In this document: piece by piece, positions 1 through 64,000 of the stretch | Numbering within the stretch: the first letter of the stretch is position 1 | Layout of the letters: every line of letters begins with the position of its first letter | Sequence record: PZ386967.1 | Reading direction: 5' to 3' (one strand) | Length of the DNA: 64,000 bases | Source of the DNA: a phage | The notes under the pieces: model-generated | Seen by the model: only the letters and a program-made list of their open reading frames with translations | Told to the model about the DNA's origin: nothing | Database searches by the model: none | Made by a program: the position numbers and the translations under genes

Positions 1-433
1 GACCGAGGGAGCATCGGATCATGCTGTCCTTATAGGCATCGGTGGTCACCATGTGCAACCAGAATGCTTTCTTGGACGAGCTGTTGGACTCATCAGCTAC
101 GCGCCCAACACGCGCTACGCGCAGGGAGAGAGTGGTGTATTCCGAGGCCGCCGGACTCTTGAATGACACCACAACTTCTTCACCACCCAAGATAGGCATT
201 GTGTCAAGAATGTCCCACCCTTCTTTTATCAAGACATTGGCTGTAAGTGATGGAGATGACTTCCCTTCAAGACCCAGATCCTGGAATACGTTGAACTCCT
301 CAAACAACGCCGTCAGGTCATATGGCGTTGGTGATCCGCCCTGGGGTGTATGAGGGAGTATCGCCATATACTTCAGGTCAAATGTTGTTGACGGTGTTAC
401 AATACCGTCTTGGGTCTCTCTGTTTTCGATCAT
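1..433 (-). CDS. hypothetical protein, partial (runs off window start)
   Basis: Minus-strand frame opens at ATG 433-431, overlapping the TGA of the upstream gene (ATGA junction); hand translation finds no stop down to about position 320, not checked further toward position 1. Absent from ORF track because it has no stop in the window. Confidence 0.35.
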   Translation of the reverse strand, partial: MIENRETQDGIVTPSTTFDLKYMAILPHTPQGGSPTPYDLTALFEEFNVFQDLGLEGKSSPSLTANVLIKEGWDILDTMPILGGEEVVVSFKSPAASEYTTLSLRVARVGRVADESNSSSKKAFWLHMVTTDAYKDSMIRCSLG

Positions 434-984
434 TTCGCCAACTCCTGCTCCAGCTGATTGACAAACGAAGACACATAATCTGGGTCGAGTACTTGGATGT
501 TCCGTTTGGCTTCATTCTTACTGATTGCATCATCATGGTATGAAACTGCCGTCAGACCATAGTTAGCAATTATGGACGGCTCATCTAGGTCTAGGTTATA
601 TGCAAATTTGATAGCACGGGCGTCGGTCACATTGTTGAACTGGTCGACATAATAGGCTGTATCCCACATACCATCGATGCCGTAATCTGCAGTCAGTTCT
701 TCAACAATACGGCGTTCCGGTTTCGGCCAGTCCTTATTGATGTCCATGATGCCGTTTATCAGACAAGGTATCCAAAACAACTCGAAGGATCCGTAAACGC
801 GTTCTGCGAAAGACCTTGGGGTTTCCCCATCTTGGATCGTATACGGCAGGAGAAGTCCTTCGATGTCCTTAATTTTCTGTAAGATCATCACCCGGCGCGT
901 TAAGTTCTGTAACAGCACCTGATCATTCTCTTGGACATCTTGCAATTGATGCCAAACAAGTGGAAACTTCTCAAAATATTTCAT
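430..984 (-). CDS. hypothetical protein, probably late-expressed with the upstream gene
   Basis: 184-aa ORF with ATG start and GAGG SD; lies 12 nt downstream of the 996..1964 gene, which has a late-promoter-like motif. Confidence 0.5.
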   Translation of the reverse strand: MKYFEKFPLVWHQLQDVQENDQVLLQNLTRRVMILQKIKDIEGLLLPYTIQDGETPRSFAERVYGSFELFWIPCLINGIMDINKDWPKPERRIVEELTADYGIDGMWDTAYYVDQFNNVTDARAIKFAYNLDLDEPSIIANYGLTAVSYHDDAISKNEAKRNIQVLDPDYVSSFVNQLEQELAK

Positions 985-995
985 GGCATCCTCTC

Positions 996-1964
996 TTAGA
1001 AGCTATCGCCTTCGGTTTCAAAGCGCCCTTTGTGTAGAGGCTCCAGTTCGATGAAGGTCATGTCAACCTGCGTGGACACGATACCATCATCTTTGTGAAC
1101 CGCGTATGAACTGTCCGGCGTCTCGTTGACGAACATGTTGGAAAGTACACAAGTGGAGATGCGGTGCAGCCACTGGTTACGCTCCCCATTGACCATGAAC
1201 GTAATGTCGAATGTTGAAGGATGCAAGTAAAACGCGCTGGAATTCTTGTTGTACTTGTACTCTGGGTACATATGCATCTTGAACATGCGGATGATCTCAC
1301 GGACCATCTTGGCTTCCTTCTGAGATCGCGGCGTGAATTTGAATGTAAATGGAATCTCACGGTTGCGAACACCCTGGAAGATCATCTCCACATATGGGTT
1401 GGTCATGGTGCCTGTGAACAACTCAAGGGTGTCATGAGCGTTAATGCTCGGCAGGAATGGAATAGCCTCCGACGCAGATTGGATAGCCTTGGTGGCAGCG
1501 AATCGCCCCATCTCCTTCCCGACGTTGAGCGCATCACCCAGTTTAAACTGAGTCATGTCTTGGGCGGCGCGGGAAAGGAACTGTGCCCCCATACCAGCCA
1601 GCCCCAGCTCGCTACCGTTCCAGCCAACACCATAGTTGGTTGTAATGGACTCCGGCATACACAGAACAATAGATTCGTTCGAACGAACGTGACGCGCCCA
1701 TGCATATTTGGTGATGGAACCAGACTTGGACCCATAGACCACAGGAGTATTCCCCAGAGGGTTCTGTATTGGGTTCTCGATAGTCTGAGTAGCCGTGTTG
1801 CCATAAGATGAACCGGAGATGCGGTTGATGTTGAATAGGACATAGTGTCCCAAGGTCTTACCCCCAGTAACGTCTAGGGGATAAGACAATTGCTTCTGAG
1901 CCTGGGACAATCCCTTCGTGTTCAGAACCTTGATCTTATCGATTGTCTTCTTGAAGTCGGCCAT
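996..1964 (-). CDS. hypothetical protein, possibly virion structural (late promoter upstream)
   Basis: 322-aa ORF, ATG start; CTAAATA motif on the minus strand about 34 nt upstream (plus coordinates 1998-2006). No family recognised. Confidence 0.5.
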   Translation of the reverse strand: MADFKKTIDKIKVLNTKGLSQAQKQLSYPLDVTGGKTLGHYVLFNINRISGSSYGNTATQTIENPIQNPLGNTPVVYGSKSGSITKYAWARHVRSNESIVLCMPESITTNYGVGWNGSELGLAGMGAQFLSRAAQDMTQFKLGDALNVGKEMGRFAATKAIQSASEAIPFLPSINAHDTLELFTGTMTNPYVEMIFQGVRNREIPFTFKFTPRSQKEAKMVREIIRMFKMHMYPEYKYNKNSSAFYLHPSTFDITFMVNGERNQWLHRISTCVLSNMFVNETPDSSYAVHKDDGIVSTQVDMTFIELEPLHKGRFETEGDSF

Positions 1965-1997
1965 GGTCTCAGCCCTTAAATAGATAGAGTGTTATGG

Positions 1998-2006
1998 CTA
2001 TTTAGG
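1998..2006 (-). promoter_or_regulatory. late-promoter-like motif CTAAATAGCC
   Basis: Same CTAAATA core as upstream of the structural genes at 40.4-62 kb; spacing to the ATG is about 34 nt. Confidence 0.4.
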
Positions 2007-2014
2007 ACTAGATT

Positions 2015-2629
2015 ATGAGCAACTATCTTCAGGGGAAGTACACCCCGGTTAATCCCAAGAAGTATCAGGGGAATGTGAATAACATCATCTTCCGCTCTTC
2101 GCTGGAGTTGGTGGCTTTCAAGTTCTGTGATATGAACTCCGCGATAGTGAAGTGGTCTAGTGAGGAGACCGTAATCCCTTACATTTCCCCAGTCGACGGG
2201 CGCACCCATCGTTACTTCATGGACCTCAAGGTCTGGACGCGCCGTGAAGGGCAAGAGGAACTACAGGTCACCCTCATTGAGATCAAGCCCAAAGACCAGA
2301 TCAAGCAGCCGAAGAAGACTCCGAACATGAAGGAGTCGACATTCAACAATGCGATGCGAACCTGGTTGGTCAATTCTGCCAAGTGGGAGGCCACCCGCGA
2401 ACTGTGTGCCAAGAAGAACTGGAAGTTCATTATCTGGACCGAAGAGCATCTTGTTCCAGGTGAAGATCCGGATGTTCGTAAACAGTTTGAGCTGAAGTCG
2501 AAAAAGAAACGGGATATGGAGATGCAAGATCGCCGACATGCCGAACGTGTCAGGGTGCTGAAGGAACAGATGCGGAAGGAGATTAAACCCGCCCCAACGG
2601 AGCGGGATGATGGACTTCTATTACCTTAA
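2015..2629 (+). CDS. hypothetical protein
   Basis: 204-aa ORF with ATG and AGGA SD 8 nt upstream; the only plus-strand gene inside this minus-strand block; lysine-rich C-terminus. Confidence 0.55.
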   Translation: MSNYLQGKYTPVNPKKYQGNVNNIIFRSSLELVAFKFCDMNSAIVKWSSEETVIPYISPVDGRTHRYFMDLKVWTRREGQEELQVTLIEIKPKDQIKQPKKTPNMKESTFNNAMRTWLVNSAKWEATRELCAKKNWKFIIWTEEHLVPGEDPDVRKQFELKSKKKRDMEMQDRRHAERVRVLKEQMRKEIKPAPTERDDGLLLP

Positions 2630-2634
2630 CTACC

Positions 2635-2847
2635 TTAACTTCTTTTGTGGCCAGGGGCGTAGCAGGTATGCCTGTCGCGCCCGATTTGCCAGCCGTCTGC
2701 TCGCGCCTGTTTGACACAATCACCCCAAGTCTCACCAGTGTATTGTTTGAACCCGCACTTGGGGTGATGCTCTTCCCAAGCCCAACTGCATGCCTTGCAA
2801 TCTGAGCATTCACAATAAAGATCGATGGTGTAACCTGAAATGATCAT
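2635..2847 (-). CDS. small Cys-rich (zinc-ribbon-like) protein
   Basis: 70-aa ORF, ATG start; CxCxxCxxC and further Cys/His residues. Confidence 0.4.
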   Translation of the reverse strand: MIISGYTIDLYCECSDCKACSWAWEEHHPKCGFKQYTGETWGDCVKQARADGWQIGRDRHTCYAPGHKRS

Positions 2848-2849
2848 AA

Positions 2850-3257
2850 TCAGTCTTCTAGGTGATCGTAGATCTTCTGACGGAACGCATTACCACCAGC
2901 ACAACCCTTGGCCAGCAGGTGGGTGCCGCCCGTACCGATCACGCTGATTGTTGAGAAGCCCAAGATACGGCCTGTGATGGACTGATCAACCTTCACTGTC
3001 TCCACCTTACCGATGCGCAACTCATCAGCATCACGACGGATGAAACCACGTTTGACGATGACACGCTTATTAGTCACAGCGAATTCAGTTGTCAATACAT
3101 TTAAAATTGTTGGTATCAGAAATAACAAGCTGAATCCAAATGTTGGGATAAACGTTAAAATAACCAGAACGTAAATCCAAAAACCGCTCCACCAGGTCGG
3201 GCGGGTGAAGGCAATAACGTGCTCGTCTTTGCCGAGCATACGATCTACATAACGCAT
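2850..3257 (-). CDS. membrane-anchored bacterial PH-domain (YdbS/YdbT-like) protein
   Basis: 135 aa; two hydrophobic helices followed by TTEFAVTNKRVIVKRGFIRRDADELRIGKVE...GRILGFSTI, matching the bPH_2 pattern. Confidence 0.55.
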   Translation of the reverse strand: MRYVDRMLGKDEHVIAFTRPTWWSGFWIYVLVILTFIPTFGFSLLFLIPTILNVLTTEFAVTNKRVIVKRGFIRRDADELRIGKVETVKVDQSITGRILGFSTISVIGTGGTHLLAKGCAGGNAFRQKIYDHLED

Positions 3258-3267
3258 GATAAATTCC

Positions 3268-3774
3268 TTATTTGTCAGGGTTCACTAAAACAGGGGTGGA
3301 TACCAGTTCGCCGTTCTTCACAGAATGCTGGACTACAACAAACTGATCGACCATGCGATATACTTCAATTCCAGCAGCCAGCATGTCAATAATGCCGTCT
3401 ATGATACGATATGGTCGGTCATAGAACACTTTAGCGATCTTGCCACTGTCGATAATACGACGGGTGCACTCTGGGCATGGACTATGAGTGACAAACATCA
3501 CTAGGCCACAACAGTCTTCAGTGTGCTGGGGGAGTTTGCTCAGAGCATTCTCCTCGGCGTGGATAACACCCACCGATACCAGTTGACCGTCTACTTCCTT
3601 CTCACAGACATTAGGAGCGCCAGGAGCAGTCCCGTTCCAACCGATAGACAGGGGCTGGTCAACACGCGGGTCAACGATAACACAGCCGACCTTCAGGCGC
3701 TGGGCATAGCTGGACAGGGCGTATGCATGAGCCGAGCGCATATGCGCAAATAACATACGGGGTTTGATAGCCAT
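3268..3774 (-). CDS. cd: dCMP deaminase
   Basis: Zinc-binding motifs HAEENA and PCPEC typical of cytidine/dCMP deaminases. ORF-track start is GTG; the ATG at 3774 overlaps the upstream TGA. Confidence 0.8.
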   Translation of the reverse strand: MAIKPRMLFAHMRSAHAYALSSYAQRLKVGCVIVDPRVDQPLSIGWNGTAPGAPNVCEKEVDGQLVSVGVIHAEENALSKLPQHTEDCCGLVMFVTHSPCPECTRRIIDSGKIAKVFYDRPYRIIDGIIDMLAAGIEVYRMVDQFVVVQHSVKNGELVSTPVLVNPDK

Positions 3775-4088
3775 CACATCACCAGTTTCTTTTCAAGGAG
3801 GAAGATCATGTCGTCTTGGTCTGCACGACCAAAGATCTGACCCATGGCGACCATCTGGTGGACTTCCCTGACAATGATTTCTTTACCAGGAGTAACTTCA
3901 TCCAGGTCCATGATAGTGCTGACGCGGTCTACCATGCGCGGCGGGTGATTAATGTAGCGCTGCAGGTACTTCTCGCGAGTGGCAATCAGGTTGTTCAGCT
4001 CGGAGATTTCAGACTCTTCTTCTGAGAAGCGCTTTTCCTTCGCCTGCAGTTCAGCCAGGCGCTCATACATTTCTTTTAATGGGGTCAT
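3774..4088 (-). CDS. hypothetical protein (predicted helical)
   Basis: 104-aa ORF, ATG start, charged sequence. Confidence 0.45.
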   Translation of the reverse strand: MTPLKEMYERLAELQAKEKRFSEEESEISELNNLIATREKYLQRYINHPPRMVDRVSTIMDLDEVTPGKEIIVREVHQMVAMGQIFGRADQDDMIFLLEKKLVM

Positions 4089-4157
4089 TTCCGGTTCCTC
4101 TTAATAAACGAAGGGAAGTATATACTCCCCCTTCTTCAATAACCGCTGAATCTTTAT

Positions 4158-4487
4158 TCAGAGATAAGATTTACCGAGTTCGGTCAGGCGATAGAACGTC
4201 ACCTCAGTGTTCGGCCAGTTCACGTAAGAACCGTCATGAACCATTGAGCCAGCTGGTTCGATCAACCCCTTGGCGAGCAGGGAAGCCCCAGTGCGGGGGT
4301 TGCCTTTGACGGAGGTGAAACCACCAGCGTTCGGGCATACCTGGAACGTCCAGACGGTGTTGCCCTTGTCATTGGTCCAGGATTTGGGATGAAAGTACCA
4401 TTCACCATAACGGTAATGACCTTTCTCAAAGTTCAACATTCCTAAAAGGACGCAGAGTTGATGTCCTGTGATGCGCGGCTTTTTCAT
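4158..4487 (-). CDS. hypothetical protein
   Basis: Start moved to the ATG at 4487, which has a strong AAGGAG SD and overlaps the upstream stop (ATGA); 109 aa. Confidence 0.5.
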   Translation of the reverse strand: MKKPRITGHQLCVLLGMLNFEKGHYRYGEWYFHPKSWTNDKGNTVWTFQVCPNAGGFTSVKGNPRTGASLLAKGLIEPAGSMVHDGSYVNWPNTEVTFYRLTELGKSYL

Positions 4488-4801
4488 GACAATACTCCTT
4501 TCAGAGCTAAAACGGAAAGCACACCAATAATCAACCATGTCGGGATAATTGGCTTGCAGTTCATGTGGGTTTCTCCACCTTCGATGTTCGGGCTTCCTTG
4601 TATAAGAACGTGTTCACAGGAAGCTCTGAACGTCATTACACAGCCCATCAACACAATTGGCCTGATATAATAACCCGTTTTAGTTTGCTTCACGATACAT
4701 GGAGAGGAGAAGCGCAGATATGGATCCCCTTTCCGGTAGCCTGTGATTGTGACCTTCTGCACTTCAGAAGGCACTTTTTGGCCAGGAAAATAAATTTTCA
4801 T
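4484..4801 (-). CDS. hypothetical protein with C-terminal transmembrane helix
   Basis: 105-aa ORF, ATG start, ATGA coupling on both sides; hydrophobic C-terminus. Confidence 0.45.
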
Positions 4802-5358
4802 ATTTCAATCCCCAGATTGGTGTATAACAACTCAGACAGGGTTACAGGACGCTTGAATTGTTCCCAGCTGCAGTTCAGGTATTCGCGCTCTTCACGCATT
4901 TCACCGTGAAGATGGCCATGGATATTATACGCCCAGCGGTCTAATTGATAAGGAACGTGAGTGGTCAGCACACGACCAACCGGAGTATCACGCTCATACA
5001 TCGCACCAAAGGAGCTAATCCATCCCTCTTGATACAGCTGCATCAACATCTTGAATTTGTCATGGTTGCCTTGCGCCACCCTGATGATAAAGTTCGGTCG
5101 CCAGTCATCAGGGACGGGGCGGCGCTTGAACTCATCAATATTCCGCTTGGCACCCTCGCGCATCAGGCGAATGAACCCCTCAGCCCCGATGAAGCAGATG
5201 TCCCCAGCCAGTTCAAGGACGTCTCGGGACTTCAGCCCCTGAAAGATACTGTCGATAACTGCAGCATCATGTGCCTCTTGGGTATCGAACCCACGGGGCT
5301 TGAAGATCTTCTTGTGTCCGAGGTGAGTGTCGCCCAGATACTTTACAATTCCTGCCAT
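4798..5358 (-). CDS. metallophosphoesterase (calcineurin-like phosphatase)
   Basis: Motifs GDTHLGH, GNHD and GHLH; start moved to ATG 5358 with GAGGAG SD. Confidence 0.7.
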
Positions 5359-5699
5359 TATGGTCTCCTCAACCATTCTAAAATCGGTACGTTCACAAAC
5401 CCTTTATGCCAGCGATGGGGTTTATGGCCTCTGTTGTGTTCGAGCAAACACGTATCCGGTGGGACACTGAAGTGGATGCCTTCGATGTCGTAGTAATGCC
5501 CATCAATCAGAGTATACACATGACCTTCGGTCTGACTGTAATGGATCTCTGCTTGGGGATACACGTGCTTCAGAAGTAGAGCAACCTGGTAACACTTCCC
5601 GTTCTTCCCCACGTACTCGACATCCACCTGTTGTGGAAACACATCTTTGATAAGGTTTATCAATCTCGTGATGTCATTTACGACAACCGAACGTTTCAT
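5358..5699 (-). CDS. hypothetical protein
   Basis: Start moved to ATG 5699 with GGAGAGG SD; 113 aa, His-rich. Confidence 0.45.
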
Positions 5700-5754
5700 A
5701 TCACCTCTCCCGAGGATTCGTTGGTGAACCAATGATACTCTATCCCGGATATAG

Positions 5755-5774
5755 AAAAGCCCCTCACGGGGCTT
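5755..5774 (-). terminator. rho-independent terminator hairpin
   Basis: GC hairpin AGCCCC-TCAC-GGGGCT followed by a U-run on the minus strand, just after the 5764..6066 gene. Confidence 0.45.
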
Positions 5775-6066
5775 GATCGTCTTCATCAGGGAATATACGC
5801 CATCGACCTATTCCATACCACTCACCGATAGAGTTCCATGTCCTTTCCCCAGGCCAGCCGCCGACCGAGTAGTAATGCGTCACCAGCCGCCAGTAAGGAA
5901 GAGAGGCCGTGTTCACGCCGCCGTCGGCCTTTAGGCAGGCCAAGTACCAATTCGTGAGACTGAACGCCTGAAATAACGGATGAAGGAACATGAAGTACAG
6001 GTAGCCCAATATGGCTGTGAATACCCCAGCTGTTACGATCACACCGATGACAGTGAATACAATCAT
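5764..6066 (-). CDS. small membrane protein
   Basis: 100-aa ORF; ATG overlaps the dexA-like stop (ATGA); long hydrophobic segments. Confidence 0.45.
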   Translation of the reverse strand: MIVFTVIGVIVTAGVFTAILGYLYFMFLHPLFQAFSLTNWYLACLKADGGVNTASLPYWRLVTHYYSVGGWPGERTWNSIGEWYGIGRWRIFPDEDDQAP

Positions 6067-6695
6067 CCCACAACCTCCAGACCCATCAGATCTTCCATGG
6101 TCTTCTGAATACGCAGCCAGTCAAGCGCAGCGTCATAACGAGGGTCATGATAGACCATACCTTCCAGTTCCCACGCCTTGATACCAGCATACCGATCCTG
6201 CTGTCCAACACCCTTCAGCCAACTCACGATGTCGAAGGTGTGGTGGTAGTCCCAAGGCTCGTTGGAGTCCTGCTTACATGTCACCTCAATGATGTGCTGA
6301 GCCTTGCGCAGATCAAACAGGTTGCGATCACACCAGTCGACCGAGCGCGGGTCTACCCCAAGACGATGACAACCCTTGCGGATTTCATCGGCCAATTGGA
6401 AGATAGAGATGTCATCTTCCTTGGGGTACAGACTGACTGCGCGAGCCGCATCACACGGGTTACGTTTACCCGCCCCCAACCACCATTCTACCGTCCCAGC
6501 GTCCTTCACGCGACCAAGTTCGAGCTGCTCTTTGACATTCAGCTTAATGAACGTCGTGCGCTCCTCAACCAGCTGCTGAAGAGTATAACGCTTGGTCAGG
6601 TCGGCGATGGTGTGCGCCCAAGACAGCATGACTGCATCATCCCAGCGCCCCAAGGTTTCACTGTCGGCCACAGCCAAAAAATTTGATTTATACAT
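6063..6695 (-). CDS. dexA: DnaQ-like 3'-5' exonuclease (DexA-like)
   Basis: N-terminal FLAVADSETLG (DxE exonuclease motif I); TVEWW and other segments resemble recalled T4 DexA. Confidence 0.6.
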   Translation of the reverse strand: MYKSNFLAVADSETLGRWDDAVMLSWAHTIADLTKRYTLQQLVEERTTFIKLNVKEQLELGRVKDAGTVEWWLGAGKRNPCDAARAVSLYPKEDDISIFQLADEIRKGCHRLGVDPRSVDWCDRNLFDLRKAQHIIEVTCKQDSNEPWDYHHTFDIVSWLKGVGQQDRYAGIKAWELEGMVYHDPRYDAALDWLRIQKTMEDLMGLEVVG

Positions 6696-6939
6696 GTTTA
6701 TTCTCCCAACACTTTATTTTGGCTTTTACTGTATAATAATTTTCATCAATGAACTTTTTGTTGACGCGCTTAATTTCTATCTCTGGGCAAAGTAACCCTA
6801 TAGTTTCCCTCAAAATCTGGCTCACCCTGGCCTGTGAAATACAATAAATTTCTGATACTTCTTTCGAACTAGTTCCAGACATGACAAGTTTTAGAATATT
6901 GACCTTTTTATAAAATTCTTGATCAAACGCACATATCAT
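6688..6939 (-). CDS. small HTH protein (sigma-70 region-4-like)
   Basis: 83 aa; SSKEVSEIYCISQARVSQILRETIGLL resembles sigma region 4 / LuxR HTH; sits in a strongly AT-rich stretch. Confidence 0.45.
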   Translation of the reverse strand: MICAFDQEFYKKVNILKLVMSGTSSKEVSEIYCISQARVSQILRETIGLLCPEIEIKRVNKKFIDENYYTVKAKIKCWENKHV

Positions 6940-6942
6940 TAT

Positions 6943-7542
6943 TCACCCCTCCTCGTCGATGATTTCTTGCTCATCTTCGACAATCATGATACCTTCTGCG
7001 TCCAGATGAGAAAGTTCCATCAGATCATTATCGAATCCGTCTCCTTCCCTGATATAGAAGACTGGGACGACACGACGGCGGGTCTCTTCATACACGCTTT
7101 CAGAGATTCGATTGATATGGCGTACTACACTGTAGAGGTTCAGGCCACCAATACCACAGCCGATAGCAGGCAGGCCGACATAGACAGTTTCGTCTTTAGT
7201 TGCTTCCACAATTTCATGCACCTGCTCAAACAGGGTCTGAACAGAACTGATGACAGACGGCATGCGAGCGTTCGGGCCTGGATAAAACTGAGTGTAGAGG
7301 TTCGCGCCCCAAACGCCCTTGCTGTGGTCAAATGCATAGGACATACCACCCAGGCGTTGCTCTGGACCACGAGGGTCGTTCGCATCGACTTCGCGCAGCG
7401 CTGGGAAGTTGTTGCCGATGTGCAGAGCAATGCCCGCACCCATGGTAGACCAGCAGTTGGCACCGTGGGCAAAGATGTCGATCAGATTGAAGCTACAGGC
7501 GGCTTTCAGTAGATCGCCGCCATTGATTACATATGTGGTCAT
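6943..7542 (-). CDS. macro-domain protein (ADP-ribose binding/processing)
   Basis: YVINGGDLLKA...FAHGANCWSTMGAGIAL resembles the macro-domain Gly-rich ADP-ribose-binding motif; start moved to ATG 7542 with GGAGA SD. Confidence 0.6.
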   Translation of the reverse strand: MTTYVINGGDLLKAACSFNLIDIFAHGANCWSTMGAGIALHIGNNFPALREVDANDPRGPEQRLGGMSYAFDHSKGVWGANLYTQFYPGPNARMPSVISSVQTLFEQVHEIVEATKDETVYVGLPAIGCGIGGLNLYSVVRHINRISESVYEETRRRVVPVFYIREGDGFDNDLMELSHLDAEGIMIVEDEQEIIDEEG

Positions 7543-7781
7543 GCGTACTGTCTCCATTCAATAATGCTGTTGTCAACACATGACACTTGGATGATGCCTG
7601 TGCGGTGGTGATAATCAGTCATCTGCATGATAAAGTTGTTCCCATTGCGGATAATGGTGTTGACAACGATACCCTTGGCAGCAAGGCGTATTACAATGGC
7701 AGTGCAAAGACGGTCCATGTAACCGGACACAGAACCTGGTTCGAAGCATCGCTCGAACAGATTTTCAAATTCTGGGCTCAT
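7539..7781 (-). CDS. hypothetical protein
   Basis: 80-aa ORF with ATG start; its stop overlaps the macro-domain gene start (ATGA). Confidence 0.45.
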   Translation of the reverse strand: MSPEFENLFERCFEPGSVSGYMDRLCTAIVIRLAAKGIVVNTIIRNGNNFIMQMTDYHHRTGIIQVSCVDNSIIEWRQYA

Positions 7782-7831
7782 TTGATGTTACCAAACAAGA
7801 GGTCGAGGCGGTAATAATACCGCCTTTTTCT

Positions 7832-8242
7832 TCAATAGAGGTCTTCGGAAAAGAGTTCGCGGAATGGGGTTGTCTTCAGGCGCACCTGATTGATCTGTCC
7901 AGCTTCACGGGCTACGATGCATGCCTCTTCACGAGTAAGGAAGTTGCCCTGGTTGTCGATGAATCCCTGTTCGCGGGTATGGGTGGATTTAATGACGCCT
8001 GCCTCTTTCAGGATCTTGAGCTGGTTGTTCATGAATCGGCTGTGGTGACGGTCAGCAACGACGATTACATCACCATATTTGTTGGCGGCAGCGACCACAC
8101 GACGCTCCCAGGCACCTTCGGCAGGAAGTTCACGAGTGTACAGGGGAATCATCGTATCACCGATGTCATCCCCCTTCACCTGTGAGAACAACTTGCCTTC
8201 AGTTCCCGTTGGGAGTTCACGAAAATATCCCAGTAATTTCAT
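7832..8242 (-). CDS. hypothetical protein
   Basis: 136-aa ORF, ATG start; no family assigned confidently. Confidence 0.45.
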   Translation of the reverse strand: MKLLGYFRELPTGTEGKLFSQVKGDDIGDTMIPLYTRELPAEGAWERRVVAAANKYGDVIVVADRHHSRFMNNQLKILKEAGVIKSTHTREQGFIDNQGNFLTREEACIVAREAGQINQVRLKTTPFRELFSEDLY

Positions 8243-8293
8243 AATCTATTCAATCCAAATTTCAGGTTCAGAGATGTCGACCATATCCACTGT

Positions 8294-8524
8294 CTAGTTC
8301 TTCAGATCATGGAAACAGTCGCCGAGGAATTGTATTTTGCCGTCGGTCAGGAATAGATGGCAAAATGATGCTGGATCAGTTGCATTCACCAGCAGGCTCG
8401 GTGTGAACGTAGGCTCAATAACATTGTTGTTCCACGACCACATCGGACCTTGGGTTTCGCCCTTAATGTGATATAGATGAAGCATATCACACCCAGGACA
8501 ATGAAAATACAAGGAATCATCCAT
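8294..8524 (-). CDS. small Cys-rich protein (CPGC motif)
   Basis: 76-aa ORF with CPGC plus further Cys/His residues. Confidence 0.4.
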   Translation of the reverse strand: MDDSLYFHCPGCDMLHLYHIKGETQGPMWSWNNNVIEPTFTPSLLVNATDPASFCHLFLTDGKIQFLGDCFHDLKN

Positions 8525-8559
8525 AGACAGAAGTTTAGGGCTCAGAAGCTATGTTATGA

Positions 8560-8847
8560 TCAACCATCTACAGTGGCTTCAGGATCGTAGGGGCGCAGTT
8601 CACCAACCAGTTTCGGAAAGAGTGCAATCCCGAACAGGTTGAAAGAACGCATAGTGCCGACCATTGCAACATCTTCCCCTTCCTCGATATCTTTCAGGGC
8701 GCACATTGGGTAATATTCATCGACCTCTGGGTCTTCCGTCTCACCATAGAGACCAAACGCTACCTCTTCTTTGATAAAGCGAGGAACCAAGATATCAAAT
8801 AGGATAATGATGAATACCATAGGTGCTGCAGAACGGAGATAGAACAT
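8560..8847 (-). CDS. hypothetical protein
   Basis: 95-aa ORF, hydrophobic N-terminus. Confidence 0.4.
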   Translation of the reverse strand: MFYLRSAAPMVFIIILFDILVPRFIKEEVAFGLYGETEDPEVDEYYPMCALKDIEEGEDVAMVGTMRSFNLFGIALFPKLVGELRPYDPEATVDG

Positions 8848-8888
8848 AGCACAACCCTCCAGGTGAGGAGGGGCGAACCCCTCCGATG

Positions 8889-10229
8889 TTATAGGCCAAG
8901 AGCCTTTTCAAGGTCATCAAGGTCTTCAGTGTAAAGATCGATGTCCTCTTTCTTACTTAATTCCTTGTGCTGTGCTTCAAGGTTCTCAATCTGCTTGAGT
9001 AGGCGCTCACGGGCATCCAGAGTAATAGACGACAGAGGCATCTTGAACAACTCGTCAAGATCACCACCAAAGTCCGGGTAGTCCTGCATGAACAGAGACT
9101 TCAGCACGTCAATCTTTTGGCGGAGATCAACACGCGTCGCCCATTCAATGAACACCGCCCGGTCACCCAGCTTGCGGATCCTGTCTGCCATGTCCTTCAA
9201 CAGATACTGGCGACGGTCTTCATACCGTGACAGGCGATAATTGAAGAACGGCAGCAACATGTCCCGCCAACCAGAATAACGATGAATGACCCCGTCTTCA
9301 TCCCAGGCCGTCCAAACAGGCTTGTTGGCTGAATACAACTTGAACATCTGCTCAACCTGATTATCATCCAGCTTGGACAGTTCGCCGCGCTTAAACACAA
9401 CCGTGATATCCCAGCCATCTTCCGTCGTGTCGTTGGCGTACTCGGTGAGGATACCTGCCTTGTACAGAGGCAGCAACACCTTGGTCTCATAGGTCTTGGC
9501 AAACCAACCCACTGGGACTTCGGTGATATGCAGGGTCGTGGCATTGACGCGACGGAAGATGCCGCGACTGTATGCTCTTCCTTCCTCAGTATAGCCTGTC
9601 TCTCCTTTGAAGCCGTTCCAGTACGGTTTTAAGTCTTTCGGGTCTTCGCCACGGAGAAGCGCTCTCAGGGCATTCAGCACGGACTTAACGCAATGACACG
9701 GGGTGTCGGTGGAATATCCGGTGCCGATACCATTGATCCCATTCACCAGGAACATGGGTAGGATGGGCAGAAAGAACTTCGGCTCCAGTCTTTCTTCACC
9801 AAGGTAGTTGTATTCCAAAATACCCTCATCCTCCTTGCGGAAGATCTTGCGGATAACGTCAGATACAGCGACGGATATGTATCGGGCAGATGAAGCATCA
9901 CGCCCCATGATAGAACCAAACTGGCCATCGCGGTCAAAGTACGGGATGTTGTTCGTGCCTGGGAACCCCTGAGCCATGTTCACGATAGTGCCGCTCATGT
10001 TCTCACCACCAGACTTGTAGTTGGTGCGAGCGGCGGCGAACATACCAAGGCGGTCAACAATCTCCTCCTTGTTGTACTCAAGAGCAGCGAAAAGGATCTT
10101 GCGCTGGCTTGGCTTGAGGCTGTCGATCAGCTGAGGGATTTGACGGATGCTGTTGACCACAGAAAACTGCTTATGGTCAGTGTTGACAAAGTCCGTTACA
10201 GTAATGCTCTTAGCAACCATCTTATTCAT
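8889..10229 (-). CDS. 52: DNA topoisomerase II medium subunit (GyrA-like, gp52-like)
   Basis: DSLKPSQRKILFAA matches the GyrA/ParC DNA-gate region; start moved to ATG 10229, overlapping the stop of the large-subunit gene. Confidence 0.8.
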   Translation of the reverse strand: MNKMVAKSITVTDFVNTDHKQFSVVNSIRQIPQLIDSLKPSQRKILFAALEYNKEEIVDRLGMFAAARTNYKSGGENMSGTIVNMAQGFPGTNNIPYFDRDGQFGSIMGRDASSARYISVAVSDVIRKIFRKEDEGILEYNYLGEERLEPKFFLPILPMFLVNGINGIGTGYSTDTPCHCVKSVLNALRALLRGEDPKDLKPYWNGFKGETGYTEEGRAYSRGIFRRVNATTLHITEVPVGWFAKTYETKVLLPLYKAGILTEYANDTTEDGWDITVVFKRGELSKLDDNQVEQMFKLYSANKPVWTAWDEDGVIHRYSGWRDMLLPFFNYRLSRYEDRRQYLLKDMADRIRKLGDRAVFIEWATRVDLRQKIDVLKSLFMQDYPDFGGDLDELFKMPLSSITLDARERLLKQIENLEAQHKELSKKEDIDLYTEDLDDLEKALGL

Positions 10230-12131
10230 CCTCAGTTTCAAACAGGCAAACATCGCTAAACCAGGTTTTACGGTAATCGGCAGCCTCATCACCGAAGCCA
10301 TTCTTCAGTGACTGTTGGTAGCCATCGTCCAGCGTGACCGTCGTAGTATACGCATCTAGGTTGTTTAGAATACGTTTGAAGTCTTCAGTGCTGTTACCAC
10401 CAAGACCTTTCAGATATTTCTTCTTCGTGATCTTCTTGGCATCAGGCGTCTTCAGGAACTCCTCATACTCGGCGTTGTTCATGAACTCATGCATCACCTT
10501 ACCACACCACACACGCATGTAAGGGGTGCGCAGGAGCTTCAGCCTGCCCTGACGGACATACTCCGGCCAGTAGGTGCAATACAGGGTGATCAACAACCCA
10601 CGGATGTGGATGCCGTCATCGTCCGCATCGGTAGCCACAACAGTCTGTGGGTAACGGGTGATATCAAGGGGCTGGCCTGGCACTGCGCCGCCATGGATCG
10701 TACACAGGTTCTTGAACTCTTCATTGTTCATCACCTTTGAGCGCGGGGCGTTCAGGCAGTTGATGAACTTACCACGAAGCGGGAACAACCCGATCTTCTT
10801 GGTGTCGCGGGCGTTCAGGATAGGATTGGAGGCACTATCACCCTCTGTCAGCAACAGGGAGCATCCGCTGCGGTCACCACGGGCGGTCGCCGGGTAATAC
10901 TTCTCAATCTCACGATAATCCCGCTTGCTGATGTCCTTCTTGGCCTTTTCAAACTCAGCATCATCCTGCTCATTGCGCAGGGAAGCCAGTTCTTTGCTCA
11001 GACCAGCTGTAACGAACTCAAGCGCCTTGCGGATCAGTTTATCACTGGGCTTGTACGACGTACCGAACTGGCTGACAGGAGTGGTCATGCGCTCCTTGGT
11101 CTGGCTGTCAAAGCGCGGGTTGTTGATGTCGGCAGCGATGAACAAGGACATGTGGTTCTTGATCATTGCTGGCTTCAGTTCGGTCTTGAACTTCTTCACC
11201 AGCTGGGGACGAATCGCTGCCACGATCTGGTCAGCAACATAATCAACGTGAGGACCACCGATGTGGGTGGCAATAGAGTTCACGTATGATGCGTGCATGA
11301 ACGTACCGGATGAAGGGGCTACAGCAACAGACCAATCCCCGGTTTCGTCAACAGCCGAACCAGCATGGAAGTAATCAACGAAGTGGCCAAAGCGGTCAAT
11401 CCGGATTTGCTTCCCGTTGAGAACAATCTTCAGGCGCGGGTTACACGCAGCCACTTCAAACGCGCGGCGATAGATCATCAGCAGGTTGTTCTGGTCAAGT
11501 CCTTTGACGCCCAGACGAGCATAGTCAGGGATCCAGGCGATGGATGTGCCAGGACTGTTCACGTTGCTGATGACTGGGTTAGATTTCTTGCTCATGTTGT
11601 CTTCAAACGTCTGAGTATAAGACTTCTTGCCGTCATTAGTCGTGACGCGGAACCATTTGGAGAACACGTTGACGAGGGACGCCCCTTCGCCATTCTGACC
11701 ACCGGACTTCTGGTTGTTGTACTCTTCGTCTTCGTCGTTGAAGTTCGATCCCGCATATAGAGAGCCGAACAACATTTCAGGAAGCCACTCGTTGGTGACG
11801 CCATGCTTGACCACAGGGATACCCCCGTTGTCAGCAACGATGATTTGACCGTTCATCGGGGAAACTGTGACGGTGATTTCCGTCAGGGATTTGCCCTCAG
11901 GGGTCTTGCTGTGTCAACACAGTTGGTGATGATTTCATCAAACTGTTTGATCAGCGCGGGGGAGTACTCAAAGTTGTCACGGAAGATGACTTTGTCCTTA
12001 GTTGGGTCATACACCCACACCGTCCCCACAGACGAACGAATACTGCCCAGATGACGCTCTGGGCGGAGTAGGATATGCTCAACGTGAGTGAGCTTCTTGT
12101 ACTTGCGTTCAATATCAATTTTGTTGGACAT
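10222..12131 (-). CDS. 39: DNA topoisomerase II large subunit (GyrB-like, gp39/gp60-like), interrupted by a frame change near 11886-11913
   Basis: N-terminal ORF 11883..12131 (EHILLRPERHLGS, DEIITNCVDTA = GHKL N-box) and ORF 10222..11856 (ADNGGIP, GEGASLVNVFS, LLTEGDSA Toprim) lie in different frames; the conserved strand KSLTEITVTVSP is readable only in the downstream frame upstream of its first Met. Confidence 0.8.
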
Positions 12132-12180
12132 CGGCCTATCCCGTCAATGGTAAACACACAAGATTATGTATGGGGTCGGC

Positions 12181-12762
12181 TTATAGACCAAATTTGCTAC
12201 GCCACTTTTCAACCTTGTGTTCAATAGCGTGCTCCACTTTAATGCGAGTGGCCATCAAAGAGGATCCATGGATCGCCCCTTCCCCACACCCCATGCGCGC
12301 AACATGCTTGATTAGGTCATTGACGAGTTGATCCAATCTGTCTTGACTGCGATAAGGCTGGTTGCACAACCGGATAATCCGGCCATGATAATGATGGATA
12401 AGATTCAGATGCTTTTGAGGATCACGATCAATCAGACGGAACCAGTCTTCTTCCAACAGATTAGAAGAAATATCGTTCACTGTCGCCATGTGGTTGATGA
12501 CAGAGTCGATCATTTCGGCCTTGTTCATAGAGCCGCGCATTTGGACGTCGTCATAATCCATGACGTACAGAAGGTCAATAGCAGAGATAATGACATCAGC
12601 AACTTCGCCATTCAACGGCTCAGAAGATACTATGCCATGAAACACATCAGACAGTTCACAGATCTCTTCACCTAGTTTGTTCAGAACAAACACAGGCGAG
12701 CGGTCTGGGGTATGAGCAGTGCAGTCATAAGAAGCGTCGACGATAGTGTGTAGAAATTTCAT
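12181..12762 (-). CDS. MazG-like nucleotide pyrophosphohydrolase
   Basis: LNKLGEEICEL...EVADVIISAIDL resembles the MazG EExxE/D motif; ATG with AAGGAA SD. Confidence 0.5.
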   Translation of the reverse strand: MKFLHTIVDASYDCTAHTPDRSPVFVLNKLGEEICELSDVFHGIVSSEPLNGEVADVIISAIDLLYVMDYDDVQMRGSMNKAEMIDSVINHMATVNDISSNLLEEDWFRLIDRDPQKHLNLIHHYHGRIIRLCNQPYRSQDRLDQLVNDLIKHVARMGCGEGAIHGSSLMATRIKVEHAIEHKVEKWRSKFGL

Positions 12763-13262
12763 TTCAAAGTTCCTTGTATGCGGAGACGATTAATGTGGGC
12801 AATGATATAGTCCATAGAGTTTTGAAAACTGTATTTCCCGTTCTGAACGTATGCATGGATCAGGGGTAGGCGACTGTACGCCAATCTGATCTTCAGACGT
12901 TCAGGCATTGTCTGGAGTTTCATACTAGTTGCAAATAGGATATCGCGCTTGAATTCTTCGGTAGACGGGTCCAGGACAATGACGCGGGAAGCCGCCAATC
13001 CCTGTCCATATTGCTTGGCCTCATAACCGTCGAGCAGGCGCAGGTTGTCATCCCTATACTTCAGCCAATACCAGTACCCCTCCATGGAGTTAAACACACC
13101 ATGTTCATGGGTAGTCATTGGATGATGGGTAAAATGCGAGAGGAAGCGCCCGAGTTCCGTCTGGCTCCGGCTGTAGATGTTGAAGTGATTCTTACCCTCT
13201 GTTGCAGGGGTCATCTTGTTCTGTGGAACGCTCATTAACAGCATCATGATGTAGTTTCTCAA
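12759..13262 (-). CDS. hypothetical protein
   Basis: 167-aa ORF (start uncertain); stop overlaps the MazG-like start (ATGA). Confidence 0.45.
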   Translation of the reverse strand: MRNYIMMLLMSVPQNKMTPATEGKNHFNIYSRSQTELGRFLSHFTHHPMTTHEHGVFNSMEGYWYWLKYRDDNLRLLDGYEAKQYGQGLAASRVIVLDPSTEEFKRDILFATSMKLQTMPERLKIRLAYSRLPLIHAYVQNGKYSFQNSMDYIIAHINRLRIQGTLK

Positions 13263-13289
13263 ATCAAAGTATTGCTGTGTGTAGCCAGT

Positions 13290-13487
13290 TTATTTCTTCA
13301 CACACCCCAAATAGGAGCAGAGTAAACCGACAACAGAAAATATAATGGCAAGAAGGTAACGAGTCACCTGCATTTGTGGTGTTGTAAGCAGGCCGATAAC
13401 GCTTTCGAGCGCCAGGAACAAACACACCCCAGCGATTACACCGAATTTGAACGAATTACGTTCTCTGTTAATTCTGAACTTGTACAT
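13290..13487 (-). CDS. small membrane protein
   Basis: 65-aa ORF with two hydrophobic helices; AGGAGG SD. Confidence 0.4.
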   Translation of the reverse strand: MYKFRINRERNSFKFGVIAGVCLFLALESVIGLLTTPQMQVTRYLLAIIFSVVGLLCSYLGCVKK

Positions 13488-13536
13488 TGCGCACCTCCTG
13501 TTAGGGAAATAGGGGAGTTTCCTCCCCTATAACTAT

Positions 13537-14037
13537 CTAGCCCAGAAACACTACTAAAGTCAAATTAGTGAGGGCGCTGCGGCCTTCCCGCAGCATTTCA
13601 TGCGCAGATGCAAGGCGCTTGGGGTCATGCAACGTATCAGAGAACACGATGATGTTTGCTTTATCGATGCCCGTGCCCATGTAATGGGAGATGGTTGTCG
13701 TGTGCTGTTTCTTGTCTACATCGGGCAATGATACATCCGCGCCTGCTCGGGAGCGGAAGAAAGAATCGCGTTCACTAACGCTATGGAAGACACCCATGAT
13801 GTTGAGGTTGTTCTCTGTCTGGAAATCATAGGACAGAATCTTCTTCAGCGCGGCGGTGTGCCCAGTCTGGCGCAGCATGCGATAGTACAGTATGTTTCCA
13901 GAACAGGTGGGGTCCGTCACACCTCCCCTCGATTGGCGATCTTTCTGGATTTCATACGCATCCAGGATAAGTTGTTGGACCATTTCAATATGGGCAGTCA
14001 GGGAGATTTCGACTTTACGTTTGACCATGGATTTCAT
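13537..14037 (-). CDS. hypothetical protein
   Basis: Start moved to ATG 14037 with GAGGA SD; 166 aa. Confidence 0.45.
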   Translation of the reverse strand: MKSMVKRKVEISLTAHIEMVQQLILDAYEIQKDRQSRGGVTDPTCSGNILYYRMLRQTGHTAALKKILSYDFQTENNLNIMGVFHSVSERDSFFRSRAGADVSLPDVDKKQHTTTISHYMGTGIDKANIIVFSDTLHDPKRLASAHEMLREGRSALTNLTLVVFLG

Positions 14038-14104
14038 TTGGTGTATCCTCAGATAGGTTCCGCTCATGGGGAACGGTTCCATTATACACCAAATGCTGGA
14101 AATG

Positions 14105-14130
14105 AAAAAGAGGCCGGAGCCTCTTTTGTT
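14105..14130. terminator. bidirectional terminator-like hairpin
   Basis: Hairpin AGAGGC-CGGA-GCCTCT flanked by an A-run and a T-run. Confidence 0.45.
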
Positions 14131-14155
14131 AACCCATGATCATCGCGTTCATGGC

Positions 14156-14389
14156 TCATTCCTCTTCATATTTGCCTGTCCTGAAGTTCCACTTTCGCGC
14201 ATTCTTCAGGTCGAGGTCTTTGAAGATGTTTCCAAAGATCTTTTGGAAGGAGGTCTGCTCTTGTTCTTCCTCAAGATCCTTGGGCTTCTTGACAGGCTCT
14301 TTCACCATACCGCCTTCGGGTTTCCCCACATCGGCGGTCGTGGTTCCAGGGGCTGCTGAGTCTTCAAGGAAGTCCTGGAAGCCTTTCAT
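14156..14389 (-). CDS. hypothetical acidic/lysine-rich small protein
   Basis: Start moved to ATG 14389, 3 nt after the stop of the Ig-like gene; 77 aa. Confidence 0.4.
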   Translation of the reverse strand: MKGFQDFLEDSAAPGTTTADVGKPEGGMVKEPVKKPKDLEEEQEQTSFQKIFGNIFKDLDLKNARKWNFRTGKYEEE

Positions 14390-14391
14390 GA

Positions 14392-15201
14392 TTAGACCGC
14401 AGCCATTTCGCAACGAGTAGAGGTCACAGAGTGGCCGTCAGCGTCTTCAACAACACACCAGTACTCACCCTCGTTTTCGGCAGCAACTGCAGTGATAACC
14501 AGGCTCGCAGTTGCAGCAGTGGGGTTAGTGCCAGCATCGATCACCTCACCTTCACCACCAGGGACATCAGAGAAGTACCAAGTATGTGTGTATGGGGTAG
14601 TGCCGCCTGTAGCAGCGATGGTGAAGGTTGCGGATTCACCTGTTGTTACATCCTGAGAAGCAGCCAGATCGGTAGACAGAGACAGAGCGCCAGCCACTGT
14701 GATGACGGTAGAGTCAGTGTGGTCACCTTCGATGGTTACACCGTAAACAGTCACTGAACCCGGTGCCAGCAGCTTGAATTTACCACCACCGATGTGCACA
14801 GCTTTGGTCAGATCGCCAGAGTACCAGTTGACACCCTGGTAGGTCGCGTTCTCCGGAGCGACGACCGCCTTCAGTTCAACAACCTGACCGACTTCACCAT
14901 TAGCAGTTTCAGGGGTGATGGTCAGGCCAGTGGTCAGCACAGCGCTTGGGTCGTGGATTTCATAAGACAGCTGGAAGCCAACGGGCTTGGTTGGATCCAC
15001 TTTGGTGACGCCATCGGCCTGCAAATTGCTCTTGGTCAGCAGTGCATCCAGACCTTTACACTCAGTCAGGATCTCGTCTGGGTCTTGGTTAAGACTGGTC
15101 TTTTCCCAACCACGAGCAGTACCTGTTACAGTGTGAAGACGCTCAGTTTCCGGTTTGTTGCGAACAACTTCCGGTGCTACTAATACAGTGATCGTTGGCA
15201 T
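14392..15201 (-). CDS. Ig-like domain protein (possible capsid decoration or adhesin, Hoc-like)
   Basis: Two beta-rich repeats with Ig-like signatures (GEYWCVVEDADG resembles the I-set Y-x-C motif); start moved to ATG 15201 with GGAGGAA SD. Confidence 0.5.
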   Translation of the reverse strand: MPTITVLVAPEVVRNKPETERLHTVTGTARGWEKTSLNQDPDEILTECKGLDALLTKSNLQADGVTKVDPTKPVGFQLSYEIHDPSAVLTTGLTITPETANGEVGQVVELKAVVAPENATYQGVNWYSGDLTKAVHIGGGKFKLLAPGSVTVYGVTIEGDHTDSTVITVAGALSLSTDLAASQDVTTGESATFTIAATGGTTPYTHTWYFSDVPGGEGEVIDAGTNPTAATASLVITAVAAENEGEYWCVVEDADGHSVTSTRCEMAAV

Positions 15202-15572
15202 GGTTTCCTCCACTCATCCAAATCGTTGTTCAGAGCCATCATCAGCTCATTATCTGGTTCGTATGAACCGGAACATAAATCATCGCGCCATACGCCTAAT
15301 GTCAACAAAGCAGCCTTGAGGCGTGGCAACTGGGGCTTATCCACCTTCAAAACGAGCATACGGCAAGCGGCCTCTGTTTCGAACGTATTGAAGACGGTAA
15401 TCAATTGATTGAGAATCAACCGAGGACTCTTACCAGGGACAAATCTCTTCAATGATTGATTAATTAGCGAAATCCGCTGAATGTCTACCAGCAGTTCATC
15501 CCACGAGACAGAATCTACAATATAATGCCTCAGTGCATAATCCATCAAGTTGCTTTCGTCAACGATAGGCAT
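15180..15572 (-). CDS. hypothetical protein
   Basis: 130-aa ORF, ATG start. Confidence 0.4.
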   Translation of the reverse strand: MPIVDESNLMDYALRHYIVDSVSWDELLVDIQRISLINQSLKRFVPGKSPRLILNQLITVFNTFETEAACRMLVLKVDKPQLPRLKAALLTLGVWRDDLCSGSYEPDNELMMALNNDLDEWRKPCQRSLY

Positions 15573-15602
15573 ATTGAATAAGTTCAGCTGTTGTACATCG
15601 GC

Positions 15603-16028
15603 TTATTTAATCTGCAATTTTTCGATCAGCTTCGCAATCAGCTGAATGCGATCTTCTTCTGTGATACCCAGCGGCGCAGCCAACAACTTGAGATCATCTT
15701 CACCCAGCAGGTTCAGAGTCTCGACTGTGATGTTGGTTTCAATCACAGCCCCGGTTTCAAACGGCTTGCCGAACTTGTCGCGACCATAACGCTTGAGGGT
15801 CGCAGCCAGCCCTGGAAGCTCCTGGAGGAGTTCCTTCGTGCCGTCTTGGTATTCGCACACCCAACCGTACCCGCCAGCGTAGACGACGCCTCCGTCTCCC
15901 CCTGGAGGGATGTTATCGATGGCGCGTTGTAGGTAGGTAGGCAACACACCTTCCTCCTTCGCCTGGATGTCATCGACTGGGGCTTCAGTTTTAATTTCAA
16001 CTTTCTTGACTTCAGGTTTCTTCGCCAT
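15603..16028 (-). CDS. hypothetical protein
   Basis: 141-aa ORF, ATG start; lysine-rich N-terminus, Gly-rich core. Confidence 0.45.
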   Translation of the reverse strand: MAKKPEVKKVEIKTEAPVDDIQAKEEGVLPTYLQRAIDNIPPGGDGGVVYAGGYGWVCEYQDGTKELLQELPGLAATLKRYGRDKFGKPFETGAVIETNITVETLNLLGEDDLKLLAAPLGITEEDRIQLIAKLIEKLQIK

Positions 16029-16214
16029 GTTTGGTTCTCCTATAGACTGTTACGTATTTACCACAGCAATTGCAGCAGTATACGTGCATCGCGTATCCTT
16101 CGTCTGTGAAGTCGCAACCACCACAGCGACAGAACAATTTCACGAACTGTTGGTCATGAACTTCACGGGGAGGGAATTGTTTGTGGGAGTATTCCCTGGT
16201 CTCGCCTTCGAACT

Positions 16215-16238
16215 GAAAAGGAGGCCGGAGCCTCCTTG
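16215..16238 (-). terminator. rho-independent terminator after rIIB
   Basis: Hairpin GGAGGC-CGGA-GCCTCC followed by a U-run on the minus strand, 16 nt after the rIIB stop. Confidence 0.5.
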
Positions 16239-16253
16239 GTGGATGGGGTTTGG

Positions 16254-17819
16254 TTACTTGTACAGGCCTGTCACGTCAATGGACTTGTGCTGGCGGTTGT
16301 ACTCGGCGGTGTAATCATCCAACACCAGGTATTCACAGCAGCGGATTTTGCTTGAACCAAAATCATCGGTGACCGACACGATGTCACGCGGGTTCAGCTT
16401 ACAGCGAACGACACGCTGTCCCACAGAACCGAAACACTCCTTCAGGTAGGCCAGGGAGCACACATGCAGACCATATGAACACAGTTCGGAGTTGTTGTCG
16501 TTCACGAATGAGCGAGCCATGCGCACGATAGTGCCTGGGGCGTTGCTGATCGTGTTGCTATGCTTGTCCATGTAGTTGCCGCGCACCGATTTGTAGAGGA
16601 TGATGTCACCATCTTCGTCAATTTCGATGTCAGAGTACGCCATGAACTCGTAGATGCGCCCAGACTGAACCAGAGAAGCTGACGGGTTCTGGAACATTTT
16701 GTCCATAAACTTCGCCATGCGGTCCAGGTTGTGGAAGTCACCCTTCAGCATCAGCGCCAGTACACGCTTGGCGATGGATGTGCCTGTGATGTCATGACCG
16801 GACCAGCGGACACGGTTGTCAGACACGTCTACCAGACCAGCAGCGTACTTCGCGATGGCTTCACGAGGACGCATCAGCGAGTATGCCAGCTTCACGTCTT
16901 TGTCTTTGATCGCCTGTACGATGCGGTCATAGGCCGGGTGTGAAGTGGTGATCGTTTCCGGCTTGCCGTCAATCGCGATAACAACGCTGTCAGGCAGAAT
17001 CAGGATCTGGTGTTCGTTCAGGAACACGTCCAGGTCTTTCGCGCCGAAGTCCTGCTTGGTCTTCTTATCATCAGCCACTTCTTCAACGTCTTTGACAGCG
17101 ACGGCGAATTCTACAGAAGACAGAGCCAGACGCAGGGTGCGACCGAGGATGCCATCAAAGTAACCAACACGGCGACGGGCATCCAAGGATCCACGGATAG
17201 GATAGGTTTCCCCGTCAACCACAACGCTGATTTCAACGTTGCTCGGAACTTTGTCCGCACCTTCTGACAGTGCCACAGAAATTTCTGCCATCTCGCCGAT
17301 AGCTTCAACATCGAAAGCGCAACTATCACCTTCCACAGGAGTCAATTCAGACTTTTCAAAGAAAGCCCCTTTGAAATTGCCGTCGTTAGTGAGACACAGA
17401 TACTTGTTGTGGTTCGGCAGATATGCCCCAACATACCATTCTGTGCCATCTTTGTCTTTGGCCGTGCCGCCCGGTTGGACCTCGAATACTTCTTGTTCTT
17501 CCGGCTTGATAGGAGAGATCACAGTTACCTTGTTTTTCTCCTCGGTAATCCGGACCAACAGAGCGCGAGCAATGGTCTTGGCGGACACACCGTACACCTT
17601 GGCCAAGAATGCATTGCTGACATTACCTGCCGCCGAATCCCTTTGGATATTGGCGATCTGATCTGTTGTCAGGGATTTCAGCGAAGTAGGGTCAACACCA
17701 ATTTCCGTGTCGGAAACACGTTGTACAGTCGAGCGGGGTATGCCCAACAGAGTAGCAATTGCGCTCTGGCTTTTGCCTTCCTTCAAATACTTCAGGATCT
17801 TTTCGTCAATCTTGTTCAT
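16254..17819 (-). CDS. rIIB: rIIB-like membrane-associated protein
   Basis: N-terminal HTH and C-terminal GLHVCS...RVVRCKLNPRDIVSV closely resemble recalled T4 rIIB (GLHVCSKSY...RVVKVKVHPRDVVSI); start moved to ATG 17819 (start uncertain). Confidence 0.85.
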   Translation of the reverse strand: MNKIDEKILKYLKEGKSQSAIATLLGIPRSTVQRVSDTEIGVDPTSLKSLTTDQIANIQRDSAAGNVSNAFLAKVYGVSAKTIARALLVRITEEKNKVTVISPIKPEEQEVFEVQPGGTAKDKDGTEWYVGAYLPNHNKYLCLTNDGNFKGAFFEKSELTPVEGDSCAFDVEAIGEMAEISVALSEGADKVPSNVEISVVVDGETYPIRGSLDARRRVGYFDGILGRTLRLALSSVEFAVAVKDVEEVADDKKTKQDFGAKDLDVFLNEHQILILPDSVVIAIDGKPETITTSHPAYDRIVQAIKDKDVKLAYSLMRPREAIAKYAAGLVDVSDNRVRWSGHDITGTSIAKRVLALMLKGDFHNLDRMAKFMDKMFQNPSASLVQSGRIYEFMAYSDIEIDEDGDIILYKSVRGNYMDKHSNTISNAPGTIVRMARSFVNDNNSELCSYGLHVCSLAYLKECFGSVGQRVVRCKLNPRDIVSVTDDFGSSKIRCCEYLVLDDYTAEYNRQHKSIDVTGLYK

Positions 17820-17850
17820 CTTGTAGTTCCCACGTTGGTTAACAGGACTA

Positions 17851-20607
17851 TTATGCCCTGATAATGGAATTTGAAATAACGTCCAAGTAATCCGAAGATT
17901 TTTCAATCGGGTTCAGGGCGCTTGGTTTGTAATTCTCTTTCAAGAACCGGACAACACGATGACGCTCGATGGTCAATCGGTTTTCCCGCCTTGCTTTCAA
18001 TGACGGAGTCCTCGATATATCAAACGGTGTAAATCCATGAAACCGCAACACATCCGAAGCGCATTCAAAGATCTGTAGCATCTGATGTTCTGAACGGAAT
18101 ATCTTTTCGTCACGCTCGTTGGCGTACAAATTCACGTTAAGAGAATGTATTGTGTCCTGGAAATGGCTAAATCGACGCTTGTCATTGATTGAAACCGGGG
18201 CTTTCGCCAGGCTTTGGTAATGACGTACAGTCTGCTCATCCAAGATATCGTCCACAACTTTCATTAACTTGTTGTAACGGCTGACCAATTTGCCATAACG
18301 ATCGTCTTCAACATCACCAAACGCCTGATGAACCAGATGGCTCCCGTATTTTAATCGATCCGCCCCAAGGCGCATGCGGCGGTATGATTCCAGTATGCGC
18401 TTGGCGCTATCGCGCTCCATCATAGGCTTCACGTTTTCCAACATGATCTTCAGGATTTCATCGATCGGTATGAAGACCTCTGGGAACTTCTTCATCATTG
18501 GCACGGATTTACGACGAGCCAAGAAGATTCGGTTGTGAACGTTCAACATATCGCTGATGTACACTGGCTTGCCTTCATCGTCGACACTGACTGCGTGCTC
18601 ATACAGAGATTTACGAATACCCCGCGCCGCCGCAGTCGTCAACGTTCTGTCCATCACCTGATGGATACACGCATGGCCAGACACCTCAATATAGACGATG
18701 CGCTCGCCCTTGTTGATGATATCTGAGATCTGGTCGCCCGTTAGTTCTTCATACTGGTATATGTCGAAGTTGCTGCGCGTGAACGGAAACAGGCCGGGGT
18801 CTTTGGTGACCGGGGGCGTGACATACGACAGTTCGTTCATGAACTTGACTTCAGCAGGCTCCAACACCGCACTCAGCCAATCGACGAACTTGTCGGCGAA
18901 GCACAGATAATCAACCGTCGTTTCTTCTTTACCAATCCAAGTTTCAAAGAAATCATAGAGAGCCTGAGAATTCTTGAACGCAGGGTTGTCCTTAGATTGG
19001 TTGCGCTTGGTGACATAGGATGTGTTCGGCTTGGCCACGATGACTATCGTCCCTGTATCTTTCAGCTGCTTGATCTTCAGGTTACGAGCACGAACACTAT
19101 CTTCGATCACCACAGTAACATGCTGGCCGCGATCAATCCACTTCTGGATTTCTGAAATGGTCAAATTACTGGACTCACCCCAGTCATAGAAGATCTCCAT
19201 AGAGAACGGTGATGACAGCTCATTGAACGGCGCGGTATGGTCATAATCGCGATCAATCTCAACAGGCAGCGGGTAACGGTAATATGAATCATGAAAGCGC
19301 TTGTCGGCCGGGTATTCCTTTTCAACCATCTTGCGGAACCCACTGCCGAACATTTCACTCAGTTTTACCTTCTCCATATACAGGGCAAGAGGACCACGCT
19401 TACACGCCAGCTCCAGGTCACGCATCTTTTCTGTCAAGATTGCATTGGCGGTGCCCTTAAACTCCTCAGAGAGCGTCTCACGCGTGAATTCGTCATATGA
19501 AAGGTCTTCACGCGACGGTGGTACGTTCAGCGATCCAAGTTCGAAGAACGTATAGGACGATGGAAACTTGCTCATGATGGAAGCAGTGTCCGGGTCCAGC
19601 TGGTCCAGGTCAATCGGGTACGACACGCCACCCATTACAGCATAATGGGTGTTCCCCTGGCCTTTCGGCTGGATGTACGTGTTGTTGACCTTGAAATCAT
19701 AACTGATATCTTCCCAGCTGAAGCGGTATGAAGCGTTCTCAACAATTGGACGTTGTTCAGGGCGCATAACACGACCAAGACGGACCAGTTCATCGGAGAA
19801 TGCAGAGAAACGAGCGTTCTTCACCGGGATCTTCACCGTCATACCGTTGAACTCATCGGTGTCTTCCGGTTTAGGATCACGGGTTTCAAGATCTTTGGTG
19901 ATCAGATCAACAGTCGGGATGCGCTTGGCATTCAGGTACATCAGGAAGCGATGGAGTTTACCGTCCATGCGGCTTTCCACAGTGAACGAATCCGATACCG
20001 CAAATGGTGATTTGGAGCCAAGACCGAATGCCCCAATCTGATCATCATCTTCTTCCTTCGTACTGTGGAAGAGAGTGGTATACAACCCAGGCGTACGAAT
20101 GATTTCACCATCTTCGCGACGGAACACTAGACCACCATTATAGAACGCAGGCACGCCGATGACCTCAGCTGAGTCAGGGATCTCGTCTTCCTTGACCACC
20201 ATGTTGCCTTCCAGCAGCACTTCATCTTCCTGCGCTGGGATAGGCTCGCCAATGATCTTCTCGAGTGGTAGACCGATGCCGTAATCACGGATTTCCAGCC
20301 ATGGCTCAAAGTCATCAGGCAGATGCACAACAACCTGCTTACCCTTCGGTGCAAGGTATTTGCTATGGCGGGCAGGAGGCGGAGTGAGAGGCGCGTAGTG
20401 GGATGCTACCATACGGTGCATACGATCACGCATGCCATGGGAGTCGATGGCGTTACAGACGGTTTCGCGCAGGGCTGCAGCCTCTTTGTAACGATACAAT
20501 GATGAGAACAGAGTCTCAAACATCTTATCGTTCATCTTCACGTTGAACGCCTGCCCCTGAATGGAAGACGACGAGCGGATAAAGTGCTCGGACTTGCGCA
20601 TTTTCAT
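17851..20607 (-). CDS. rIIA: rIIA-like protein (N-terminal GHKL ATPase fold)
   Basis: LRETVCNAIDSH and IGAFGLGSKSPF match recalled T4 rIIA (VRELITNMIDAH, IGGFGLGSKSPF); 918 aa. Confidence 0.85.
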   Translation of the reverse strand: MKMRKSEHFIRSSSSIQGQAFNVKMNDKMFETLFSSLYRYKEAAALRETVCNAIDSHGMRDRMHRMVASHYAPLTPPPARHSKYLAPKGKQVVVHLPDDFEPWLEIRDYGIGLPLEKIIGEPIPAQEDEVLLEGNMVVKEDEIPDSAEVIGVPAFYNGGLVFRREDGEIIRTPGLYTTLFHSTKEEDDDQIGAFGLGSKSPFAVSDSFTVESRMDGKLHRFLMYLNAKRIPTVDLITKDLETRDPKPEDTDEFNGMTVKIPVKNARFSAFSDELVRLGRVMRPEQRPIVENASYRFSWEDISYDFKVNNTYIQPKGQGNTHYAVMGGVSYPIDLDQLDPDTASIMSKFPSSYTFFELGSLNVPPSREDLSYDEFTRETLSEEFKGTANAILTEKMRDLELACKRGPLALYMEKVKLSEMFGSGFRKMVEKEYPADKRFHDSYYRYPLPVEIDRDYDHTAPFNELSSPFSMEIFYDWGESSNLTISEIQKWIDRGQHVTVVIEDSVRARNLKIKQLKDTGTIVIVAKPNTSYVTKRNQSKDNPAFKNSQALYDFFETWIGKEETTVDYLCFADKFVDWLSAVLEPAEVKFMNELSYVTPPVTKDPGLFPFTRSNFDIYQYEELTGDQISDIINKGERIVYIEVSGHACIHQVMDRTLTTAAARGIRKSLYEHAVSVDDEGKPVYISDMLNVHNRIFLARRKSVPMMKKFPEVFIPIDEILKIMLENVKPMMERDSAKRILESYRRMRLGADRLKYGSHLVHQAFGDVEDDRYGKLVSRYNKLMKVVDDILDEQTVRHYQSLAKAPVSINDKRRFSHFQDTIHSLNVNLYANERDEKIFRSEHQMLQIFECASDVLRFHGFTPFDISRTPSLKARRENRLTIERHRVVRFLKENYKPSALNPIEKSSDYLDVISNSIIRA

Positions 20608-20680
20608 AGTATAGAAATCCTATCAAGTCAAAGGGAAACATATTGGTTGAGTGGGTATAATACGGTGGGCGTCTTCAATT

Positions 20681-20704
20681 GAAAAAGCCCTCGGCTGAGG
20701 GCTT
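20681..20704 (-). terminator. rho-independent terminator
   Basis: Hairpin AGCCCTC-GGCT-GAGGGCT with U-run on the minus strand after the 20713 gene. Confidence 0.45.
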
Positions 20705-20712
20705 TGTTCAGA

Positions 20713-21060
20713 TCAATCTTCGGTGGCAAATCGCGCCTGGAAGTCGAATGTTGGGCGCTGGGCACCAGGTTCCAACTTCTCTTCCAGATAGCCGATGATG
20801 GTGCGGGTGACCGACACAGGCTCTTTGCGTGGGTTGACTGGAGTAGCCAGCGCGATGATAGAGGACTGCTGCTCTTCTACACGCGTGTATTCCACATTGA
20901 AGTGATAGCGAGAACCAAAGGCCGCCACTTCGACTTCAACGATTTGTAGATCTTTCAGGTCAGTGCTGCTCAGGGTTCCCACGTTCAACTGTGAGCGCAG
21001 GTGCTCAACAATGTTGGAGTACACATACTGTGGGGTGATCAGCTGTTCAATAGAACTCAT
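20713..21060 (-). CDS. hypothetical protein
   Basis: 115-aa ORF, ATG with AGAGGA SD. Confidence 0.45.
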   Translation of the reverse strand: MSSIEQLITPQYVYSNIVEHLRSQLNVGTLSSTDLKDLQIVEVEVAAFGSRYHFNVEYTRVEEQQSSIIALATPVNPRKEPVSVTRTIIGYLEEKLEPGAQRPTFDFQARFATED

Positions 21061-21201
21061 AACATATCCTCTACTTTTTGGGTTCGGTTTTACTTAATCG
21101 AGCGACCTCTGCTCGAAGGAAGATTATCTCGTCGGTCATCAAACATCACCCATGATCTGGCCAACTTTGGATTGCCTACAGAAAGATCCTTCAGGCGCTC
21201 C

Positions 21202-21402
21202 TCACTTACGTTTGCGCTTGTTCTTTCCATAGGTCTTCGCCTTCTTCTTGCGGGTTACAGATGGACGACCATGTCCCGGTTCGCCGGGTGTGCCACCCTG
21301 AGTGTAACGACGCCCCCACATATCATCACCACGATGCGCGGCGACGATTTCCATTTCTGACAGCGCTAGCATAGCAGCAACAGCCGCAGATGATTTCTTC
21401 AT
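21202..21402 (-). CDS. small protein with basic C-terminus
   Basis: 66-aa ORF, ATG with AGGGGGA SD; ends KKKAKTYGKNKRKRK. Confidence 0.4.
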   Translation of the reverse strand: MKKSSAAVAAMLALSEMEIVAAHRGDDMWGRRYTQGGTPGEPGHGRPSVTRKKKAKTYGKNKRKRK

Positions 21403-21854
21403 TTCGTTTCCCCCTTGGCAGCATAGGACAGTGCCTGAACAATCATTACAGCCAGATCGATCGGCGAGTAGGTGCTGTTCAGATCTTCTCGAACACTCTG
21501 CTCGATTTCTTCATCAGACTGGACCACAGGACAGTTCTTCCCCTGGCGACGGCGTTCTGTGTTGATCATATCACGCAGGAGCAGATCGGTGAAGGAGTAC
21601 TCGTCAAAGTTCTCCAGGTATTTCTGAATCCCAGTGGATACAGGGGTTGGCTCCGGTTCCTGTTCCCCAGGATCTTTCAGGGCAGCAACAGTGGCATCAA
21701 TATCCCACAGAGGGTTCAGCAGTAACAGAAGATTAACTGTTTCTCCTGACTCTGAAGTCGGGTTCTTTCCCAGCACCTTGTACAGATTCTTCAGGGTGCT
21801 GTCGAAGGTCAGAACGGTCTGCGCCAGTTCTTCATAAGTTGGTTTGGTAGTCAT
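21399..21854 (-). CDS. hypothetical protein
   Basis: 151-aa ORF, ATG start. Confidence 0.45.
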   Translation of the reverse strand: MTTKPTYEELAQTVLTFDSTLKNLYKVLGKNPTSESGETVNLLLLLNPLWDIDATVAALKDPGEQEPEPTPVSTGIQKYLENFDEYSFTDLLLRDMINTERRRQGKNCPVVQSDEEIEQSVREDLNSTYSPIDLAVMIVQALSYAAKGETK

Positions 21855-21916
21855 CAGCGTTTGCTCCGGCGTTTGTTCTTCATCTTTCTTGGCTTGTCTG
21901 TCATGTTCCTGTCCAC

Positions 21917-21950
21917 GAAAAAGGGATAGAGCAATAATACCCTATCCCCT
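21917..21950 (-). terminator. rho-independent terminator with conserved 5' flank
   Basis: Minus strand reads CGTTCTTCAATAAAAGGGGATAGGG...CTATCCCTTTTT: hairpin plus U-run. Confidence 0.5.
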
Positions 21951-21965
21951 TTTATTGAAGAACGA

Positions 21966-22379
21966 TTAGTCTTCAGATTCTACTTTGCCGCCTCGTAGAT
22001 CCCGAACTGGTTTACCGTCCGGTGCCATCACATAAATGGTGTTGATTGTCTCAAACCAAGACAGCTGGTCAACACCCTCGGTGTATGGAGTCACCGGAAC
22101 AGAAGTCTTGACCTCTTTGCCTTTCGTGTTCGGATGTTCAACCACATCCAAGAACGCACATTTCCCGCTCGGAAGGATAACACCATCAGTAAACAGCACG
22201 ATCTTCTTGCGAGGGTTGCTGGCCTCACCCAGGCACACCACCAGATGATGGATCATCTCGGGGCGGTCAATCAACAAGTCGTCTTTGATAATCCCTTGCT
22301 TGATAGCAGAGATCACCACTTCATCCAACAGAGCCTGCTGTTGGTCCAGTGTCAGGGATTCAGTGAGTTTCACGCTCAT
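21966..22379 (-). CDS. hypothetical protein
   Basis: 137-aa ORF, ATG start. Confidence 0.45.
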   Translation of the reverse strand: MSVKLTESLTLDQQQALLDEVVISAIKQGIIKDDLLIDRPEMIHHLVVCLGEASNPRKKIVLFTDGVILPSGKCAFLDVVEHPNTKGKEVKTSVPVTPYTEGVDQLSWFETINTIYVMAPDGKPVRDLRGGKVESED

Positions 22380-22383
22380 GACA

Positions 22384-22953
22384 TCAGCCTTTGAAGTTAA
22401 TCGGTTTCTGAATACCAGCGTCGAACGCGGCCTGGGTACGGGTATCGCTCACCACCTGGCAAGTCTTGTCAAGGTCGATGCGCGGGTAGCCGAACATGCC
22501 AGCAATCAACGAACCAGGGAACTGAGCCAGCTTGGTTTCGTATATTGTGCAGATATCCAGCTTCTTGGTCTGGCTGATGCGGAATTCATCACGCCCAGAA
22601 CTGATCACCACCTGGATCTCTTTGTACAGGCTGGAATCGAACTGAATATTCTGCTCCTGGATCCACTGCATGACGGCCTTGGAACCATCAGCGCCATAAC
22701 GCCCTTCGAACGTGCCTTTGATCACTTCCTTCAGACCGTCTTTATACATGTCAGGAATCTGCGCCGTCTCCTGAACTTTGAGCGTGTAGTTGCTCAGGTA
22801 GTTCTCGGAGTCTTTGTTGAACTTCCTAACCTGCTGCTCAGTGCGGTTGAAGTCGTTGAAGTAGCTGATGACTGTACCGATGCCGAGAATCACTACACCC
22901 AGCAAAGCCAAACCAATTATCCAACCTGTTGCAATACCCTTAGATTGAGACAT
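22384..22953 (-). CDS. LemA-like membrane protein
   Basis: 189 aa; one N-terminal transmembrane helix then a soluble helical domain, LemA-family architecture; ATG with AGAGGAAG SD. Confidence 0.45.
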   Translation of the reverse strand: MSQSKGIATGWIIGLALLGVVILGIGTVISYFNDFNRTEQQVRKFNKDSENYLSNYTLKVQETAQIPDMYKDGLKEVIKGTFEGRYGADGSKAVMQWIQEQNIQFDSSLYKEIQVVISSGRDEFRISQTKKLDICTIYETKLAQFPGSLIAGMFGYPRIDLDKTCQVVSDTRTQAAFDAGIQKPINFKG

Positions 22954-22971
22954 TCTTACTTCCTCTTTTGA

Positions 22972-24084
22972 TTAAAAATTAAACGGATAACGACGACCAC
23001 CATTGTACTCCATTCGCTGCAATATGAAAATTGCGGTGAATGGTAAGCAACCCAGCAGAACAATAACCACAACTTCCCAGGTCTTGAGTTCCCGCCACTT
23101 CAGGTACTCCATTTCCTTCATCTCAACGCGGTTGTAGCCTTTGGTGATGTTAGCGACAACATCAGCCATGACACCGACGCCCATGTCGTGGCCTGTGAGA
23201 GTCATGCCATTGCGAGAGTGTAGTTCACGGTTATACATACCATCAGCGAACGAAGTGCTCTTACCCCAGTTGATCTTCAGATCTTTGCTGATGTCGGTCA
23301 CGACGATAACGTCGTTCTTTTTACCACCATCCCAAGCATAGACCAAGCCCTGGAAGTATTCAACTGGCTGACCGGATGTCACAACCCAGACGATATTGAC
23401 CTGACGTGAAGCACCTAATGTTTTCAGAGTATTGTTCAGATAGTCGTTCCAGTATGTGGTCGGTAACGCCAGGCCGGACACATTCAACACACGAGTGACA
23501 CGATAGTAGTCATAGACCTCAGGGTACTTGGGAATCTTGTCTTTGAAGCGCTCAGCAAACTGCTGGTCCGAGCGAGAGAACAGAGAGTCCTTGTTACCCA
23601 GCACATAGTTCATGTAGGAATGCTCACGGGCTGCGGGTTCGCCGATCTGAACCTGCGCCCAGCGCGGCGGTTGACCAAGACCACGGCGATCAATACGGTC
23701 AATCGTCAGATTACCGACAGTAGTCAACACATCCCAGTCCACGTCATATGAATGCTCATAACATGTACTGCAATGGCGAGTGCGGGTACAGGACTTGCTA
23801 CTGCCGGAGCCAGAGCACGATGTGGTGTAGTAGCAGTTGCATTCATATGAATGCTCACAGCTCACCTTATTCCGCTCCTTTGCAGTGACGTACCCGTTCA
23901 GGATCTCAACATCCCCTGAACTGCCAAGGGAGAACGCAGCATAAGCCCCCGCCTGAATCAGACAGGATAGCACCACTACAATCGCGGTCGCTATCAGAGT
24001 CTCTTTCGGCTCATGGGTCTTGCGGTGGTAGGCCACAAACAGGATAGCCAGTACCAATGGCACACCAAACAGGAGGTAGATCAT
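22972..24084 (-). CDS. membrane protein with TPM-like domain and Cys-rich insert
   Basis: 370 aa; N- and C-terminal transmembrane helices; VNIVWVVTSG...GKKNDVIVVTDISKDLKINWGK resembles the TPM-domain core; Cys-rich segment CEHSYECNCYYTTSCSG...CSTC. Confidence 0.4.
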   Translation of the reverse strand: MIYLLFGVPLVLAILFVAYHRKTHEPKETLIATAIVVVLSCLIQAGAYAAFSLGSSGDVEILNGYVTAKERNKVSCEHSYECNCYYTTSCSGSGSSKSCTRTRHCSTCYEHSYDVDWDVLTTVGNLTIDRIDRRGLGQPPRWAQVQIGEPAAREHSYMNYVLGNKDSLFSRSDQQFAERFKDKIPKYPEVYDYYRVTRVLNVSGLALPTTYWNDYLNNTLKTLGASRQVNIVWVVTSGQPVEYFQGLVYAWDGGKKNDVIVVTDISKDLKINWGKSTSFADGMYNRELHSRNGMTLTGHDMGVGVMADVVANITKGYNRVEMKEMEYLKWRELKTWEVVVIVLLGCLPFTAIFILQRMEYNGGRRYPFNF

Positions 24085-24467
24085 TTGGATTCACCGACGA
24101 GCTGCGCCTTGGTCATCCCAAGGAGTTGATCTTTATGCTCAGGATTGGCACCGTTCTTTAACAACAAATCCCAACGCTCTTCATGGTACTGTGGGTCCAG
24201 TGCTTCATCAAATGTGATGTGGTGGCGGAACATAACAGTTGCCACTGAATGGACACAATGAGCGGTTGCACGCTTCAGAGTATGCTCTGATGTGATGTGC
24301 TTTTGGTATTCAATCCCCATCAAATCCAGTTCTCTGAAAAGACAAGATAATGACAGGACACCCTGCGAATGCAACGCGACGATAGTGTCTTTCTTAGGGT
24401 GCAGCATACCATCTGTTTCTTTCATGAACAGATCATACAGATACTGCTTGTATTCAGACTGTGTCAT
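24081..24467 (-). CDS. hypothetical protein (His-rich)
   Basis: 128-aa ORF; stop overlaps the start of the upstream-numbered gene (ATGA). Confidence 0.45.
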   Translation of the reverse strand: MTQSEYKQYLYDLFMKETDGMLHPKKDTIVALHSQGVLSLSCLFRELDLMGIEYQKHITSEHTLKRATAHCVHSVATVMFRHHITFDEALDPQYHEERWDLLLKNGANPEHKDQLLGMTKAQLVGESK

Positions 24468-24535
24468 TTAGATTCTCCCATGACGAGTAGAGACATATCT
24501 TCAATTCGTTGTATTGCCATGATGTAGATCCTTGC

Positions 24536-24578
24536 AAAAAGAAAGGGGAACGGGCTAATATTAACCCATTCCCCTTTA
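24536..24578 (-). terminator. rho-independent terminator with conserved 5' flank
   Basis: Minus strand reads GCGTTCTTCAATAAAGGGGAATGGG...CCCGTTCCCCTTTCTTTTT. Confidence 0.5.
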
Positions 24579-24603
24579 TTGAAGAACGCAATCCGCAGTC
24601 AGA

Positions 24604-24771
24604 TTACTTTTTCTTCAGCTCTTCCAGCTTGGCTTCAATTTGGTCCAGAATCTCTTTACCTTTCTGGACGATGGCTTCACCATCTTGCGCGTGTTTACGG
24701 AAGACCAAAGCACCAGCGATGAAGCCGACAACCGCGCCAGGAAGCGCATAAACCAGCAGATCTTGTAACAT
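24604..24771 (-). CDS. small membrane protein (55 aa, below the ORF-track size cutoff)
   Basis: Hand-translated ATG..TAA frame with hydrophobic segment YALPGAVVGFIAGALVF, sitting between the 411-aa gene and the terminator. Confidence 0.3.
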   Translation of the reverse strand: MLQDLLVYALPGAVVGFIAGALVFRKHAQDGEAIVQKGKEILDQIEAKLEELKKK

Positions 24772-24807
24772 GATAATATCCTCGCTTTATAGGCGAGGAT
24801 ATTTATA

Positions 24808-26043
24808 TCAGCGTTTCAAGAGTGCCATGAGGTTGACGCTGCTGGACTTCGGCTTGTCCTCAACCTTGCGCACAGGCATCTTCAGGTTCGTACATACCTC
24901 GGATGGCTCCCAGCGCGTACCCTTTTGCAGGTGCCAGATATGCAGAGGAACACCAGTCTCAAAGAACACAGGCATCTTCCACTTCTGGACGCCTGGAACG
25001 TGCCCTGCAGGAGCCTTTTCGCACAACAGGGTATCTGGCAGCCAGAGCGAACGGGCTTCCCAGAGCGCTGCGCAGGAGTATTCAGGCCAGACGCGTTCCA
25101 TGTAGTCTATTTCATCCCAGGTACGCTCTGCGTCCCACCCGATGTAACGGGTATTCTTCAGTCGGAAGAATTTCTTCAGCCAACAAGCACCGGAGGTTTC
25201 AAAGTTCAGACGGTTGATGAACGTCAGGTGTCCGAACTCAGCCACACAATCCTGGAACGCCTGCTCAAGGTCGGCCTCAAGGATGTCACACTCTTCATCC
25301 GTGATAGGGCAACCGTTGATCTTTTTCTTCCCGTGTTTAGTCACCCAATCGTCACGGTTGGACAAGAACGCCGCGCCATTACGGTTGGACTCGCTTCCAT
25401 CACGATCACGCAGCATGAAGCCAGGGACGTCAATGGTGTATTCGTTCCCGAAGACCATGTTCAGGGCTTCCAGGAAGTTCCAGGCGCTCAGGCGACCGAA
25501 GTATTTCCAGGACATCGCCGTGTCCCACAGCTGGGTGAATTGTTCTGTCTTATCGATGCACACCAACATCCCACGGAAAGCGTCATATTGAGTACGGCCA
25601 GCCAGCCAGTCAATATAGGACTGAACACACGGAATCATCTTGGACTTGCGGTAGCGGCAATCGGTATCGAATCGCATGCGATCAAAGTTCAGATTATACC
25701 AATCAGAGAAGCGCTGCATCTCTTCCTTAGACTGAGGCGGCACAGGGAACTCACTGTAGATCGTCCACGGCCCGACGGCGTTATAGCAACAACCCCACAG
25801 GAATGCCATCCAGATCTTGCGCTCGACTTTCTGTTCGAGGCTGATGCCTTCAGTGACTTCGATCGCATAGTCCATCAGACGCATCTGCTGGTTGTGCTCT
25901 TCTGTGTAGGACAGCGCCTCCACCCAAGCCTTGAGCAGGTACATGCGATTCTCAGGCTTGCGATAATCAACAGCCAGGTCAATCGGGTACTTCCATTCAG
26001 CCGGAGGTGTATAGCCCGTCGGCATTTTAGATAAATGATGCAT
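24808..26043 (-). CDS. hypothetical protein (candidate DNA-modification enzyme by context only)
   Basis: 411-aa ORF, ATG start, Trp/Cys-rich; no motif recognised. Confidence 0.5.
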   Translation of the reverse strand: MHHLSKMPTGYTPPAEWKYPIDLAVDYRKPENRMYLLKAWVEALSYTEEHNQQMRLMDYAIEVTEGISLEQKVERKIWMAFLWGCCYNAVGPWTIYSEFPVPPQSKEEMQRFSDWYNLNFDRMRFDTDCRYRKSKMIPCVQSYIDWLAGRTQYDAFRGMLVCIDKTEQFTQLWDTAMSWKYFGRLSAWNFLEALNMVFGNEYTIDVPGFMLRDRDGSESNRNGAAFLSNRDDWVTKHGKKKINGCPITDEECDILEADLEQAFQDCVAEFGHLTFINRLNFETSGACWLKKFFRLKNTRYIGWDAERTWDEIDYMERVWPEYSCAALWEARSLWLPDTLLCEKAPAGHVPGVQKWKMPVFFETGVPLHIWHLQKGTRWEPSEVCTNLKMPVRKVEDKPKSSSVNLMALLKR

Positions 26044-26404
26044 CTTTCGCTTCCTCTTCAGGAGCCACAGCTTCAGGCTCGGGAGCCAACTGAATGTCTT
26101 CTGGTTTCACAAACCCCATCGGACGTTCCCACATATCGATGAAGCGGCGGTCGGCGGTCACAAACCAAAGACGGGCTGCAGTGTGGGTCTTACCCGAGAT
26201 GAACATCTGGGCATTCGTCTGGGTACGGAACGGAGCCGCCTGCAACCACTTACCGAAGTCTTTGGACGACGGATTGGCATTCAGCTGGAACTGAGGGATG
26301 ACGCAGTTCTTTTCAGGAATAAGGCGCACGGCAGTAATGTGCTTGGCGTTTCCGGTGTAGTCAATCGCAACAGCCACAGCATCGCGAGGGATTTGAATTT
26401 TCAT
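26027..26404 (-). CDS. hypothetical protein
   Basis: 125-aa ORF overlapping its neighbours by a few codons. Confidence 0.45.
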   Translation of the reverse strand: MKIQIPRDAVAVAIDYTGNAKHITAVRLIPEKNCVIPQFQLNANPSSKDFGKWLQAAPFRTQTNAQMFISGKTHTAARLWFVTADRRFIDMWERPMGFVKPEDIQLAPEPEAVAPEEEAKDASFI

Positions 26405-26604
26405 TTTGGTTCCTTGAATATTTTATAGCCAGCAGCGCCGATAGCCATAATCGCGCCGATACAATACAACATGGTCAGGTTCATCTTCTCTGAGGTTGTT
26501 AAGTCCAGAGGGGTGAAATGATAGGCTAGGGCAGTACACATTGAAACGGCTGCCATAACCAGACCAATGAACAACAGATAATTAGACAACCGTTTCATGA
26601 TCAC
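26401..26604 (-). CDS. small membrane protein
   Basis: 67-aa ORF with two hydrophobic helices; ATGA coupling. Confidence 0.4.
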   Translation of the reverse strand: MIMKRLSNYLLFIGLVMAAVSMCTALAYHFTPLDLTTSEKMNLTMLYCIGAIMAIGAAGYKIFKEPK

Positions 26605-27518
26605 CCCTTCTTCATCAGGTCAAGGAGAGAGCGCGACGCTGCCTTCGTTGCTTCTGGCTGGGCGCTCGCCTTGGTTTTAGTTTTGGATGCCTTCTGCGGC
26701 TTCTCAGGGACTCTGTGCGCCAAAGGATCCTGGCCGCCGATTTCACGAGTCATCGGATTGGTTTCACAGTAGGCGTAGAAGTCTTTGGTGTCCATGTTAA
26801 CTTCACGCAGTTCGGACCGTATCTGATGACAAATCGCATTACCCACAACCCACAGCGGGGCGTCGTATGGGAGCACCGCCAACTCGGACTGCTGTTTGGT
26901 CGTGAACTCCTGGGTGTTGGTCTCTGGCGCTTTATACAGGATATCCTGTCCGCTGTAATCATCAACAGCCACAGTGAAGCCCAGCGCCAGCATTTCGGCC
27001 TTCGACTTCTCAAACTCCTTGGAGTAAGATTCGTTGCGTGACCAGCCGGAGTTCCCTGCTTCTTTACCAGATCGACCACGGATACGAGCATCGTACTGAT
27101 AGCGGTCGGGGTACGCAAAGTACAGCAGCGCCAATGATTCAATCGGATAGTTCTTGAACATCCATTCAGGACGCCATTTGTCCGACAGCATGAGGGGTTC
27201 ACCCTCACACACCAGAGTGTATCCCTGAACCAACCAGCACTTGATTAGATCACGAGCAATATCGCCTGAGCCTGTAGCAGCATGGATTGCATCCATTGAA
27301 GTCCAGGAAGCCAGGCCGGATTTGTTAGACACGGTGTACTGTCCAACGAAGATTAACTTCAGCTCTCCGAACTTCAGGCCAAACGGGCGAGTCTTGTCAC
27401 CAACGGTGTAGGTCAGTTCGGTAGGCTCCAGCTTCGTACGGAGCCATTCGATGAACTGGACCACTCTCGTACCCTTGCCCGTGGCCGAGGTGCCTTTCAC
27501 TACGATAATTTTTGCCAT
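26601..27518 (-). CDS. P-loop kinase (polynucleotide kinase-like; candidate DNA or nucleotide kinase)
   Basis: N-terminal Walker A KIIVVKGTSATGKGT, similar in layout to T4 Pnk N-terminus (KIILTIGCPGSGKST); 305 aa. Confidence 0.55.
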   Translation of the reverse strand: MAKIIVVKGTSATGKGTRVVQFIEWLRTKLEPTELTYTVGDKTRPFGLKFGELKLIFVGQYTVSNKSGLASWTSMDAIHAATGSGDIARDLIKCWLVQGYTLVCEGEPLMLSDKWRPEWMFKNYPIESLALLYFAYPDRYQYDARIRGRSGKEAGNSGWSRNESYSKEFEKSKAEMLALGFTVAVDDYSGQDILYKAPETNTQEFTTKQQSELAVLPYDAPLWVVGNAICHQIRSELREVNMDTKDFYAYCETNPMTREIGGQDPLAHRVPEKPQKASKTKTKASAQPEATKAASRSLLDLMKKG

Positions 27519-27823
27519 TACACAGCATCCTCAATACGCCAGCTCACGCCGCCCAGCCAAGGTGCCCAGAACACAGCAACCTGCGGACGACCGTTTTCTT
27601 CAAACTTAACTTTATACTGGTCGTCGAAGTTATAGAAGATTTCATCCGATTCAGAGCGCTGGCCGATCTTCACCAGTACATCATGAAGAGCCTTGGCTGC
27701 GCCGATAGGAGTTGGAGTCTCCTGCTGACGAATGAAGTTGTTCACATGGTTAATCACGCCATCCATGTCGCTGTCACCGGAACGCTTGTCTGGGGTTTCC
27801 CCGAACTTATTCTGATCTTGCAC
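27518..27823 (-). CDS. hypothetical protein
   Basis: 101-aa ORF; TAATG junction with the kinase gene. Confidence 0.45.
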   Translation of the reverse strand: MQDQNKFGETPDKRSGDSDMDGVINHVNNFIRQQETPTPIGAAKALHDVLVKIGQRSESDEIFYNFDDQYKVKFEENGRPQVAVFWAPWLGGVSWRIEDAV

Positions 27824-27832
27824 GATGTCCTC

Positions 27833-28612
27833 CTATCGGACGTATTGATAATGACTAATCAGGCGGTTCACCACTTCGAAGATATTGTGGTTCAGGAAGT
27901 CGAAGTGATTCTGGCCTTCTACTGGTTTAATATAAAGCATGTCTTCCGAATTCGAAAGATCCAGTTTTTCATAATTGCCCTGAGGAACAAAGATGACAAA
28001 GATGTTGTTCAGGCCGCACGGCTCGACATACTTCGGATTGTCATCAATCAGGACATCGCCAGCCAGCAGATGCTTTTCGTCGGTACTGACAAACCCGTTG
28101 AAGATACCAGGGAACTTATCATAGACAAACTGACGCTTGCTGCGCTCGTGTTCCGGCTCACACTTGGACACTGCGATGAATTCAACATTGTCGAAATCTT
28201 CAAGCAAGATCTCCTTCAGATTTACCAGGAACTCGTAAGCGCCGGGGAGCGGGTTCATCTTGGCGTACAAGTCAGGGCGACGCCACCAGTCCATAGGATC
28301 GTTACCGCTTGGCACACGTTGTTTGTGCATCCCCAATTGGACTTCATGGTATAGCCACGCCGGATGCGCACGTTCACGCATCAGAATAGCCAGGTCGCCA
28401 GCATGGGACATATAACACTCTTTGGTGATCGGCTGGAACTGGTATGACTTATGTTCCCCCGTAGCGATAGCAGCGGCGGCGATGTTCTCTTCGTTAAACC
28501 ACTGCACCCAAGGGGAGAGGCTGTCGACCAACGTCAGGTCAACATCCACGAGGACGCGATACAGGCCACCGACCTTTGATTTCATATCATAGATACAAAC
28601 CAGGTTGTTCAT
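27833..28612 (-). CDS. HAD-superfamily phosphatase
   Basis: N-terminal DVDLTL matches HAD motif I (DxDxT); ATG with GAGGAA SD. Confidence 0.55.
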   Translation of the reverse strand: MNNLVCIYDMKSKVGGLYRVLVDVDLTLVDSLSPWVQWFNEENIAAAAIATGEHKSYQFQPITKECYMSHAGDLAILMRERAHPAWLYHEVQLGMHKQRVPSGNDPMDWWRRPDLYAKMNPLPGAYEFLVNLKEILLEDFDNVEFIAVSKCEPEHERSKRQFVYDKFPGIFNGFVSTDEKHLLAGDVLIDDNPKYVEPCGLNNIFVIFVPQGNYEKLDLSNSEDMLYIKPVEGQNHFDFLNHNIFEVVNRLISHYQYVR

Positions 28613-28950
28613 TTGTCTTCCTCAACTTTATCGTAGCCTGTAGCAACACACTGTTCTTCGGTACAATCTGCATACAGAACGACGGAGGCCTGCTTCACGT
28701 AGGTGATGCAGTGGTAAGTTTCGTCTTCCTGGATGGAATCGTCATAGTTGCAGACAGTTTGGAGCGGACCCGGAGTAGTGTTGTCCAGTGCTGCATGCGC
28801 CTTGATGGTGTCTTCCATCTTGGACACGGCCTGCTCATTGGTGAACGTCGGCGTGTCAAGGTCTACAGTAGAAGCAACGTCCAGAAGGGTGGAACACGCA
28901 GTGGTAGAGAAAGCCAGAGCACACACCAGAAGAATCTTATTGAGTTTCAT
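28609..28950 (-). CDS. putative secreted protein or lipoprotein
   Basis: Start moved to ATG 28950; signal-peptide-like MKLNKILLVCALAFSTTAC with Cys after the hydrophobic core. Confidence 0.45.
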   Translation of the reverse strand: MKLNKILLVCALAFSTTACSTLLDVASTVDLDTPTFTNEQAVSKMEDTIKAHAALDNTTPGPLQTVCNYDDSIQEDETYHCITYVKQASVVLYADCTEEQCVATGYDKVEEDK

Positions 28951-29012
28951 TTCAATCACCTGTTTGTCAAAGGGTTAACAGGGGGAATTATATCCCCCTT
29001 TGGTTTATTGAA

Positions 29013-32012
29013 TCAACCTTTCTTCTTTTGCATCATGGCAAGAAGGTTCACACGGCGCTTGTGCGACCAGCCGACCACGTCAAGGATGGACTGAATCGGG
29101 TCAATGAAGGACTTCTCAAAGGCCGCCTGATAATCCACCCATTTGCCCAGACCAAGCTCCTCAGGGAAGAACTCAGGATATGCGAAGTAATTCTGGCCGA
29201 ATGGGTTGCCTGGCTTCAACAACACCATCTGTACCTTATCACCCGACTCGATCATCGGTAGACCCAGATCTTCGTTCTTCTCAACCAGACGGTTGTAGCC
29301 CACACACGCCTTGGCAGCAAAATGAGCACCAGAGATGAACGATCCGTCAGCAGCCACACACTTCTCTATGTCGGACACGCCGGAAGCCTTGGCGATATCG
29401 TCTACAGAGAGTTTCATGTACTCCTCTTTGTACTGGGAGATGAGCGCCTGTACTTCCTCTTCAGTGCCGAGTAGGATCTTCTCATAGCACTTGACAAGAC
29501 GCTCACGACACCATTCCGGCGTGGTGGACTTGCGGGCTTCCAGACCTTTGAACTTGATCTTCGGCTTCTCGTACTTGATACCCTCACTGTCGTACACGGC
29601 CATGGCATACATCTTCTTGGCTCGCCAGACAGCGGCTGACGCAATGACCTCACGCTCCCATACCATGCGCTGTTCAAATCCGTTCATGGTGTTACACAGA
29701 AGCTGTGCCCACTCATTGGTCTTCGGCTGGTAGTTGTCTTTGATCCATTGGTCGATATTATCAACCATAGCATGATGGTCAGTAACATCAGGCCACAACT
29801 GCTTGACAAGACGCTCAATGCAGATGTAGTTGGAGTCGGTATCACCTGCGATGACGAAGTCCTGGCCTGTTGTACCACACAGCTTGTTCAGATAGTCATC
29901 AGTGTAACGCTTGTTCCACTTGTTGATCAGCTGACCGGATGTGGTGATGGCTTCGGCAATGTTGAGGTTGAAGTACTCTTTGAACCAGACGTTCGAGATA
30001 GCGCCATAACCTGCGTTCATCAAGATCTTCAGACCTTGCTGTAGGGTGTCTTGAGCAACGCCCAGATCTTCCCACTTCTTCATCACTTCGGTCAGTGCAT
30101 CAAGATCAATGTTCTTGTGCTCTTCATACCACTCTGGGTCATAGTAGCGAGACTTCATGGCAGACTCAAGATGGAAGTCGCCCTTCGACATCTCTTTACA
30201 CCAGCCAGCCCACTGCTCATACTTCAGACCCTTGGCCTTCTCTACTTTACGGTCGCTGTAGATACCACGCATGATTTCAGACAGGAACGACATCTTCTCG
30301 TTGCTGAAGAATTGAACGTTCGGCGTGAACGACACGTTGTAGCGGCGCAGGGTTTCAAAGTGGAACTCACCCAGGGCAACCAACTCATCAACAACCTGCA
30401 GGCGTTCGTCAACCGCACGCAACAGCTTGTCGTGAAGGGCTTTCATCAACCGACGTTTGTGCATCGGCGTTGCCATGTTATTCATCTGAGCAGCCAGCTC
30501 TTCACACATAGCCTCAATAATCTCGCGGCGCTGGTGTTTGTCGCCAACGATAGTCTCTGGACCGAGGTTGTACTGCTGAATGATGTGAGGATACAGGGAA
30601 TTCAAATCTTCCGAGAAGACCCAGAAGTAGATTCCTGGTGTCACATCCATGACGTATGCACCCTCAAAGTCGGTCGGACCATCGTATACACGCTGGATCT
30701 TAGGCACTATCCCCTTCTCGTACAGGCGATAGTAGCACATGGCCAGCCACGGAGCCACAGTTCCCAGACCGTCTTCATAGTTGGACTTGGTGCGGTAGGC
30801 CAGGACGAACATCAGCTGGAGCAGGCGCAGCTTCTGTTCAAGTCGCCATACCAGCTTAACGTCTTTGATACCATATCGGGTGTGTTTGCAGTAGTCGTTG
30901 AAGTACAGATCAAAGAGCGACTTGCTCTCACTGTAGTCCATCTTCTTCTCACCCAGCTCACAATACGCAATCCAGTCAAGAGAGTAGCGTTCACGGGTGG
31001 TGTACGTGTGTTTCTTGTAGATCTGCATATAATCGAGCATAGGACAGCCCACGAACTGATACGTCGTGATATCGCCCTTCTTATCGCGAATGATACGCTT
31101 CTTAATGATACCCCAAGGACTGAGGCGCGACGTTTCAGCCTCACCCAGAACCTGATTCATGCGCTCAACAAGATACGGGCTATCGAACGTTTCAATGTTC
31201 CAGCCTGTCCAGCCGTCGAACTGACGCTCCGACCAGAAGTCAAGGAAAGATCGCAGCAGATCTTGTTCGGTGGTGAACTCCTGATAAACAACCTCAAGGC
31301 CGCCGATCTCTTTGTCTTCGGTGTCGTATGCGAATTTGTTACGATCTTTGGCACAGGGCATACCCCAGACCATGAACTTATTGGTCGCCATATCCTGAAG
31401 CTGGATCAGGGTAATGGGGAACGCCGCATTCATGTCTTGGGTGATCTTGCCGTTGCTGTCAATGATAGGGAACTGATCAGTGACGTTGTTGCTGATGAAA
31501 GAACCAGGGAAGTGCTCACGGACAAAGTCATGGTTGGCCAGCACTTGTTTATGGAAGCGGCGAATGCGCGCCTCATTCCCTTTGAACGTCTGCTGCTCAA
31601 TAGTTGGGTGAGGGAATGGACCTTTGGTCATCTTTCCGTCTTTCCACCCGGCGGAGAATACTTCGATATCGAGGTTAGCAATATGGATGTTGGAGTAATC
31701 CGGCTCAATCTTTCCAGGAAAGCTATGGGCGATGAACTGGTATGCATAATCGGTCTGCCCATAAATGGCAGCACCCTGGACTTCCTTGTACTCTTCAAGA
31801 TAGTTGTCAGCGTCACGCATGGAAGGGAACTGCTTGGCTACCAGGGGTTCATTGAGAAGGCCGACCTTTTCAACATTTGAATAGTCAGCCGTGGGTAAAT
31901 AGAGAGTGGGTTCGAATTTCTTTTTCAACAGACGGCGATTACCCATGTCATCTGCAATTCGAATCAACAGGTCATTGCCCCTGCGGGCAACGTTCGTATA
32001 GAAAACGGTCAT
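29013..32012 (-). CDS. 43: family-B DNA polymerase (T4 gp43-like)
   Basis: N-terminus matches recalled T4 gp43 (YLPT..., QKFPSM[KR]DA); YGDTDS-type polymerase motif AGDTDS; 999 aa; ATG with GGAG SD. Confidence 0.9.
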   Translation of the reverse strand: MTVFYTNVARRGNDLLIRIADDMGNRRLLKKKFEPTLYLPTADYSNVEKVGLLNEPLVAKQFPSMRDADNYLEEYKEVQGAAIYGQTDYAYQFIAHSFPGKIEPDYSNIHIANLDIEVFSAGWKDGKMTKGPFPHPTIEQQTFKGNEARIRRFHKQVLANHDFVREHFPGSFISNNVTDQFPIIDSNGKITQDMNAAFPITLIQLQDMATNKFMVWGMPCAKDRNKFAYDTEDKEIGGLEVVYQEFTTEQDLLRSFLDFWSERQFDGWTGWNIETFDSPYLVERMNQVLGEAETSRLSPWGIIKKRIIRDKKGDITTYQFVGCPMLDYMQIYKKHTYTTRERYSLDWIAYCELGEKKMDYSESKSLFDLYFNDYCKHTRYGIKDVKLVWRLEQKLRLLQLMFVLAYRTKSNYEDGLGTVAPWLAMCYYRLYEKGIVPKIQRVYDGPTDFEGAYVMDVTPGIYFWVFSEDLNSLYPHIIQQYNLGPETIVGDKHQRREIIEAMCEELAAQMNNMATPMHKRRLMKALHDKLLRAVDERLQVVDELVALGEFHFETLRRYNVSFTPNVQFFSNEKMSFLSEIMRGIYSDRKVEKAKGLKYEQWAGWCKEMSKGDFHLESAMKSRYYDPEWYEEHKNIDLDALTEVMKKWEDLGVAQDTLQQGLKILMNAGYGAISNVWFKEYFNLNIAEAITTSGQLINKWNKRYTDDYLNKLCGTTGQDFVIAGDTDSNYICIERLVKQLWPDVTDHHAMVDNIDQWIKDNYQPKTNEWAQLLCNTMNGFEQRMVWEREVIASAAVWRAKKMYAMAVYDSEGIKYEKPKIKFKGLEARKSTTPEWCRERLVKCYEKILLGTEEEVQALISQYKEEYMKLSVDDIAKASGVSDIEKCVAADGSFISGAHFAAKACVGYNRLVEKNEDLGLPMIESGDKVQMVLLKPGNPFGQNYFAYPEFFPEELGLGKWVDYQAAFEKSFIDPIQSILDVVGWSHKRRVNLLAMMQKKKG

Positions 32013-32091
32013 GTAATTCTCCAGGTTATCCGTGCCGTTAGCACGTGGGCATATTTAACCATAGAGCCATTCATTGACCAAGGAGTTTATT

Positions 32092-32664
32092 ATGGCAATC
32101 CCCCTCGTTGGTATGATCCCAGGGGCGCTCAAGCAACTCTGGAACCTCGGGACTGATTTGATCCAATATAAGCGGGAAGTTGTACAGGCCAAACACGACG
32201 TCAAGCTGGAGGCCATCAAGTCCTCCTCAGATTGGGAGCTGTCTAAGATTACCGAAGTCGGCGGGTCTTGGAAAGACGAATTCTGGACTATCGTGTTGGC
32301 CATACCCGCCATCCTCGTCATGACTGCTCCGGTTGTGGAACTGATTCTGTTCCCTGGTGAGTATCATAAAGGGGATTTCATCAAAGCAGTAATCGGTGGC
32401 CTTCAGGCACTAGATACCGCACCTGAATGGTATACCTATTCGTTATTGACAGCAATTAGTGCATCATTCGGTATCAAAGGCTACAACCACTACAAAAGCA
32501 ACAGGCGAAAAGCCCAAGCTATGGATGCTCTCAAGCAATTTGGGGTTCGGGTCGTACAGAAAGATCCCACTGTTGTTACTCAGTCGGGTGCTCCCGATCT
32601 TGAGTCTGCTCCCCCAGCTGGGTCTACTGCGACCTCTGGTGCGTGGCCTGATCTGAAGAAATAA
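32092..32664 (+). CDS. membrane protein
   Basis: ATG with strong AGGAG SD (ORF-track start at 32074 is not ATG); two or three hydrophobic helices. Confidence 0.5.
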   Translation: MAIPLVGMIPGALKQLWNLGTDLIQYKREVVQAKHDVKLEAIKSSSDWELSKITEVGGSWKDEFWTIVLAIPAILVMTAPVVELILFPGEYHKGDFIKAVIGGLQALDTAPEWYTYSLLTAISASFGIKGYNHYKSNRRKAQAMDALKQFGVRVVQKDPTVVTQSGAPDLESAPPAGSTATSGAWPDLKK

Positions 32665-32668
32665 GTTC

Positions 32669-32696
32669 AAGGGGAGGAAACTCCCCTTTCTTTTGG
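32669..32696 (+). terminator. rho-independent terminator
   Basis: Hairpin AAGGGGAG-GAAA-CTCCCCTT followed by a T-run. Confidence 0.55.
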
Positions 32697-32706
32697 TGTT
32701 TAGGGA

Positions 32707-32919
32707 ATGAATGTGGTAAACAAGAGATTGCTCGTCACCCAAGGCGGGGCGACGATAGTGCGCGGAAGGATCTATGAACAAACACAGCTGGGTGATCACA
32801 AGACACGCCTGACTATTAAGGCTCCCGATGGTGGTTGGCCAACAAAGGTGATTGTCCCAGACGGTCTCATAGAACGAGGGTCGGCGGTGTATAAAGGAGC
32901 AGAGTTCAAAATTTATTAA
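32707..32919 (+). CDS. small hypothetical protein
   Basis: About 70-aa ORF; start at ATG 32707 or GTG 32713. Confidence 0.35.
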   Translation: MNVVNKRLLVTQGGATIVRGRIYEQTQLGDHKTRLTIKAPDGGWPTKVIVPDGLIERGSAVYKGAEFKIY

Positions 32920-33015
32920 AATATTTATTGAATAAAGTTTACTTCTTCAATAACTGGCGTATACTTCTAATTGTAGTACGAACAAACAACAATCTGAAGA
33001 GAAGGAAATACATCA

Positions 33016-33572
33016 TGGCAATCGAAATTATCGCTCAATCCAAATCTGGTAAAACTGTAATGTACGGCACTGAAGAAGGCCGCGCAATCACCACTCTGGG
33101 CACAATTGACGGTTCCAACCCAGTGAAAGGCGGTCGCTACCTGGTTGAATACGGTTCACACCTGCTGATGGTAAGCAAAGTCGATGGTCGTGAAATCATG
33201 ATTCCCCGCAAAGAGTACTTCGACTCGCGCATTGAAGCCATGAACTTCTTCCTTTTCCAGGAACGTCACGAACTGTTCGTTGAAGCGAAAGACGCAGGCC
33301 TGGACGATGCGACTGCCGAACTGATCGCTGAAGGTAAAATGACTCTTGAGGCTGCTCTGGGTGACATGGATTGCGATGCTGAAGCCCATTACATCGAATA
33401 TTCCGCTTATCAGAATGAATGCGAAGACGATCCTGAAGATGACGGCTTCGACCCTGACCTTCACGGTGGCGAGGATGACAACACTCCTTCCCTGGAAGTG
33501 ATCATGGCAGGCGGTCAGGCCGCTTGGGAGTGGCAGAACGAAAAGAACGCCTGGCTGGATTCCCACCTTTAA
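33016..33572 (+). CDS. hypothetical acidic protein
   Basis: Start moved to ATG 33016 with GAAGGA SD; acidic C-terminal half. Confidence 0.45.
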
Positions 33573-33584
33573 TGTGAAGAAATA

Positions 33585-33612
33585 AAGAAAGGGGCTTAAC
33601 GCCCCTTTTCTT
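33585..33612. terminator. bidirectional terminator between convergent genes
   Basis: Hairpin AAAGGGGC-TTAA-CGCCCCTTT flanked by an A-run and a T-run. Confidence 0.55.
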
Positions 33613-34069
33613 ATTCTTCCCAGAAGTCTTCGTCGTCCCCGACAGCAGCCAGTTCCGTGTCCAGTTCTTCATCGGTAAACGGTGGCAGCACCCCGTTCTG
33701 AATCAGATAATCCATCTCATCATCTTCCAGCTGCAGGTCGGTGGCAATATACAGCGCTCCGCTGCCCTCTTCGTCCGTCTCGATACTGTACGAAGTGTAT
33801 GGCACCCCATTCACTGTAATGATGATAGACGTTGGATCCTTGGGATCTACGTGCGCCTCGAACGGCACACCATCAATCGGTGCATCTTCTAGGAAGGTAG
33901 CAAGTGCTACGGCGGCGCGGACAACATCAGTGCCTTCAACGCCCGCATAGATCTCTTCCGCGCCTGTCTCTTCACGATCAAACAGCTCAATCGTGATACC
34001 GTCTTGAACACCAGTCCATACAGGGATGTCATTGGTGTATTCTGATTCAAACAATTTGGAGGTTGGCAT
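33611..34069 (-). CDS. acidic hypothetical protein, late-expressed
   Basis: 152-aa very acidic ORF; late-promoter-like motif about 30 nt upstream; GAGGAA SD. Confidence 0.5.
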   Translation of the reverse strand: MPTSKLFESEYTNDIPVWTGVQDGITIELFDREETGAEEIYAGVEGTDVVRAAVALATFLEDAPIDGVPFEAHVDPKDPTSIIITVNGVPYTSYSIETDEEGSGALYIATDLQLEDDEMDYLIQNGVLPPFTDEELDTELAAVGDDEDFWEE

Positions 34070-34097
34070 GTTGGGTTCCTCAGTGGGTTAGCCATAT

Positions 34098-34109
34098 GGG
34101 GTATTTAGG
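34098..34109 (-). promoter_or_regulatory. late-promoter-like motif CCTAAATACCCC
   Basis: Same CTAAATACCCC as upstream of the tailspike genes, here on the minus strand ahead of the 33611..34069 gene. Confidence 0.4.
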
Positions 34110-34213
34110 CTTCCCGCTTGGCGAGGTCTGGTTTGTACAGGACGCCTCTCGGAAATATTGGAGGAAGGTTTTCATAGATACCCCACACGGATTGTATGGG
34201 GTATTCAGGAGGG

Positions 34214-35428
34214 TCAGGAAGGGGTGAATTCGTTTACAGGAACTGTTTCAGGGATAGCCAGCTCAGGGCATGCTGCCTTCATCGGCTCGATGTATGGCTT
34301 GCTACCCACAATCCAGAACAGAGTGTTCTCATTGAGCAACTCGGGCTTGTGTTGCTGAACCCAGGTCATGACCTTGCCTTCATAGCGAGGATGCAACTCA
34401 ATATCACCCCACTGATATTCCATCAGGTCATTATAACGAACCCAATTAGTGGTATGAAGATCCCAATGGTGTACCTCAAAGCGAGGAAGCACGACCTCTG
34501 GCTCTTCCTTCTGCCTGATACCACTTAGGAGGCCAGCCAGCGAAACGCTCTTAGAGGCATGCTGAAGCTCCTTCTTGCCGTGTACATAGTCTGGGTTGTC
34601 GTGATAGCGACGGGTAAAGTCGACAATGTGCGGTAGATTGGCATGTTTGCCGATGATGCGCAGACGACTCTCGATAAAGTCCAGGCGGTTCGGACCGATG
34701 CCAATCAGATACACACGCTTCAGATTAGGCTTCGGATGCATTGCCAGCCCGGTCAGGATGCTTGTGCAAGAGTTGCACGATCCGGCTGGGATGATCAGGT
34801 CAGTAATGTGATCAGGAATGTTGGCAACCTGCTCGCCACCCAACATATGGAACCCAGCAATGCGCTCAGGGGAGTGGGCTGTATGGTCGAGGGTGATACC
34901 ATACTCCAGATAATACGCCTTTGGATTCTGTTGTTCGATCAACTTCTTACAGCGCGGCTGGATGGTGCTGTTGTAACCCGAGCCGACGAAGTTGAACTCA
35001 CTACCAAACCAGGCTGACATTGCCACCATTTCATGGTTCATACAGGTGGTGGGTTTGGTCGCGCCGAGCACAGTAGTTGTCTTGCCGCCGAAGTGCCGAG
35101 AGACTGCCGTCGCCATAGGGGACTGCGGACTACCAACGACAGTACCATGGATGATGTCAGGGGAGCCTCCGGTCATGAGGTGCTCAACCATCAACCAGAT
35201 GGCCTGGCGGAGTTTGCTGCCGTTGATGCCCTGCTGGCCATTTGCATAATTGGACAGCGGCGCAAAATAATCTTCACGCTTGAACCAGACCTGCTGGTTG
35301 GTTTCGGGGTTGACGACAAGTTCGCACGGGGTGTGCTTGTAGAGATAATCTTCCCAATGGACCAGGTTGCGGTCGAGGGAAAGGATATCGAAGATGGTCT
35401 TGTTCATTCTATTTTCTCCTGTAGACAT
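34214..35428 (-). CDS. PLP-dependent enzyme, fold type II (ACC deaminase / D-cysteine desulfhydrase-like)
   Basis: WFKREDY...GINGSKLRQA...HGTVVGSPQSP...FGGKTTTVLG matches the KREDL / GGNKxRK / G-rich PLP-loop pattern of that family. Confidence 0.55.
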   Translation of the reverse strand: MSTGENRMNKTIFDILSLDRNLVHWEDYLYKHTPCELVVNPETNQQVWFKREDYFAPLSNYANGQQGINGSKLRQAIWLMVEHLMTGGSPDIIHGTVVGSPQSPMATAVSRHFGGKTTTVLGATKPTTCMNHEMVAMSAWFGSEFNFVGSGYNSTIQPRCKKLIEQQNPKAYYLEYGITLDHTAHSPERIAGFHMLGGEQVANIPDHITDLIIPAGSCNSCTSILTGLAMHPKPNLKRVYLIGIGPNRLDFIESRLRIIGKHANLPHIVDFTRRYHDNPDYVHGKKELQHASKSVSLAGLLSGIRQKEEPEVVLPRFEVHHWDLHTTNWVRYNDLMEYQWGDIELHPRYEGKVMTWVQQHKPELLNENTLFWIVGSKPYIEPMKAACPELAIPETVPVNEFTPS

Positions 35429-35477
35429 TGGCTTATCATAGTGTATCTACAGGAGTATAGAAAAGGAGAATCTCGGA

Positions 35478-36122
35478 TTACTTCTTGAACAGACGAAGGA
35501 ACTTCATCATGTTATCCATGAAAGTTGGCTTCTTGGCCTTTTGTTTTACTGGAGCACCCTGATCATTCAGAACACGACTGGCCGGAGGAGTTGGATTCAA
35601 AGATTTAATTGCCTGATTCAAATCGGAATTATCCACGACACCCACTTCTTCACCGACCGTAACGCATGGTTTGATTAGAACGGATTTCTTAGACTGCTCA
35701 TACTGATGAGCGATATCCAGATATTTCTTGCGCTCTGCGTAGAAATCAACAGACTTGACCTTGCGACGACGCCAATTGGCGCTTTCTTCGCCATAGAAAT
35801 CATATCCGTTTCTGATCAGCCAGTGTACGGCTTGTTCAAAAGAACCGAAGACCATAAGTGGAGCACCCTGGCCTTTCTCAGATTGTTCCAGGCTACCATA
35901 ACCCATCAATACAACCTGGCCTTTGATACTCAAATCAAACGTCATACCAAGGTTCGGGATGTTTTTATCGCGGCGGAAGAACCCGCCATCACGGTAGACG
36001 TAAACAGGCGACAGGAACTCATTCAGAGTACGCTTGACACCCTTGTATCGGAAGAGTCTGACAATTGGAGGGGTGTCACGGGAAATCACTTCGTTCAATT
36101 CCCAGATAGAAACATTACGCAT
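35478..36122 (-). CDS. hypothetical protein
   Basis: 214-aa ORF, ATG start, basic C-terminus. Confidence 0.45.
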   Translation of the reverse strand: MRNVSIWELNEVISRDTPPIVRLFRYKGVKRTLNEFLSPVYVYRDGGFFRRDKNIPNLGMTFDLSIKGQVVLMGYGSLEQSEKGQGAPLMVFGSFEQAVHWLIRNGYDFYGEESANWRRRKVKSVDFYAERKKYLDIAHQYEQSKKSVLIKPCVTVGEEVGVVDNSDLNQAIKSLNPTPPASRVLNDQGAPVKQKAKKPTFMDNMMKFLRLFKK

Positions 36123-36245
36123 CGGTGTATCCTCAAATCTATGACAGGGGGTTAACGGTTAAATTTTAAACCCCCTTTGTATCATTGAACAAACTATGAT
36201 AAAGGAGGACATGCTTGGGTCGATAAGAAGATAATAAGACAGGGA

Positions 36246-36274
36246 TAAAAAGAAAGCCGGATAGGATATCCGGC
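36246..36274 (-). terminator. rho-independent terminator closing the tRNA cluster
   Basis: Hairpin GCCGGATA-GGA-TATCCGGC followed by a U-run on the minus strand. Confidence 0.5.
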
Positions 36275-36492
36275 TATACCACATCGATGGGTTGGGTTGA
36301 AAGACTACACGCTTACACTGGTACTACCCTATGGGAGAGCGCGTCAGGAGTCGAACCTGAAGTCGTCGACGTAGAGAAAGCTATTTGCATTTCACTATCC
36401 TCGCCGCGATTTTCTTAACTTCCTAAACACCCCGATTACGAGAGAGTCGACATGCACATCTTCTAACTCTTCAGGAAGTCACGCCCGTAATT

Positions 36493-36581
36493 TGGCGGAA
36501 GGTGAAGGATTCGAACCTTCGGGGGCTAAAAGCCCCACTCGATTAGCAGTCGAGTCCCTTAAACCTCTCGGGCAACCTTCC
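36493..36581 (-). tRNA. tRNA-Ser (anticodon GCU)
   Basis: Hand-folded cloverleaf: acceptor GGAAGGT/ACCTTCC, anticodon loop CTGCTAA, long variable arm, T-loop GGTTCGAATCC, encoded CCA. Confidence 0.8.
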
Positions 36582-36801
36582 AATTTGGACGGGCTTCACA
36601 CCCGATTGAGCATTTGATCTGCTGTAGCCCAACTCCCCGCGCTTCTCAGCGCCGATTGGTTAACTGGCGACCAGTGCCTTCTGGTTCGATCTCCTGGAAC
36701 TTTACAGGCTTTGCGCCCGACCATTTCTGGAAGTTGGGGCATCGTTTCCGATGTGGAGTCACCCCATTTTATACACAGCTGGCTGCAACGCTTACTGTGT
36801 T

Positions 36802-36886
36802 TGGTGTGAGTGGATGGATTCGAACCACCGCGCTGTTACGGGGAGATTTACAGTCTCCTGCATTCGACCGCTCTGCCACACTCACA
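36802..36886 (-). tRNA. tRNA-Tyr (anticodon GUA)
   Basis: Acceptor GTGAGTG/CACTCAC, anticodon stem GGAGA/TCTCC with loop CTGTAAA, long variable arm, T-loop TTCGAAT, encoded CCA. Confidence 0.75.
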
Positions 36887-37142
36887 TTTGGTCTGCCGCT
36901 GCGTGCTGGGCCACGCTCGAGGACATCGGCCATCCTTCCTCAGCTAATCCACGCAGCGGTAGATTTGTATCAGAGTGTCCGGTGTAGCAACCCGTGAGGT
37001 GCGCACTACTGTAGCCTCTACACTCTGAATTTGGTGGGCGTTACTATCGTCGTCTTCGGATTCCGTTCGGCTATTGGACAGAGGCTTGGAGCTTGTCGGT
37101 CGCGTACTTTATGCCTATTCACTTTCGTTCACACCCATTGTC

Positions 37143-37218
37143 TGGCGACGATGGCAGGACTTGAACCTGCGACATACGGTTTAACAGACCGCCGTTCTAC
37201 CGACTGAACTACATCGTC
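37143..37218 (-). tRNA. tRNA-Asn (anticodon GUU)
   Basis: Acceptor GACGATG/CATCGTC, anticodon loop CTGTTAA, T-arm CAGG-TTCAAGT-CCTG, encoded CCA. Confidence 0.8.
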
Positions 37219-37389
37219 TTGCAAATCACTATACCATATAAAGTTTATTGAACAAACATTTATTTTACAACAAACTGTATTGGCGGGGTCTGAGGCTTTT
37301 CACCTCACCTGCTGGGTTTGGCCGCCCAGCCGTTCTCTATGAGGATTCACTGTCCGGACAGCTATCCATTAAACTATCGCCCCTCAATA

Positions 37390-37466
37390 TGGTGATCCTG
37401 ATTGGGTTTGAACCAATGACCAATGAATTATGAGTTCACTGCTCTAACCGACTGAGCTACAGGACC
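37390..37466 (-). tRNA. tRNA-Met (anticodon CAU; initiator, elongator or Ile2 not resolved)
   Basis: Acceptor GGTCCTG/CAGGATC, D-arm TAGCTCAGTCGGTTAGAGCA, anticodon loop CTCATAA, T-loop GGTTCAAACCC, encoded CCA. Confidence 0.8.
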
Positions 37467-37469
37467 AAA

Positions 37470-39285
37470 TTATTGTGTGACCAACCAAGGACTGTCAACC
37501 CTTTATCCCGTTTGTGCATGATCAGTTCATACAGGCCTCTTTGTGCTGCCTCACGGCATGCGCTTCTGTTGGTCATTGGCTTACACTGTGGCCTCACAAC
37601 AGGCGTTTATTTTTCCAGGGCTTTCCACTTACAAGTCTTAACCAGACCGGGATACGGGCTTGTAAGATCGGGTTGGACACAACTTTGAGGACACTGACGA
37701 CGTATACGAGTCACCCATAACAGATATTCGGATGCCAGTGTCCTCAAAGTTGCAACCAATGTCGCAACTCGCAGCTTCCATACAGAAGCAACTTGTCCTC
37801 TAACGCTCGGACCAAACGAGGCTGGCTGGTTGATTCAGAGCCGCTGGTTGCTCCAGCAAGCATGGGTTGATAGCCCGGCAACATAGAATCACCCAAAGAT
37901 GAAGAACATTCATGACTCACATCACACCACGAATGGCCTGAAAGAGAATCGAACTCTTTAAATGCTCTTCATTTTGTGAACTTGAGAATACTACGCCTGT
38001 CTCGGGTTTCCCCTTAGTTCGGCCTCCCAGTCCTCGCCGCGCCGGGTAGCTAACCCTGATGGCTCGTCTGCTACTGAGTTCTTCTTGGTGCCCACCAGTG
38101 TCCGGAATGTGTAGACATCGCAATCTGCAAGGCATGGTCTATTTCACCCAATGCTCTCTCAAGTTCACAAATCGAAGTGCCCTGACTCAACAGTATGGCC
38201 CAATATGCTGTTATCGTCCACCGGATTGGCCGCCCAATTTGTAGATCAACCTTTGGGTTTAAGATAAATTGTCAAGGCACTTCGATTTGTGTGCCCTTCA
38301 CCTGCCAGGGATCAGGGCTGATGGCAAGACTTCGCTCACATCTTTCAAGATACTCGTGAGAATATCCTCAAAGATGTGGAGCCGTTTTAGGGAGTCGAAC
38401 CCAAATGCTCGGCCAGCGCTGACCTTACATCCCATCTGACTTAGGCAACCCACCTCTGCTTACTCAGGAGCTTATCCCCTTTGGACAGTCAGATATAACG
38501 GCATTGTCGACGGGAGCTTATTAATCACACCCTCCCGTCTATTGTTAGTGCGCCGAATTTGTTGATGAGGAATCGGAAGACCTCACTGACTTATAGGCTA
38601 TTACGCCGCCATCAGAACTTCGGAATCATTAGCAGTTATTTGCTTGGTCAGTTTCTAAAACCCGCAAAGTCACGCACAACGAAAACGAAAACCTGTTTGA
38701 GTCCTAAACGTACCTGTCTTGGTCTCACAACACTATGAGTGGCCAGGACTCAAACAGCTTGCCGTTCAGTGGGTTAACTATACTTTGTAACCCGTTATTG
38801 ATAAAACCTTTTATTTTTGTTGGCGAGGGCGTCACCATCGATTTACCGGAACTTACGCATCCGGCCTCGCCTGTTGGTGCTCCTTCGAATCCGGGAAGAT
38901 TAGTAGGAACTATGAATCAAGTTAATTCGACCAACAGGAACCTTGTTGCCCTTTGACGCAACATTATGAACCCTCTGTGAAGACTCATAATGTTGTCGGC
39001 GTGATGGAGATTAGCGCCCCCGACCTCCCCTTATACGTTGGTGTCGACTTGCCAACAGGGTGCTCTCTGATTCTGAGCTAATCACGCTACAACAGGGAGT
39101 TTCGTTCTCCGACGGTCAGTGCGTCCACCGACACCAGCGAGGTTGATATTACGCCTCTATTCGTCACGGTGCCCTGAGACTGGGCTTTCCTGGTTTCGGG
39201 TTCCAACCCTACTCCCACCGCGCTATTCGCCTCGTGTTTAATACTTTACTACAGCCCAACTAATTTGAAAAGTCCTCTCCTCTTT
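37470..39285 (-). ncRNA. candidate structured non-coding RNA locus (unclassified)
   Basis: About 1.8 kb with no credible ORF in any frame, visibly more GC-rich than flanking genes, with several long-range perfect inverted repeats of 12-17 bp; directly downstream of a small ORF and upstream of the tRNAs on the same strand. Strand and boundaries are guesses. Confidence 0.3.
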
Positions 39286-39432
39286 GAGCTACACTGCCCA
39301 CAGCAGTGCGGACGAACCTGAACTCAAAACCGGATGCGCCGAAGTGGGCGTCTGTTTACCGGACTGATCGGGTCGACCCAGGAGAGAGCAGGTAATCCCG
39401 ATCAGAAGGATGAGGAGTAACATCATGTAAAA
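39286..39432 (-). CDS. small hydrophobic peptide (48 aa, below the ORF-track cutoff)
   Basis: Hand-translated MFYMMLLLILLIGITCSLLGRPDQSGKQTPTSAHPVLSSGSSALLWAV with GGAGGG SD 6-8 nt upstream. Confidence 0.3.
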
Positions 39433-39492
39433 CATAGTGTTCCCTCCCTTCCATGCAAATAACTTTACTGCAATTATTTATTGAATAAAGCG

Positions 39493-40062
39493 TTATTTTA
39501 ACACTTCTAACTTCACAACACGACGCAGAAGGTAAACATATTCGCCAGCAGCTTCATGCGTCATATAATGGGTAGAAGGTGTGGAATGAGTGTTCTGGGT
39601 TTCTTTTAATCCAACGCGTTCAGCCCAACCATTAATAGAGTTTCCATAGAAACCGATAATCGCGCCAAAATAAATGCGCCCGCTTTCTGGCTCTAAAACG
39701 TAGTTGACAGTGAAGCAAATGTCCGAACGAATAGACTCCAGTTTCATACCAACACGACCTTCAGAGAATTCGTTACGAACATATAAATGACGGAAACGAT
39801 TACGCCGCGCTTGTGATGATTCTTCCATTTCTTGTCGAAGCGAAGAAGTTATGTCAATATTAAATGAAAATGTTGGATTTCGTAAATCAGAACGGGCCAA
39901 CTCTAAGGCAGATTCAATAACGCGACGGAAATTGATACTTTTACCTGTCAGGCGTTTCACTTCTTCGGTGATTGTTCCAAAAGGGATTTTCGTGGCGCGT
40001 TCCCCTTCGTATTTTGCTAACAAAGGAATAATGTGTTTCATAATTGCTGTGTTAATGTGCAT
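39493..40062 (-). CDS. hypothetical protein in an AT-rich island
   Basis: 189-aa ORF; ATG with GAGG SD; flanks are AT-rich. Confidence 0.45.
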   Translation of the reverse strand: MHINTAIMKHIIPLLAKYEGERATKIPFGTITEEVKRLTGKSINFRRVIESALELARSDLRNPTFSFNIDITSSLRQEMEESSQARRNRFRHLYVRNEFSEGRVGMKLESIRSDICFTVNYVLEPESGRIYFGAIIGFYGNSINGWAERVGLKETQNTHSTPSTHYMTHEAAGEYVYLLRRVVKLEVLK

Positions 40063-40380
40063 TCCGGAGCCTCACTCGATTGATTAAATGTCTCCGTTAT
40101 TATATTGGGAGTATGTTTATTGAATATAAACACAGGAATGACCAACAAAATAGGAGCGCGGTTTATTAATAGGTAAAAACTACTTTTCTACAACATCAAG
40201 AAACTGTATCCTAACGCAGTGCCCTTCGAGTTGTGAGTGTCAACGAACAACGAGAAGCAGCCTCCATGGCTGTGGAATGGTGCTGCCCGCATAGGGCGGT
40301 GTTACGAGCGAGGGCGTCAGCCCCCTCGCGAGTTATATTCGAATAAATTAAACGCGCGCGAGAGTTTTGATTCCCGTTGG

Positions 40381-40388
40381 CTAAATAT
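40381..40388 (+). promoter_or_regulatory. late-promoter-like motif CTAAATAT
   Basis: Located 40 nt upstream of the GGAG SD and ATG of the gp6-like gene. Confidence 0.4.
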
Positions 40389-40427
40389 CTTCAACACCAT
40401 ATTCAAACTCAGGTGATGGAGATTATC

Positions 40428-42206
40428 ATGGCCACGCAAACAGTCCCTTCACTCGATGTCAGGGCTTTCGAGTATCTTATCAAGAAGCGCATGAAAGCTG
40501 ATCCAACTTTCAAGGATTATGACTTTGAAGGTTCTGGTCTCAGTGCAATCGTGCGTATCTTGGCCTCGGATGCCAACTCTATCGGGTTCATGCAGAACAT
40601 GCTGAATGGCGAAAGCCATCTTCACTCTGCTCAACAGCGTTCTAATGTCGGTCTTGCGGCCGGGTTCTTGTCGTACACCCCTCACAACTACCAGGCGGCG
40701 TACCTGTACGCAAACGTCACAGTCACTCCATATGACGCCAGCACGGCTCCGGACACGATTATAATGGATCGCCGCGCGATGTTCATTGGGGCGAAGGATG
40801 GCAAATCCTACAACTTCACGGTTGACCAACCTGTGAGTGCCTCTCTTGTAGACGGCTCTTACAAGTTCGAGAACATCAAACTCGTACAGGGCAACTGGCT
40901 ATACAAGTCCTATGACGTGGAAGGCAGCGCGATCTCTACCTATGTGATCCCATCTTCTTCCGTGGACATCGACCATATGGTGGTGCAGGTGCAGGAATCT
41001 GAGACATCTGACGTGCGGTCTACCTTCTCACGATATGTCAGCCCGTTCGATTTGAGCCAGTATGCGCAACTCTACTTCGTTGAGCTGGGGTTGGACGGGA
41101 TGTATACGTTCGAATTCGGTGATGGGTATATCTGTAAGCGAGTAGAAGACGGGAACGTCGTGTACCTCCAGTATCTGGAGACAGCTGGTGCGGACGGCAA
41201 TGACATCACTGCCTTGTCCTCCGCGTCTTCCATCGGGGGATTCAACCTTGTAGATGTTGAGCTGGTGTCAGAACGTTCTTCCGGTGGTGCGGACCCGGAG
41301 AGCATTGAGGACATCAAGCGCCTTGCTCCGCTGGCTTATCAGGCTGAGGGTGCGGCGGTAGCTGAAGTCGATTATGCTGTGTTGACCGAGCGTCTGTTCT
41401 CCAACGTCTCCCGCGCCAAAGCATATGGCGGAGACACGCTCTCTCCGCCCGACTCCGGATACGTTTACATTGCTGTGGTGCCTTCTGTTGGTGAGACGCT
41501 CTCGGACGCCGAGAAGGCAGATATCGTGGCGAAGTTGGACAAGTACAATGTGGGCACGATCACACCCAAGATTGTCGACGCTGAACTGACTTATGTTGAT
41601 GTCACCACCCGCGTGTTCTGGGATCCGACTTCCACGACTTACACCGAAGAGCAGTTGAAGACAGTCGTGAAGAACGGTGTTGTCAACTGGGGCTTGGGGA
41701 ACCTAGAAGGATTCGACGAACTGTTCGATAAAGAGCAGTTGCAGTCGGCCATCACCGACATGGACAGATCGATAGTGTCAAACATCACTTCTGTGAAGTA
41801 TAAGCGCCATTTCAAGCCAGACTATGGGGTACTGGACAGCTTCACATTCGATTATGGGCGCTCGATTGCGTCTGGTTCTGTGCGTATCAGTGGGTTTAAG
41901 CCGCTTCCGGCCGAGGTCGAATTCACTTACTACATACGCGACGTCAGTGGTGTCCTGAATATGTACAAGGTGAGTACAACAGACACGACCAAGGAATATC
42001 TGGTACAAGCTGTTGGAATGGTTGATTATGTGACTGGCGTTGTTGAACTCCAGCGTATCATAGTATCCAACTACAACACTGAGGGTGTGACAATAATTGT
42101 GTCTCCAGACGGTCTTGACCAGAACATACAGGCCACACAGAATCAGGTGCTCCGCATCGGTGCTGTAACTGTGGAGCCGGAGGTGCGTTATGTCCAAAGA
42201 TCTTAA
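40428..42206 (+). CDS. 6: baseplate wedge protein (T4 gp6-like, Baseplate_J family)
   Basis: N-terminal DYDFEGSGLSAIVRILA matches recalled T4 gp6 (DYDFEGSRLNVLCDLLA); start moved to ATG 40428 with GGAG SD (ORF-track start is TTG). Confidence 0.7.
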   Translation: MATQTVPSLDVRAFEYLIKKRMKADPTFKDYDFEGSGLSAIVRILASDANSIGFMQNMLNGESHLHSAQQRSNVGLAAGFLSYTPHNYQAAYLYANVTVTPYDASTAPDTIIMDRRAMFIGAKDGKSYNFTVDQPVSASLVDGSYKFENIKLVQGNWLYKSYDVEGSAISTYVIPSSSVDIDHMVVQVQESETSDVRSTFSRYVSPFDLSQYAQLYFVELGLDGMYTFEFGDGYICKRVEDGNVVYLQYLETAGADGNDITALSSASSIGGFNLVDVELVSERSSGGADPESIEDIKRLAPLAYQAEGAAVAEVDYAVLTERLFSNVSRAKAYGGDTLSPPDSGYVYIAVVPSVGETLSDAEKADIVAKLDKYNVGTITPKIVDAELTYVDVTTRVFWDPTSTTYTEEQLKTVVKNGVVNWGLGNLEGFDELFDKEQLQSAITDMDRSIVSNITSVKYKRHFKPDYGVLDSFTFDYGRSIASGSVRISGFKPLPAEVEFTYYIRDVSGVLNMYKVSTTDTTKEYLVQAVGMVDYVTGVVELQRIIVSNYNTEGVTIIVSPDGLDQNIQATQNQVLRIGAVTVEPEVRYVQRS

Positions 42207-43044
42207 TAACGGACACAATGGGGTGAAATATGAAACCCCATTGTTTTACCAGAATGAATTCCCAGTATTCATCGAGTTTATGGATACGTTCTTCAACTGG
42301 TTGTATCGCCAGCAGGGATTCACCGAAGAGGAGATCTTGGCGTATCTGGCAGACACTGGTGGCTGGGTGAACCCAAATACGGATCAGTCTCCTATTGAGC
42401 AGTTGATTGACATCAAGAAGCGCAAGACGCCAGGTACTGAGGCCAAAGACTTCTTGGAAGACAAGTTCCTGACGCGCACGTTTGAGAACATGATGGCGCT
42501 AGACTTCGAAGATTTGCTGGACGTGGACGGTCGGCCATTAATCTCAATGGAAGACAAGAACGAACGCATCGACGATTGGTATGCTGATTTTGGATTCCAG
42601 AGAACGGTTGATAAGTCCTTCCTGGAGTTCGGGAAGTTTGTGCCAGTTGGTTCGGACAGTTTGGTGACTTCAGACGGAGACACTCTCTCTGTGTATGTCG
42701 AGGGAACTGAACGCCGGACACTGGACCATGTACGCTGGTTGAAGTTACTTAAACACATTTATCGCATTCGCGGGACGAAGAAAGCGATTGAATTGTTCTT
42801 CTGGATTTACTTTGGTTGCCCAGTGAGTGTGTATTATCCCAAGGAAGAAATTGGTGGCCTGGATGACAACTTTGAATGTGACGGCGCGACAGGAATGCGT
42901 GACGATTACTACTATGATGAATTCACGTATGTGATAAGAGTTCCTGGCAACGTATCTGATTTTGAAGGTGTGTTTGATCGCGTCTTCCGTCAGCATTTCC
43001 ATCCTGCTGGGTTTACTGTATTCCTAGAAAGTTCAAGGAGTTAA
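42190..43044 (+). CDS. putative baseplate protein
   Basis: 284-aa ORF translationally coupled to the gp6-like gene; GGAGGTG SD; function from synteny only. Confidence 0.4.
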   Translation: MSKDLNNGHNGVKYETPLFYQNEFPVFIEFMDTFFNWLYRQQGFTEEEILAYLADTGGWVNPNTDQSPIEQLIDIKKRKTPGTEAKDFLEDKFLTRTFENMMALDFEDLLDVDGRPLISMEDKNERIDDWYADFGFQRTVDKSFLEFGKFVPVGSDSLVTSDGDTLSVYVEGTERRTLDHVRWLKLLKHIYRIRGTKKAIELFFWIYFGCPVSVYYPKEEIGGLDDNFECDGATGMRDDYYYDEFTYVIRVPGNVSDFEGVFDRVFRQHFHPAGFTVFLESSRS

Positions 43045-43045
43045 A

Positions 43046-44236
43046 ATGGCCGATTTTCTGAGTCGATACACAGGTCAGCAGATTGATGCAATCCTTTCTT
43101 CTGTTGACGATAAAATAAGCAAGACTGATGTTGTCAACGATTTCGCTGTTGATGATCCGTTGTTCCCTCCTTCAGCTCATTTGACATACGAGCTGAAGCG
43201 TTCTGTGGATAAAATCTACGACACACTGGAAAACAAAGTGATCCGCACCGACGGTGGTGAACAAACGATCAACGGGAACAAGACCTTTGCTGCGTTATTG
43301 ACAGCCAACGGCGGCCTGACTGTTCCGGCTGGGAAGAAACTGTCTATCGCGGATGAGCCTATAGTAGCGACAGATGGTGTTAACCTGAGCATGTTGAGAA
43401 AGCATGGTGTCAGTGAAGACACTACCCCGCCTGGTTCTGGTTTGGCTGGGGAGTTGTTGACATCCGGATATTACAAATTCAATTTGGATTTCACCAGATT
43501 GTCTGCGTATACCGGATCAACGTTGCCGACTTCAATTCCAGTACAAACAGATTCTGGAGCGCGTTATTGGACAATGACTGCATTTTTTGATGCGTTGTTC
43601 GCAGACAACCGATTTAATGGATATGTGACAACGACAGCGTATGACGCAGATATGCTGAGTCTAGAGTCCCAGATTAATAACATCAACACATCGTTGAACG
43701 GGAAAGTCAACACATCGACTTACAACACTAAGATGGCGTCGTTGGATTTGAGTATCTCCAATATCAATACGTCTCTGGGTAATAAAGTCGAGGTCAGCAC
43801 GTACAACACGAAGATGACATCTCTGGATAACAGCATCAGTTCTCTTTCCAGTGATAAAGTTAATGTATCAACGTATAATGCCAAGATGACCTCTGTCGAC
43901 AATAGTTTAGGGAACGCCGTTTATCGTACCAAAACGAATTTGTCTTCTTACACGGTTTCGGCTTCTGGGACGACGGCTCTTCCAGATTTTGATTTGGTGA
44001 ACCTTTGTCAAATACTGGTGACCGCGCAATGGGGAACAGGTAACGTTGTTGATACATATCGAGTAACCATAACTCGCGACGGAACTATCAAATCGGAGTT
44101 GTTGGTTCAGAAAAGTACGAGCGGTACAGTGACGTTCACAGGGGCTGTGGTGGGTGGTAAATTGAGAATTTCCGTTGTTAATGCGAATACAACAACTGCT
44201 TGTTCGGTCGATTATTCTATTGTAGCTTCTTTCTAA
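43046..44236 (+). CDS. tail-fibre-like protein with tandem ~25-aa repeats
   Basis: Three to four tandem repeats of the form VxxSTYNTKMxSLDxSIS...; start 2 nt after the previous stop. Confidence 0.5.
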   Translation: MADFLSRYTGQQIDAILSSVDDKISKTDVVNDFAVDDPLFPPSAHLTYELKRSVDKIYDTLENKVIRTDGGEQTINGNKTFAALLTANGGLTVPAGKKLSIADEPIVATDGVNLSMLRKHGVSEDTTPPGSGLAGELLTSGYYKFNLDFTRLSAYTGSTLPTSIPVQTDSGARYWTMTAFFDALFADNRFNGYVTTTAYDADMLSLESQINNINTSLNGKVNTSTYNTKMASLDLSISNINTSLGNKVEVSTYNTKMTSLDNSISSLSSDKVNVSTYNAKMTSVDNSLGNAVYRTKTNLSSYTVSASGTTALPDFDLVNLCQILVTAQWGTGNVVDTYRVTITRDGTIKSELLVQKSTSGTVTFTGAVVGGKLRISVVNANTTTACSVDYSIVASF

Positions 44237-44243
44237 AGTGAAA

Positions 44244-44283
44244 ACTAAATACCCCTAGATGAAACGAACACATTTAGGGGTAT
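44244..44283 (+). promoter_or_regulatory. late-promoter-like motif ACTAAATAC plus 5' leader hairpin
   Basis: CTAAATA core, then inverted repeat ATACCCCTA / TAGGGGTAT whose 3' arm holds the only G-rich SD-like sequence before ATG 44289. Confidence 0.45.
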
Positions 44284-44288
44284 TTGAA

Positions 44289-47200
44289 ATGGCTAATAAA
44301 CCAACACAGCCTGTTTTCCCTCTCGGTCTGGTGGCTGAAGAGCAGTCTACTTTGGCTGGTGTCGTCAACACGGGTACGATTGAGCATGGACCAGATGCTG
44401 TCCTGACTTTACCCGAGGGTAATGCCAGCGCAGGACTCCCGTCTTCCGTTCGCTACAATGCCGACTCCGACGAATTTGAGGGCTTCTATGAAAATGGTGG
44501 ATGGTTGCCGCTGGGTGGCGGTGGTATCCGCTGGGAAGTCCTTCCGCATGCCTCTACGGTAATGCTCACTGAAGGGCGAGGCTATCTCATTAATAATACC
44601 ACAGGGGCATCTACAGTGGTTCTCCCTTCCCCTACGCGTATTGGGGATTCCGTTACTATTTGTGATGCTTATGGGAAATTTGCCACTTACCCATTGACCG
44701 TGTCTCCTTCTGGAAATAATTTGTATGGCTCCACTGAAGACATGGCTATAACAACTGATAACGTATCAGCAACGTTCACTTGGTCTGGACCTGAACAAGG
44801 TTGGATTATTACATCCGGCGTCGGTCTTGGCCAAGGCCGTGTCTACAGTCGTGAAATCTTTACAAAAATTTTGGCGTCTGAAACAAGTACTGTCACTCTC
44901 AATACTCCACCAACAATCGTGGACGTGTATGCTGACGGAAAACGCCTTGCGGAATCCAAATATTCACTAGATGGGAATGTAATCACTTTCAGTCCTTCTT
45001 TGCCAGCCAGCACAGAACTTCAGGTGATTGAATATACTCCTATTCAATTGGGTAATGGCGGTGGTTCTAGTTCTTCTACGATTACTTGGGTCTATAATGG
45101 GGGTTCAGCGATTGGCGGTGAAACCGAAATCACGTTGGACGTCGTTGTTGATGATGTTCCGGCCATTGATATAAACGGAAGTCGTCAGTATAAAAATCTG
45201 GGATTCACATTCGATCCATTAACCAGTAAAATCACTCTGGCGCAAGAACTGGAACCAGAAGATGAAGTTGTTGTAATCATCAATGGAACACCAAACATCT
45301 ATAATCAAATTGATCATACTTTGCGGGAAGTGGCTCGTGTAACCAATGTTAAAGATACAGAGGTCGTTTATTTTAGTGTTGGTGCTGTGCTAAGCGGGTA
45401 TAAAGTTATCTATGATAAAGTAACACAGAGATCATATTTTATTCCAGAGCTACCGACTGGAACCACGGCAGTCAGCCTTAGTTCTTCGGCTGTACTTGTG
45501 CATTCTGCTGGTAGTGTTGATCTGGGCGCATTAGCCGTATCTCGTGAGGAGTATGTGACCTTACCTGGTTCATTCGATACAGGTGTAACTGTTAATACCA
45601 AGAATGAGTTGGTTGTGAGTAACGATATTAAATATCGTTGGGATGGTTCTGTACCCAAAGTAGTCCCTCCAGAATCTACCCCATTGGGTACAGGAGGTGT
45701 TGGTCCAGGGGCATGGCTTGTAGTTGGTGTTGTTGGATTAGAGCAACGTTTAGCCTCCTGGAAAGGTTCTTCTCTTATTGATTCCGGTAGTCTGTCTCTT
45801 TACAAAAAGAGCGGTGTATTCGGTGATGGTGGGAATGTATCCGATAAATATCAGGTTGTTCTACATTCAGATGGGTTCTGGTACAAGTACAATGGGACAC
45901 TACCTGTTAGTTATGGTGCTGCCCCAGACTCTTCTTGGACTAACGTTGGTAAGCTAACAGGGTTTAATGAACACTCACCTGAGAATTTTGGTGCAATCCC
46001 CAATGACCCTAGTTTTGACTGTTTACCTGCTATAAAACTAGCTATAGCCACAGGTACATTAAATCTGAATGGGAATTCTACCTACCACGTAACGGATGAG
46101 GTTGTTATACCTTCTTACTTACGTGGGAATCTAAACGGGGCAACAATTAAAGCAATTGGCTCCGTATGGCCTACGTTAAAAGCTGTTGTACGCGTTAGTA
46201 AATTTCCTGTCGGTACAGCAACAGTGGATGTGGCTAATACAGAGAATCAAGTGCGAGGATTACGCTTAATCGGTAGCTTAAACGTAGACTGTGCAGATAT
46301 TGCATCATATGGTTTTTATGCACGTCTTCTGTGTGCAGAATCTGAGATGGGTAGCATCTATGCATATAATGCTAATAGATATGGCATTGTAATGTTTGCT
46401 TGCTGGTATTTTCAAATGGGCACTCTCCATGCAAACAACTGTGCAAGGGGTATGGCATTAGGTTATTCAACAGAAGGTGAGCAAGGGGATACCTATGTGA
46501 ATGCTACACACTTCCCTCACATTAGTGCATGGGGTACTGATAAGTCTACGGGACTAGGTTATGACCCAATCACGGATGATGCGAGTAAATATACAATAGG
46601 TGCTGGTATTATCTTAGGTCGTGGTTTGTCTACCAGTGTTGGTGTGATTTGCTCTGAGAATACGGCAGGTGCTGGGGTAGTAACAATGGACCCTGCTGCG
46701 TGGGACATTGGGGTCATGTACTGTGAGGGTAATAGTAAAGACTTTACTCAAGAGGGTGAACCCAAGGTGTCATTGCTGTCATCCAAGGCCAACAGTGAAA
46801 GTCATACGCTTACCATCTCCACACTCCACCTTTCCGCAGGTTGTGGCATTTTAACCAGAAGCAATCAAGAGCGTGTGCTAATCAGAAGTCTATATCGCTT
46901 TGATAACGCAAAAACCTTCCACTCTTACTGCACAGCAGACACAGTAGAGGTTGGTAGCAGCAACTACTATGTACTTAACGGGCATAATTACAATGCACCT
47001 GCTGCACTTATTAAGGAACCGCTCAATGTAGACTTTGTGCGTTCAGGGTTGACTTTAAGTGAGTGGACATCTACAGTTATCGGTCATTTTGCTGGTAGTA
47101 CAGCAGAACAACAGCTTTATGTTAAGCTCCCAGCAAGTCCCAGCGGCCTAGATTTACAGATAGATAGTGAGGATGGGACGGAATATATCACTGTAACTGG

Positions 47201-47342
47201 TACAGATTTTAAAGTCTCTCTAACTAAGAAAAGATTGCCTAGTAAACTGTATGAGATAAGGATTGGTGGGGTGTCTACAGTAGCTGTTACCGATTGTTCT
47301 ATTCTAGTCAGAAGTAAAAAAGGTGATTGGTATTACTGGTAG
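44289..47342 (+). CDS. tailspike protein with N-terminal adaptor region and internal conserved anchor module (TSP4-like)
   Basis: 1017 aa from ATG 44289; internal about 150-aa module (VVYFSVGAVLSGYKVIYDK...HSAGSVDLGALAVSREEYVTLPGSFDTGVTVNTKNELVV...) shared with three downstream genes; Asn/Gly-rich C-terminal half consistent with a beta-helix. Confidence 0.65.
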   Translation: MANKPTQPVFPLGLVAEEQSTLAGVVNTGTIEHGPDAVLTLPEGNASAGLPSSVRYNADSDEFEGFYENGGWLPLGGGGIRWEVLPHASTVMLTEGRGYLINNTTGASTVVLPSPTRIGDSVTICDAYGKFATYPLTVSPSGNNLYGSTEDMAITTDNVSATFTWSGPEQGWIITSGVGLGQGRVYSREIFTKILASETSTVTLNTPPTIVDVYADGKRLAESKYSLDGNVITFSPSLPASTELQVIEYTPIQLGNGGGSSSSTITWVYNGGSAIGGETEITLDVVVDDVPAIDINGSRQYKNLGFTFDPLTSKITLAQELEPEDEVVVIINGTPNIYNQIDHTLREVARVTNVKDTEVVYFSVGAVLSGYKVIYDKVTQRSYFIPELPTGTTAVSLSSSAVLVHSAGSVDLGALAVSREEYVTLPGSFDTGVTVNTKNELVVSNDIKYRWDGSVPKVVPPESTPLGTGGVGPGAWLVVGVVGLEQRLASWKGSSLIDSGSLSLYKKSGVFGDGGNVSDKYQVVLHSDGFWYKYNGTLPVSYGAAPDSSWTNVGKLTGFNEHSPENFGAIPNDPSFDCLPAIKLAIATGTLNLNGNSTYHVTDEVVIPSYLRGNLNGATIKAIGSVWPTLKAVVRVSKFPVGTATVDVANTENQVRGLRLIGSLNVDCADIASYGFYARLLCAESEMGSIYAYNANRYGIVMFACWYFQMGTLHANNCARGMALGYSTEGEQGDTYVNATHFPHISAWGTDKSTGLGYDPITDDASKYTIGAGIILGRGLSTSVGVICSENTAGAGVVTMDPAAWDIGVMYCEGNSKDFTQEGEPKVSLLSSKANSESHTLTISTLHLSAGCGILTRSNQERVLIRSLYRFDNAKTFHSYCTADTVEVGSSNYYVLNGHNYNAPAALIKEPLNVDFVRSGLTLSEWTSTVIGHFAGSTAEQQLYVKLPASPSGLDLQIDSEDGTEYITVTGTDFKVSLTKKRLPSKLYEIRIGGVSTVAVTDCSILVRSKKGDWYYW

Positions 47343-47350
47343 TATAATAA

Positions 47351-47380
47351 AAAGCCCCCAATTTTGGGGGCTTTTATTAT
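47351..47380 (+). terminator. rho-independent terminator
   Basis: Hairpin AAAGCCCCC-AATTTT-GGGGGCTTT followed by a T-run. Confidence 0.6.
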
Positions 47381-47414
47381 ATAGAGTTTACTGTTTTCAT
47401 TACCCTGATTGATA
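47374..47414 (+). repeat. about 40-nt intergenic repeat, copy 1
   Basis: TATATAGAGTTTACTGTTTTCATTACCCTGATTGATA; near-identical copy at 55206..55246. Confidence 0.6.
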
Positions 47415-47597
47415 ATGCTGTTGGCTCTCTCGGGTTGTCATCAAACGGGTATAAGAACTTTATAGGTGATATCAATGATGGGTCAGCGTATTTTTATTTC
47501 ACCAACATAGATGGATCAAGAATATCGGGGTCGTCTGTTTATGATGGGTGGGGTGATGTTGGTATACATTTTGAAATGTGTCTGGAATAGGAGTGTC

Positions 47598-47696
47598 AAA
47601 CCCCGCTTTGGCGGGGTTCTTATTATACCTTTGTTCATAAATTTGATTAGTTCAGACTAAATACTCCATATTGGTCATCCTTTATGGGGTATTATC
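47598..47696 (+). repeat. duplicated tailspike upstream cassette, copy 1 (hairpin, late-promoter-like motif, leader hairpin)
   Basis: About 85% identical by eye to 50575..50675; includes GACTAAATAC at 47655-47664 and leader hairpin ATACTCCATA / TATGGGGTAT at 47661-47692. Confidence 0.6.
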
Positions 47697-50126
47697 ATGA
47701 TTTCTCAATTCAATCAACCACGCGGCTCCACTTCCATAGAAGTTAACAAACAATCTATCGCTCGAAATTTCGGTGTCAAAGAAGACGAAGTCGTTTATTT
47801 CACTGCTGGTATTGATCTCAGTGGATTTAAAGTAATTTATAATGAGTCTACCCAACGGGCTTATTCTCTTCCTTCAGGTATTGTTTCAGGAACGACTGCG
47901 ATAAGTCTGGATAAAAGAGCTATCCTCACTCATTCAGCGGGTTCTGTTGATCTTGGGGAATTAGCAGTAAGCCGCGAAGAATACGTAACCTTACCTGGTT
48001 CATTTGATACTGGTGTAACTGTTAATACTAAGAATGAATTAGTTGTCTTTACCGATGGTAAGTATCGCTGGGATGGGGCACTGCCTAAAGAAGTGCCTGC
48101 TGGTTCAACCCCTACATCAACCGGTGGTGTTGGAACAGGTGCATGGGTTAGTGTTGGTGATGCGAGTTTGAGGTCAATAGCTCAATACAGAGCCAATACC
48201 ATTGAAGATTTAAAATCATTGCCATTTGCGGTTGGAGATATTGTTAATGTCGCTGGGTATTATGATGTTTTTGATGGGGCACAGCATTACCGAGTGATTA
48301 GTGGTACAGATGATGGAACAGGGGTTCAGCTCAATAATGGTTTGTGGGCAAATATTATCATTAATGGCGATGCTTGTGTAGATTGGTTTGGCGCTAAAGG
48401 TGATGGTGTTGCAGATGACTGGTGGGCAATCAATAAAGCTATTAACGCCTCGCTCTCTACCGATTATCAGGGTGGTTGGTGGGAGACGTCAAGTAGAAAC
48501 CCTAAATTTAAAGTTAGACTTAGTAGACGCTCTTACAGAATCACTAAACAGATTTTACTACCCCCTTACATAGAGTTTTATGGTATGGGTTCGCGCTGGT
48601 ATTTTTCGGGTGATAATAATTCTCGCTTAATCCCTGATTTTGATAATCCGTTGCAATTCGCTGTGAAATCTGCTAGCTATATTGTTGAAACCGGTGAACT
48701 AGCACCTGAGGGGTGGTATTCTGGGGTGGTTTGGGTTGACCCAAAAAAACTAACGACTTGTCATGGTATTAAAACTTATGGATATAGCATCGAACCAACA
48801 AAACAAATTTTAGGCGGTATAAGACTGATAGCGAGTCCAATTTCTCATGTATACGATATATTCATAACAAATGTTGATTTTGGAGTTTTACTGAATTGTT
48901 CATGGGTGAGTAAGGTTGACGTTAAAACTCATCATAATAAATGCGGGGTTATGTCTAGTCATGATGGTAATAACACTCACGTGGATGGTTATTTTACAGG
49001 GACAGAAATCAAACCGCTTGATGGTAATCCTTACCTCAACCCAATAGAGTCTTTAGACTCTACAACAGGGCTCCAAGACCAATCTATATCTGACCCAGAC
49101 AGTAAAATAGGTGTGATTTTTTATTGGTCACAGGGGTCAACAAGTACGAATATGACGTGTGAGGGTAACACTATTTCGTTGGCTGTGGCTAAGGGTGGTG
49201 CTGATGTAAGGTGTTTATACTCAGAACGTAATTCAGATTGTACATTTACTGGGTACAGTTCACTAGTTACAATTGGTGAAATAACTGGCATTGGTGACGG
49301 TGGAACTTTTGAGCTTGGTGTAAATAATACTATTTCGTTAGACAAAGACACTCAGTATGGTGTCGCTAAACGATTTAAGTACGTGAGCGAGTGGGGTAAT
49401 AAGCTGTTTATGCCCTCTAGCTGGAAAGAATACACCAAAGGTTGTTTAGTTGAAGGGTTTGATTATAGCGAAATTTTTGTAGATGCGATAAATGGAGATG
49501 ACACCAATGTTGGCTCCAGTCTTCACCCTGTGAAAACTTTGGAGAGAGCTCTAACGCTTGTGAATTCAGTGTATACTACATCTGACTTGCTAAGCTCAGT
49601 GCCGAGGGATAGAGTAATAAAGTTAGTAGGCTCAGCAACATACTACCCAGACGGACAGCATAGGTTCGTGGGCGGCTCGTTAAAAATTACAAAAGCTGAT
49701 AACTCACGACCGACTGTTAATTTATCAAAACCAATCCGATTTAACGACACATCCCTAGTATTTGAGGAAGTAAATTTAGTGCGACCAACAGATGACCACG
49801 GGAATAATGAGAATGGCGCAATTTTCCTTGAGGATGGGTGTAATGAAGTCAGATTGAAAAACTGCGATCTAAGTCTACAAAAATTCAGCTTCTTATATCC
49901 TACTTGGGGCTTTGCTGGAATATGTACCTTGGTGTTAAACGGGGTTAGTGTTACTGGTGATTCAACAACAAGAATGATACAAACAGCTGATGGATATCAT
50001 GATTTGCACTTGTTTAATGTAATTAGCTACGAGACAACTTACACTGGAGGAATAGAGTCAAGACCAGATAAAGGCTATGATATACCAGCAGATAGACGTG
50101 GTCATATATTGGGTGTATCAATATAA
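47697..50126 (+). CDS. tailspike protein with N-terminal anchor module (TSP1-like)
   Basis: 809 aa; the conserved module sits at the N-terminus; a 50-nt stretch (48114-48163) is identical to 51597-51646; Asn/Gly-rich C-terminal region. Confidence 0.65.
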   Translation: MISQFNQPRGSTSIEVNKQSIARNFGVKEDEVVYFTAGIDLSGFKVIYNESTQRAYSLPSGIVSGTTAISLDKRAILTHSAGSVDLGELAVSREEYVTLPGSFDTGVTVNTKNELVVFTDGKYRWDGALPKEVPAGSTPTSTGGVGTGAWVSVGDASLRSIAQYRANTIEDLKSLPFAVGDIVNVAGYYDVFDGAQHYRVISGTDDGTGVQLNNGLWANIIINGDACVDWFGAKGDGVADDWWAINKAINASLSTDYQGGWWETSSRNPKFKVRLSRRSYRITKQILLPPYIEFYGMGSRWYFSGDNNSRLIPDFDNPLQFAVKSASYIVETGELAPEGWYSGVVWVDPKKLTTCHGIKTYGYSIEPTKQILGGIRLIASPISHVYDIFITNVDFGVLLNCSWVSKVDVKTHHNKCGVMSSHDGNNTHVDGYFTGTEIKPLDGNPYLNPIESLDSTTGLQDQSISDPDSKIGVIFYWSQGSTSTNMTCEGNTISLAVAKGGADVRCLYSERNSDCTFTGYSSLVTIGEITGIGDGGTFELGVNNTISLDKDTQYGVAKRFKYVSEWGNKLFMPSSWKEYTKGCLVEGFDYSEIFVDAINGDDTNVGSSLHPVKTLERALTLVNSVYTTSDLLSSVPRDRVIKLVGSATYYPDGQHRFVGGSLKITKADNSRPTVNLSKPIRFNDTSLVFEEVNLVRPTDDHGNNENGAIFLEDGCNEVRLKNCDLSLQKFSFLYPTWGFAGICTLVLNGVSVTGDSTTRMIQTADGYHDLHLFNVISYETTYTGGIESRPDKGYDIPADRRGHILGVSI

Positions 50127-50574
50127 ATAATTGATATTATGCTTCATGGTGATTGTGGGTGATTCACCCACGATTACTTTTAGGTACTACAGTTGATAAT
50201 TCAGATTGATACATTGGATTGGCAGGTGCGTGTAATACTGCACTTGAATTTTGATACATAAATCCGGCACCCTCCCTCACCCTCAACGCGCCCAATTGCC
50301 CCCATAGGAGGCTCATTACCTCCTTGTGGGCTTTGTTGTTTTTGTGGCTGCTGTTGCTGACTACATTCTATGTATGGATGTATCTCATCATACTAAGCAT
50401 TATCTAAGAGCCATCCTATGATACGACCCCATTGGGATTCCTAACTTCACAACTACGGTAATATTATGAATTAATCAGGTGAACTGCTCCTAGTCAGACT
50501 GGAGGAACGATTGAAGACTCTGTTTGATAATCAGGCAAGGGATAGATAGGATCGTGGTTTTGGAGAGTAAAATC

Positions 50575-50675
50575 AAAACCCCTCTTCGGCGGGTTCTTGT
50601 TATACCTTTGTTCATAAATTTATTAGTTCAGACTAAATACCCCATATTGGCAAATCCTCTATGGGGTATCTTCAA
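50575..50675 (+). repeat. duplicated tailspike upstream cassette, copy 2
   Basis: Contains GACTAAATAC at 50631-50640 and perfect 10-bp leader hairpin ATACCCCATA / TATGGGGTAT at 50637-50669; the ORF-track ATG at 50661 lies inside the hairpin arm. Confidence 0.6.
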
Positions 50676-53180
50676 ATGACCAGAAACGTCGAGAGCATCT
50701 TTGGAGCGGTCGTAACAGCTCCGCACCAGATTCCATACACTTACACAGCAACGGGTGGAGAGAAGTTTATCTCCCTCCCTTTCTACCCTGTCACTGGTAT
50801 AGTCACAATCAACGGTGGCATGCAAGTTCCGTTAGACAACTTTGAAATCGATGGAAATACGTTGAATCTCGGACGCGCATTATCCAAAGGTGACGTTGTG
50901 TTCTGTCTGTTTGATAAGATTCTGTCTCCAGAAGATTATAAAACCGGGGTTCGAATCTATAAGTTTCAGGCTATAGGAGGTGAAACCGAGTTCACTCCTG
51001 ATTACACATATTATGGAGTCCAATCTCTTTATATCGGTGGTGAGTACAAAACACCCGAAATTGAATATTCCTATGACAGCACGACAGGGAAAGTGTCTTT
51101 ACAAACTGCGCTGACTGCAGGCGTTTGGGTAGTCGCTGAAATGTCTGTTAAACAACCGAATATCAGTCCGTTGTTTGACCGAAGTATTCAAGAAATCGCT
51201 CGTGCAACTAACGTTAAGGACAGTGAAGTAATTCTTAGCACTGACACTACGCAATTATTGAATGGTAAAAAGATTGTCTACTCTGTTAGTGAGCAGAAGT
51301 CATATGGGTTACCTTCATTACCCTCTAACATATACATCTCATCCGTTAGTAATGGGCAGTTAACGTACAATCCAGGTAATATTACTGTTACTTTGTTACC
51401 TACTCATCAAGAGTCGAATACCAGAGAATTGTGGAGACGTTTACTTGCAGAAGCAGGTTTATCTCTCGTTGCTGGTAGCTTTGAAGAAGGTGCAACAGTT
51501 AATAGTGAAACGGATGCTGTTTGGCACATCGCTGGTGGTCAGTGCTATACGTGGGAGGGTGCACTACCTAAAGTTGTCCCCGCTGACTCAACCACTACAT
51601 CAACCGGTGGTGTTGGAACAGGTGCATGGGTTAGTGTTGGTGATGCTTCATTGAAGTCAGAATTGGCTAAACCTACAGGAGCAGGTTTTTCAGGTTTTGA
51701 TAAGTCAATTGATTACGAAACTGGTACTGTTGGCAATGCGCTTAAGAAAATTATAAATGTCAACCCGGATATGTATCCATCATTACAGGATGCGATTGAT
51801 GCTGCGGCAGCTTTAACAGGTTTAGAACATGCACCAAGTAGTGCTGCTAACCATCCTGACTGGCTACAACCTAACACTGTAAGCAAAGTTATCAGGCTGA
51901 ATGGGAAGAAATATCCTATCAGTACGACACTACACATTCACGGAGATGTTAGCATTGATGCTGGTTTCGGTGGGGTATACCTGACAGATGACTTCATAGC
52001 AGACTCATCTGGTTATGCTGTAAAGTGTGATAAAGGTACAGGTAATCAATACGCTGGGCACATTAGCAATCTTTTAATTGATGCCCGTGCAAAAACTGTT
52101 AATGGATTTAAAATATCTGATGGTTATGCCAACAAGTTAGATGGCATTTACGTAGCCAATATTGATGGTCATGGCATCCATATTGCTGGCGGTATGGGTG
52201 TGCACCTATTGAAGTTTTATGCTGTTGGTGTATTAAAACCAACTAATCCACTCAGCACAGCCCACATTGTTGAAGGTAGCGATCATCAGGTTAGTATGGG
52301 TGAAGGTCGTTATTTCCGATTTGGTACCTGGGTTCGTGGTGGTGGCAATAACAGAATTAGTAAGGTGCACAACTGGGGCATGTATGACGATACAGTCACT
52401 GACCAGAACTCAAGGATGAAATGCTGCTTTGTTGTACAGAACTCAATAAACAATTCCTTCAATCAATGTTTTGCAGATTCTCCATCAAAATGGGACTACG
52501 CGAAAGCTAATTTAGATCCTGTAGATGGTTATATTAACGGCGGGATTGGCTTTTTTATTGATGGTGGAGCCACCGGTAATACGTTCTCTCAATGCCAGAC
52601 GTTTGTGAATATGAATGCGTTTAATGACGCAGGGCTATCTTCATATACGGCATCACTAATGCCATTCGCCGTTGGTAGTATCAACTGTTCATTCATTGAG
52701 TGTGAAAACTCAAACTCACCAGCATGGGTGGCAAGGCTGATAACTCATATTTACTCTGCGGACCAGACATTTACTAACATACTTGCAGCTAAGAATTTTG
52801 TTGGTATAGAGTATGATATGGTTTGCAATAGTACAATTTTCAGGAAAAATGTTGGAGTTCCTGTATTGGTAAGAAATCCAAAGTTCGAGACGCCAACAGC
52901 AAGTTATGCGCCTGACTTTTCAGACGCATCTTACATCGCAGCTACAGTTACAGGAGATGTAACAATAACTCCAGCAGTATTAACAAATACACTAATTGGT
53001 TATGTTGAGGTTCTTTTGGCTGTCTATTCAACAACATCTAAAACAATAACATTTGGTGCAAATGTTAAATTAGCAAGCAATACCCCATCTTTGACAGCAG
53101 CTGGAACACAAGTTTTTAGGTTGTCAACAACTGATGAAGGAGCAACCTGGTTTTGTAAGTTCGAGAGTGCTTACTCGTAA
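50676..53180 (+). CDS. tailspike protein with N-terminal adaptor region and internal anchor module (TSP2-like)
   Basis: Start moved to ATG 50676; conserved module at about residues 170-330, including TSTGGVGTGAWVSVGDASL identical to the 47697 gene. Confidence 0.6.
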   Translation: MTRNVESIFGAVVTAPHQIPYTYTATGGEKFISLPFYPVTGIVTINGGMQVPLDNFEIDGNTLNLGRALSKGDVVFCLFDKILSPEDYKTGVRIYKFQAIGGETEFTPDYTYYGVQSLYIGGEYKTPEIEYSYDSTTGKVSLQTALTAGVWVVAEMSVKQPNISPLFDRSIQEIARATNVKDSEVILSTDTTQLLNGKKIVYSVSEQKSYGLPSLPSNIYISSVSNGQLTYNPGNITVTLLPTHQESNTRELWRRLLAEAGLSLVAGSFEEGATVNSETDAVWHIAGGQCYTWEGALPKVVPADSTTTSTGGVGTGAWVSVGDASLKSELAKPTGAGFSGFDKSIDYETGTVGNALKKIINVNPDMYPSLQDAIDAAAALTGLEHAPSSAANHPDWLQPNTVSKVIRLNGKKYPISTTLHIHGDVSIDAGFGGVYLTDDFIADSSGYAVKCDKGTGNQYAGHISNLLIDARAKTVNGFKISDGYANKLDGIYVANIDGHGIHIAGGMGVHLLKFYAVGVLKPTNPLSTAHIVEGSDHQVSMGEGRYFRFGTWVRGGGNNRISKVHNWGMYDDTVTDQNSRMKCCFVVQNSINNSFNQCFADSPSKWDYAKANLDPVDGYINGGIGFFIDGGATGNTFSQCQTFVNMNAFNDAGLSSYTASLMPFAVGSINCSFIECENSNSPAWVARLITHIYSADQTFTNILAAKNFVGIEYDMVCNSTIFRKNVGVPVLVRNPKFETPTASYAPDFSDASYIAATVTGDVTITPAVLTNTLIGYVEVLLAVYSTTSKTITFGANVKLASNTPSLTAAGTQVFRLSTTDEGATWFCKFESAYS

Positions 53181-53184
53181 AACT

Positions 53185-53210
53185 AACCCCGCTTCGGCGG
53201 GGTTTCTTAG
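53185..53210 (+). terminator. terminator-like hairpin
   Basis: Hairpin AACCCCGC-TTCG-GCGGGGTT followed by TTCTTAG. Confidence 0.45.
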
Positions 53211-53228
53211 AAAAACAAAGAGGTCGTT

Positions 53229-55145
53229 ATGAACGAAATGTTCTCACAAGGTGGTAAAGGCTCTACTGGTATTCTTACCAATAAGCAAGCCATTGCCCGT
53301 AAGTTTGGTGTTAAACAGAATGAGGTAGTCTACTTTGCTGTAGGTGTAGACTTAGGTGGTTACAAAGTAATTTATGATAAGGCTACTCAGCGTGCCTATT
53401 CCTTGCCTGCTGACATTGGTTCAGGGGTGACTGCTGTAAGTCTTGGTACTAATGCCGTACTTGTACATTCAGCTGGTTCCGTAGATCTTGGGGAATTAGC
53501 CGTATCTCGTGAAGAATACGTTACATTGTCTGGGTCGTTTGACAATGGTGCTACACTTAATGTTAAAAATGAATTGCTTACCCATACAACAGGTAAGTAT
53601 CGCTGGGATGGTGAGTTACCTAAAACCGTTTCTTCTGGCTCAACTCCTGAAAGTGCTGGAGGTACTGGGTTAGACAAGTGGGTTAGTGTTGGTGATGCAG
53701 CCTTGAGAATCAATCTTGCATCTGATGATGGCGCTGGTCTGGTCGGATTTAAGTCACCTCTGGCCAACTCCATTAAGCGAACACTACATGATAAAAATAA
53801 AGACCTGGTGTCAGTCAAGGACTTCGGGGCTGTTGGCGACGGTGTGACCGATGATACCGCCGCGTTTCAGGCAGCAATAGATTCGAAAAAGAGTTTATAC
53901 ATACCGGATGGTATTTATCTTATAAGCTCTACTTTAATCATAACTGCCACTGATAGTCTATGTATTGTTGGTAATAGTTTTGGACATGTTAATGACCAAA
54001 CAACAGGTTCAGTAATTAAGTTTACCGGGTTAGCGTCACCCGCCATTCGGGTTCAAGGTGGTGCGATAGGAGCTAAGATTTCTGGACTTTTCTTGGATAT
54101 TCAGGACTCATCGTCTGATGGTTTTGATTTCGGAGGGGCTTGGTACCTAAAACTTCAAGATTGCGTTGTCAGAAACGCCCGGTACGGTGTTTATTTACAT
54201 TACGACGCCCCAGACTATTTTTCCGGGGTGGCTGAGCTAACTTCATGCTATTTCGCTAAATGTGCAAATGGTGTAAAAACGTCAAAAGTAGATATCAACG
54301 TAGTTAAAGTTGATAATTGTACTTTCTTTGATGGTGTTAACGGTGTTCTTATCGGAGACTCAGGTACTGCAAGTAGTGTACGAAATTTCATAGTCAGAGA
54401 CTCTCTATTTGAAGCAAACACGGGCTATGACGTAGGTGTTGTCGCCGGGGGTGCACAGCAGTTACTGGTAGATGGTAACTACTTTGAAGAGAATACTGCT
54501 TCTTCTTTAGCCAGGGTATATGTTGCAGATGATAGTCACTCACCGCGTTCTTCTTCTGTTTCAATAACCAACAACACGTTTAGCAAAGATACGACAGGCG
54601 ATCTTATTTTCCTGTCCGGTATTTCCGGTGTTCTTGTTAAACAAAACTGGTCAGCATTTGGGGGTATAGGTTTTGTAAGGGCTATTAATATCGACAATTA
54701 TGAGATAGATAGATGCTCTACCGTATCTGGAGCAACAGCCTGTAATGTTGTTATAGATAACGTCTTACAAGTACCTGACACTTCTGTTAATAAGATTTAT
54801 ATTAACAAGGCCCAAGAATACGCATTTATTGGGTCTACCGTCGCAAAAAGGTCGAGTGCATGTACACGGGCAATGATCAATTTTAATGGAATTTCGGGGT
54901 CGTCAGTGTATGCGGATGGAGCAACTGTAACTAAAACCGGGACCGGTAAATATACCGTCAACCTATCTAATACTATGCCCTCCTCTGCTTATGCTGTTTT
55001 ATGCAGTGTTGGCAATACCACTAGCGGAGGGAAATTAGTAATTAATGTCGTAAGTACATCCCCTGACTCTTTTAACTTAGAAGTTTTTGACCTTTCTGGA
55101 TCGTATCAAGATTCAGGATACATATCTGCCGCAGTTGTTATGTAA
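53229..55145 (+). CDS. tailspike protein with N-terminal anchor module and beta-helix-like C-terminus (TSP3-like)
   Basis: 638 aa; N-terminal module about 65% identical to that of the 47697 gene; C-terminal repeats typical of right-handed beta-helix (pectate-lyase-like) folds. Confidence 0.65.
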   Translation: MNEMFSQGGKGSTGILTNKQAIARKFGVKQNEVVYFAVGVDLGGYKVIYDKATQRAYSLPADIGSGVTAVSLGTNAVLVHSAGSVDLGELAVSREEYVTLSGSFDNGATLNVKNELLTHTTGKYRWDGELPKTVSSGSTPESAGGTGLDKWVSVGDAALRINLASDDGAGLVGFKSPLANSIKRTLHDKNKDLVSVKDFGAVGDGVTDDTAAFQAAIDSKKSLYIPDGIYLISSTLIITATDSLCIVGNSFGHVNDQTTGSVIKFTGLASPAIRVQGGAIGAKISGLFLDIQDSSSDGFDFGGAWYLKLQDCVVRNARYGVYLHYDAPDYFSGVAELTSCYFAKCANGVKTSKVDINVVKVDNCTFFDGVNGVLIGDSGTASSVRNFIVRDSLFEANTGYDVGVVAGGAQQLLVDGNYFEENTASSLARVYVADDSHSPRSSSVSITNNTFSKDTTGDLIFLSGISGVLVKQNWSAFGGIGFVRAINIDNYEIDRCSTVSGATACNVVIDNVLQVPDTSVNKIYINKAQEYAFIGSTVAKRSSACTRAMINFNGISGSSVYADGATVTKTGTGKYTVNLSNTMPSSAYAVLCSVGNTTSGGKLVINVVSTSPDSFNLEVFDLSGSYQDSGYISAAVVM

Positions 55146-55162
55146 GTAATAATCACTTAAAA

Positions 55163-55191
55163 ACAACCCCACTTCTATGGGGTTGTTTTTA
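55163..55191 (+). terminator. rho-independent terminator
   Basis: Hairpin AACAACCCCA-CTTCTA-TGGGGTTGTT followed by TTTTT. Confidence 0.55.
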
Positions 55192-55205
55192 CTTATTAAT
55201 AATAC

Positions 55206-55246
55206 TTTTTATATAGAGTTTACTGTTTGCATTACCCTAATCGATA
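55206..55246 (+). repeat. about 40-nt intergenic repeat, copy 2
   Basis: TATATAGAGTTTACTGTTTGCATTACCCTAATCGATA; about 36 of 39 positions identical to 47374..47414. Confidence 0.6.
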
Positions 55247-55404
55247 CAGCAGTTAAGGTAATAGTCTGACCTGATATATTAAACATACCTAATTGAATAC
55301 CATCTACCATGAATGGCAGAGGTCTCGAATCCATGACCATAACCACAGAAAGATAATCAAAGCCCCTTCGGGCTTATTTCTTTCTATTCCTCGGTTGGTT
55401 GTAT

Positions 55405-55413
55405 ACTAAATAT
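55405..55413 (+). promoter_or_regulatory. late-promoter-like motif ACTAAATAT
   Basis: 42 nt upstream of ATG 55447, which has a GGAG SD. Confidence 0.4.
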
Positions 55414-55446
55414 CTCTATAATGGCACCTATCGATGGAGCATCAAA

Positions 55447-58400
55447 ATGCAAGAAATGAACCTCAACCGCCGCCCATATTGGGATGACTGGAATCCAGAG
55501 AAGCGTTTTTCGCGCATCCTATTCCGTCCGGCACCTATCAAAGTTCAGACGCGTGAACTGAACCAGATGCAGACCATCTTCCAGGATCAACTGGAGAAAC
55601 TTGGCAACCATCTGTTCAAAGACGGTTCAATGGTTATCCCCGGCGGCCTAACGATCACCAACACTGCTGTGTCCATGAAGTTCACTCTGGCTGGTGGTAG
55701 TGAGTTCACTGATCTGGAAGGTATCTCCGAACTCTATGTTCTGGGCAAGGACAACAATGCGAAAGCACGCGTCCTGTCCTTGGAACGTTATCCAGCTGAG
55801 CCGGATACAATGTATGCCATCTTAGAGATGACTGAGAGTGGTAGTTCAGACGGTTTCGAAGCTGGTGACAATCTATACTTCAACACCTATGACGTGAACG
55901 ATAACTTCATCCGTGTCGGCTATGGTGTGGCCGATACTGTTGGCGGTTCGATTGTCGCTCGCATGACAAAGGGTGTTTATTTCGTTCGTGGTATGTTCCT
56001 GGATGTTGAACCAACCACTTTGATCGTAGACAACGCATCGAACTCTACATCTCACCGCATTGGCTTCAAAGTTACAGAAACAATCGTGACTGAAGCAGAA
56101 GATGAAAGTCTGTTCTCCAATACTCAGGGTACTCCGAACTCTAAAGCCCCTGGTGCGCATCGCCTGCGCGTCGACCTCGTGTTGTCTCGCTACGGTTATG
56201 ATGAAGAAGTGGCCGACTTCGTCGAACTGGCGAAGGTGAAAGACGGTCGCATTCAGTCCATGGTCACCCAGTCAACATACAACATCCTCGAAGACGCCAT
56301 GGCTCAGCGTACCTATGAGACCAATGGTGACTACAACGTCTCTACTCACCAGATCGACCTACGCGAACATCTGAAACAGAACAACAACGGTGGCGTATAC
56401 ACTCCGGCTGAAGGTGGTGATGAAAGCAAATTCGTGGCTGTTATGAAGCCAGGCATTTCCTACGTTCGTGGTCGTCGTATCGAAAACCTCGGCGAAGAGC
56501 TGGTCATAATTGACAAAGCCCGTGACACTGATATCCTGAACAACAACCCTGTGGCTGTTTCGACTGGCAACTATCTGGTGTCCAAGAACTCCAAAGGGGT
56601 TCCGGTTGTCTCCCGCACAATCCGCTACAAGTTCCTGAACGCATCCAGCGATGTGCAGGCCACCGCCCTGCTGATTTCGGCAGAGCGCTCCGGTACTGAA
56701 TTCCGTCTGTATATGCGCGACCTGGTTGTGACTGGGGACATGGGTACTGTTACCAAAGTTGCATACGAAGAAAGCGGCACAACCATGTTCTCCTGCGAAC
56801 TGGAGTCCAATCAGTTCAGCCAGAGTTCAGCAATTGACCTGATCTTCCCTCTGCCTGTATTTGGTGTGAAGACTCTAGCACCTACAGGCACCATCGACAT
56901 CAACTACACCGTCCTGCGGTCAAACAAGATCACGTTGAACGCCGCTGGTGCAGGCTCAATCTCTGCTCCTCTGGGTTACAGCTTCAGCCCTGAGTTTTCA
57001 CTGTACTCCGCAGCGAAGGCAGATGGCACTGCAGCTCAGTTTGATATCTCTTCGGGACTGTCCCTGGCTGGTACTCCGGTTGGTTCAGCACTGCAGATTT
57101 CCCTGGGCGCGGGGTATGCCAACCAGTCTATCAACCTGTTGGCATTGATGGTCCGCACCACAGCGACGATCAAGACCAAGACTGTTACCGAAGCCACCGA
57201 GACTGTGACGTTTACTGCGGCGGCCAGCGCACAACTTGGGAACCATGATGGTTACAAGCTGATCAGCGTGAAGAACGCAAATGGCGCTGACGTCACCTCG
57301 AACTTCACTCTGGACGGTGGTCAACGCGATGCGGCATACTACCTTTCTAACCTCATATCGTCCACAGGAGCCATTTCAGGGACGTTCACGGTGGTGTATC
57401 AGTATTTCGCTCACAGCTCTGGTGATTTCTTCACAGCGGACTCCTATTCGTCCATCAACTACCCAGACATCCCGAACTATGTTTCATCCAGTTCTGGTAC
57501 TGTGTATGGATTGGCCGACAGTCTGGATTTCCGTCCCAAGATCACCAGCGGAGCGTCTGACACGGACATGGTTCGTCCGAACACCGCGATCATCCTAGAT
57601 GCAGAGTACTATCTGCCTCGTATTGATGCTGTGTATCTGGCAGACAACGGCGTGTTCAACGTTGCTCGTGGTGTGAGTTCCAACAACCTGGCTTCCCCTG
57701 CGATCCCAGACAACGGCATGCGCCTGTATGAATTGATGATCCCACCATACACGGCCAACATTGACGACATCCAGATTCGTACTATCGACAACCGCCGCTA
57801 CACGATGCGCGATATCGGTAAACTGGAGACCCGTATCTCCAATGTCGAATATTACACCTCACTGTCTCAGCTGGAATCCTCGGCGATGTCACAACAGGTG
57901 TTCGATCCAATTACTGGTAACCCGCGCTTCAAGAACGGTATCGCAGCAGACCCGTTCAAAGACTTCCGTCTGATCGACGATTTGTCTGCAGACTGGGTGG
58001 GTTCAATCGACACTGACAATGGTCGCCTACGCCCGTTTGTTCAGCAGAACGCGATTGACCTGACGCCAGTCGGTTGGAACAACGTTCAGGATGGCATGGT
58101 TGTATGCAACTACACCCGTGAGATCTCTGTCCGCCAGGACTATGCAACCACGACCATCAACGTGAACCCGTATGCGGTGTTCAACTGGGAAGGCTTCTTG
58201 AAGCTGAACCCGACTACTGATTACTGGTTTGAGAACTACTATGTCACCCCACGTGTGATCAACGAAACGATCAACACCCGTGGTGCGATCAAAGAAGGTT
58301 CTGTGTATGGCACATGGCGTACTGTGTCTGTGTCTGAGCGTGTGTGGGAACCGCATGGTGCAGGTGGTGTATGGTGGGGCTATCGCTACCGCACGACTGT

Positions 58401-60285
58401 GTCTACCCGTGACGTCACCACGTACACGTACACCGACAAGACGACCACTACCCTGACTGGCGAGCAGATCGTTGAAACGCAGGTAATCCCATACATGCGC
58501 AAAACGAATATCAACTTCGAAGCCACAGGTCTACGTCCGTTCACTCGTGTGTATCCGTTCTTCTCTGGACGTGATGTGAGCGCGTACTGTACCCCAAACG
58601 GTGGTGTACTGGGTGGTGCGTTGAACACTGATGCCAACGGCAACATCAAAGGTGTGTTTGCGGTTCCTCAGAACGAGACTATCAAGTTTAACACGGGCGA
58701 CAACGTCTTCCGTCTGACTGACAGTCCTGTGGATAGCAAGTCTGCTGATGATACCCTGACCAATGCCGAGGCTGTTCATAAGTCCTTCGGCAAGAAACAG
58801 GGCATCCAGAAGACTTATGTCAACACTCGCGTCCTGGGATACACTGCGACCAAGTCTACGGAAAACAAAACAGAGACGGTTGAAGTCGCGAAGTGGAAAG
58901 ATCCTATCGCCCAGTCCTTCATGGTTGCCACCAATATCGGCGGCGAATACATCGAAGGTATTGAAGTGTTCTTCTCTACCAAGTCCCGTGATATCCCGAT
59001 CACTCTGGAAATCCGTGAGATGAGCAATGGTCTGCCAGCGACGACTGTCGTCACTCGTAAGACTCTGAATCCATCAGAAGTTTCCATCTCCACAGACTCT
59101 TCTGTGCCGACGATGTTCAAGTTTGATTATCCTGTGTATCTGCAGGCGCAGACTGAGTTCGCGATTGTTCTCTTGGCCAACACTCAGGACTACAACGCAT
59201 ACATCGCAGAGATGGGTAAGAAGAACTTGCTGACCAACGAGTTCATTGCCAAACAGCCGTACACTGGCGTGTTCTTCACATCTTCAAATGGTACGACCTG
59301 GACTCCAAACCAGACTGCCGATATGAAGTTCCGTGTGTATCGCTGTAACTTCTCCGCTGGTTCAAACATCGTGACCTTCGATGCTAAAGTCGGTCCGAAG
59401 ATCCGCCCTCTGGGTCTGAACACCGTGAAATGTGTCAACGGTTCTTCAACTGTTACTGTGTACGCTCCGGGGCATGGCCTGACTGCGGGTGAAAGTGTTA
59501 CTCTGTCTGGATTGACGGGTGGTTGCGGTTTCACTCCTGAGCAGCTGAACGCTCAACACACTGTGACTGATGCGACGTTCACGACGTTCAAATTCGTTCT
59601 GAGTTCCAACGCCGACTCCGACGGTCAGATTGGTGGTGAAGCAGCTTCTTTCCTGGGCAACTACTTGGTAGACATGTTCTACGCAAGCGTCACCAATTCA
59701 GCCCTAGAAGGATCTGTATTGAAACTGGAATACCGCTATCGCGATGCGACCTCCAACTCATTCTCTGATTGGGTTGAGTTCGAATCCGATACGGATGTGT
59801 CTCTACCGACGGAAGGTATCTATCGTCAGGTGGGTGACTTCCAGGTTCGTGCAACCATGACTCGCAACGAGAGTAATGTCTACACGGCTCCAATGATTGA
59901 TGGGGATGATTTCACTATCATCTTCAACACCTACGGTGTGGATCCGTTTGAAGACGTGTTCAGCTACGTGACCAAGGATATCGGATTCGATAACCCTTGC
60001 ACCACTCTGAAACAATACTTCGGCGCGATGCTACCTTCTCAGTCTTCAATGACTGTACAGGTTAAACTGCTGCGCGCAGGTCAGGAGATGGATAATGTGG
60101 CATGGGAAACTGTGACACCGACATCCCCTCTGGTCAATGACGGTTCTACATTCTTCGAATATGAGTATGACAAGACTGTAGACAGCACCAATCCTTTCGT
60201 TGGTCTGAAGATCCGCCTGCTGGTCAGAGGCAACCGCACAGCACCGCCGTCATTCAAAGATTTCCGTTTGATTGCTCTGGCATAA
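55447..60285 (+). CDS. large virion structural protein (baseplate or fibre-associated; family not assigned)
   Basis: Start moved to ATG 55447 (ORF-track start is TTG and contains the promoter motif); 1612 aa; sits between the tailspike genes and the neck genes. Confidence 0.55.
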   Translation: MQEMNLNRRPYWDDWNPEKRFSRILFRPAPIKVQTRELNQMQTIFQDQLEKLGNHLFKDGSMVIPGGLTITNTAVSMKFTLAGGSEFTDLEGISELYVLGKDNNAKARVLSLERYPAEPDTMYAILEMTESGSSDGFEAGDNLYFNTYDVNDNFIRVGYGVADTVGGSIVARMTKGVYFVRGMFLDVEPTTLIVDNASNSTSHRIGFKVTETIVTEAEDESLFSNTQGTPNSKAPGAHRLRVDLVLSRYGYDEEVADFVELAKVKDGRIQSMVTQSTYNILEDAMAQRTYETNGDYNVSTHQIDLREHLKQNNNGGVYTPAEGGDESKFVAVMKPGISYVRGRRIENLGEELVIIDKARDTDILNNNPVAVSTGNYLVSKNSKGVPVVSRTIRYKFLNASSDVQATALLISAERSGTEFRLYMRDLVVTGDMGTVTKVAYEESGTTMFSCELESNQFSQSSAIDLIFPLPVFGVKTLAPTGTIDINYTVLRSNKITLNAAGAGSISAPLGYSFSPEFSLYSAAKADGTAAQFDISSGLSLAGTPVGSALQISLGAGYANQSINLLALMVRTTATIKTKTVTEATETVTFTAAASAQLGNHDGYKLISVKNANGADVTSNFTLDGGQRDAAYYLSNLISSTGAISGTFTVVYQYFAHSSGDFFTADSYSSINYPDIPNYVSSSSGTVYGLADSLDFRPKITSGASDTDMVRPNTAIILDAEYYLPRIDAVYLADNGVFNVARGVSSNNLASPAIPDNGMRLYELMIPPYTANIDDIQIRTIDNRRYTMRDIGKLETRISNVEYYTSLSQLESSAMSQQVFDPITGNPRFKNGIAADPFKDFRLIDDLSADWVGSIDTDNGRLRPFVQQNAIDLTPVGWNNVQDGMVVCNYTREISVRQDYATTTINVNPYAVFNWEGFLKLNPTTDYWFENYYVTPRVINETINTRGAIKEGSVYGTWRTVSVSERVWEPHGAGGVWWGYRYRTTVSTRDVTTYTYTDKTTTTLTGEQIVETQVIPYMRKTNINFEATGLRPFTRVYPFFSGRDVSAYCTPNGGVLGGALNTDANGNIKGVFAVPQNETIKFNTGDNVFRLTDSPVDSKSADDTLTNAEAVHKSFGKKQGIQKTYVNTRVLGYTATKSTENKTETVEVAKWKDPIAQSFMVATNIGGEYIEGIEVFFSTKSRDIPITLEIREMSNGLPATTVVTRKTLNPSEVSISTDSSVPTMFKFDYPVYLQAQTEFAIVLLANTQDYNAYIAEMGKKNLLTNEFIAKQPYTGVFFTSSNGTTWTPNQTADMKFRVYRCNFSAGSNIVTFDAKVGPKIRPLGLNTVKCVNGSSTVTVYAPGHGLTAGESVTLSGLTGGCGFTPEQLNAQHTVTDATFTTFKFVLSSNADSDGQIGGEAASFLGNYLVDMFYASVTNSALEGSVLKLEYRYRDATSNSFSDWVEFESDTDVSLPTEGIYRQVGDFQVRATMTRNESNVYTAPMIDGDDFTIIFNTYGVDPFEDVFSYVTKDIGFDNPCTTLKQYFGAMLPSQSSMTVQVKLLRAGQEMDNVAWETVTPTSPLVNDGSTFFEYEYDKTVDSTNPFVGLKIRLLVRGNRTAPPSFKDFRLIALA

Positions 60286-60334
60286 GTAGTATTAACAAGG
60301 CGGGGTTGCCCCGCCATTAACAGAGGATATTATC

Positions 60335-60583
60335 ATGCGTGGTGTAAAAGTACAAGGGCATGCATCGATGATGAGAAGTAGCTCTTGCCCTGGGGCTATC
60401 ATCTGCACAGACAATGCTGCCGGTTTGGCAGCACTGAACGCTCGTCGAAATCAGGAAGAAAAGGACAAAACTATTGCAGCGCAGGCAGCGCAAATAGATC
60501 AACTGACAGCGATGGTACAACTCATGGCGGAACACCTCGGGATTGAACTCCCTTCAGGAGGCCAAGATGGCAACCCAAACTGA
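60335..60583 (+). CDS. hypothetical protein
   Basis: 82-aa ORF, ATG with AGAGGA SD. Confidence 0.4.
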   Translation: MRGVKVQGHASMMRSSSCPGAIICTDNAAGLAALNARRNQEEKDKTIAAQAAQIDQLTAMVQLMAEHLGIELPSGGQDGNPN

Positions 60584-60905
60584 CACTGTGATCGATGTGA
60601 AAGCGATCCTCACCGGGGTGCTGACGGCGACGATAGTCTCTGTTGGCTCGGTTGTTTGGATGATGGGTAAATTTGAGAATCGCCTTGATGTGGTTGAGCG
60701 TGACTCCAACAAGGTCGACCTAATCCTCACCAAGGTGAACGATATGAATGAGAAGATTGCTGTGTTAAACACAGACGTCAACTACGTTAAGCAGAACGTT
60801 GCTGAGTTGAAACTCAATAGCAACAGTCTATCTGACGACGTTCGCACTTTACGTATCACCGTCGCTGATATCCAGAGCAACAAGGGGAATGGCAATGGCC
60901 GTTAA
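60567..60905 (+). CDS. membrane protein with N-terminal transmembrane helix and coiled-coil
   Basis: Start moved to ATG 60567 with AGGAGG SD; hydrophobic helix ILTGVLTATIVSVGSVVWMM followed by heptad-like sequence. Confidence 0.45.
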   Translation: MATQTDTVIDVKAILTGVLTATIVSVGSVVWMMGKFENRLDVVERDSNKVDLILTKVNDMNEKIAVLNTDVNYVKQNVAELKLNSNSLSDDVRTLRITVADIQSNKGNGNGR

Positions 60906-61647
60906 TTCTATTGTTGATCGTAAAGGATTTATGAATTACATTCTCAAGAAATTGGGGGCACCTGTAATTCAGATCAACCTTGACCCAACGCAAGTTTCGG
61001 ATGCTGTAGACGATGCTCTACAGAAGTTTTGGGAGTATCATCGTGATGGCAGTCAGGACGCATTCTTTGTTCACCAGGTGACTGAAGAAACTATCACCAA
61101 CGGTTACATCGAATTCCCCAAAGACATCGACGACGTGGTTGAAGTCATCGTTGGCCCTCCGATTGAATCGATCGGTAACTGGGCAACCCCTCAATGGCAG
61201 ATGGCCCAAGCCATGTTGGTACCAAAGGCCGCCCTCGTTTCCATCCGCTTGGTCGACTATGTTTCAATGCAACAGCGTTTGTCTGACATAACCAGTGTGC
61301 TGAACGTGAAGCGCACCTTCGTTTACAAGAAATTCCAGCGCAAACTCTACCCACAATTCGCCCTGATAAAGGACGAGGTGTTGGCGTTCAAATGCTTCCA
61401 GAACATCGACCCAGAGGTTGAGGGTAATGAAGAAGCATGGAATGATATGTGGCTGAAGGCATATGCAACTGCGTTGGTCAAGCGCCGCTGGGCAGAAGTG
61501 CTCAAGAAGGCAAGAGGCATCCGTCTCCCTGGCGGTATCGAGCTGGATGGCGATAGTATGTTCAGTGAGGCTGAAGCGGAGATCGAGCGTTTAGAGGAAG
61601 AATTGCGTACTGGTCAGCAGTACCCTATCGACTTCTACATGGGATAA
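60889..61647 (+). CDS. neck protein (gp13-like, by synteny)
   Basis: 252-aa ORF immediately upstream of clear gp14- and gp15-like genes; no direct motif match. Confidence 0.45.
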   Translation: MAMAVNSIVDRKGFMNYILKKLGAPVIQINLDPTQVSDAVDDALQKFWEYHRDGSQDAFFVHQVTEETITNGYIEFPKDIDDVVEVIVGPPIESIGNWATPQWQMAQAMLVPKAALVSIRLVDYVSMQQRLSDITSVLNVKRTFVYKKFQRKLYPQFALIKDEVLAFKCFQNIDPEVEGNEEAWNDMWLKAYATALVKRRWAEVLKKARGIRLPGGIELDGDSMFSEAEAEIERLEEELRTGQQYPIDFYMG

Positions 61648-61649
61648 GG

Positions 61650-61678
61650 AAAGGCGGGATTACCCGCCCTTCTTTTAG
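61650..61678. terminator. bidirectional terminator hairpin
   Basis: Hairpin GGCGGG-ATTA-CCCGCC followed by a T-run; lies between convergent genes. Confidence 0.5.
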
Positions 61679-61887
61679 ATTTTCAAATCCAGGTTTCCGT
61701 TGCCACTACCACGCAGCAGACCGTCTTCTGTCTTGTCTTTGGAGTTCCACCACTCAATGAAGTCTGTGCCATCTACTTCTTTCACCAGACCGACGATGTC
61801 GTAATCACCACCTCCAATCTTGGCGTCTACACAGATGATTCGGACGCGACGACCGCTGCGAACTTCTTTGATGTCTTCCACTTGCAT
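61675..61887 (-). CDS. small hypothetical protein
   Basis: 70-aa ORF, ATG with GAGGAA SD; Gly-rich. Confidence 0.4.
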   Translation of the reverse strand: MQVEDIKEVRSGRRVRIICVDAKIGGGDYDIVGLVKEVDGTDFIEWWNSKDKTEDGLLRGSGNGNLDLKI

Positions 61888-61914
61888 GAGCTATTCCTCA
61901 AAAGAATAAACTTC

Positions 61915-61942
61915 GACTAAATACCTTCAAAATTGAGGGTAT
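61915..61942 (+). promoter_or_regulatory. late-promoter-like motif GACTAAATAC plus leader hairpin
   Basis: CTAAATA core followed by inverted repeat ATACCTTCAA / TTGAGGGTAT ending 5 nt before ATG 61947. Confidence 0.45.
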
Positions 61943-61946
61943 CGAT

Positions 61947-62597
61947 ATGGCCACTTCTAAATATTTCAACGCCACCAATCACCAAGGCACACAGAAGCTG
62001 ATTGAAGATTTGGTACAGGAAATGATTGAGTTGCGCGGGATAGACATCAAGTATATACCCCGTTCCATCGTTGAAAAATTTCCTATCACCAACGATGCTA
62101 ACCACAGATTCGACCAGGCGTTCGACATCGAAGCATACATGCAGGATTACCAGGGCTTCAACACCCAGATGTGGGAGAAGTTTGGGGGTATCCAATTGCA
62201 AGACGAAGTGACGTTCTCTATCTCGCGCCGCCGATTTGCTGAGGTGATAGGCAACGGTGTTGGGTTTGAACAACAACCTCAGGAAGGTGACCTGATCTAT
62301 CTACCACTGGCGAACAAGATCTTCAAGGTCAACAACCCGAACAACGATGAAGACTTCATGCAATTTGGCAAATGGTATACGTTCTCTCTACCGTGCACGT
62401 TGTTCCAGTACGGCAACGAAAACTTCGATACGGGCGTTCCGGAGATCGACGATATCGACAAACGTCTGTCCATCTTGGACGAAGAGAACGAACCGGACGT
62501 GTACAAGGATTCTTCTCTACAGACCGACAATGCTTTAGCAGATGTTCTTGAGAAGGGACTTGCAACAGACAAGATGAAGATCGACTTTGGAGAATAA
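61947..62597 (+). CDS. 14: neck protein (T4 gp14-like)
   Basis: LVQEMIELRGIDIKYIPRSIV, FGGIQLQDEVTFSI and QEGDLIYLPLANKIFKVN resemble recalled T4 gp14 ([52 protein letters not shown]). Confidence 0.65.
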   Translation: MATSKYFNATNHQGTQKLIEDLVQEMIELRGIDIKYIPRSIVEKFPITNDANHRFDQAFDIEAYMQDYQGFNTQMWEKFGGIQLQDEVTFSISRRRFAEVIGNGVGFEQQPQEGDLIYLPLANKIFKVNNPNNDEDFMQFGKWYTFSLPCTLFQYGNENFDTGVPEIDDIDKRLSILDEENEPDVYKDSSLQTDNALADVLEKGLATDKMKIDFGE

Positions 62598-62599
62598 TC

Positions 62600-63295
62600 A
62601 TGGCCAGACCATTTGAAAATTACTTCTACCATGATTCATTGATGAAATACATCAATCTGTTTGCCACCATTATGTCTGACCTGAAGGTGAACACAGAGCG
62701 TGGACTTATGGAAGTCCCATTACACATGGCCATCGGGAGACGCAATGACCTCAACAGGAACGTGCCGTCCAACATGCTTCCATTTGCGACTTTCTCTTTT
62801 GGTCAGTTTGAGATCAACAAACAGGTGACGAAGACGTACCACAATCGACAATCGACACCAACAGCAGGGGCGAAGCAGCGAATCCCCCTGATTATCGATT
62901 TTGAGTACAATATCCGAACCAAGAAATTGGTTGAGATGTTACAGGTGCTAGAGCAGGTTTATTCGGTATTCACTCCCTCTCTAGACTGTGGTATCAAGGA
63001 CAACGATACACTACAGCAAGACCAGAAGATCAAGATCCAACTGGTTAGCCACCAGATGTCCGATAACTGGGAAGGGGATGCTTCTGATTCACCACACGTC
63101 GACTGCTCCTTCATGTTCCAGCTGAGTGGCTTCATCTACGGGTATGACTATTGGGTGGACAACGGTGGAGGTGGGGATCCTAACGGGATCAAAGAGATAA
63201 TTATCGAAATGTCTAATGATTTGAAAACACCGTGGACGGAACTGCCAGAGTGGTTCCGTGTTGACAAAGACGGTGTACATCATCCTGGAGATTGA
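62600..63295 (+). CDS. 15: tail sheath stabiliser / tail completion protein (T4 gp15-like)
   Basis: N-terminal FENYFYHDSLMKYINLFATIMSDL resembles recalled T4 gp15 (FGYFYNSSFRRYATLMGDLFSNI); GGAG SD. Confidence 0.65.
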   Translation: MARPFENYFYHDSLMKYINLFATIMSDLKVNTERGLMEVPLHMAIGRRNDLNRNVPSNMLPFATFSFGQFEINKQVTKTYHNRQSTPTAGAKQRIPLIIDFEYNIRTKKLVEMLQVLEQVYSVFTPSLDCGIKDNDTLQQDQKIKIQLVSHQMSDNWEGDASDSPHVDCSFMFQLSGFIYGYDYWVDNGGGGDPNGIKEIIIEMSNDLKTPWTELPEWFRVDKDGVHHPGD

Positions 63296-63297
63296 TT

Positions 63298-64000
63298 ATG
63301 AGTGCTATGTCAGAACGCCTATTATCCACCCTCAGTGCTATCCAAGCGCGAGATGAGGTCGCTCAAGAAGTCATGGAGAAGACCTCGCCTGTGGCTGGAA
63401 AAGATTACGATCCGGATACAGGTGAATGGTTGGGTGAAAAGCCTGCGGGGTATGAGTCTGCGGGGTATGAGCCTGTGGTGTTTCCTCCTTCATTGGACCC
63501 AGAAGAGCTGAAGCCCAAGGAGTCTAAGGTTCCAGACTTCGAAGACACTGATGCCACCACCGACTACAAACGCATCCGTGACACGACTTATGCCATGCAG
63601 GAAGCCACGATGTTCATGATGGGACAGGCAGCCAAACTTGCGACGACGACTGAAGCACCCCGTGCCTTCACAGTCTTTAAAGAGTTGGGTGAACTCATGC
63701 GCGGTCTGAACAAAGACCTGATGGAGAACCAGAAAACTATCAAGGCAGTCACGGGCGACAGAGAGCCACCTCCTGGAGATGAAACAACCGTCGAGGTCAC
63801 CACGTCCCCTGATGGCACAACCACGGTCAACGTCGGTAAACAGGCCAGGTCTTCCCGTGATCTACTGAAGACCATCGAAGACGCCCGTAAACGTGCTGAA
63901 GAACGTGCTGCAGCGAAAGCTGCGTCCAAAGGACCTGATCCCGAAGAAGATGTAATCGACGTTCAGGCCGAGCCGCAGCCGAAGGAAGAAGGTGAAGACA
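63298..64000 (+). CDS. 16: terminase small subunit (T4 gp16-like), 3'-partial
   Basis: Hand-translated frame from ATG 63298 (GGAG SD) stays open to the window end; DYKRIRDTTYAMQEATMFMMGQAAKLA...PRAFTVFKELGELMRGLNKDLMENQK resembles recalled T4 gp16. Not in the ORF track because it has no stop. Confidence 0.6.
   Translation, partial: MSAMSERLLSTLSAIQARDEVAQEVMEKTSPVAGKDYDPDTGEWLGEKPAGYESAGYEPVVFPPSLDPEELKPKESKVPDFEDTDATTDYKRIRDTTYAMQEATMFMMGQAAKLATTTEAPRAFTVFKELGELMRGLNKDLMENQKTIKAVTGDREPPPGDETTVEVTTSPDGTTTVNVGKQARSSRDLLKTIEDARKRAEERAAAKAASKGPDPEEDVIDVQAEPQPKEEGED

What the first reader, a model, noticed from the sequence alone, without database searches (positions are those of the whole stretch)
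6688..6939. AT-rich island encoding a small sigma-region-4-like HTH protein
The 6700-6940 interval is much more AT-rich than its flanks and encodes an 83-aa protein whose C-terminus resembles sigma-70 region 4.2. Small sigma-like or sigma-mimicking proteins in phages act as transcriptional appropriators or anti-sigma factors. The composition shift suggests horizontal acquisition.
Basis: partly seen in the sequence, partly recalled or inferred. Interest (0 to 1): 0.4.

Follow-up and report, generated by a model that had tools for sequence, protein, structure and literature searches.

The report
Rare swapped-in small HTH gene
A 247-base AT-rich gene cassette in an Ackermannviridae (Agtrevirus-like) phage encodes an 83-residue helix-turn-helix protein of the sigma-region-4/LuxR type; it is real, clearly foreign and rare among relatives, but it is an ordinary kind of accessory phage gene whose function is untested.

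Summary
ORF 6688-6939 (minus strand, 83 aa) has 32.5% GC against 48% for the window. It is the lowest 252-bp stretch in the 64 kb and ties for lowest in the whole genome of its 97%-identical relative, phage AV101.

The island is a gene-precise 247-bp cassette (6696-6942) between the Tk.4 macro-domain gene and dexA. Only 4 of 265 related phage records carry it. Others have nothing there, or an unrelated 114-126 aa ORF. The cassette is 97.6-99.6% identical across genera whose flanks fall to 55-85%, so it spread recently by recombination.

It is not a sigma factor, because it has no region 2. The most likely role is a small stand-alone DNA-binding regulator made with early genes. A region-4 mimic that binds RNA polymerase, and a remnant of a homing-endonuclease DNA-binding module, remain possible. 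New member of a known kind; low to moderate interest.

The parts
6688..6939 (-). 83-aa ORF (stop included), the only gene of the AT-rich island
   Evidence: ORF list. Intact in six alleles: window, AV101, 4HA11, KE31, SilasIsHot and an IMG/VR contig. Annotated as a hypothetical protein in AV101.
6696..6942 (.). 247-bp cassette that is absent from 'empty' relatives, in which the dexA start codon abuts the Tk.4 stop codon
   Evidence: Annotation and alignment of AV101 and KE31 against ZQ1 and fGh-Ecl02.
6796..6906 (-). Residues 12-48: helix-turn-helix of the sigma-70 region 4 / LuxR-GerE type, with recognition helix SQARVSQILRE
6691..6795 (-). Residues 49-83: C-terminal extension predicted as two helices, with no detectable relatives
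   Evidence: AF2 model has helices at 61-66 and 68-82. No family or homologue covers this part.
6946..6954 (-). Shine-Dalgarno sequence GAGGAGGGG, 6 nt upstream of the ATG, lying in the last codons of Tk.4
   Evidence: Read from the sequence. The same SD serves dexA in empty alleles.
6688..6695 (-). 8-nt overlap ATGTATAA: the stop of the HTH gene lies inside dexA codons 2-3, suggesting translational coupling. A new dexA SD (GGGAG, 6703-6707) lies inside the HTH gene
   Evidence: Sequence and ORF coordinates.
6063..6695 (-). dexA exonuclease gene, the downstream neighbour
   Evidence: Annotation of AV101 and relatives.
6943..7557 (-). Tk.4 macro-domain-like gene, the upstream neighbour
   Evidence: Annotation. 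Weak Pfam Macro hit.
6550..7150 (.). Tract that is 98% identical to Kuttervirus SilasIsHot, set inside flanks of 75-84% identity: the footprint of recent recombinational transfer
   Evidence: Identity in 50-bp bins.
5757..5774 (-). Terminator-like hairpin that probably ends the transcription unit containing the cassette
   Evidence: Consensus scan. A pattern match only.

Best explanation
The AT-rich island is a horizontally acquired single-gene cassette. It sits exactly between the Tk.4 stop codon and the dexA start codon of an Agtrevirus-like Ackermannviridae phage. It has no promoter of its own. It is read from the early Tk.4-dexA transcript, uses the strong ribosome-binding site that serves dexA in cassette-less phages, and passes ribosomes on to dexA through an 8-nt stop/start overlap.

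Its product is an 83-residue stand-alone tetrahelical helix-turn-helix domain of the sigma-region-4/LuxR-GerE class, followed by a unique two-helix tail. The most likely role is a small sequence-specific DNA-binding transcription regulator, probably a dimer formed through the tail, as in GerE. It would modulate some host or phage promoters early in infection. It is dispensable, since about 98% of relatives lack it.

Shown here: the gene, its composition, the cassette boundaries, its rarity, the recent transfer between genera, and the class of the fold. Inferred: DNA binding, dimerisation, regulatory role and timing of expression.
For: Gene and foreign origin:
- ORF and composition.
- Gene-precise 247-bp indel.
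- Present in only 4 of 265 records that carry the dexA-Tk.4 region, plus one IMG/VR contig and one protein cluster among 5.8 billion sequences.
- The cassette differs by 1-6 of 252 nt between alleles. SilasIsHot's flanks fall to 75-84% identity outside ~6550-7150.
- No promoter- or terminator-like site inside the cassette and no Rfam match.

Fold and family:
- AF2 best model has pLDDT 87. An independent BFVD model of the same protein superposes at TM 0.97.
- Sigma region 4 is the best hit in three profile libraries.
- The closest non-self relative, P0004, is the region 4 ORF of a split bacterial sigma factor.

DNA binding:
- Alignment with RpoD and FliA keeps the recognition-helix Arg and Gln (R38, Q41) that correspond to sigma-70 R586 and Q589.
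- By my residue count the net charge is about +4.
Against: - No profile match reaches a curated cutoff, and no Foldseek PDB hit has E below 0.3.
- Four of the five AF2 models were poor, with pLDDT 34-58.
- No target site, operator-like repeat or own promoter was found.
- The alleles vary too little (about 9 substitutions) to test purifying selection.
- DNA binding itself is untested.
- An isolated region-4-like domain could equally bind the RNA polymerase beta flap.
Confidence: 0.55

Rival explanations
1. Sigma-region-4 mimic or decoy. The stand-alone region-4-like domain would dock on the RNA polymerase beta-flap tip, or on partners of region 4. It would compete with host sigma-70 region 4 and so redirect or inhibit host transcription without needing to bind DNA.
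For: The best profile and sequence relatives are sigma region 4 rather than LuxR. The fold superposes on SigF, SigA and FliA region 4. There is precedent in T4-type phages: gp33 binds the beta flap and is described as a sigma-4 mimic (PMC2988020), and AsiA/MotA remodel region 4 (PMC6755090). From my own knowledge, T4 srd and srh are small sigma-like genes near dexA/dda (Mosig et al. 1998).
Against: The relative AV101 already encodes gp33 and gp55. The region 4.1 'RE' motif is replaced by KK, while the DNA-contacting Arg and Gln are kept. The gene is missing from ~98% of relatives, so it cannot be part of the core transcription programme. There is no binding evidence at all.
Confidence: 0.15
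2. The protein is the DNA-binding module left over from, or borrowed from, a free-standing homing endonuclease. The cassette would have spread, or still spreads, by homing-like gene conversion, and the HTH protein itself has little or no present function for the phage.
For: The pattern fits: a rare, AT-rich presence/absence gene between conserved genes, near-identical across genera, with a short high-identity conversion tract. The HTH is 41% identical over 39 aa to the C-terminal HTH of a LAGLIDADG endonuclease in Streptomyces phage Sollertia. Homing nucleases are variable in Agtrevirus (PMC10791037), and AV101 carries a SegD-like gene that the window lacks.
Against: There is no nuclease domain or motif hit in Pfam, PHROGs, NCBIfam or PADLOC. 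The protein shows no similarity to AV101's SegD-like protein. No larger occupant related to this ORF exists at the site in any record. The dexA 5' codons next to the cassette are the common family form, not a cassette-specific recoding. The ORF is intact, with a strong SD, in all six alleles. Ordinary homologous recombination explains the tract.
Confidence: 0.12
3. The ORF is not expressed as a functional protein. The island would be junk or a non-coding regulatory insertion that happens to be open.
For: The family is an ORFan. 1.5% of shuffles of the 252 bases are also stop-free. Variation is too low to show selection.
Against: The ORF fills the insertion to within 3 nt at one end and overlaps the dexA ATG at the other. 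It has a GAGGAGGGG SD at the correct spacing. It gives a confident HTH fold in two independent predictions and has significant similarity to a genuine sigma region 4. No promoter, terminator or Rfam element lies inside it.
Confidence: 0.05

Closest known systems
GerE (Bacillus subtilis) and other stand-alone LuxR/FixJ-type tetrahelical HTH domains
   Different: The Pfam score of 16.4 is below the 23.5 cutoff. Sequence identity is 10-20%. The C-terminal 35 residues are unique. The gene is phage-borne. DNA binding and dimerisation were not tested.
Sigma-70 family region 4 (4.1 + 4.2), especially FliA/ECF-type
   Same: It is the best match in Pfam, NCBIfam and PHROGs. The protein is 58% identical over 38 aa to the region 4 ORF of a bacterial sigma factor. 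The recognition helix reads S-x-x-R-V-S-Q-I/L, as in FliA. The fold superposes on SigF, FliA and SigA region 4.
   Different: There is no region 2 or 3, so it is not a sigma factor. All scores fall below the cutoffs. It carries an extra C-terminal tail. Binding to the beta flap is unknown.
Small phage proteins annotated as 'RNA polymerase sigma-70 region 4' only (for example the 74-aa protein of Enterococcus phage EfV12-phi1 and 78-aa proteins of uncultured Caudovirales, both in BFVD)
   Same: Same size class and same predicted fold, in phages.
   Different: Foldseek E-values are only 0.1-0.2. No sequence similarity was detectable by tblastn or phmmer. Their functions are also untested.
T4 gp33 (sigma-4 mimic) and AsiA/MotA sigma appropriation
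   Same: Small early or middle proteins of T4-type phages that act at the beta-flap/region 4 interface (PMC2988020, PMC6755090).
   Different: No sequence or fold relationship was found. gp33 has no HTH and does not bind DNA. The relative AV101 encodes its own gp33 and gp55 elsewhere in the genome.
Modular gene shuffling in the hyperplastic regions of T4-type phages (PeSL cassettes) and free-standing homing-endonuclease genes
   Same: Non-essential ORFan genes inserted, deleted or replaced between conserved genes and exchanged among related phages (PMC2839356, PMC4122927). Here one junction holds nothing, an unrelated 114-126 aa ORF, an 84-bp spacer, or this cassette.
   Different: No promoter-plus-stem-loop motifs bound the cassette. 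It has no nuclease domain. Its boundaries coincide with the stop and start codons of the neighbouring genes.

Membership tests
Pfam Sigma70_r4 (PF04545) | Score at or above the gathering threshold (24.1 bits) | tested here: not met
   16.6 bits, E 0.0055, residues 24-47. It is the best Pfam hit but is below threshold.
Sigma-70 family sigma factor (TIGR02937 / functional sigma) | Region 2 (core binding, -10 recognition) together with region 4, and a score at or above 42.9 bits | tested here: not met
   The protein has 83 aa. Only model positions 124-159 of 165 are matched, at 22.5 bits. There is no Sigma70_r2 hit.
LuxR/GerE family (PF00196) | Score at or above the gathering threshold (23.5 bits) | tested here: not met
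   16.4 bits, E 0.0069.
Tetrahelical HTH fold (LuxR/GerE/sigma region 4 structural class) | A three-helix HTH core plus a packing helix that superposes on solved members | tested here: met
Sequence-specific DNA-binding regulator | Binds a defined operator and changes transcription | not testable with these tools
   The only indirect support is that R38 and Q41 are retained in the recognition helix.
Sigma mimic / anti-sigma / appropriator | Binds the RNA polymerase beta flap or sigma region 4 | not testable with these tools
   No homology to AsiA, gp33, Rsd or FlgM appeared in any search.
Free-standing homing endonuclease gene | A nuclease domain (GIY-YIG, HNH, LAGLIDADG, PD-(D/E)xK) | tested here: not met
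   No such hit in Pfam, PHROGs, NCBIfam or PADLOC. No similarity to AV101's SegD-like protein.
Free-standing homing endonuclease gene | Sporadic presence between conserved genes, with co-converted flanks | tested here: met
   Found in 4 of 265 records. A 98%-identity tract at 6550-7150 lies inside 75-84% flanks in SilasIsHot. This pattern is also expected from ordinary recombination.
PeSL-bounded T4-type cassette | A sigma-70 promoter plus a terminator stem-loop at the module borders | tested here: not met
   No promoter- or terminator-like site on the coding strand within or next to 6688-6942.
Known anti-phage defence or counter-defence proteins (PADLOC) | A match to a PADLOC model | tested here: not met
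   0 families at E up to 10.

The most novel reading that the evidence does not exclude
The protein would be a free sigma-4 module. It would dock on the RNA polymerase beta-flap tip in place of host sigma-70 region 4, or alongside the phage's region-4-less gp55, and bring its own -35-type DNA recognition. That would be sigma appropriation by domain substitution. The module would travel as a self-contained, translationally coupled cassette that spreads between Ackermannviridae genera.
Probability: 0.1. Interest if true: 0.6.

Novelty: new member of a known kind. Interest (0 to 1): 0.25.

Why it matters
If the protein regulates transcription, it is a recently mobile accessory switch that a few E. 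coli and Salmonella Ackermannviridae carry. These phages are candidates for therapy and biocontrol, and the gene could affect host takeover or competition between phages. The locus is also a clean natural example of gene-precise cassette swapping at a stop/start junction, with the recombination footprint still visible. If the protein instead acts as a free sigma-4 domain on RNA polymerase, that would be a new variation on phage sigma appropriation. As things stand, it is a well-delimited but functionally untested small HTH ORFan.

Tried and rejected
- Homing-endonuclease immunity recoding. The first nine dexA codons differ by eight synonymous changes between the window and the empty alleles ZQ1 and fGh-Ecl02, which looked like target-site recoding. 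Cba120, P46FS4, T751 and CRW-SP2 all carry the same 'ATGTATAAATC...' form without the cassette. The ZQ1-type empty allele is therefore the odd one, and I dropped the idea.
- Donor search. I looked in 5.8 billion proteins, 1.84 billion representatives, phage records by tblastn and IMG/VR. Only near-identical copies and generic HTH matches turned up, so no donor lineage was found.
- PDB sequence search: nothing meaningful.
- Rfam on 6400-7200: nothing.
- Promoter and terminator scan: nothing inside the cassette.
- PADLOC: nothing.
- Selection test (dN/dS): not possible, with only about 6 synonymous and 3 non-synonymous differences among six alleles.
- Multi-HTH repeat proteins P0002, P0003 and P0005. 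They match because they contain several generic region-4-like HTH repeats, and they say nothing about function.
- The alternative occupant of the site (the Cba120 orf022 family) is unrelated to the 83-aa protein and has no Pfam match.

Full report
**What the window is**

The region around the finding is 96-97% identical to Escherichia phages AV101 and vB_EcoA_4HA11, and it matches some 200 other Ackermannviridae at 60-97%. The window is colinear with AV101 except for a few indels and the tail-spike cluster. All genes from about 10300 down to 4800 lie on the minus strand. They are T4-type early and DNA-metabolism genes: the topoisomerase subunit, Arn.3, Tk.4, dexA and a phosphatase.

**Check of the observation**

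An ATG-started ORF of 83 codons occupies exactly 6688-6939 on the minus strand.

- Its GC is 32.5%. The dexA and Tk.4 genes on either side have 54.2% and 52.0%, and the window has 48.3%.
- Only 0.1% of 252-bp windows are as low, and the lowest window in the 64 kb overlaps it.
- GC at third codon positions is 0.33, against 0.53-0.63 in nine neighbouring genes.

To test that, I assembled the full AV101 genome.

- There the gene lies 3.5 sd below the mean.
- It ties for the lowest 252-bp window of 156.8 kb.
- It sits in the top ~1% by tetranucleotide distance.

The composition anomaly is therefore real at genome scale.

A stop-free run across the whole island occurs in 1.5% of shuffles. That figure is modest on its own, but other evidence supports coding:

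- The ORF starts 3 nt after the Tk.4 stop codon.
- It is preceded by GAGGAGGGG at a spacing of 6 nt.
- It ends in ATGTATAA, so its stop codon lies inside dexA codons 2-3.
- It is intact in all six known alleles.
- No promoter-like, terminator-like or Rfam element lies inside it.

**What the island is: a rare gene cassette**

In AV101, 4HA11, KE31 and SilasIsHot the ORF sits between Tk.4 and dexA. In ZQ1, fGh-Ecl02 and many others the dexA start codon directly abuts the Tk.4 stop codon. The difference is a 247-bp block, window 6696-6942, whose ends fall within 1-3 nt of the neighbouring gene boundaries.

Of 265 phage records that match the dexA-Tk.4 region, only these four cover the cassette, and tblastn with the protein finds the same four. 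One IMG/VR contig of 154 kb also carries it. So does a single protein cluster among 5.8 billion sequences.

The same junction holds other things elsewhere in the family:

- Most Kuttervirus (for example Cba120 orf022), Agtrevirus P46FS4 and Taipeivirus T751 carry an unrelated 114-126 aa ORF of normal GC. It has no Pfam match and is probably the older occupant.
- CRW-SP2 has an 84-bp spacer.

**Evidence for recent transfer**

The cassette differs by only 1-6 of 252 nt among phages of different genera. Against SilasIsHot, window 6550-7149 is 588/600 identical (98%). The adjoining dexA sequence is 84% identical and the adjoining Tk.4 sequence 75%. This is a recombination tract centred on the cassette. 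KE31 has the cassette next to a 200-bp patch of Tk.4 that is only 63% identical, which is a further mosaic.

I first read the eight synonymous differences in dexA codons 2-10 between the window and the empty alleles as homing-endonuclease target recoding. The 'ATGTATAAATC' form turned out to be the common one across the family, with or without the cassette, so I withdrew that argument.

No donor lineage was found. The low GC3 says only that the gene evolved in a more AT-rich genome.

**The protein**

Profile searches agree on the type of match but not on its significance.

| Library | Best match | E-value | Score vs cutoff |
|---|---|---|---|
| Pfam | Sigma70_r4 | 0.0055 | 16.6 vs 24.1 bits |
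| Pfam | GerE | 0.0069 | 16.4 vs 23.5 bits |
| Pfam | HTH_28 | 0.0077 | 16.7 vs 25 bits |
| NCBIfam | TIGR02937, sigma-70 family (region 4 end of the model) | 7e-5 | 22.5 vs 42.9 bits |
| PHROGs | a sigma-factor family | 0.002 | no curated cutoff |

All matches cover residues ~12-48.

An exhaustive phmmer search of 1.84 billion representatives found four proteins besides the protein's own cluster.

- The closest, P0004, is 58% identical over 38 residues. It is a clear Sigma70_r4 member. In its bacterial contig it is the second ORF of a split sigma factor, sitting just downstream of a Sigma70_r2 ORF.
- The other three are long proteins made of repeated generic HTH units.

Aligned with E. coli RpoD and FliA region 4, the protein keeps the Glu of the first HTH helix and the Arg and Gln of the recognition helix. 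These are R38 and Q41, equivalent to sigma-70 R586 and Q589. The helix reads SQARVSQIL, close to FliA's ESRVSQLH.

Among phage records, the best non-self match is the C-terminal HTH of a 155-aa LAGLIDADG endonuclease in Streptomyces phage Sollertia, at 41% over 39 aa.

**Predicted structure**

A single-sequence AF2 run gave one confident model, with pLDDT 87 and helices at 4-20, 25-32, 36-50, 61-66 and 68-82. The other four models were poor. The BFVD library holds an independent prediction of the 98%-identical protein that superposes at TM 0.97, so the fold is reproducible.

- Foldseek against the PDB gives no significant E-value. It superposes the HTH core on VpsT, NarL, DosR, ComA, SigF and SigA region 4 at 0.9-2.2 A over 38-47 residues.

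The protein is therefore a stand-alone tetrahelical HTH of the LuxR/GerE/sigma-region-4 class with a unique C-terminal tail. It is not a sigma factor, because it has no region 2. No nuclease or defence-related domain was found.

**How it most likely works**

Stand-alone domains of this class, GerE being the textbook case, bind DNA as dimers and activate or repress promoters. That is established knowledge rather than something tested here. The kept DNA-contact residues, the mildly basic composition and a helical tail that could mediate dimerisation fit this picture.

The gene has no promoter of its own. It borrows the ribosome-binding site that serves dexA in empty phages and supplies a new one (GGGAG) for dexA inside its own 3' end. 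It should therefore be made together with the early Tk.4-dexA genes.

I put 0.55 on 'small DNA-binding transcription regulator, accessory and dispensable'. The rivals are:

- **A region-4 mimic or decoy acting on the beta flap (0.15).** There is precedent in gp33 and AsiA (PMC2988020, PMC6755090). Against it, the relative AV101 already has gp33 and gp55, and nothing here shows binding.
- **A leftover homing-endonuclease DNA-binding module on a formerly or currently selfish cassette (0.12).** The sporadic distribution, the conversion tract and the LAGLIDADG-HTH similarity favour it. The absence of any nuclease domain, and of any larger relative at the site, counts against it.
- **A non-functional ORF (0.05).**

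**Comparison with what is known, and verdict**

The AV101 paper notes that several genes vary among Agtrevirus and are all annotated as hypothetical (PMC10791037). This gene is one of those and has no published function. Small phage proteins annotated as consisting only of sigma-70 region 4 exist in other phages. Cassette swapping between conserved genes is well described in T4-type phages (PMC2839356, PMC4122927), although this cassette lacks the PeSL promoter/stem-loop borders.

The finding is a correct observation of a foreign, recently mobile accessory gene. The 'sigma region 4-like' label is a reasonable resemblance but not a demonstrated family membership. The anti-sigma or appropriator function remains speculation.

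Novelty: new member of a known kind. Interest: 0.25.

Noticed in passing
window 6693-6945 (the Tk.4|dexA junction); loci L009 789-1133, L010 796-1176, L011 797-1141, L012 795-878: The same gene junction is a swap site across Ackermannviridae. It can be empty, hold an unrelated 114-126 aa ORF of normal GC (the Cba120 orf022 family, which has no Pfam match), hold an 84-bp spacer (CRW-SP2), or hold the HTH cassette.
   Followed up: partly
L004 (Salmonella phage KE31), equivalent to window 6950-7150: Right next to the cassette, KE31 has a 200-bp patch at the 3' end of Tk.4 that is only ~63% identical to the window, while both sides of the patch are 96-100% identical. One extra C also makes the annotated Tk.4 run 17 nt into the HTH gene.
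   Followed up: partly
window ~43300-55340: An 11-kb block of low GC (40-44%) is the tail-spike gene cluster. No phage record covers more than 34% of 44000-57000. Only scattered short pieces, totalling about a third of the block, match AV101 at 78-93% identity. This phage therefore appears to carry receptor-binding domains not in the phage collection.
   Followed up: partly
window 27516-27519 and 10224: Compared with AV101, the window lacks the SegD-like homing-endonuclease gene (AV101 10586-11272). It also lacks a 447-bp ORF that lies between the two topoisomerase genes in AV101 (28776-29222).
   Followed up: no
window 4488-4772, 24277-24517, 34141-34144, 35594-35745: Further short replacement or deletion patches relative to AV101 in an otherwise 94-98% identical alignment. 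These are probably other small accessory-gene swaps.
   Followed up: no
window 36493-37466 (minus strand): A cluster of four tRNA genes (Ser-GCT, Tyr-GTA, Asn-GTT, Met-CAT), as in AV101.
   Followed up: no
L013 4565-5195: The closest non-self relative of the HTH (P0004) is the region 4 half of a bacterial sigma factor. That factor is called as two ORFs, region 2 and region 4, separated by ~150 bp. It is either a split or frameshifted sigma gene or an assembly error.
   Followed up: no
L007 1171-1638 (Streptomyces phage Sollertia gp128): A 155-aa single-LAGLIDADG-domain protein carries a C-terminal HTH that is 41% identical over 39 aa to the HTH studied here. This shows that this HTH type also serves as a homing-endonuclease DNA-binding module.
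   Followed up: partly
window 5757-5774 (minus strand): A GC-rich hairpin followed by a T-run lies just after ORF 5764-6066. It probably ends the Arn.3-Tk.4-HTH-dexA transcription unit.
   Followed up: no

What the first reader, a model, noticed from the sequence alone, without database searches (positions are those of the whole stretch)
6943..7542. Macro-domain protein among early genes: possible reversal of ADP-ribosylation (anti-defence)
The macro-domain signature (GANCWSTMGAGIAL, upstream Gly-rich VINGGDLL) indicates binding or hydrolysis of ADP-ribose or O-acetyl-ADP-ribose. Some bacterial immune systems ADP-ribosylate DNA or proteins or signal through NAD-derived molecules, so a phage macro domain is a plausible counter-defence enzyme. 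Its neighbours (7539..7781, 7832..8242, the Cys-rich 8294..8524) are uncharacterised and may act with it.
Basis: partly seen in the sequence, partly recalled or inferred. Interest (0 to 1): 0.5.

Follow-up and report, generated by a model that had tools for sequence, protein, structure and literature searches.

The report
Phage macrodomain, likely anti-DarTG eraser
This is a real phage gene for a small ADP-ribose-removing (macrodomain) enzyme related to phage T4 Tk.4/AdfM, which lets T4 escape the bacterial DarTG2 defence that ADP-ribosylates DNA, so it is a new member of a recently recognised class of counter-defence genes, not a new kind of system.

Summary
Window 6943..7542 (-) is a 199-aa gene with a GGAG ribosome-binding site and an ATGA overlap with the upstream gene. 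It lies in an Ackermannviridae (Aglimvirinae) phage about 97% identical to Escherichia phage AV101.

It is a homologue of T4 Tk.4 (33% identity, E 1e-15; PHROG 335, E 2.5e-63). A 2025 preprint named Tk.4 AdfM because its knockout sensitises T4 to DarTG2.

The ADP-ribose-binding loops and the Asn matching DarG N22 are conserved. The catalytic Lys of DarG and TARG1 is replaced by an invariant Gln (NLYTQ). T4 Tk.4 has the same Gln, and so does SCO6735, where that Gln is essential for removing DarT-made thymidine-ADP-ribose.

The most likely function is a stand-alone eraser of DarT2 ADP-ribosylation on phage DNA. This is inferred, not tested.

It is not a DarG member: the score is far below the cutoff, and it has no DarT-binding domain and no adjacent DarT.

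The neighbouring genes are linked to it only within Ackermannviridae, so no joint action is supported.

One family-specific feature is a folded, very acidic 34-aa C-terminal extension of unknown role.

Verdict: new member of a known kind, modest interest.

The parts
6943..7542 (-). CDS of the 199-aa stand-alone macrodomain protein, a Tk.4/AdfM-family homologue (stop codon 6943..6945)
7552..7555 (-). GGAG Shine-Dalgarno sequence, 9 nt upstream of the ATG at 7542. The ATG overlaps the TGA stop (7539..7541) of the upstream DUF7234 gene as ATGA.
   Evidence: Sequence read directly.
7543..7557 (-). Five extra in-frame codons from an upstream ATG (the 204-aa alternative start). Probably not used.
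   Evidence: No ribosome-binding site before 7557. Closest homologues are mostly 199 aa. Some annotators use the longer form (ChubbyThor gp59, 615 nt).
7426..7467 (-). Motif H26-G-A-N29-C-W-S-T-M-G-A-G-I-A39. N29 matches Taq DarG N22 and PhiKZ AdfM N23. MGAGIA is the first phosphate-binding loop.
   Evidence: Invariant H, G, N, C and G in the 61-sequence alignment. Profile alignment to 5m31/5m3e. Residue roles from PMC13309987.
7288..7302 (-). Motif N81-L-Y-T-Q85. Q85 occupies the position of the catalytic Lys of DarG (K80), TARG1 (K84) and PhiKZ AdfM (K78).
   Evidence: N, T and Q are invariant. Alignments to DarG and TARG1 and to PhiKZ gp104. SCO6735 Gln85 at the same position is essential (PMC9411070).
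7144..7170 (-). Motif P125-A-I-G-C-G-I-G-G133, the second (diphosphate and distal-ribose) binding loop
   Evidence: P is invariant; I, G, G, I and G are at least 90% conserved. Aligned with the PxxGxGxGG loop of DarG and TARG1.
6946..7047 (-). C-terminal extension, residues 166-199: 14 acidic and 0 basic residues, predicted helix-strand-helix. Present in Ackermannviridae-type homologues and absent from T4 Tk.4.
   Evidence: Composition. Alignment. pLDDT of the 10-residue blocks covering it is 94 or higher. The full length superposes on the Serratia phage phiMAM1 homologue, TM 0.83.

Best explanation
The gene encodes a stand-alone ADP-ribosyl glycohydrolase with a macrodomain fold (ALC1-like class). 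It is the Ackermannviridae counterpart of T4 Tk.4/AdfM.

Proposed mechanism: the protein is made from the replication and nucleotide-metabolism gene block. It binds ADP-ribose attached to thymidine in single-stranded phage DNA, which a host DarT2 toxin installs at TNTC motifs once infection releases the toxin. It cleaves the base-ribose bond, releases free ADP-ribose and restores a normal template, so replication and packaging continue. In effect it is an orphan antitoxin.

Catalysis probably does not use the Lys of DarG and TARG1. It more likely resembles the Lys-independent route proposed for SCO6735. In that route Gln85 positions the distal ribose and a water molecule is activated, while Asn29 and the two glycine-rich loops hold the ADP-ribose.

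Shown here: the gene, the fold, homology to Tk.4, DarG and SCO6735, and conservation of the pocket residues.

Taken from the literature: the phenotype of T4 tk.4, the biochemistry of the chimallivirus AdfM, and the SCO6735 mechanism.

Inferred: that this protein acts on DarT2-modified DNA, and that its role in the phage is counter-defence.
For: - Sequence profile: DarG 7e-17 and 5e-16, TARG1 4e-14, SCO6735 7e-12. NCBIfam antitoxin_DarG and PADLOC DarG are the only hits in those two libraries.
- Homology to T4 Tk.4: 33% identity over 115 aa, E 1e-15. The window protein matches PHROG 335. Both share the HGxNC, NLYTQ and IGxGIG motifs.
- T4 tk.4 was the single DarTG2-specific hit in a transposon screen, and a clean knockout is DarTG2-sensitive (10.1101/2025.11.20.689424).
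- A different phage macrodomain, PhiKZ gp104, removes DarT2 ADP-ribose from DNA in vitro (PMC13309987).
- SCO6735 has Gln at the catalytic-Lys position. It reverses DarT thymidine ADP-ribosylation, and Q85A/E mutants are inactive (PMC9411070).
- Invariant family residues map onto the pocket.
- A homologue at 60% identity or more with at least 80% coverage occurs in about 250 phage records, close to the 275 records that match the surrounding 5.5-kb region. Homologues occur in 2681 phage records overall. More distant homologues also sit in phage replication contexts.
Against: - No assay exists for this protein or for any Ackermannviridae homologue. The held literature on the family does not mention it.
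- The T4 evidence is genetic only and comes from a preprint.
- Identity to T4 Tk.4 is only 33% over the core. Similarity to DarG HMMs is weak (28.6-33.6 bits, against 132.9 bits for PhiKZ AdfM).
- The canonical catalytic Lys is missing.
- The protein is acidic overall (pI 4.6; core 6.2), which is unusual for an enzyme that must grip DNA.
- ALC1-like macrodomains also act on protein-ADP-ribose, on O-acetyl-ADP-ribose and on ADP-ribose-1''-phosphate.
- About 40% of thymidine in Ackermannviridae DNA is 5-NeOmdU (PMC11721090). Whether DarT2 modifies such DNA is unknown.
Confidence: 0.6

Rival explanations
1. It is a metabolic 'phosphatase' or small-molecule hydrolase of the Poa1p/YmdB type. It would process ADP-ribose-1''-phosphate or O-acetyl-ADP-ribose, which are by-products of 2'-phosphotransferase and sirtuin reactions, as part of phage NAD or RNA-repair metabolism, and would not erase a macromolecular modification.
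For: - The historic annotation is 'phosphatase / A1pp motif' (T4 record; PHROG 335 label).
- The invariant His26 is shared with TARG1 (LAHC) but not with DarG.
- In Pakpunavirus PsIn the homologue lies next to NAMPT and PRPP synthetase. In a Felix-O1-like phage and in a metagenomic phage it lies near polynucleotide kinase/PNKP.
Against: - The profile scores DarG and TARG1 above Poa1p (7e-17 against 1e-10).
- The only phenotype known for a family member is DarTG2-specific.
- The 'phosphatase' label comes from domain naming, not from an assay.
- The catalytic residues of Poa1p could not be mapped here.
Confidence: 0.12
2. It erases ADP-ribose from proteins or RNA rather than from DNA. It would counter other ADP-ribosyltransferase-based defences or toxins, or reset phage- or host-made protein ADP-ribosylation.
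For: TARG1 and SCO6735, both close relatives, hydrolyse protein-linked ADP-ribose as well as thymidine-ADP-ribose (PMC9411070). The fold and pocket do not by themselves specify the leaving group.
Against: In the T4 screen tk.4 was picked up only with DarTG2. No ADP-ribosyltransferase gene was seen beside it among the proteins scanned within about 2 kb on either side.
Confidence: 0.15
3. It is a non-catalytic binder. It would sequester ADP-ribose-derived immune signals (Thoeris-type) or bind DarT directly, using the macrodomain pocket or the acidic C-terminal extension without hydrolysis.
For: - The canonical catalytic Lys is absent.
- Catalytically dead SCO6735, DarG and TARG1 still inhibit DarT by interaction (PMC9411070).
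- The DarG C-terminal domain blocks DarT by mimicking acidic ssDNA (as summarised in PMC11481870).
- The extension has 14 acidic and 0 basic residues in 34.
Against: - The Gln that replaces the Lys is invariant and is catalytic-essential in SCO6735.
- T4 Tk.4 protects against DarTG2 without any C-terminal extension.
- The extension is predicted to be folded onto the domain, not a free tail.
- No known Thoeris sponge is a macrodomain of this class (own knowledge).
Confidence: 0.08

Closest known systems
T4 Tk.4 = AdfM (anti-DarT factor Macrodomain), PHROG 335; bioRxiv 10.1101/2025.11.20.689424
   Same: Stand-alone phage macrodomain. 33% identity, E 1e-15. Same HGxNC, NLYTQ(F)xPGPN and IGxGIG motifs, including Gln at the DarG catalytic-Lys position. 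Both lie among early or replication-type genes.
   Different: T4 Tk.4 is 155 aa. This protein has a 34-aa acidic, folded C-terminal extension. The gene neighbourhood differs. Only the T4 protein has a phenotype.
Chimallivirus AdfM (PhiKZ gp104); PMC13309987
   Same: Phage-encoded orphan macrodomain of the same structural class. hhalign probability 97.9%. The Asn matching DarG N22 is conserved.
   Different: gp104 is a true DarG2-like sequence: PADLOC DarG 132.9 bits against 28.6 bits here. It keeps the FPTK catalytic Lys (K78), where this family has Gln. It is imported into the phage nucleus. The two are probably independent acquisitions that share one name.
DarG2 antitoxin macrodomain (Taq 5M31/5M3E, Mtb 5M3I)
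   Different: Here there is no catalytic Lys, no C-terminal DarT-binding domain and no adjacent darT. The score is far below the NCBIfam equivalog cutoff (33.6 against 250 bits).
Streptomyces coelicolor SCO6735 (5E3B); PMC9411070
   Same: ALC1-like macrodomain with Gln in place of the catalytic Lys. It is a stand-alone enzyme that reverses DarT thymidine ADP-ribosylation. Profile E 6.7e-12.
   Different: It is a bacterial, DNA-damage-regulated enzyme. Its long basic 'mobile loop' (K89, K94) was not verified here. The structural match is weaker than to DarG (Foldseek rank 44). The Gln equivalence is transitive, through DarG K80 and TARG1 K84, and was not aligned directly.
Human TARG1 / yeast Poa1p
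   Same: Same macrodomain class. Top Foldseek hits, TM per target up to 0.80. The His of the AH(G/C) motif is shared with TARG1.
   Different: The TARG1 Lys84/Asp125 dyad is absent. Poa1p is a phosphatase for ADP-ribose-1''-phosphate. Both are cellular, not viral.
AdfN (T4 30.3, NADAR); PMC11825919
   Same: Same logic: a phage carries an orphan copy of the antitoxin-type eraser to undo DarT DNA ADP-ribosylation.
   Different: It has an unrelated fold (NADAR). It is specific for guanosine-ADP-ribose made by DarT1 and is inactive against DarTG2.

Membership tests
Macrodomain superfamily (Pfam PF01661; ALC1-like class) | Three-layer alpha/beta/alpha macro fold | tested here: met
Macrodomain superfamily (Pfam PF01661; ALC1-like class) | Score at or above the Pfam gathering threshold (22 bits) | tested here: not met
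   16.4 bits, E 0.009, partial match. Homologues pass: T4 Tk.4 27.7, rV5 25.9, Si3 28.9, PsIn 22.3 bits. The family profile hits solved macrodomains at E 1e-16 or better. The single-sequence failure reflects divergence, not absence of the domain.
Macrodomain superfamily (Pfam PF01661; ALC1-like class) | Two glycine-rich ADP-ribose/phosphate-binding loops and the N-terminal Asn | tested here: met
   MGAGIA (34-39), PAIGCGIGG (125-133) and N29 are conserved or invariant, and align with the DarG and TARG1 loops.
Tk.4 / AdfM family of T4-like and other phages (PHROG 335) | Significant sequence homology to T4 Tk.4 and to the family profile | tested here: met
   BLASTP 33% identity, E 1e-15. PHROG 335 E 2.5e-63 over residues 3-201. 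Relatives are annotated 'Tk.4 protein'.
Tk.4 / AdfM family of T4-like and other phages (PHROG 335) | Family motifs HGxNC, NLYTQ and IGxGIG | tested here: met
   Alignment with T4, rV5, Felix-O1-like and Pakpunavirus proteins. H, G, N, C, N, T, Q and G are invariant in the 61 sequences of alignment A1.
Tk.4 / AdfM family of T4-like and other phages (PHROG 335) | Protects the phage against DarTG2 | not testable with these tools
   Shown only for T4 tk.4.
DarG2 antitoxin (NCBIfam NF048014 equivalog; PADLOC DarG) | Score at or above the equivalog cutoff (250 bits), matching the full-length model | tested here: not met
   33.6 bits, covering only model positions 6-135 of 338. PADLOC DarG 28.6 bits, against 132.9 bits for PhiKZ gp104.
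DarG2 antitoxin (NCBIfam NF048014 equivalog; PADLOC DarG) | Catalytic Lys (Taq K80) in the FPTK motif | tested here: not met
   Gln85 (NLYTQ) aligns with K80, with TARG1 K84 and with PhiKZ K78.
DarG2 antitoxin (NCBIfam NF048014 equivalog; PADLOC DarG) | C-terminal DarT-binding domain and an adjacent darT gene | tested here: not met
   The protein is 199 aa: a macro core plus a 34-aa extension. The neighbours are DexA, an HTH protein, DUF7234, Arn.3-like and DUF6527, and none of the three upstream neighbours has a PADLOC hit.
SCO6735-type (Gln-type) ALC1-like thymidine-ADP-ribose hydrolases | Gln at the position of the DarG/TARG1 catalytic Lys | tested here: met
   Q85 aligns with K80 and K84. 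The paper equates SCO6735 Gln85 with those lysines. The equivalence is transitive; a direct alignment to 5e3b could not be printed.
SCO6735-type (Gln-type) ALC1-like thymidine-ADP-ribose hydrolases | Extended basic mobile loop (K89/K94) and an electropositive DNA groove | not tested
The overall pI of 4.6 (core 6.2) argues against a strongly basic surface.
Poa1p-type ADP-ribose-1''-phosphate phosphatase | Poa1p catalytic residues and phosphatase activity | not tested

The most novel reading that the evidence does not exclude
The Ackermannviridae form may be a two-mode anti-DarT factor. Its Gln-type macrodomain would erase thymidine-ADP-ribose by a Lys-independent mechanism. Its lineage-specific, folded and strongly acidic C-terminal helix-strand-helix would mimic ssDNA and dock onto DarT2, a miniature analogue of the DarG C-terminal inhibitory domain. 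Alternatively the extension could retarget the enzyme to another ADP-ribosylated substrate, such as DNA carrying 5-NeOmdU, RNA or protein. In either case the Tk.4 lineage and the Lys-type chimallivirus AdfM would be two independent captures of different macrodomain subtypes for the same job.
Probability: 0.12. Interest if true: 0.55.

Novelty: new member of a known kind. Interest (0 to 1): 0.3.

Why it matters
If correct, Ackermannviridae phages carry a core DarTG2 counter-defence gene. These phages (Kuttervirus, Agtrevirus and others) are widely used or proposed for biocontrol of Salmonella, E. coli, Shigella and Klebsiella. The gene would help predict host range on DarTG-carrying strains. 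It also extends the Tk.4/AdfM family, which occurs in about 2,700 sequenced phages, to another phage family.

Two biochemical questions follow. First, how does a macrodomain without the DarG/TARG1 lysine hydrolyse the thymidine-ribose bond? Second, what does the acidic C-terminal add-on do? Neither point changes the general picture, which is already established: phages carry orphan antitoxin-like erasers.

Tried and rejected
1. Single-sequence Pfam and PDB searches were too weak to decide (16.4 bits; E 0.027). A family profile and a structure model replaced them.
2. The promoter and terminator scan of 4.5-12.5 kb gave counts equal to shuffled sequence (9 against 8.6; 7 against 6.3). 'Early gene' could therefore not be checked this way.
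3. Functional linkage with the neighbours was tested with tblastn of the six flanking proteins against loci around Tk.4 homologues in T4, rV5, Felix-O1-like Si3 and Pakpunavirus PsIn. There were no hits outside the three Ackermannviridae loci, so joint action is rejected as unsupported.
4. A direct residue alignment to SCO6735 (5e3b) and to Poa1p could not be obtained, because only the five best alignments are printed. The Gln equivalence is therefore transitive.
5. Model coordinates are not exposed. I could not determine where the acidic extension packs relative to the active site, and could not compute surface charge.
6. Literature searches for Ackermannviridae plus DarTG or macrodomain found nothing relevant. 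A search for Poa1p catalytic residues was unproductive.
7. Membership of DarG proper was considered and rejected (see the membership tests).
8. The antisense ORF 6919..7512 (+), 197 aa, was treated as a shadow of the real gene. This was not tested: all family, homology and annotation evidence found belongs to the minus-strand frame.

Full report
**What is there**

The window comes from an Ackermannviridae (Aglimvirinae/Agtrevirus-like) phage. The 5.5 kb around the finding is 97% identical to Escherichia phage AV101. It is 91-95% identical to the Shigella and E. coli phages Ag3, ChubbyThor and 4HA11.

The ORF list shows a minus-strand ORF at 6943..7557 of 204 aa.

GGAG lies 9 nt upstream, and the ATG overlaps the TGA of the preceding gene as ATGA. 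The first ATG has no ribosome-binding site. Nearly all the closest database homologues are 194-206 aa, most of them 199 aa.

**Is it a macrodomain?**

On its own the sequence is below the Pfam gathering score (16.4 against 22 bits) and only marginal against PDB sequences (E 0.027). The stronger evidence is as follows.
- PHROG 335, labelled 'phosphatase' after the old A1pp name for the macrodomain, matches at E 2.5e-63.
- A 61-sequence family alignment (A1) used as a profile hits the solved DarG macrodomains at E 7e-17 (Mtb 5m3i) and 5e-16 (Taq 5m31/5m3e).
- The same profile hits TARG1 at 4e-14, BT1257, SCO6735 at 7e-12 and Poa1p at 1e-10.
- An AlphaFold2 model built on that alignment has mean pLDDT 96.3 and pTM 0.92.
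- Foldseek against the PDB returns TARG1, Poa1p, DarTG and DarG first, with TM per target 0.74-0.80.

So it is a macrodomain of the ALC1-like class.

**Pocket residues** (199-aa numbering)

The invariant or near-invariant family residues are H26, G27, N29, C30, M34-G-A-G-I-A39, N81-L-Y-T-Q85, G89 and P125-x-I-G-C-G-I-G-G133.

In the profile alignments N29 falls on Taq DarG N22. That is chain residue 32 with a 10-residue tag offset, which is consistent with K90 in the chain being K80. The two glycine-rich loops fall on the DarG and TARG1 phosphate-binding loops.

The catalytic Lys of DarG (K80), TARG1 (K84) and PhiKZ AdfM (K78) is replaced by the invariant Gln85. T4 Tk.4 carries the same NLYTQ motif.

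The SCO6735 paper reports that SCO6735 has Gln85 at exactly this position. It also reports that Q85A/E mutants are inactive, and that SCO6735 removes DarT-made thymidine-ADP-ribose from DNA more efficiently than DarG or TARG1, probably by a water-mediated, Lys-independent mechanism (PMC9411070).

The substitution is one known to be compatible with thymidine-ADP-ribose hydrolysis. The equivalence to SCO6735 is transitive, because I could not print a direct alignment.

**Link to a characterised protein**

Relatives of this gene are annotated 'Tk.4 protein'. I fetched T4 tk.4 and compared directly: 33% identity over 115 residues, E 1e-15.

A 2025 preprint found tk.4 to be the single T4 gene conditionally required on a DarTG2-expressing host. 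It showed that a clean knockout is DarTG2-sensitive and named the gene adfM. It proposed, but did not demonstrate, enzymatic removal of ADP-ribose from DNA (10.1101/2025.11.20.689424). Earlier work had predicted that T4 must carry such a factor (PMC11825919).

A separate paper gave the same name to the chimallivirus protein PhiKZ gp104. It showed de-ADP-ribosylation of DarT2-modified DNA in vitro and a 3-6 log plating defect of mutants on DarTG2 hosts (PMC13309987).

I fetched gp104. It is related (hhalign probability 97.9%) but is a different subtype. It keeps FPTK with the catalytic Lys. It scores 132.9 bits on the PADLOC DarG model, against 36 bits for T4 Tk.4 and 28.6 bits for the window protein.

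The window protein therefore belongs to the Gln-type Tk.4 lineage, not to the DarG2-like chimallivirus lineage.

**Distribution and context**

tblastn finds homologues in 2681 phage records. These include T4-like, rV5-like, Felix-O1-like, Pakpunavirus, phi92-like and Ackermannviridae phages. About 250 records have at least 60% identity and at least 80% coverage, close to the 275 records that match the surrounding region, so the gene appears to be near-core in Ackermannviridae. More distant metagenomic homologues also lie in phage replication contexts (rIIB, endonuclease VII, PNKP, DNA polymerase, ligase).

The flanking genes here are:
- DexA exonuclease (6063..6695);
- an 83-aa HTH protein (6688..6939), found in AV101 and not in Ag3 or ChubbyThor;
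- a DUF7234 protein (7539..7781);
- a T4 Arn.3 homologue (7832..8242; 38% identity, E 7e-20);
- a DUF6527 protein (8294..8524);
- the topoisomerase II subunits.

tblastn of these proteins against the loci around Tk.4 homologues in T4, rV5, Si3 and PsIn found none of them there. In T4, arn.3 lies three genes from gene 52 topoisomerase, as it does here, and about 100 kb from tk.4. The adjacency thus reflects family synteny, and there is no evidence that the neighbours act with the macrodomain.

**What differs from T4 Tk.4**

Residues 166-199 form an extension with 14 acidic and no basic residues. It is predicted with high confidence as helix-strand-helix. It is conserved in Ackermannviridae-type homologues and is missing from the 155-aa T4-type proteins. 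The whole length superposes on the Serratia phage phiMAM1 homologue (TM 0.83).

Its role is unknown. DarG has a C-terminal domain that blocks DarT by mimicking acidic ssDNA (summarised in PMC11481870). Catalytically dead SCO6735 still inhibits DarT. A DarT-contacting role is therefore conceivable, but it is speculative.

**Most likely mechanism**

The protein is an orphan antitoxin-like eraser. It would remove ADP-ribose that host DarT2 places on thymidine in single-stranded phage DNA, using Asn29, Gln85 and the two glycine loops, and so keep replication and packaging going. I put this at about 0.6.

The rivals are:
- a Poa1p/YmdB-like small-molecule hydrolase (0.12). It has some support from the old annotation, the Poa1p fold match, and the NAMPT/PRPP-synthetase neighbour in Pakpunavirus;
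- a protein or RNA ADP-ribose eraser (0.15);
- a non-catalytic binder (0.08).

An open caveat is that about 40% of thymidine in Ackermannviridae DNA is 5-NeOmdU (PMC11721090). Whether DarT2 modifies such DNA, and whether this enzyme handles it, is untested.

**Comparison and novelty**

The protein works like T4 AdfM and like a DarG macrodomain, but it is not a DarG. It fails the equivalog cutoff (33.6 against 250 bits). It lacks the catalytic Lys, the DarT-binding domain and a partner darT. It is a member of the Tk.4/PHROG 335 family by sequence and motifs.

The held literature on Ackermannviridae does not mention the gene. It is therefore a new member of a known kind. Two details merit a bench test: the Gln-type active site and the acidic extension. 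Interest is 0.3.

Noticed in passing
window 8294..8524 (-): The Cys-rich 76-aa neighbour is a DUF6527 (PF20137) protein: 47.6 bits, E 1.5e-12, covering the full-length domain. DUF6527 is BubE, a zinc-finger Ser/His protease that removes ubiquitin-like conjugates in bacterial 'Bub' ubiquitination-like operons (bioRxiv 10.1101/2024.11.21.623953). An orphan copy in a lytic phage could be another antitoxin-style counter-defence (a deconjugase). The Ser/His dyad was not checked. In AV101 the annotated ORF here is only 47 aa.
   Followed up: partly
window 7832..8242 (-): Homologue of T4 Arn.3 (38% identity over 97 aa, E 7e-20; PHROG 839), function unknown. It lies close to the gene 52-type topoisomerase subunit both here and in T4, so this linkage is older than the one with the macro gene.
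   Followed up: partly
window about 42000..56000 (+), ORFs 44259..47342, 47697..50126, 50661..53180, 53229..55145: A block with GC of 0.41-0.46 against about 0.50 elsewhere. It holds four large ORFs (638-1027 aa) in the position of the Ackermannviridae four-tailspike cluster. The nearest relatives cover only 54-64% of window 40-64 kb, which is consistent with tailspike module exchange and a host range different from AV101.
   Followed up: partly
locus L007 (Pseudomonas phage vB_Paer_PsIn) 1..3486: In this Pakpunavirus the Tk.4-like macrodomain gene lies just downstream of nicotinamide phosphoribosyltransferase and a PRPP-synthetase-family gene, with one small ORF between. That places it in an NAD-salvage context, which hints at a link to NAD/ADP-ribose metabolism in some lineages.
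   Followed up: no
window 6688..6939 (-): An 83-aa ORF with weak sigma-70 region 4 / LuxR-type HTH matches (sub-threshold), inserted between DexA and the macro gene. It is 100% identical in AV101 and absent at this position in Ag3 and ChubbyThor, so it is a small accessory regulator-like gene.
   Followed up: partly
locus L006 (Salmonella phage Si3) 2977..3756; BFVD hits such as Acinetobacter phage 133 tk.4 (245 aa): Several lineages (Felix-O1-like, some T4-like) carry Tk.4 homologues of 245-260 aa, with an additional unrelated C-terminal domain of about 100 aa. The family has therefore gained different C-terminal add-ons more than once.
   Followed up: no
window 7805..7826: A 9-bp GC-rich hairpin (GAGGCGGTA-ATAA-TACCGCCTT) lies in the 50-nt gap between the DUF7234 and Arn.3-like genes. 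Its T-run is on the plus strand, opposite to the genes. It may be a bidirectional terminator or an RNA-processing element, or it may be chance: terminator-like sites in the region were at shuffle level.
   Followed up: no
window 2015..2629 (+): This 204-aa ORF matches the TnsA-like endonuclease N-terminal domain (E 1.1e-17). Its counterpart in AV101 is annotated as head completion protein gp4.
   Followed up: no

Follow-up and report, generated by a model that had tools for sequence, protein, structure and literature searches.

A single-base frame break in the topoisomerase II large-subunit gene of an Ackermannviridae phage sequence

Gene 60 of bacteriophage T4 undergoes translational bypass. 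The topoisomerase of this phage has a three-subunit layout, in which the split falls in the TOPRIM domain and is accompanied by an insertion including a putative homing endonuclease, mobA (PMC11461880). When the T4 topoisomerase is mutated, DNA replication is lowered or delayed but not abolished (PMC3016281), and T4 is also able to use host topoisomerases (PMC4396842). The large subunit of T-even phages is represented by the PDB chain 8ylu_C (611 aa, "DNA topoisomerase (ATP-hydrolyzing)"), and a fusion of T4 gp39 and gp60 by 8yo3.

The window, i.e., the whole stretch of 64,000 nt analyzed here (record PZ386967.1), comes from a phage of the family Ackermannviridae, with Escherichia phage YX22 as the best record. 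Its topoisomerase II large subunit belongs to the same enzyme class as that of the T-even phages and shares with the latter the domain order (GHKL ATPase, transducer and TOPRIM) as well as a separate gp52-like subunit; the orthologue in phage AG3 is annotated as similar to "gp39plus60". In contrast to the T4 gene, split in the TOPRIM domain, the gene in the window is interrupted within its ATPase domain, where a base is lacking and no DNA has been inserted. The same gene is found in phages fGh-Ecl02 (USL85960.1), LHE287 (XAN60175.1) and YX22 (WPH64598.1; 636 aa) with a DNA identity of 98.8-99.5% and with the same neighbors, namely a MazG-like gene upstream and the gene of the gp52-like medium subunit 1 nt downstream. 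The window differs from these orthologues in that one C is missing at position 11913, which splits the ORF into 82 and 544 codons. Canonical -1 frameshifting, as in dnaX and the phage tail chaperone genes G/GT, resembles the locus only in geometry, in that two frames overlap and the second is shifted by -1; a slippery heptamer is absent from the window, no downstream structure stands out, and the arrangement is not conserved in any relative examined.

The large-subunit gene as written

The features of the locus, in the coordinates of the window, are as follows.

10222..12131, minus strand: whole gene of the topoisomerase II large subunit (gp39+gp60-like, GyrB-like); 1910 nt as given, 1911 nt (636 aa) with one C restored
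11883..12131, minus strand: ORF1, 82 codons and TGA; ends ...DEIITNCVDTARPLRANP and then TGA
11913..11913, minus strand: site of the lesion, after codon 73 (Asp) and before codon 74 (His) of the intact gene, placed by alignment and gap lists
10222..11913, minus strand: rest of the large-subunit gene in the -1 frame, codons 74-636; G1 box, remaining ATPase domain, transducer, TOPRIM and TOPRIM_C
10222..11856, minus strand: ORF2, 544 aa, called mechanically from an internal ATG at 11856; begins MNGQIIVADNGGIP
8889..10220, minus strand: intact gene of the medium subunit (gp52-like, GyrA-like), 443 aa; codon differences with four relatives, PF00521 on the orthologue of Logan contig L009

The frame break in the large-subunit gene follows deterministically from the sequence, without any statistical element, and was confirmed. 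When the two ORFs (11883..12131 and 10222..11856) were re-derived, the coordinates and translations that the initial annotation had given around the break proved correct. The genuine N-terminus accounts for residues 1-73 of ORF1 and contains the GHKL N-box FDEIITNCVD, and residues 74-82 (TARPLRANP) constitute an out-of-frame tail; the C-terminal end reads ...FDEIITNCVDTARPLRANP, followed by TGA. The -1 frame is shut by the TGA at 11916..11914 and open from 11913, where its translation is HSKTPEGKSLTEITVTVSPMNGQIIVADNGGIP. A full-length large subunit requires a -1 shift or one added base somewhere in 11913..11886, and the claim of the initial annotation that a -1 shift is needed between 11886 and 11913 is borne out by the length from the ATG at 12131 to the stop codon at 10222 (1910 nt, or 3n+2) and by the -1 frame being open from 11913. 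As written, the gene is not a single uninterrupted frame with a complete ATPase domain, and the frame becomes complete only with the C restored. No purine-rich ribosome-binding motif was found in the sequence upstream of the internal ATG at 11856 (GTCACAGTTTCCCCGATG).

The addition of one C yields an ORF of 636 aa with a single, terminal stop codon. In the protein translated from it (henceforth the repaired protein), PF00204 DNA_gyraseB (63.8 bits), PF01751 Toprim (24.7 bits) and PF16898 TOPRIM_C (46.1 bits) were detected above their cutoffs in the order of transducer, TOPRIM and TOPRIM_C that characterizes a type IIA large subunit, while HATPase_c matched the repaired protein alone and at 23.3 bits, below the cutoff of 26.4. 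The repaired protein could be aligned over its full length with human TOP2A (E 5.9e-97) and, over residues 9-626, with the phage topoisomerase II chain 8ylu_C (E 2.7e-75). Among the GHKL motifs, the N-box FDEIITNCVD is present in ORF1 and the G1 box ADNGGIP in the -1 frame, and the two align with FDEILVNAADN...NGKGIP of human TOP2A. The break is situated within the GHKL ATP-binding fold, just past the N-box (FDEIITNCVD) and ahead of the G1 box (DNGGIP). Both the assignment of the gene to the topoisomerase II large subunit and the placement of the break in the ATPase domain between the N-box and the G1 box, made from the letters of the window at the outset, are thus upheld, the former by the Pfam matches and the TOP2A and 8ylu_C alignments and the latter by the motif positions.

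The start codon of the medium subunit lies 1 nt past the stop codon of the large subunit, so that the two genes are 1 nt apart in the window (10218..10224). Between the medium subunit of the window and those of four relatives, 21-31 synonymous and 2-4 non-synonymous codon differences were counted. A tight cluster of substitutions was observed at codons 285-287 (window 9360..9369, minus strand), where the window has Asp285 and Asn287 and the four relatives have Ser and Glu; these two are the sole window-unique residues in the gp52-like subunit. The cluster looks like a small patch of recombination. In AV101 and AG3, an extra ORF of 447 nt bearing no Pfam match is found between the large- and medium-subunit genes (L004 2480-2926 and L005 2480-2926), and in several other relatives, GIY-YIG or HNH homing endonucleases are annotated adjoining the topoisomerase gene. 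The junction of the two genes looks like a hotspot for mobile insertions.

The missing base in comparison with related phages

A megablast search with the 2-kb region retrieved 243 phage records, mostly of Salmonella, Escherichia, Dickeya and Shigella phages, and the closest matches were YX22 (99.5%), LHE287 (98.9%) and fGh-Ecl02 (98.8%), each of which spans 2002 nt in the record against 2001 nt in the query. The relatives are annotated in this region with one CDS of 1911-1914 nt, "DNA topoisomerase II large subunit", directly followed by the medium (gp52-like) subunit.

The lesion is a single C at window position 11913 (G on the plus strand), where CC was found in every relative aligned: the relatives read GTT GAC CAC AGC, while the window reads GTT GAC ACA GC. 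When the neighborhood of 170 nt was aligned with five relatives, this was the sole gap, the relatives bearing GTTGACCACAGC (Val-Asp-His-Ser) and the window bearing GTTGACACAGC. The flanking sequence is otherwise identical to those of YX22, LHE287 and fGh-Ecl02, and the one-base gap recurred at 11913 in the whole-region alignments with these three phages and with Logan contig L009. By alignment with the relatives, the lesion occupies the extreme upstream edge of the interval 11913..11886. The initial annotation had reasoned that the gene is one nucleotide short of an intact ORF and had suggested aligning the topoisomerase genes of related phages; the alignment displays the missing base directly and locates the one-base gap at 11913.

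The deleted version appears to be confined to the window among the data searched. A blastn search with 60 nt across the site against 50,697 phage records gave no gap-free match among the 220 records matched and none at 100% identity, and all of the matches listed (30 of the 220) span 61 nt in the record. Exact-pattern scans of IMG/VR and GTDB genomes for the deleted version gave zero matches, and the sole match in a scan of JGI metagenomes (L008) was rejected as a chance 22-mer inside an unrelated ORF. Logan contig L009 encodes an identical MazG-like neighbor, but it is of a different phage (98.5% identity) and has an intact gene of 636 aa carrying the extra C. The contig thus counts as a further intact relative. 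No exact product of ORF1, ORF2 or the medium-subunit gene was on record when the three were looked up, and no second, independent assembly of this isolate turned up in the collections. In tblastn with the repaired protein, a single match spanning 80% or more of its length was obtained for 306 of 308 records, and the protein was read in one piece in all of the 60 records sampled.

Selection on the repaired gene and indels across the window

The repaired protein matches the LHE287 and fGh-Ecl02 proteins at every residue (100% identity), and the codons that differ from the two genes are all synonymous (18/18 and 23/23, respectively). Against YX22, 9 of the 10 differing codons are synonymous and one residue differs; against AV101, 64 of 72 are synonymous, stop codon included. 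These codon differences indicate that full purifying selection has kept the protein intact until practically the present, and the lesion is therefore either extremely recent or not real. A long-standing pseudogene was ruled out, as the lesion is single, no non-synonymous difference was found among the 18 and 23 codons, and the partner gene is intact.

Of the indels relative to YX22 over all 64 kb, that at 11913 is the only frame-breaking one in a CDS annotated in YX22; the remaining indels in CDSs sum to multiples of three and the others are intergenic. With the indels polarized by LHE287 and fGh-Ecl02, 15 were found to be unique to the window and, besides that at 11913, these are intergenic or form in-frame or compensating groups. 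All of the isolated window-unique indels of 1 nt other than that at 11913 are intergenic. The lesion occurs in a run of two bases, and nearby runs of five bases in the same gene (CCCCC and GGGGG) are correct.

Several other differences between the window and its relatives were observed. At approximately 4301 (minus strand), the orthologue of the YX22 CDS at 15872-16210, a hypothetical protein, bears a window-unique in-frame deletion of 9 nt (aligned as 4 + 5 nt). At 6695..6941, the window has approximately 245 nt extra where YX22 is contiguous (13664/13665, the junction of two CDSs), so that, compared with YX22, the segment has been either inserted or replaced. The ORF of 305 aa at 26604..27518 (minus strand) encodes a full-length 5-hmdU DNA kinase 2 (Pfam HMUD2, E 3e-158) of the thymidine-hypermodification pathway. 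Its orthologue in YX22 and fGh-Ecl02 is 532 aa long with an N-terminal extension of 235 aa, and that of fGh-Ecl02 is annotated as a putative homing endonuclease; the short form is shared by the window and LHE287, and the adjoining stretch of approximately 790 nt does not align with YX22 at the megablast level. Four tRNA genes, for Ser(GCT), Tyr(GTA), Asn(GTT) and a CAT anticodon (Met by ARAGORN), are located at 36493..37466 (minus strand), and at the position equivalent to the last of them tRNA-Met is annotated in YX22 and tRNA-Ile in fGh-Ecl02. The tail-spike region at 44259..55145 (plus strand) comprises four large tandem ORFs (1027, 809, 839 and 638 aa) and is strongly mosaic: in 44.5-54 kb, the best single relative covers only 33%, and segments match Salmonella, Escherichia and Klebsiella phages.

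Origin and meaning of the frame break

The split could be a working arrangement of the gene, either because a full-length product is restored by recoding or because the two pieces function separately; we regard the two taken together as very unlikely. Recoding would involve a -1 frameshift within 11913..11886, transcriptional slippage or a bypass like that of T4 gene 60. The two frames overlap by 28 nt, and a shift by -1 within this overlap would yield the full-length protein with at most eight loop residues changed. ORF1 terminates in CCC TGA, and a proline codon in the P site followed by a stop codon is a shift-prone context. The classic bypass of T4 gene 60 sits in the same enzyme family. 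Against these points, a scan of the whole of ORF1 found no X XXY YYZ heptamer in frame 0, in agreement with the early observation that no classical slippery heptamer is visible; the interval 11886..11913 contains no long A/T homopolymer and no run longer than CCCC, which does not suffice for transcriptional slippage; and a +1 slip at CCC TGA, as read from the sequence, would enter the wrong frame and meet a stop codon within a few codons. The predicted fold of 131 nt around and downstream of the site has a minimum free energy of -43.2 kcal/mol (z = -1.54), and 16 of 200 shuffled sequences fold as well. Relatives with identical flanking nucleotides are in frame, which argues that no evolved or conserved recoding signal is present, and a bypass of the gene-60 type is excluded, since the window has no inserted segment and is 1 nt shorter, not longer, than the intact genes. 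A programmed -1 frameshift was rejected, as neither a slippery heptamer nor a two-frame arrangement in the relatives was found (0/220 gap-free, 60/60 in one piece). Altogether, programmed or leaky recoding is highly improbable. We give a barely appreciable chance to the combination of a real deletion and some full-length topoisomerase made through an inefficient, non-canonical -1 frameshift within the 28-nt overlap, with A AAT CCC TGA as one candidate site; this leaky frameshift would suppress a fresh mutation. In a weaker variant, an Ackermannviridae phage may be viable as a natural topoisomerase II null. No more credible than the leaky event is a gene naturally split into pieces of 82 and 544 aa that are translated separately and co-assemble like gp39/gp60 of T4. 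Both pieces are open, the second starts with ATG, and the type IIA large subunit of T4 works when split (PMC11461880), but the cut in the window would separate the N-box from the G1 box and interrupt the Bergerat ATP-binding fold, 18 conserved residues (HSKTPEGKSLTEITVTVSP) would be lost and nine out-of-frame ones gained, the ATG at 11856 is not preceded by a ribosome-binding motif, the arrangement is absent from all relatives examined, and neither product is on record.

The initial annotation had offered three origins for the break, namely an error, a real inactivating mutation and a programmed -1 frameshift. The last of these falls, as no slippery site was found, the split is not conserved and the relatives are in frame, while both the error and the mutation remain. 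A genuine and very recent inactivating frameshift in the sequenced stock, fixed for instance by a bottleneck at plaque purification, is quite possible, though we hold it to be somewhat short of probable. The phage would then produce an N-terminal fragment of 82 aa and no functional large subunit, and may replicate in a handicapped manner via the gyrase or topoisomerase IV of the host; the phenotype to be expected would be of the kind known from the "DNA-delay" mutants of T4 (genes 39, 52 and 60). The T4 topoisomerase mutants and the use of host topoisomerases by T4 provide a precedent, and the lack of secondary decay fits a mutation a few generations old. The rest of the sequence is of high quality with no other broken CDS and the lesion is outside a long homopolymer, and the clean assembly and the position of the lesion keep a genuine mutation plausible. 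On the other hand, all relatives examined have the gene in a single frame, implying strong selection against its loss, the allele is unique to the window, and consensus errors are a priori more frequent than nulls that persist through isolation and amplification. A literature search on frameshifts in the topoisomerase of Ackermannviridae gave nothing relevant.

The position, nature and uniqueness of the lesion and the perfect conservation of the repaired protein were directly observed, and from these we infer that the missing C is probably, albeit with considerable doubt, an isolated error of base calling, consensus or assembly in the deposited sequence. Deposited phage genomes contain erroneous single-base indels more often than they carry fixed null mutations in replication genes that are conserved universally. 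The artefact is favored because the deletion is unique, the relatives all carry CC, the repaired protein is conserved, the gene is in one frame in the relatives, and the partner is intact. Two observations count against an artefact: no sign of an error-prone assembly was visible across the 64 kb, and a site in a two-base run is not typical of platform errors of the homopolymer type. If the base was lost only in the written sequence, the real phage would encode an intact protein of 636 aa, which would form an ordinary type IIA topoisomerase, dependent on ATP, with the adjacent gp52-like subunit, and the site at 11913 would have no special role.

Thus, we regard the frame break as most likely a commonplace defect in the sequence of a familiar and conserved gene. 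Its main value lies in quality control, as annotating the frameshift keeps two spurious proteins (82 and 544 aa) out of the databases. A real deletion would imply that topoisomerase II, otherwise conserved universally in Ackermannviridae, is dispensable under laboratory propagation, as in T4; this would be a modest and unsurprising result with no bearing on the biology of recoding.

What the first reader, a model, noticed from the sequence alone, without database searches (positions are those of the whole stretch)
22384..24084. LemA-like and TPM-domain-like membrane protein pair with a Cys-rich insert
Adjacent genes encode a LemA-like single-pass membrane protein and a 370-aa protein with terminal transmembrane helices, a TPM-like core (GKKNDVIVVTDISKDLKINWGK) and a dense Cys cluster. 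LemA-TPM pairs are widespread bacterial envelope modules of unknown function; in a phage such a pair could serve superinfection exclusion, lysis timing or envelope stress manipulation.
Basis: inference. Interest (0 to 1): 0.5.

Follow-up and report, generated by a model that had tools for sequence, protein, structure and literature searches.

The report
Phage LemA–TPM inner-membrane gene pair
Two adjacent genes of this large virulent phage encode inner-membrane proteins that are distant, rebuilt relatives of the bacterial LemA and TPM envelope proteins; the pair travels together in about 1% of sequenced phages, but its job is still unknown.

Summary
Two minus-strand ORFs fill 22384-24084 of an Ackermannviridae (Agtrevirus-like) genome. 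A is 189 aa with one TM helix. B is 370 aa with two N-terminal TM helices and one C-terminal TM helix.

A is a divergent LemA. Pfam alone fails (13.8 bits against a cut-off of 26.2). A family profile matches real LemA proteins at hhalign 97.4% (95.5% without the TM helix; shuffled controls at most 1.4%), and its best PDB hit is LemA 2etd.

Charge bias and co-varying cysteines place both soluble parts in the periplasm.

The genes are strictly co-conserved. B is followed by A in 79 of 79 assessable viral loci, across Ackermannviridae, ICP1, Aeromonas T4-like, T5-like and jumbo phages, and on 0.6-0.9 Mb plasmids. No third gene is conserved with them. They sit among early and nucleotide-metabolism genes.

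Function is inferred only. Most likely they form a periplasm-facing complex that assembles or stabilises a membrane complex during infection. It is a new variant of a known kind, of moderate interest.

The parts
22972..24084 (-). Gene B: a 370-aa inner-membrane protein. Layout: 2 TM helices, a Cys/His-rich beta-domain, a TPM domain, a third TM helix, and a short basic tail.
   Evidence: ORF. PHROG 2087, E 1.5e-162. AF2 model with pLDDT 90.3 and pTM 0.79. Three TM helices in 41 of 43 family members.
23944..24084 (-). B residues 1-47: two N-terminal TM helices (1-19 and 29-47) joined by a short basic cytoplasmic loop.
   Evidence: Hydropathy and K/R counts. The N-terminus has 0 K/R and loop 1 has about 2 K/R in 9 residues across the family. 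AF2 helices are H2-20 and H26-54.
23485..23922 (-). B residues 55-200: a periplasmic Cys/His-rich beta-domain. It matches no Pfam or PDB family and is the most conserved part of B.
23095..23472 (-). B residues 205-330: a TPM-fold domain carrying the W-x-GGKKNDV loop.
23017..23073 (-). B residues 338-356: the C-terminal TM helix, followed by a basic cytoplasmic tail (RMEYNGGRRYPFNF).
   Evidence: Hydropathy, and a mean of 3.7 K/R in the C-terminal tail. Family tails often end in RRY, RRF, RRW or RSW.
22384..22953 (-). Gene A: a 189-aa single-pass membrane protein that is a divergent LemA homologue.
   Evidence: ORF. PHROG 1383, E 2e-85. hhalign against 8 LemA proteins gives 97.4%, E 1.4e-11. 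PDB profile hit to 2etd, E 8.9e-4.
22864..22920 (-). A residues 12-30: an N-terminal TM anchor, oriented N-in, C-out.
   Evidence: One TM helix in 43 of 43 members. The N-terminal side is more basic than the C-terminal side (K/R 1.56 and D/E 0.19, against 1.02 and 1.44).
22471..22863 (-). A residues 31-161: a periplasmic LemA-like helical domain. It includes the family motif GRYGxDGSKAxxQWIQEQN and the cysteine pair C135/C165.
   Evidence: hhalign without the TM helix gives 95.5%, E 1.6e-8 over 128 columns. C135 and C165 are both present in 24 members and both absent in 19, never one alone. The AF2 model is all-helical, pLDDT 83.5.
22959..22967 (-). Shine-Dalgarno sequence (AAGAGGAAG), 5 nt upstream of A's ATG, in the 18-nt gap between B and A.
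   Evidence: Read directly from the sequence.
24542..24577 (-). Terminator-like hairpin (16-bp stem plus a T run), two genes upstream. It is the probable 5' boundary of the transcription unit that holds the 128-aa gene, B, A and the genes after them.
   Evidence: Consensus scan and the sequence itself. This is context only. It was not shown to function, and it is not conserved with the pair.

Best explanation
Shown:
- A and B form a self-contained two-gene module, inherited as a unit, that encodes two inner-membrane proteins.
- B enters the membrane through two N-terminal helices and a C-terminal helix.
- A is a type-II single-pass protein.

Well supported by the charge and cysteine analysis:
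- B exposes about 280 residues to the periplasm. These comprise a disulfide-stapled Cys/His-rich beta-domain and a TPM-fold domain.
- A's divergent LemA helical domain also faces the periplasm.

Inferred:
- The two proteins form a complex at the periplasmic face of the inner membrane. They are made early or in the middle of infection.
- Other TPM proteins dock on the extracytoplasmic face of large membrane complexes: TLP18.3 and Psb32 on photosystem II, AscF on the CIII-CIV supercomplex, MOLO-1 on a receptor channel. By analogy, B would act as a non-enzymatic assembly or stabilising factor for a host or phage membrane complex, with LemA as its membrane-proximal scaffold.
- The effect would be to keep the envelope functional during the long infection cycle of a large virulent phage that has shut down host gene expression.

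The conserved beta-domain, with its possible His2-Cys-Asp metal site, is the most likely target-recognition element.
For: Identity:
- LemA: hhalign 97.4%, or 95.5% without the TM helix, with controls at 1.4% or below. LemA 2etd is the top PDB profile hit. PF04011 is the most recurrent weak Pfam hit, in 8 of 43 members.

Topology:
- The distribution of K/R follows the positive-inside rule.
- The cysteines co-vary perfectly in pairs: A C135/C165; B C84/C105 and C90/C99. This fits periplasmic disulfide bonds.

Module:
- B is followed by A on the same strand in 79 of 79 assessable viral loci, and in 22 of 29 loci from genome assemblies, with one further locus in the reverse order.
- No third gene is conserved among 63 diverse loci.

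Gene context: the neighbours are DNA-modification genes and rIIA in this window, and tRNA nucleotidyltransferase, ribonucleotide reductase and thymidylate synthase in other phages. They are never lysis or structural cassettes.

Functional analogy:
- Bacterial LemA genes sit next to genes for TPM/YgcG, M48 protease or DUF2207 proteins.
- Published comparative analyses propose that TPM domains assist the assembly of membrane-linked complexes and doubt the reported phosphatase activity (PMC11237479, PMC12419801).
Against: - No experiment exists for this pair or for any homologue. No paper on it was found.
- The function of bacterial LemA itself is unknown, so the analogy is weak.
- Physical interaction between A and B was not tested.
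- The phage proteins are far from the bacterial ones: the gene order is reversed, there is an extra 2TM and beta-domain, and neither reaches the Pfam threshold. Their function may therefore have diverged.
- The strong conservation of a Cys/His/Asp-rich domain would also fit an enzyme.
Confidence: 0.4

Rival explanations
1. Superinfection exclusion. The periplasm-facing complex would alter or occupy an inner-membrane or periplasmic site needed for DNA entry by later-arriving phages. This is analogous in role, though not in homology, to T4 Imm/Sp or P22 SieA.
For: Both proteins face the periplasm from the inner membrane. They are encoded among early or middle genes and not in late cassettes. They occur only in virulent phages and giant plasmids and are absent from 5,426 complete E. 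coli genomes.
Against: From general knowledge, known exclusion proteins are small, lineage-specific and fast-evolving. This pair is conserved across phages of Gamma-, Beta- and Alphaproteobacteria, Prevotella megaphages and contigs binned with candidate-phyla MAGs. Its beta-domain is 45-72% identical among representatives. That argues for a universal target and not a phage-specific entry route.
Confidence: 0.18
2. Periplasmic enzyme. The conserved Cys/His/Asp cluster of the beta-domain would bind a metal and catalyse a reaction on an envelope substrate such as peptidoglycan, a lipid-linked precursor or a periplasmic protein. Alternatively the TPM domain would act as a phosphatase. LemA would serve as a membrane adaptor.
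For: The beta-domain is the most conserved region, with near-invariant H78, C108, H111, D114 and D116. These five residues are lost together in the two GAP32-like members. Some TPM proteins have been reported to have phosphatase or ATPase/ADPase activity (cited in PMC11237479).
Confidence: 0.14
3. Counter-defence. The complex would buffer or mask the membrane perturbations that trigger membrane-sensing abortive-infection systems (the Rex, Kiwa or Psp type). It would act alongside rIIA/rIIB, which lie just downstream in this genome.
For: rIIA is 1.8 kb downstream on the same strand. The pair is located at the membrane. It behaves as an accessory module that has spread across unrelated phage lineages.
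Against: The proximity to rII is not conserved outside Ackermannviridae. There is no PADLOC or anti-defence family match beyond a weak TM/coil hit to LeoBC, E 8e-4.
Confidence: 0.1
4. Lysis timing control. The pair would work as a holin, antiholin or spanin-like accessory that sets the moment of lysis.
For: The architecture is a membrane anchor plus a periplasmic domain. In this respect it superficially resembles T4 holin T and antiholin RI (general knowledge).
Against: No holin, antiholin or spanin family matched. The pair is never seen next to an endolysin or lysis cassette in the contexts examined. Conservation across very different lysis systems would be unexpected.
Confidence: 0.07
5. Virion structural protein. 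This is how RefSeq and PHROG 1383 (category 'head and packaging') label protein A.
For: The annotation 'virion structural protein' or 'putative structural protein' appears in many records.
Against: A is a LemA homologue with an N-terminal membrane anchor. It is encoded among early genes. The label appears to be propagated: the mass-spectrometry table for Erwinia phages RAY and Deimos-Minion lists no gp45 or gp46, the position of protein A's homologue in the related phage Special G, and that experiment used crude lysates. A membrane protein can also co-purify with virions on vesicles.
Confidence: 0.04

Closest known systems
Bacterial LemA family (Pfam PF04011; structure 2etd, Thermotoga maritima TM0961)
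   Same: An N-terminal single TM anchor followed by a helical domain of about 150 residues. The alignment runs nearly full length (hhalign 97.4%, 137 columns). The C-terminal motif is retained (Y-x2-x-L-x-x-FPG...FGYP against YN..I..FP....FGF). The gene is adjacent to a TPM gene.
   Different: Below the Pfam gathering score (13.8 against 26.2 bits). It has its own highly conserved insert motif, GRYGxDGSKAxxQWIQEQN, and in 24 of 43 members a co-varying cysteine pair. The predicted fold does not superpose significantly on 2etd. The gene lies downstream of its partner, not upstream.
Bacterial YgcG-type TPM proteins (Pfam PF04536), encoded next to LemA
   Different: There is no cleavable signal peptide. 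Instead there are two N-terminal TM helices and an extra beta-domain of about 145 residues. The Gly-rich ...GGGxSGSW tail is reduced to ...RRYPF, RRW and similar endings. This protein gives no Pfam hit. The gene order is TPM then LemA.
TLP18.3, Psb32 and LMTP1 (photosystem II repair and assembly) and AscF (mycobacterial CIII-CIV supercomplex): characterised TPM-domain proteins
   Different: Sequence identity is only 7-15%. There is no photosystem or actinobacterial supercomplex in the hosts of these phages. Those proteins have no LemA partner or Cys-rich beta-domain.
Bacillus subtilis YdjG/YdjH (PspA operon): a zinc-ribbon membrane protein plus a TPM protein
   Same: It combines a Cys-rich element, a TPM domain and membrane anchoring in an envelope-stress context, as described in PMC11237479.
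   Different: In B. subtilis these are separate proteins, partnered with PspA and a band-7 protein. No homology to YdjG was tested or found here. No PspA or band-7 gene accompanies the phage pair.

Membership tests
LemA (PF04011) | Score at or above the Pfam gathering threshold (26.2 bits) | tested here: not met
   13.8 bits, E 0.051, covering residues 125-158 only. Eight of 43 family members give sub-threshold hits, best E 0.0016.
LemA (PF04011) | Profile-level homology to bona fide LemA proteins over the whole domain | tested here: met
   hhalign of A1 against 8 LemA proteins: 97.4%, E 1.4e-11, 137 columns. Without TM helices: 95.5%, E 1.6e-8. Twenty shuffled controls gave at most 1.4% and the reversed control 0.7%. 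The PDB profile search puts 2etd first, E 8.9e-4. A custom LemA HMM hits family A ORFs at up to 38.7 bits.
LemA (PF04011) | N-terminal single TM helix followed by a helical domain of about 150 aa | tested here: met
   One TM helix in 43 of 43 members. The AF2 model is all-helical, pLDDT 83.5.
LemA (PF04011) | Three-dimensional fold superposes on the solved LemA structure (2etd) | tested here: inconclusive
LemA-TPM bacterial envelope module | LemA gene immediately adjacent to, and co-directional with, a TPM-domain gene | tested here: met
   The two are adjacent on the same strand in 79 of 79 assessable viral loci. The order, however, is TPM then LemA, the reverse of Legionella, Burkholderia and Enterococcus.
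TPM domain (PF04536) | Score at or above the Pfam gathering threshold | tested here: not met
   The window protein gives no PF04536 hit at E <= 1. Ten of 43 family members give weak hits, best E 1.8e-4.
TPM domain (PF04536) | TPM (Rossmann-like alpha/beta) fold | tested here: met
TPM domain (PF04536) | Conserved loop W/x-G-x-K-x-N-G-V after the second helix, in register with the canonical TPM sequence | tested here: met
   W251, G253, G254, K255, K256, N257 and D258 are invariant or near-invariant. hhalign aligns this loop with W..G.kdkNNGVLL of the Legionella, Burkholderia and Enterococcus TPM proteins, though only at E 1.3e-3 and probability 18%.
TPM domain (PF04536) | Phosphatase or nucleotide/metal-binding activity reported for some members | not testable with these tools
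   This needs biochemistry. The literature is divided on whether TPM domains are enzymes at all.
Virion structural protein (PHROG 1383 label) | Physical presence in purified virions | not testable with these tools
   Only annotation labels were found. In the one proteomics table checked (phages RAY and Deimos-Minion) no gp45 or gp46 entry was found; gp46 is the number of protein A's homologue in the related phage Special G. The gene number in RAY or Deimos-Minion itself was not mapped, and that experiment used crude lysates.

The most novel reading that the evidence does not exclude
The pair could be a hallmark envelope-takeover device of large virulent phages and giant plasmids. Under this reading it is an inner-membrane complex whose previously undescribed periplasmic Cys/His-rich, possibly metal-binding, beta-domain recognises a universal bacterial envelope machine. 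Candidates include the respiratory or PMF-generating complexes, Sec/YidC, or the HtpX/FtsH quality-control proteases. The complex would reprogramme or protect that machine during infection. If so, the phage version would also give the first functional handle on the unexplained bacterial LemA-TPM modules.
Probability: 0.2. Interest if true: 0.7.

Novelty: new variant of a known kind. Interest (0 to 1): 0.45.

Why it matters
LemA and TPM proteins are very widespread in bacteria. They are often encoded side by side and often lie in envelope-stress contexts, yet neither has an established molecular function.

This work shows that a rebuilt LemA-TPM pair is kept as an indivisible unit by about 1% of sequenced phages, across many unrelated lineages of large virulent phages, and by megaplasmids. 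Compared with the bacterial module it has an extra conserved periplasmic domain and the reverse gene order. Such conservation implies a strong selective function at the periplasmic face of the inner membrane during infection.

Phages such as ICP1, CBA120 and AV101 are genetically tractable, and a phage deletion should have a measurable fitness read-out. The pair therefore makes the long-open question of what LemA-TPM modules do directly testable.

It also corrects database labels. A is probably not a virion structural protein, and B is not a featureless hypothetical protein.

Tried and rejected
1. Direct library scans of the two proteins. Pfam, NCBIfam and PADLOC gave nothing above threshold. 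LemA scored 13.8 bits, there was no TPM hit, and the weak LeoBC, Spore_III_AF and DUF948 hits cover only the TM/coil region.
2. A profile of family B against PDB sequences gave only a chance LolA hit, E 1.4.
4. The afdb50 fold library was not available, so the beta-domain could not be compared with AlphaFold DB models.
5. The third homologous-protein search, run with the profile, listed only close family members and no LemA-annotated tail.
6. A search for a conserved third partner gene found none. The only other recurrent ORF 'clusters' are shadow ORFs overlapping A and B.
7. The 347-aa protein lying between two LemA genes in Providencia was considered as a possible bacterial B homologue. On inspection it is a different multi-TM protein, and no alignment was run.
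8. Literature searches for LemA or TPM in phages, Ackermannviridae, ICP1 and jumbo phages found nothing relevant. Several hits were false matches (author names, TPM meaning transcripts per million, Enterococcus lemanii).
9. A DNA search of 5,426 E. coli genomes for the pair, and for a Providencia lemA gene, gave no match. The second result says little about whether E. coli has a LemA.
10. The origin of the 'virion structural protein' label could not be traced to mass-spectrometry data.
Full report
**1. What is there**

The window comes from an Ackermannviridae (Aglimvirinae, Agtrevirus-like) virulent phage. The region 21900-24500 is 93-98% identical to Escherichia phages YX22, PC3 and vB_EcoM-RPN242, and about 90% identical to Shigella phage AG3.

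Two minus-strand ORFs lie exactly at the reported coordinates:
- B is 22972..24084 (370 aa).
- A is 22384..22953 (189 aa).

B's ATG overlaps the stop codon of the upstream 128-aa gene. A starts 18 nt after B's stop, behind a GAGGA ribosome-binding site. The next gene starts 5 nt after A's stop. A strong terminator-like hairpin at 24577-24542 lies two genes upstream and probably marks the start of the transcription unit.

The neighbouring genes are:
- the thymidine-hypermodification genes: amino acid:DNA transferase at 24808-26043 and 5-hmdU DNA kinase at 26601-27518;
- a DUF7181 protein;
- rIIA at 17851-20607.

This is an early/middle, DNA-metabolism neighbourhood. It is neither a lysis cassette nor a structural cassette.

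**2. Protein A is a divergent LemA**

Pfam alone does not support the assignment. PF04011 scores 13.8 bits (E 0.05) against a gathering cut-off of 26.2 bits, and the match covers only residues 125-158. PHROGs places A in phrog_1383, labelled 'virion structural protein'. One GenBank record (RPN242 gp191) and one UniRef entry call it LemA.

I aligned 43 homologues (alignment A1). The evidence from that alignment is:
- The profile's best PDB hit is the LemA protein of Thermotoga maritima, 2etd. E is 8.9e-4, matching residues 32-160 to chain residues 10-155.
- LemA is the most recurrent weak Pfam hit among the members, in 8 of 43.
- I fetched seven plasmid-borne genes annotated 'LemA family protein'. 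Profile-profile comparison of A1 against them plus 2etd gives probability 97.4%, E 1.4e-11, over 137 columns.
- With the TM helices removed the result is still 95.5%, E 1.6e-8. Twenty column-shuffled controls reach at most 1.4%, a reversed control 0.7%, and an unrelated TPM alignment 0.4%.
- A small HMM built from the bona fide LemA proteins hits family A ORFs in other phages at up to 38.7 bits.

**3. Protein B is a TPM protein with an extra domain**

No Pfam, NCBIfam, PADLOC or PDB sequence hit exists for B.

The AF2 model built on 43 homologues is confident (pLDDT 90.3, pTM 0.79). Its layout is:
- two N-terminal helices;
- a beta-rich domain (residues about 55-200);
- an alpha/beta domain (residues about 205-330);
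- a C-terminal TM helix.

PF04536 is the most recurrent weak Pfam hit in the family, in 10 of 43 members, best E 1.8e-4.

The Cys-rich segment is not an insert in the TPM domain. It is a separate upstream beta-domain and the most conserved part of the protein. An exhaustive phmmer search with this domain finds 576 representatives at 50% identity. In all 150 listed hits it lies at about residues 55-200, and most of these proteins are 340-390 aa long. The architecture is therefore fixed. Nothing in Pfam or the PDB resembles this domain.

**4. Topology**

A has one TM helix in all 43 homologues. Its N-terminal side is more basic than the side after the helix, which indicates an N-in, C-out orientation.

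B has three TM helices in 41 of 43 homologues. Its N-terminus carries no charge, the first loop is basic, and the C-terminal tail is basic. This places the 280-residue central part in the periplasm.

The cysteine patterns agree with this:
- In A, C135 and C165 are both present (24 members) or both absent (19 members), and never one alone.
- In B, C84 and C105 are lost together, and C90 and C99 are lost together.
- In B, C108, H78, H111, D114 and D116 are lost together in the two GAP32-like members.

I read this as periplasmic disulfide bonds plus a possible His2-Cys-Asp metal site. That reading is an inference. The model coordinates could not be inspected.

**5. Co-conservation**

tblastn finds A in 502 phage records and B in 487, with nearly identical host distributions. 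The phages include:
- Ackermannviridae;
- Vibrio phage ICP1;
- Aeromonas Straboviridae (phiAS5, PX29; per the AG3 record's annotation notes, Aeh1);
- T5-like Vibrio and Pectobacterium phages;
- Acinetobacter phages of about 100 kb;
- PhiW-14 and phiM12;
- Rak2-like, Agrican357-like, XacN1 and FLC9 jumbo phages.

A alone is also found in Lak megaphages.

In 80 IMG/VR loci retrieved with B, 79 have A immediately downstream on the same strand. The one exception is a contig that ends 90 bp after B. Clustering all ORFs from 63 diverse loci finds no third conserved gene.

Among one genome for each of 185,579 prokaryotic species, only 29 loci encode B. Most are MAG contigs. Twenty-two of them have A downstream and one has A upstream of B.

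The pair is absent from 5,426 complete E. coli genomes. B does occur on 0.6-0.94 Mb 'plasmids' of Vibrio, Variovorax and Photobacterium. In the two inspected (V. vulnificus and Variovorax), it is followed by an ORF of A's size and sits among hypothetical genes.

**6. Comparison with the bacterial module**

In annotated bacterial records, LemA is followed by one of several partners:
- a TPM/YgcG protein in Legionella, Burkholderia and Enterococcus;
- an M48 protease in Bacteroides;
- a DUF2207 protein in Sulfitobacter.

The TPM and DUF2207 partners end in a TM helix plus a Gly-rich tail finishing in ...SGSW or ...GRW. Many B-family tails end in RRY, RRF, RRW or RSW, which may be a reduced version of that tail.

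The phage pair differs in four ways:
- the gene order is reversed;
- it has the extra 2TM and beta-domain;
- both proteins fall below the curated family thresholds;
- A carries its own conserved motif, GRYGxDGSKAxxQWIQEQN.

**7. Mechanism**

No experimental work on the pair was found.

Characterised TPM proteins sit on the extracytoplasmic face of large membrane complexes: photosystem II repair and assembly factors, and a CIII-CIV supercomplex subunit. Recent comparative analyses argue that TPM domains assist the assembly of membrane-linked complexes and are not phosphatases.

I therefore favour a periplasm-facing A-B complex that assembles or stabilises a host or phage membrane complex during infection. 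My confidence in this mechanism is about 0.4. Confidence in the identity, topology and module structure is much higher.

The rival explanations, all compatible with the data to different degrees, are:
- superinfection exclusion (0.18);
- an enzyme centred on the Cys/His/Asp site (0.14);
- counter-defence against membrane-sensing abortive-infection systems (0.10);
- lysis timing (0.07);
- a true virion component (0.04).

The 'virion structural protein' label could not be traced to data. It also conflicts with the membrane anchor and the early-gene context.

**8. Verdict**

The finding is a new variant of a known kind, a virus-specific and rebuilt LemA-TPM module. It is not something categorically new, and its function is unknown. 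Interest is moderate (0.45). The main value is that it offers a tractable system for an unexplained, very widespread bacterial gene pair, and that it adds a new conserved periplasmic domain.

Noticed in passing
L121 (V. vulnificus FORC_036 plasmid, 925 kb) 6839-8571; L122 (Variovorax sp. WDL1 plasmid 2, 816 kb) 6869-8688; also Photobacterium damselae NZ_CP090497.1: Non-mobilizable 'plasmids' of 0.6-0.94 Mb carry the same B-then-A pair. The flanking genes are almost all hypothetical proteins, DUF262 proteins and nucleases. These replicons may be phage-like giant elements.
   Followed up: partly
L093 (Achromobacter anxifer LMG 26857, 487-kb contig) 5968-7699: In this isolate genome the pair sits beside RecA, a YqaJ-like recombinase, a thymidine kinase and an MscS-like protein. 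Whether the region is a prophage, a giant plasmid or chromosomal was not resolved.
   Followed up: partly
L102 (Candidatus Kaiserbacteria MAG contig) 5834-7521 and 9390-9971: A single 13.9-kb contig carries both the phage-type B/A pair and a canonical LemA gene (207 bits to the LemA HMM).
   Followed up: no
L096 (MAG contig labelled Rickettsia typhi) 341-1992: This is the only locus seen with the opposite order, A then B. Several MAGs labelled as CPR, Rickettsia or Vampirovibrionales carry the pair on short contigs, which is probably phage DNA that was binned into those MAGs.
   Followed up: no
window 24542-24577 (-): A very strong terminator-like hairpin (16-bp stem followed by CTTTTTGC). It lies between a 55-aa TM-protein gene (24604-24771) and the 128-aa gene that precedes B.
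   Followed up: partly
window 24808-27518 (-): Thymidine hypermodification genes: amino acid:DNA transferase (PF18724, E 7e-60) and 5-hmdU DNA kinase 2 (PF18747, E 3e-158). Small membrane-protein ORFs lie among them (26401-26604 and 24604-24771).
   Followed up: no
window 17851-20607 (-) and 16254-17906 (-): An rIIA homologue (phrog_3661, E 0), followed by a 550-aa ORF that is probably rIIB. Both lie on the same strand, downstream of the pair.
   Followed up: no
window 36493-37466 (-): A cluster of four tRNA genes: Ser-GCT, Tyr-GTA, Asn-GTT and Met-CAT.
   Followed up: no
window 42000-56000 (+): G+C content drops to 0.41-0.46, against about 0.50 elsewhere in the window. The dip spans four large plus-strand ORFs (44259-47342, 47697-50126, 50661-53180, 53229-55145). 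This fits the exchangeable tail-spike genes of Ackermannviridae.
   Followed up: no
window 22285-22971 (+): A 228-aa ORF antisense to gene A. It is a shadow ORF: its relatives in other loci appear only as overlaps of A and B.
   Followed up: yes
L009 (Providencia alcalifaciens) 2935-5493: A bacterial locus with the gene order LemA, a 347-aa multi-TM protein with a C-terminal beta-region, a second LemA, and a 130-aa membrane protein. This is a different kind of LemA partnership from TPM, M48 or DUF2207.
   Followed up: partly
bacterial partner proteins in L006, L008, L010 and L011: LemA-adjacent TPM/YgcG and DUF2207 proteins all end in a Gly-rich cytoplasmic tail that terminates in ...SGSW, ...SGRW or ...GGGW. 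This shared C-terminal signature has no known meaning.
   Followed up: no
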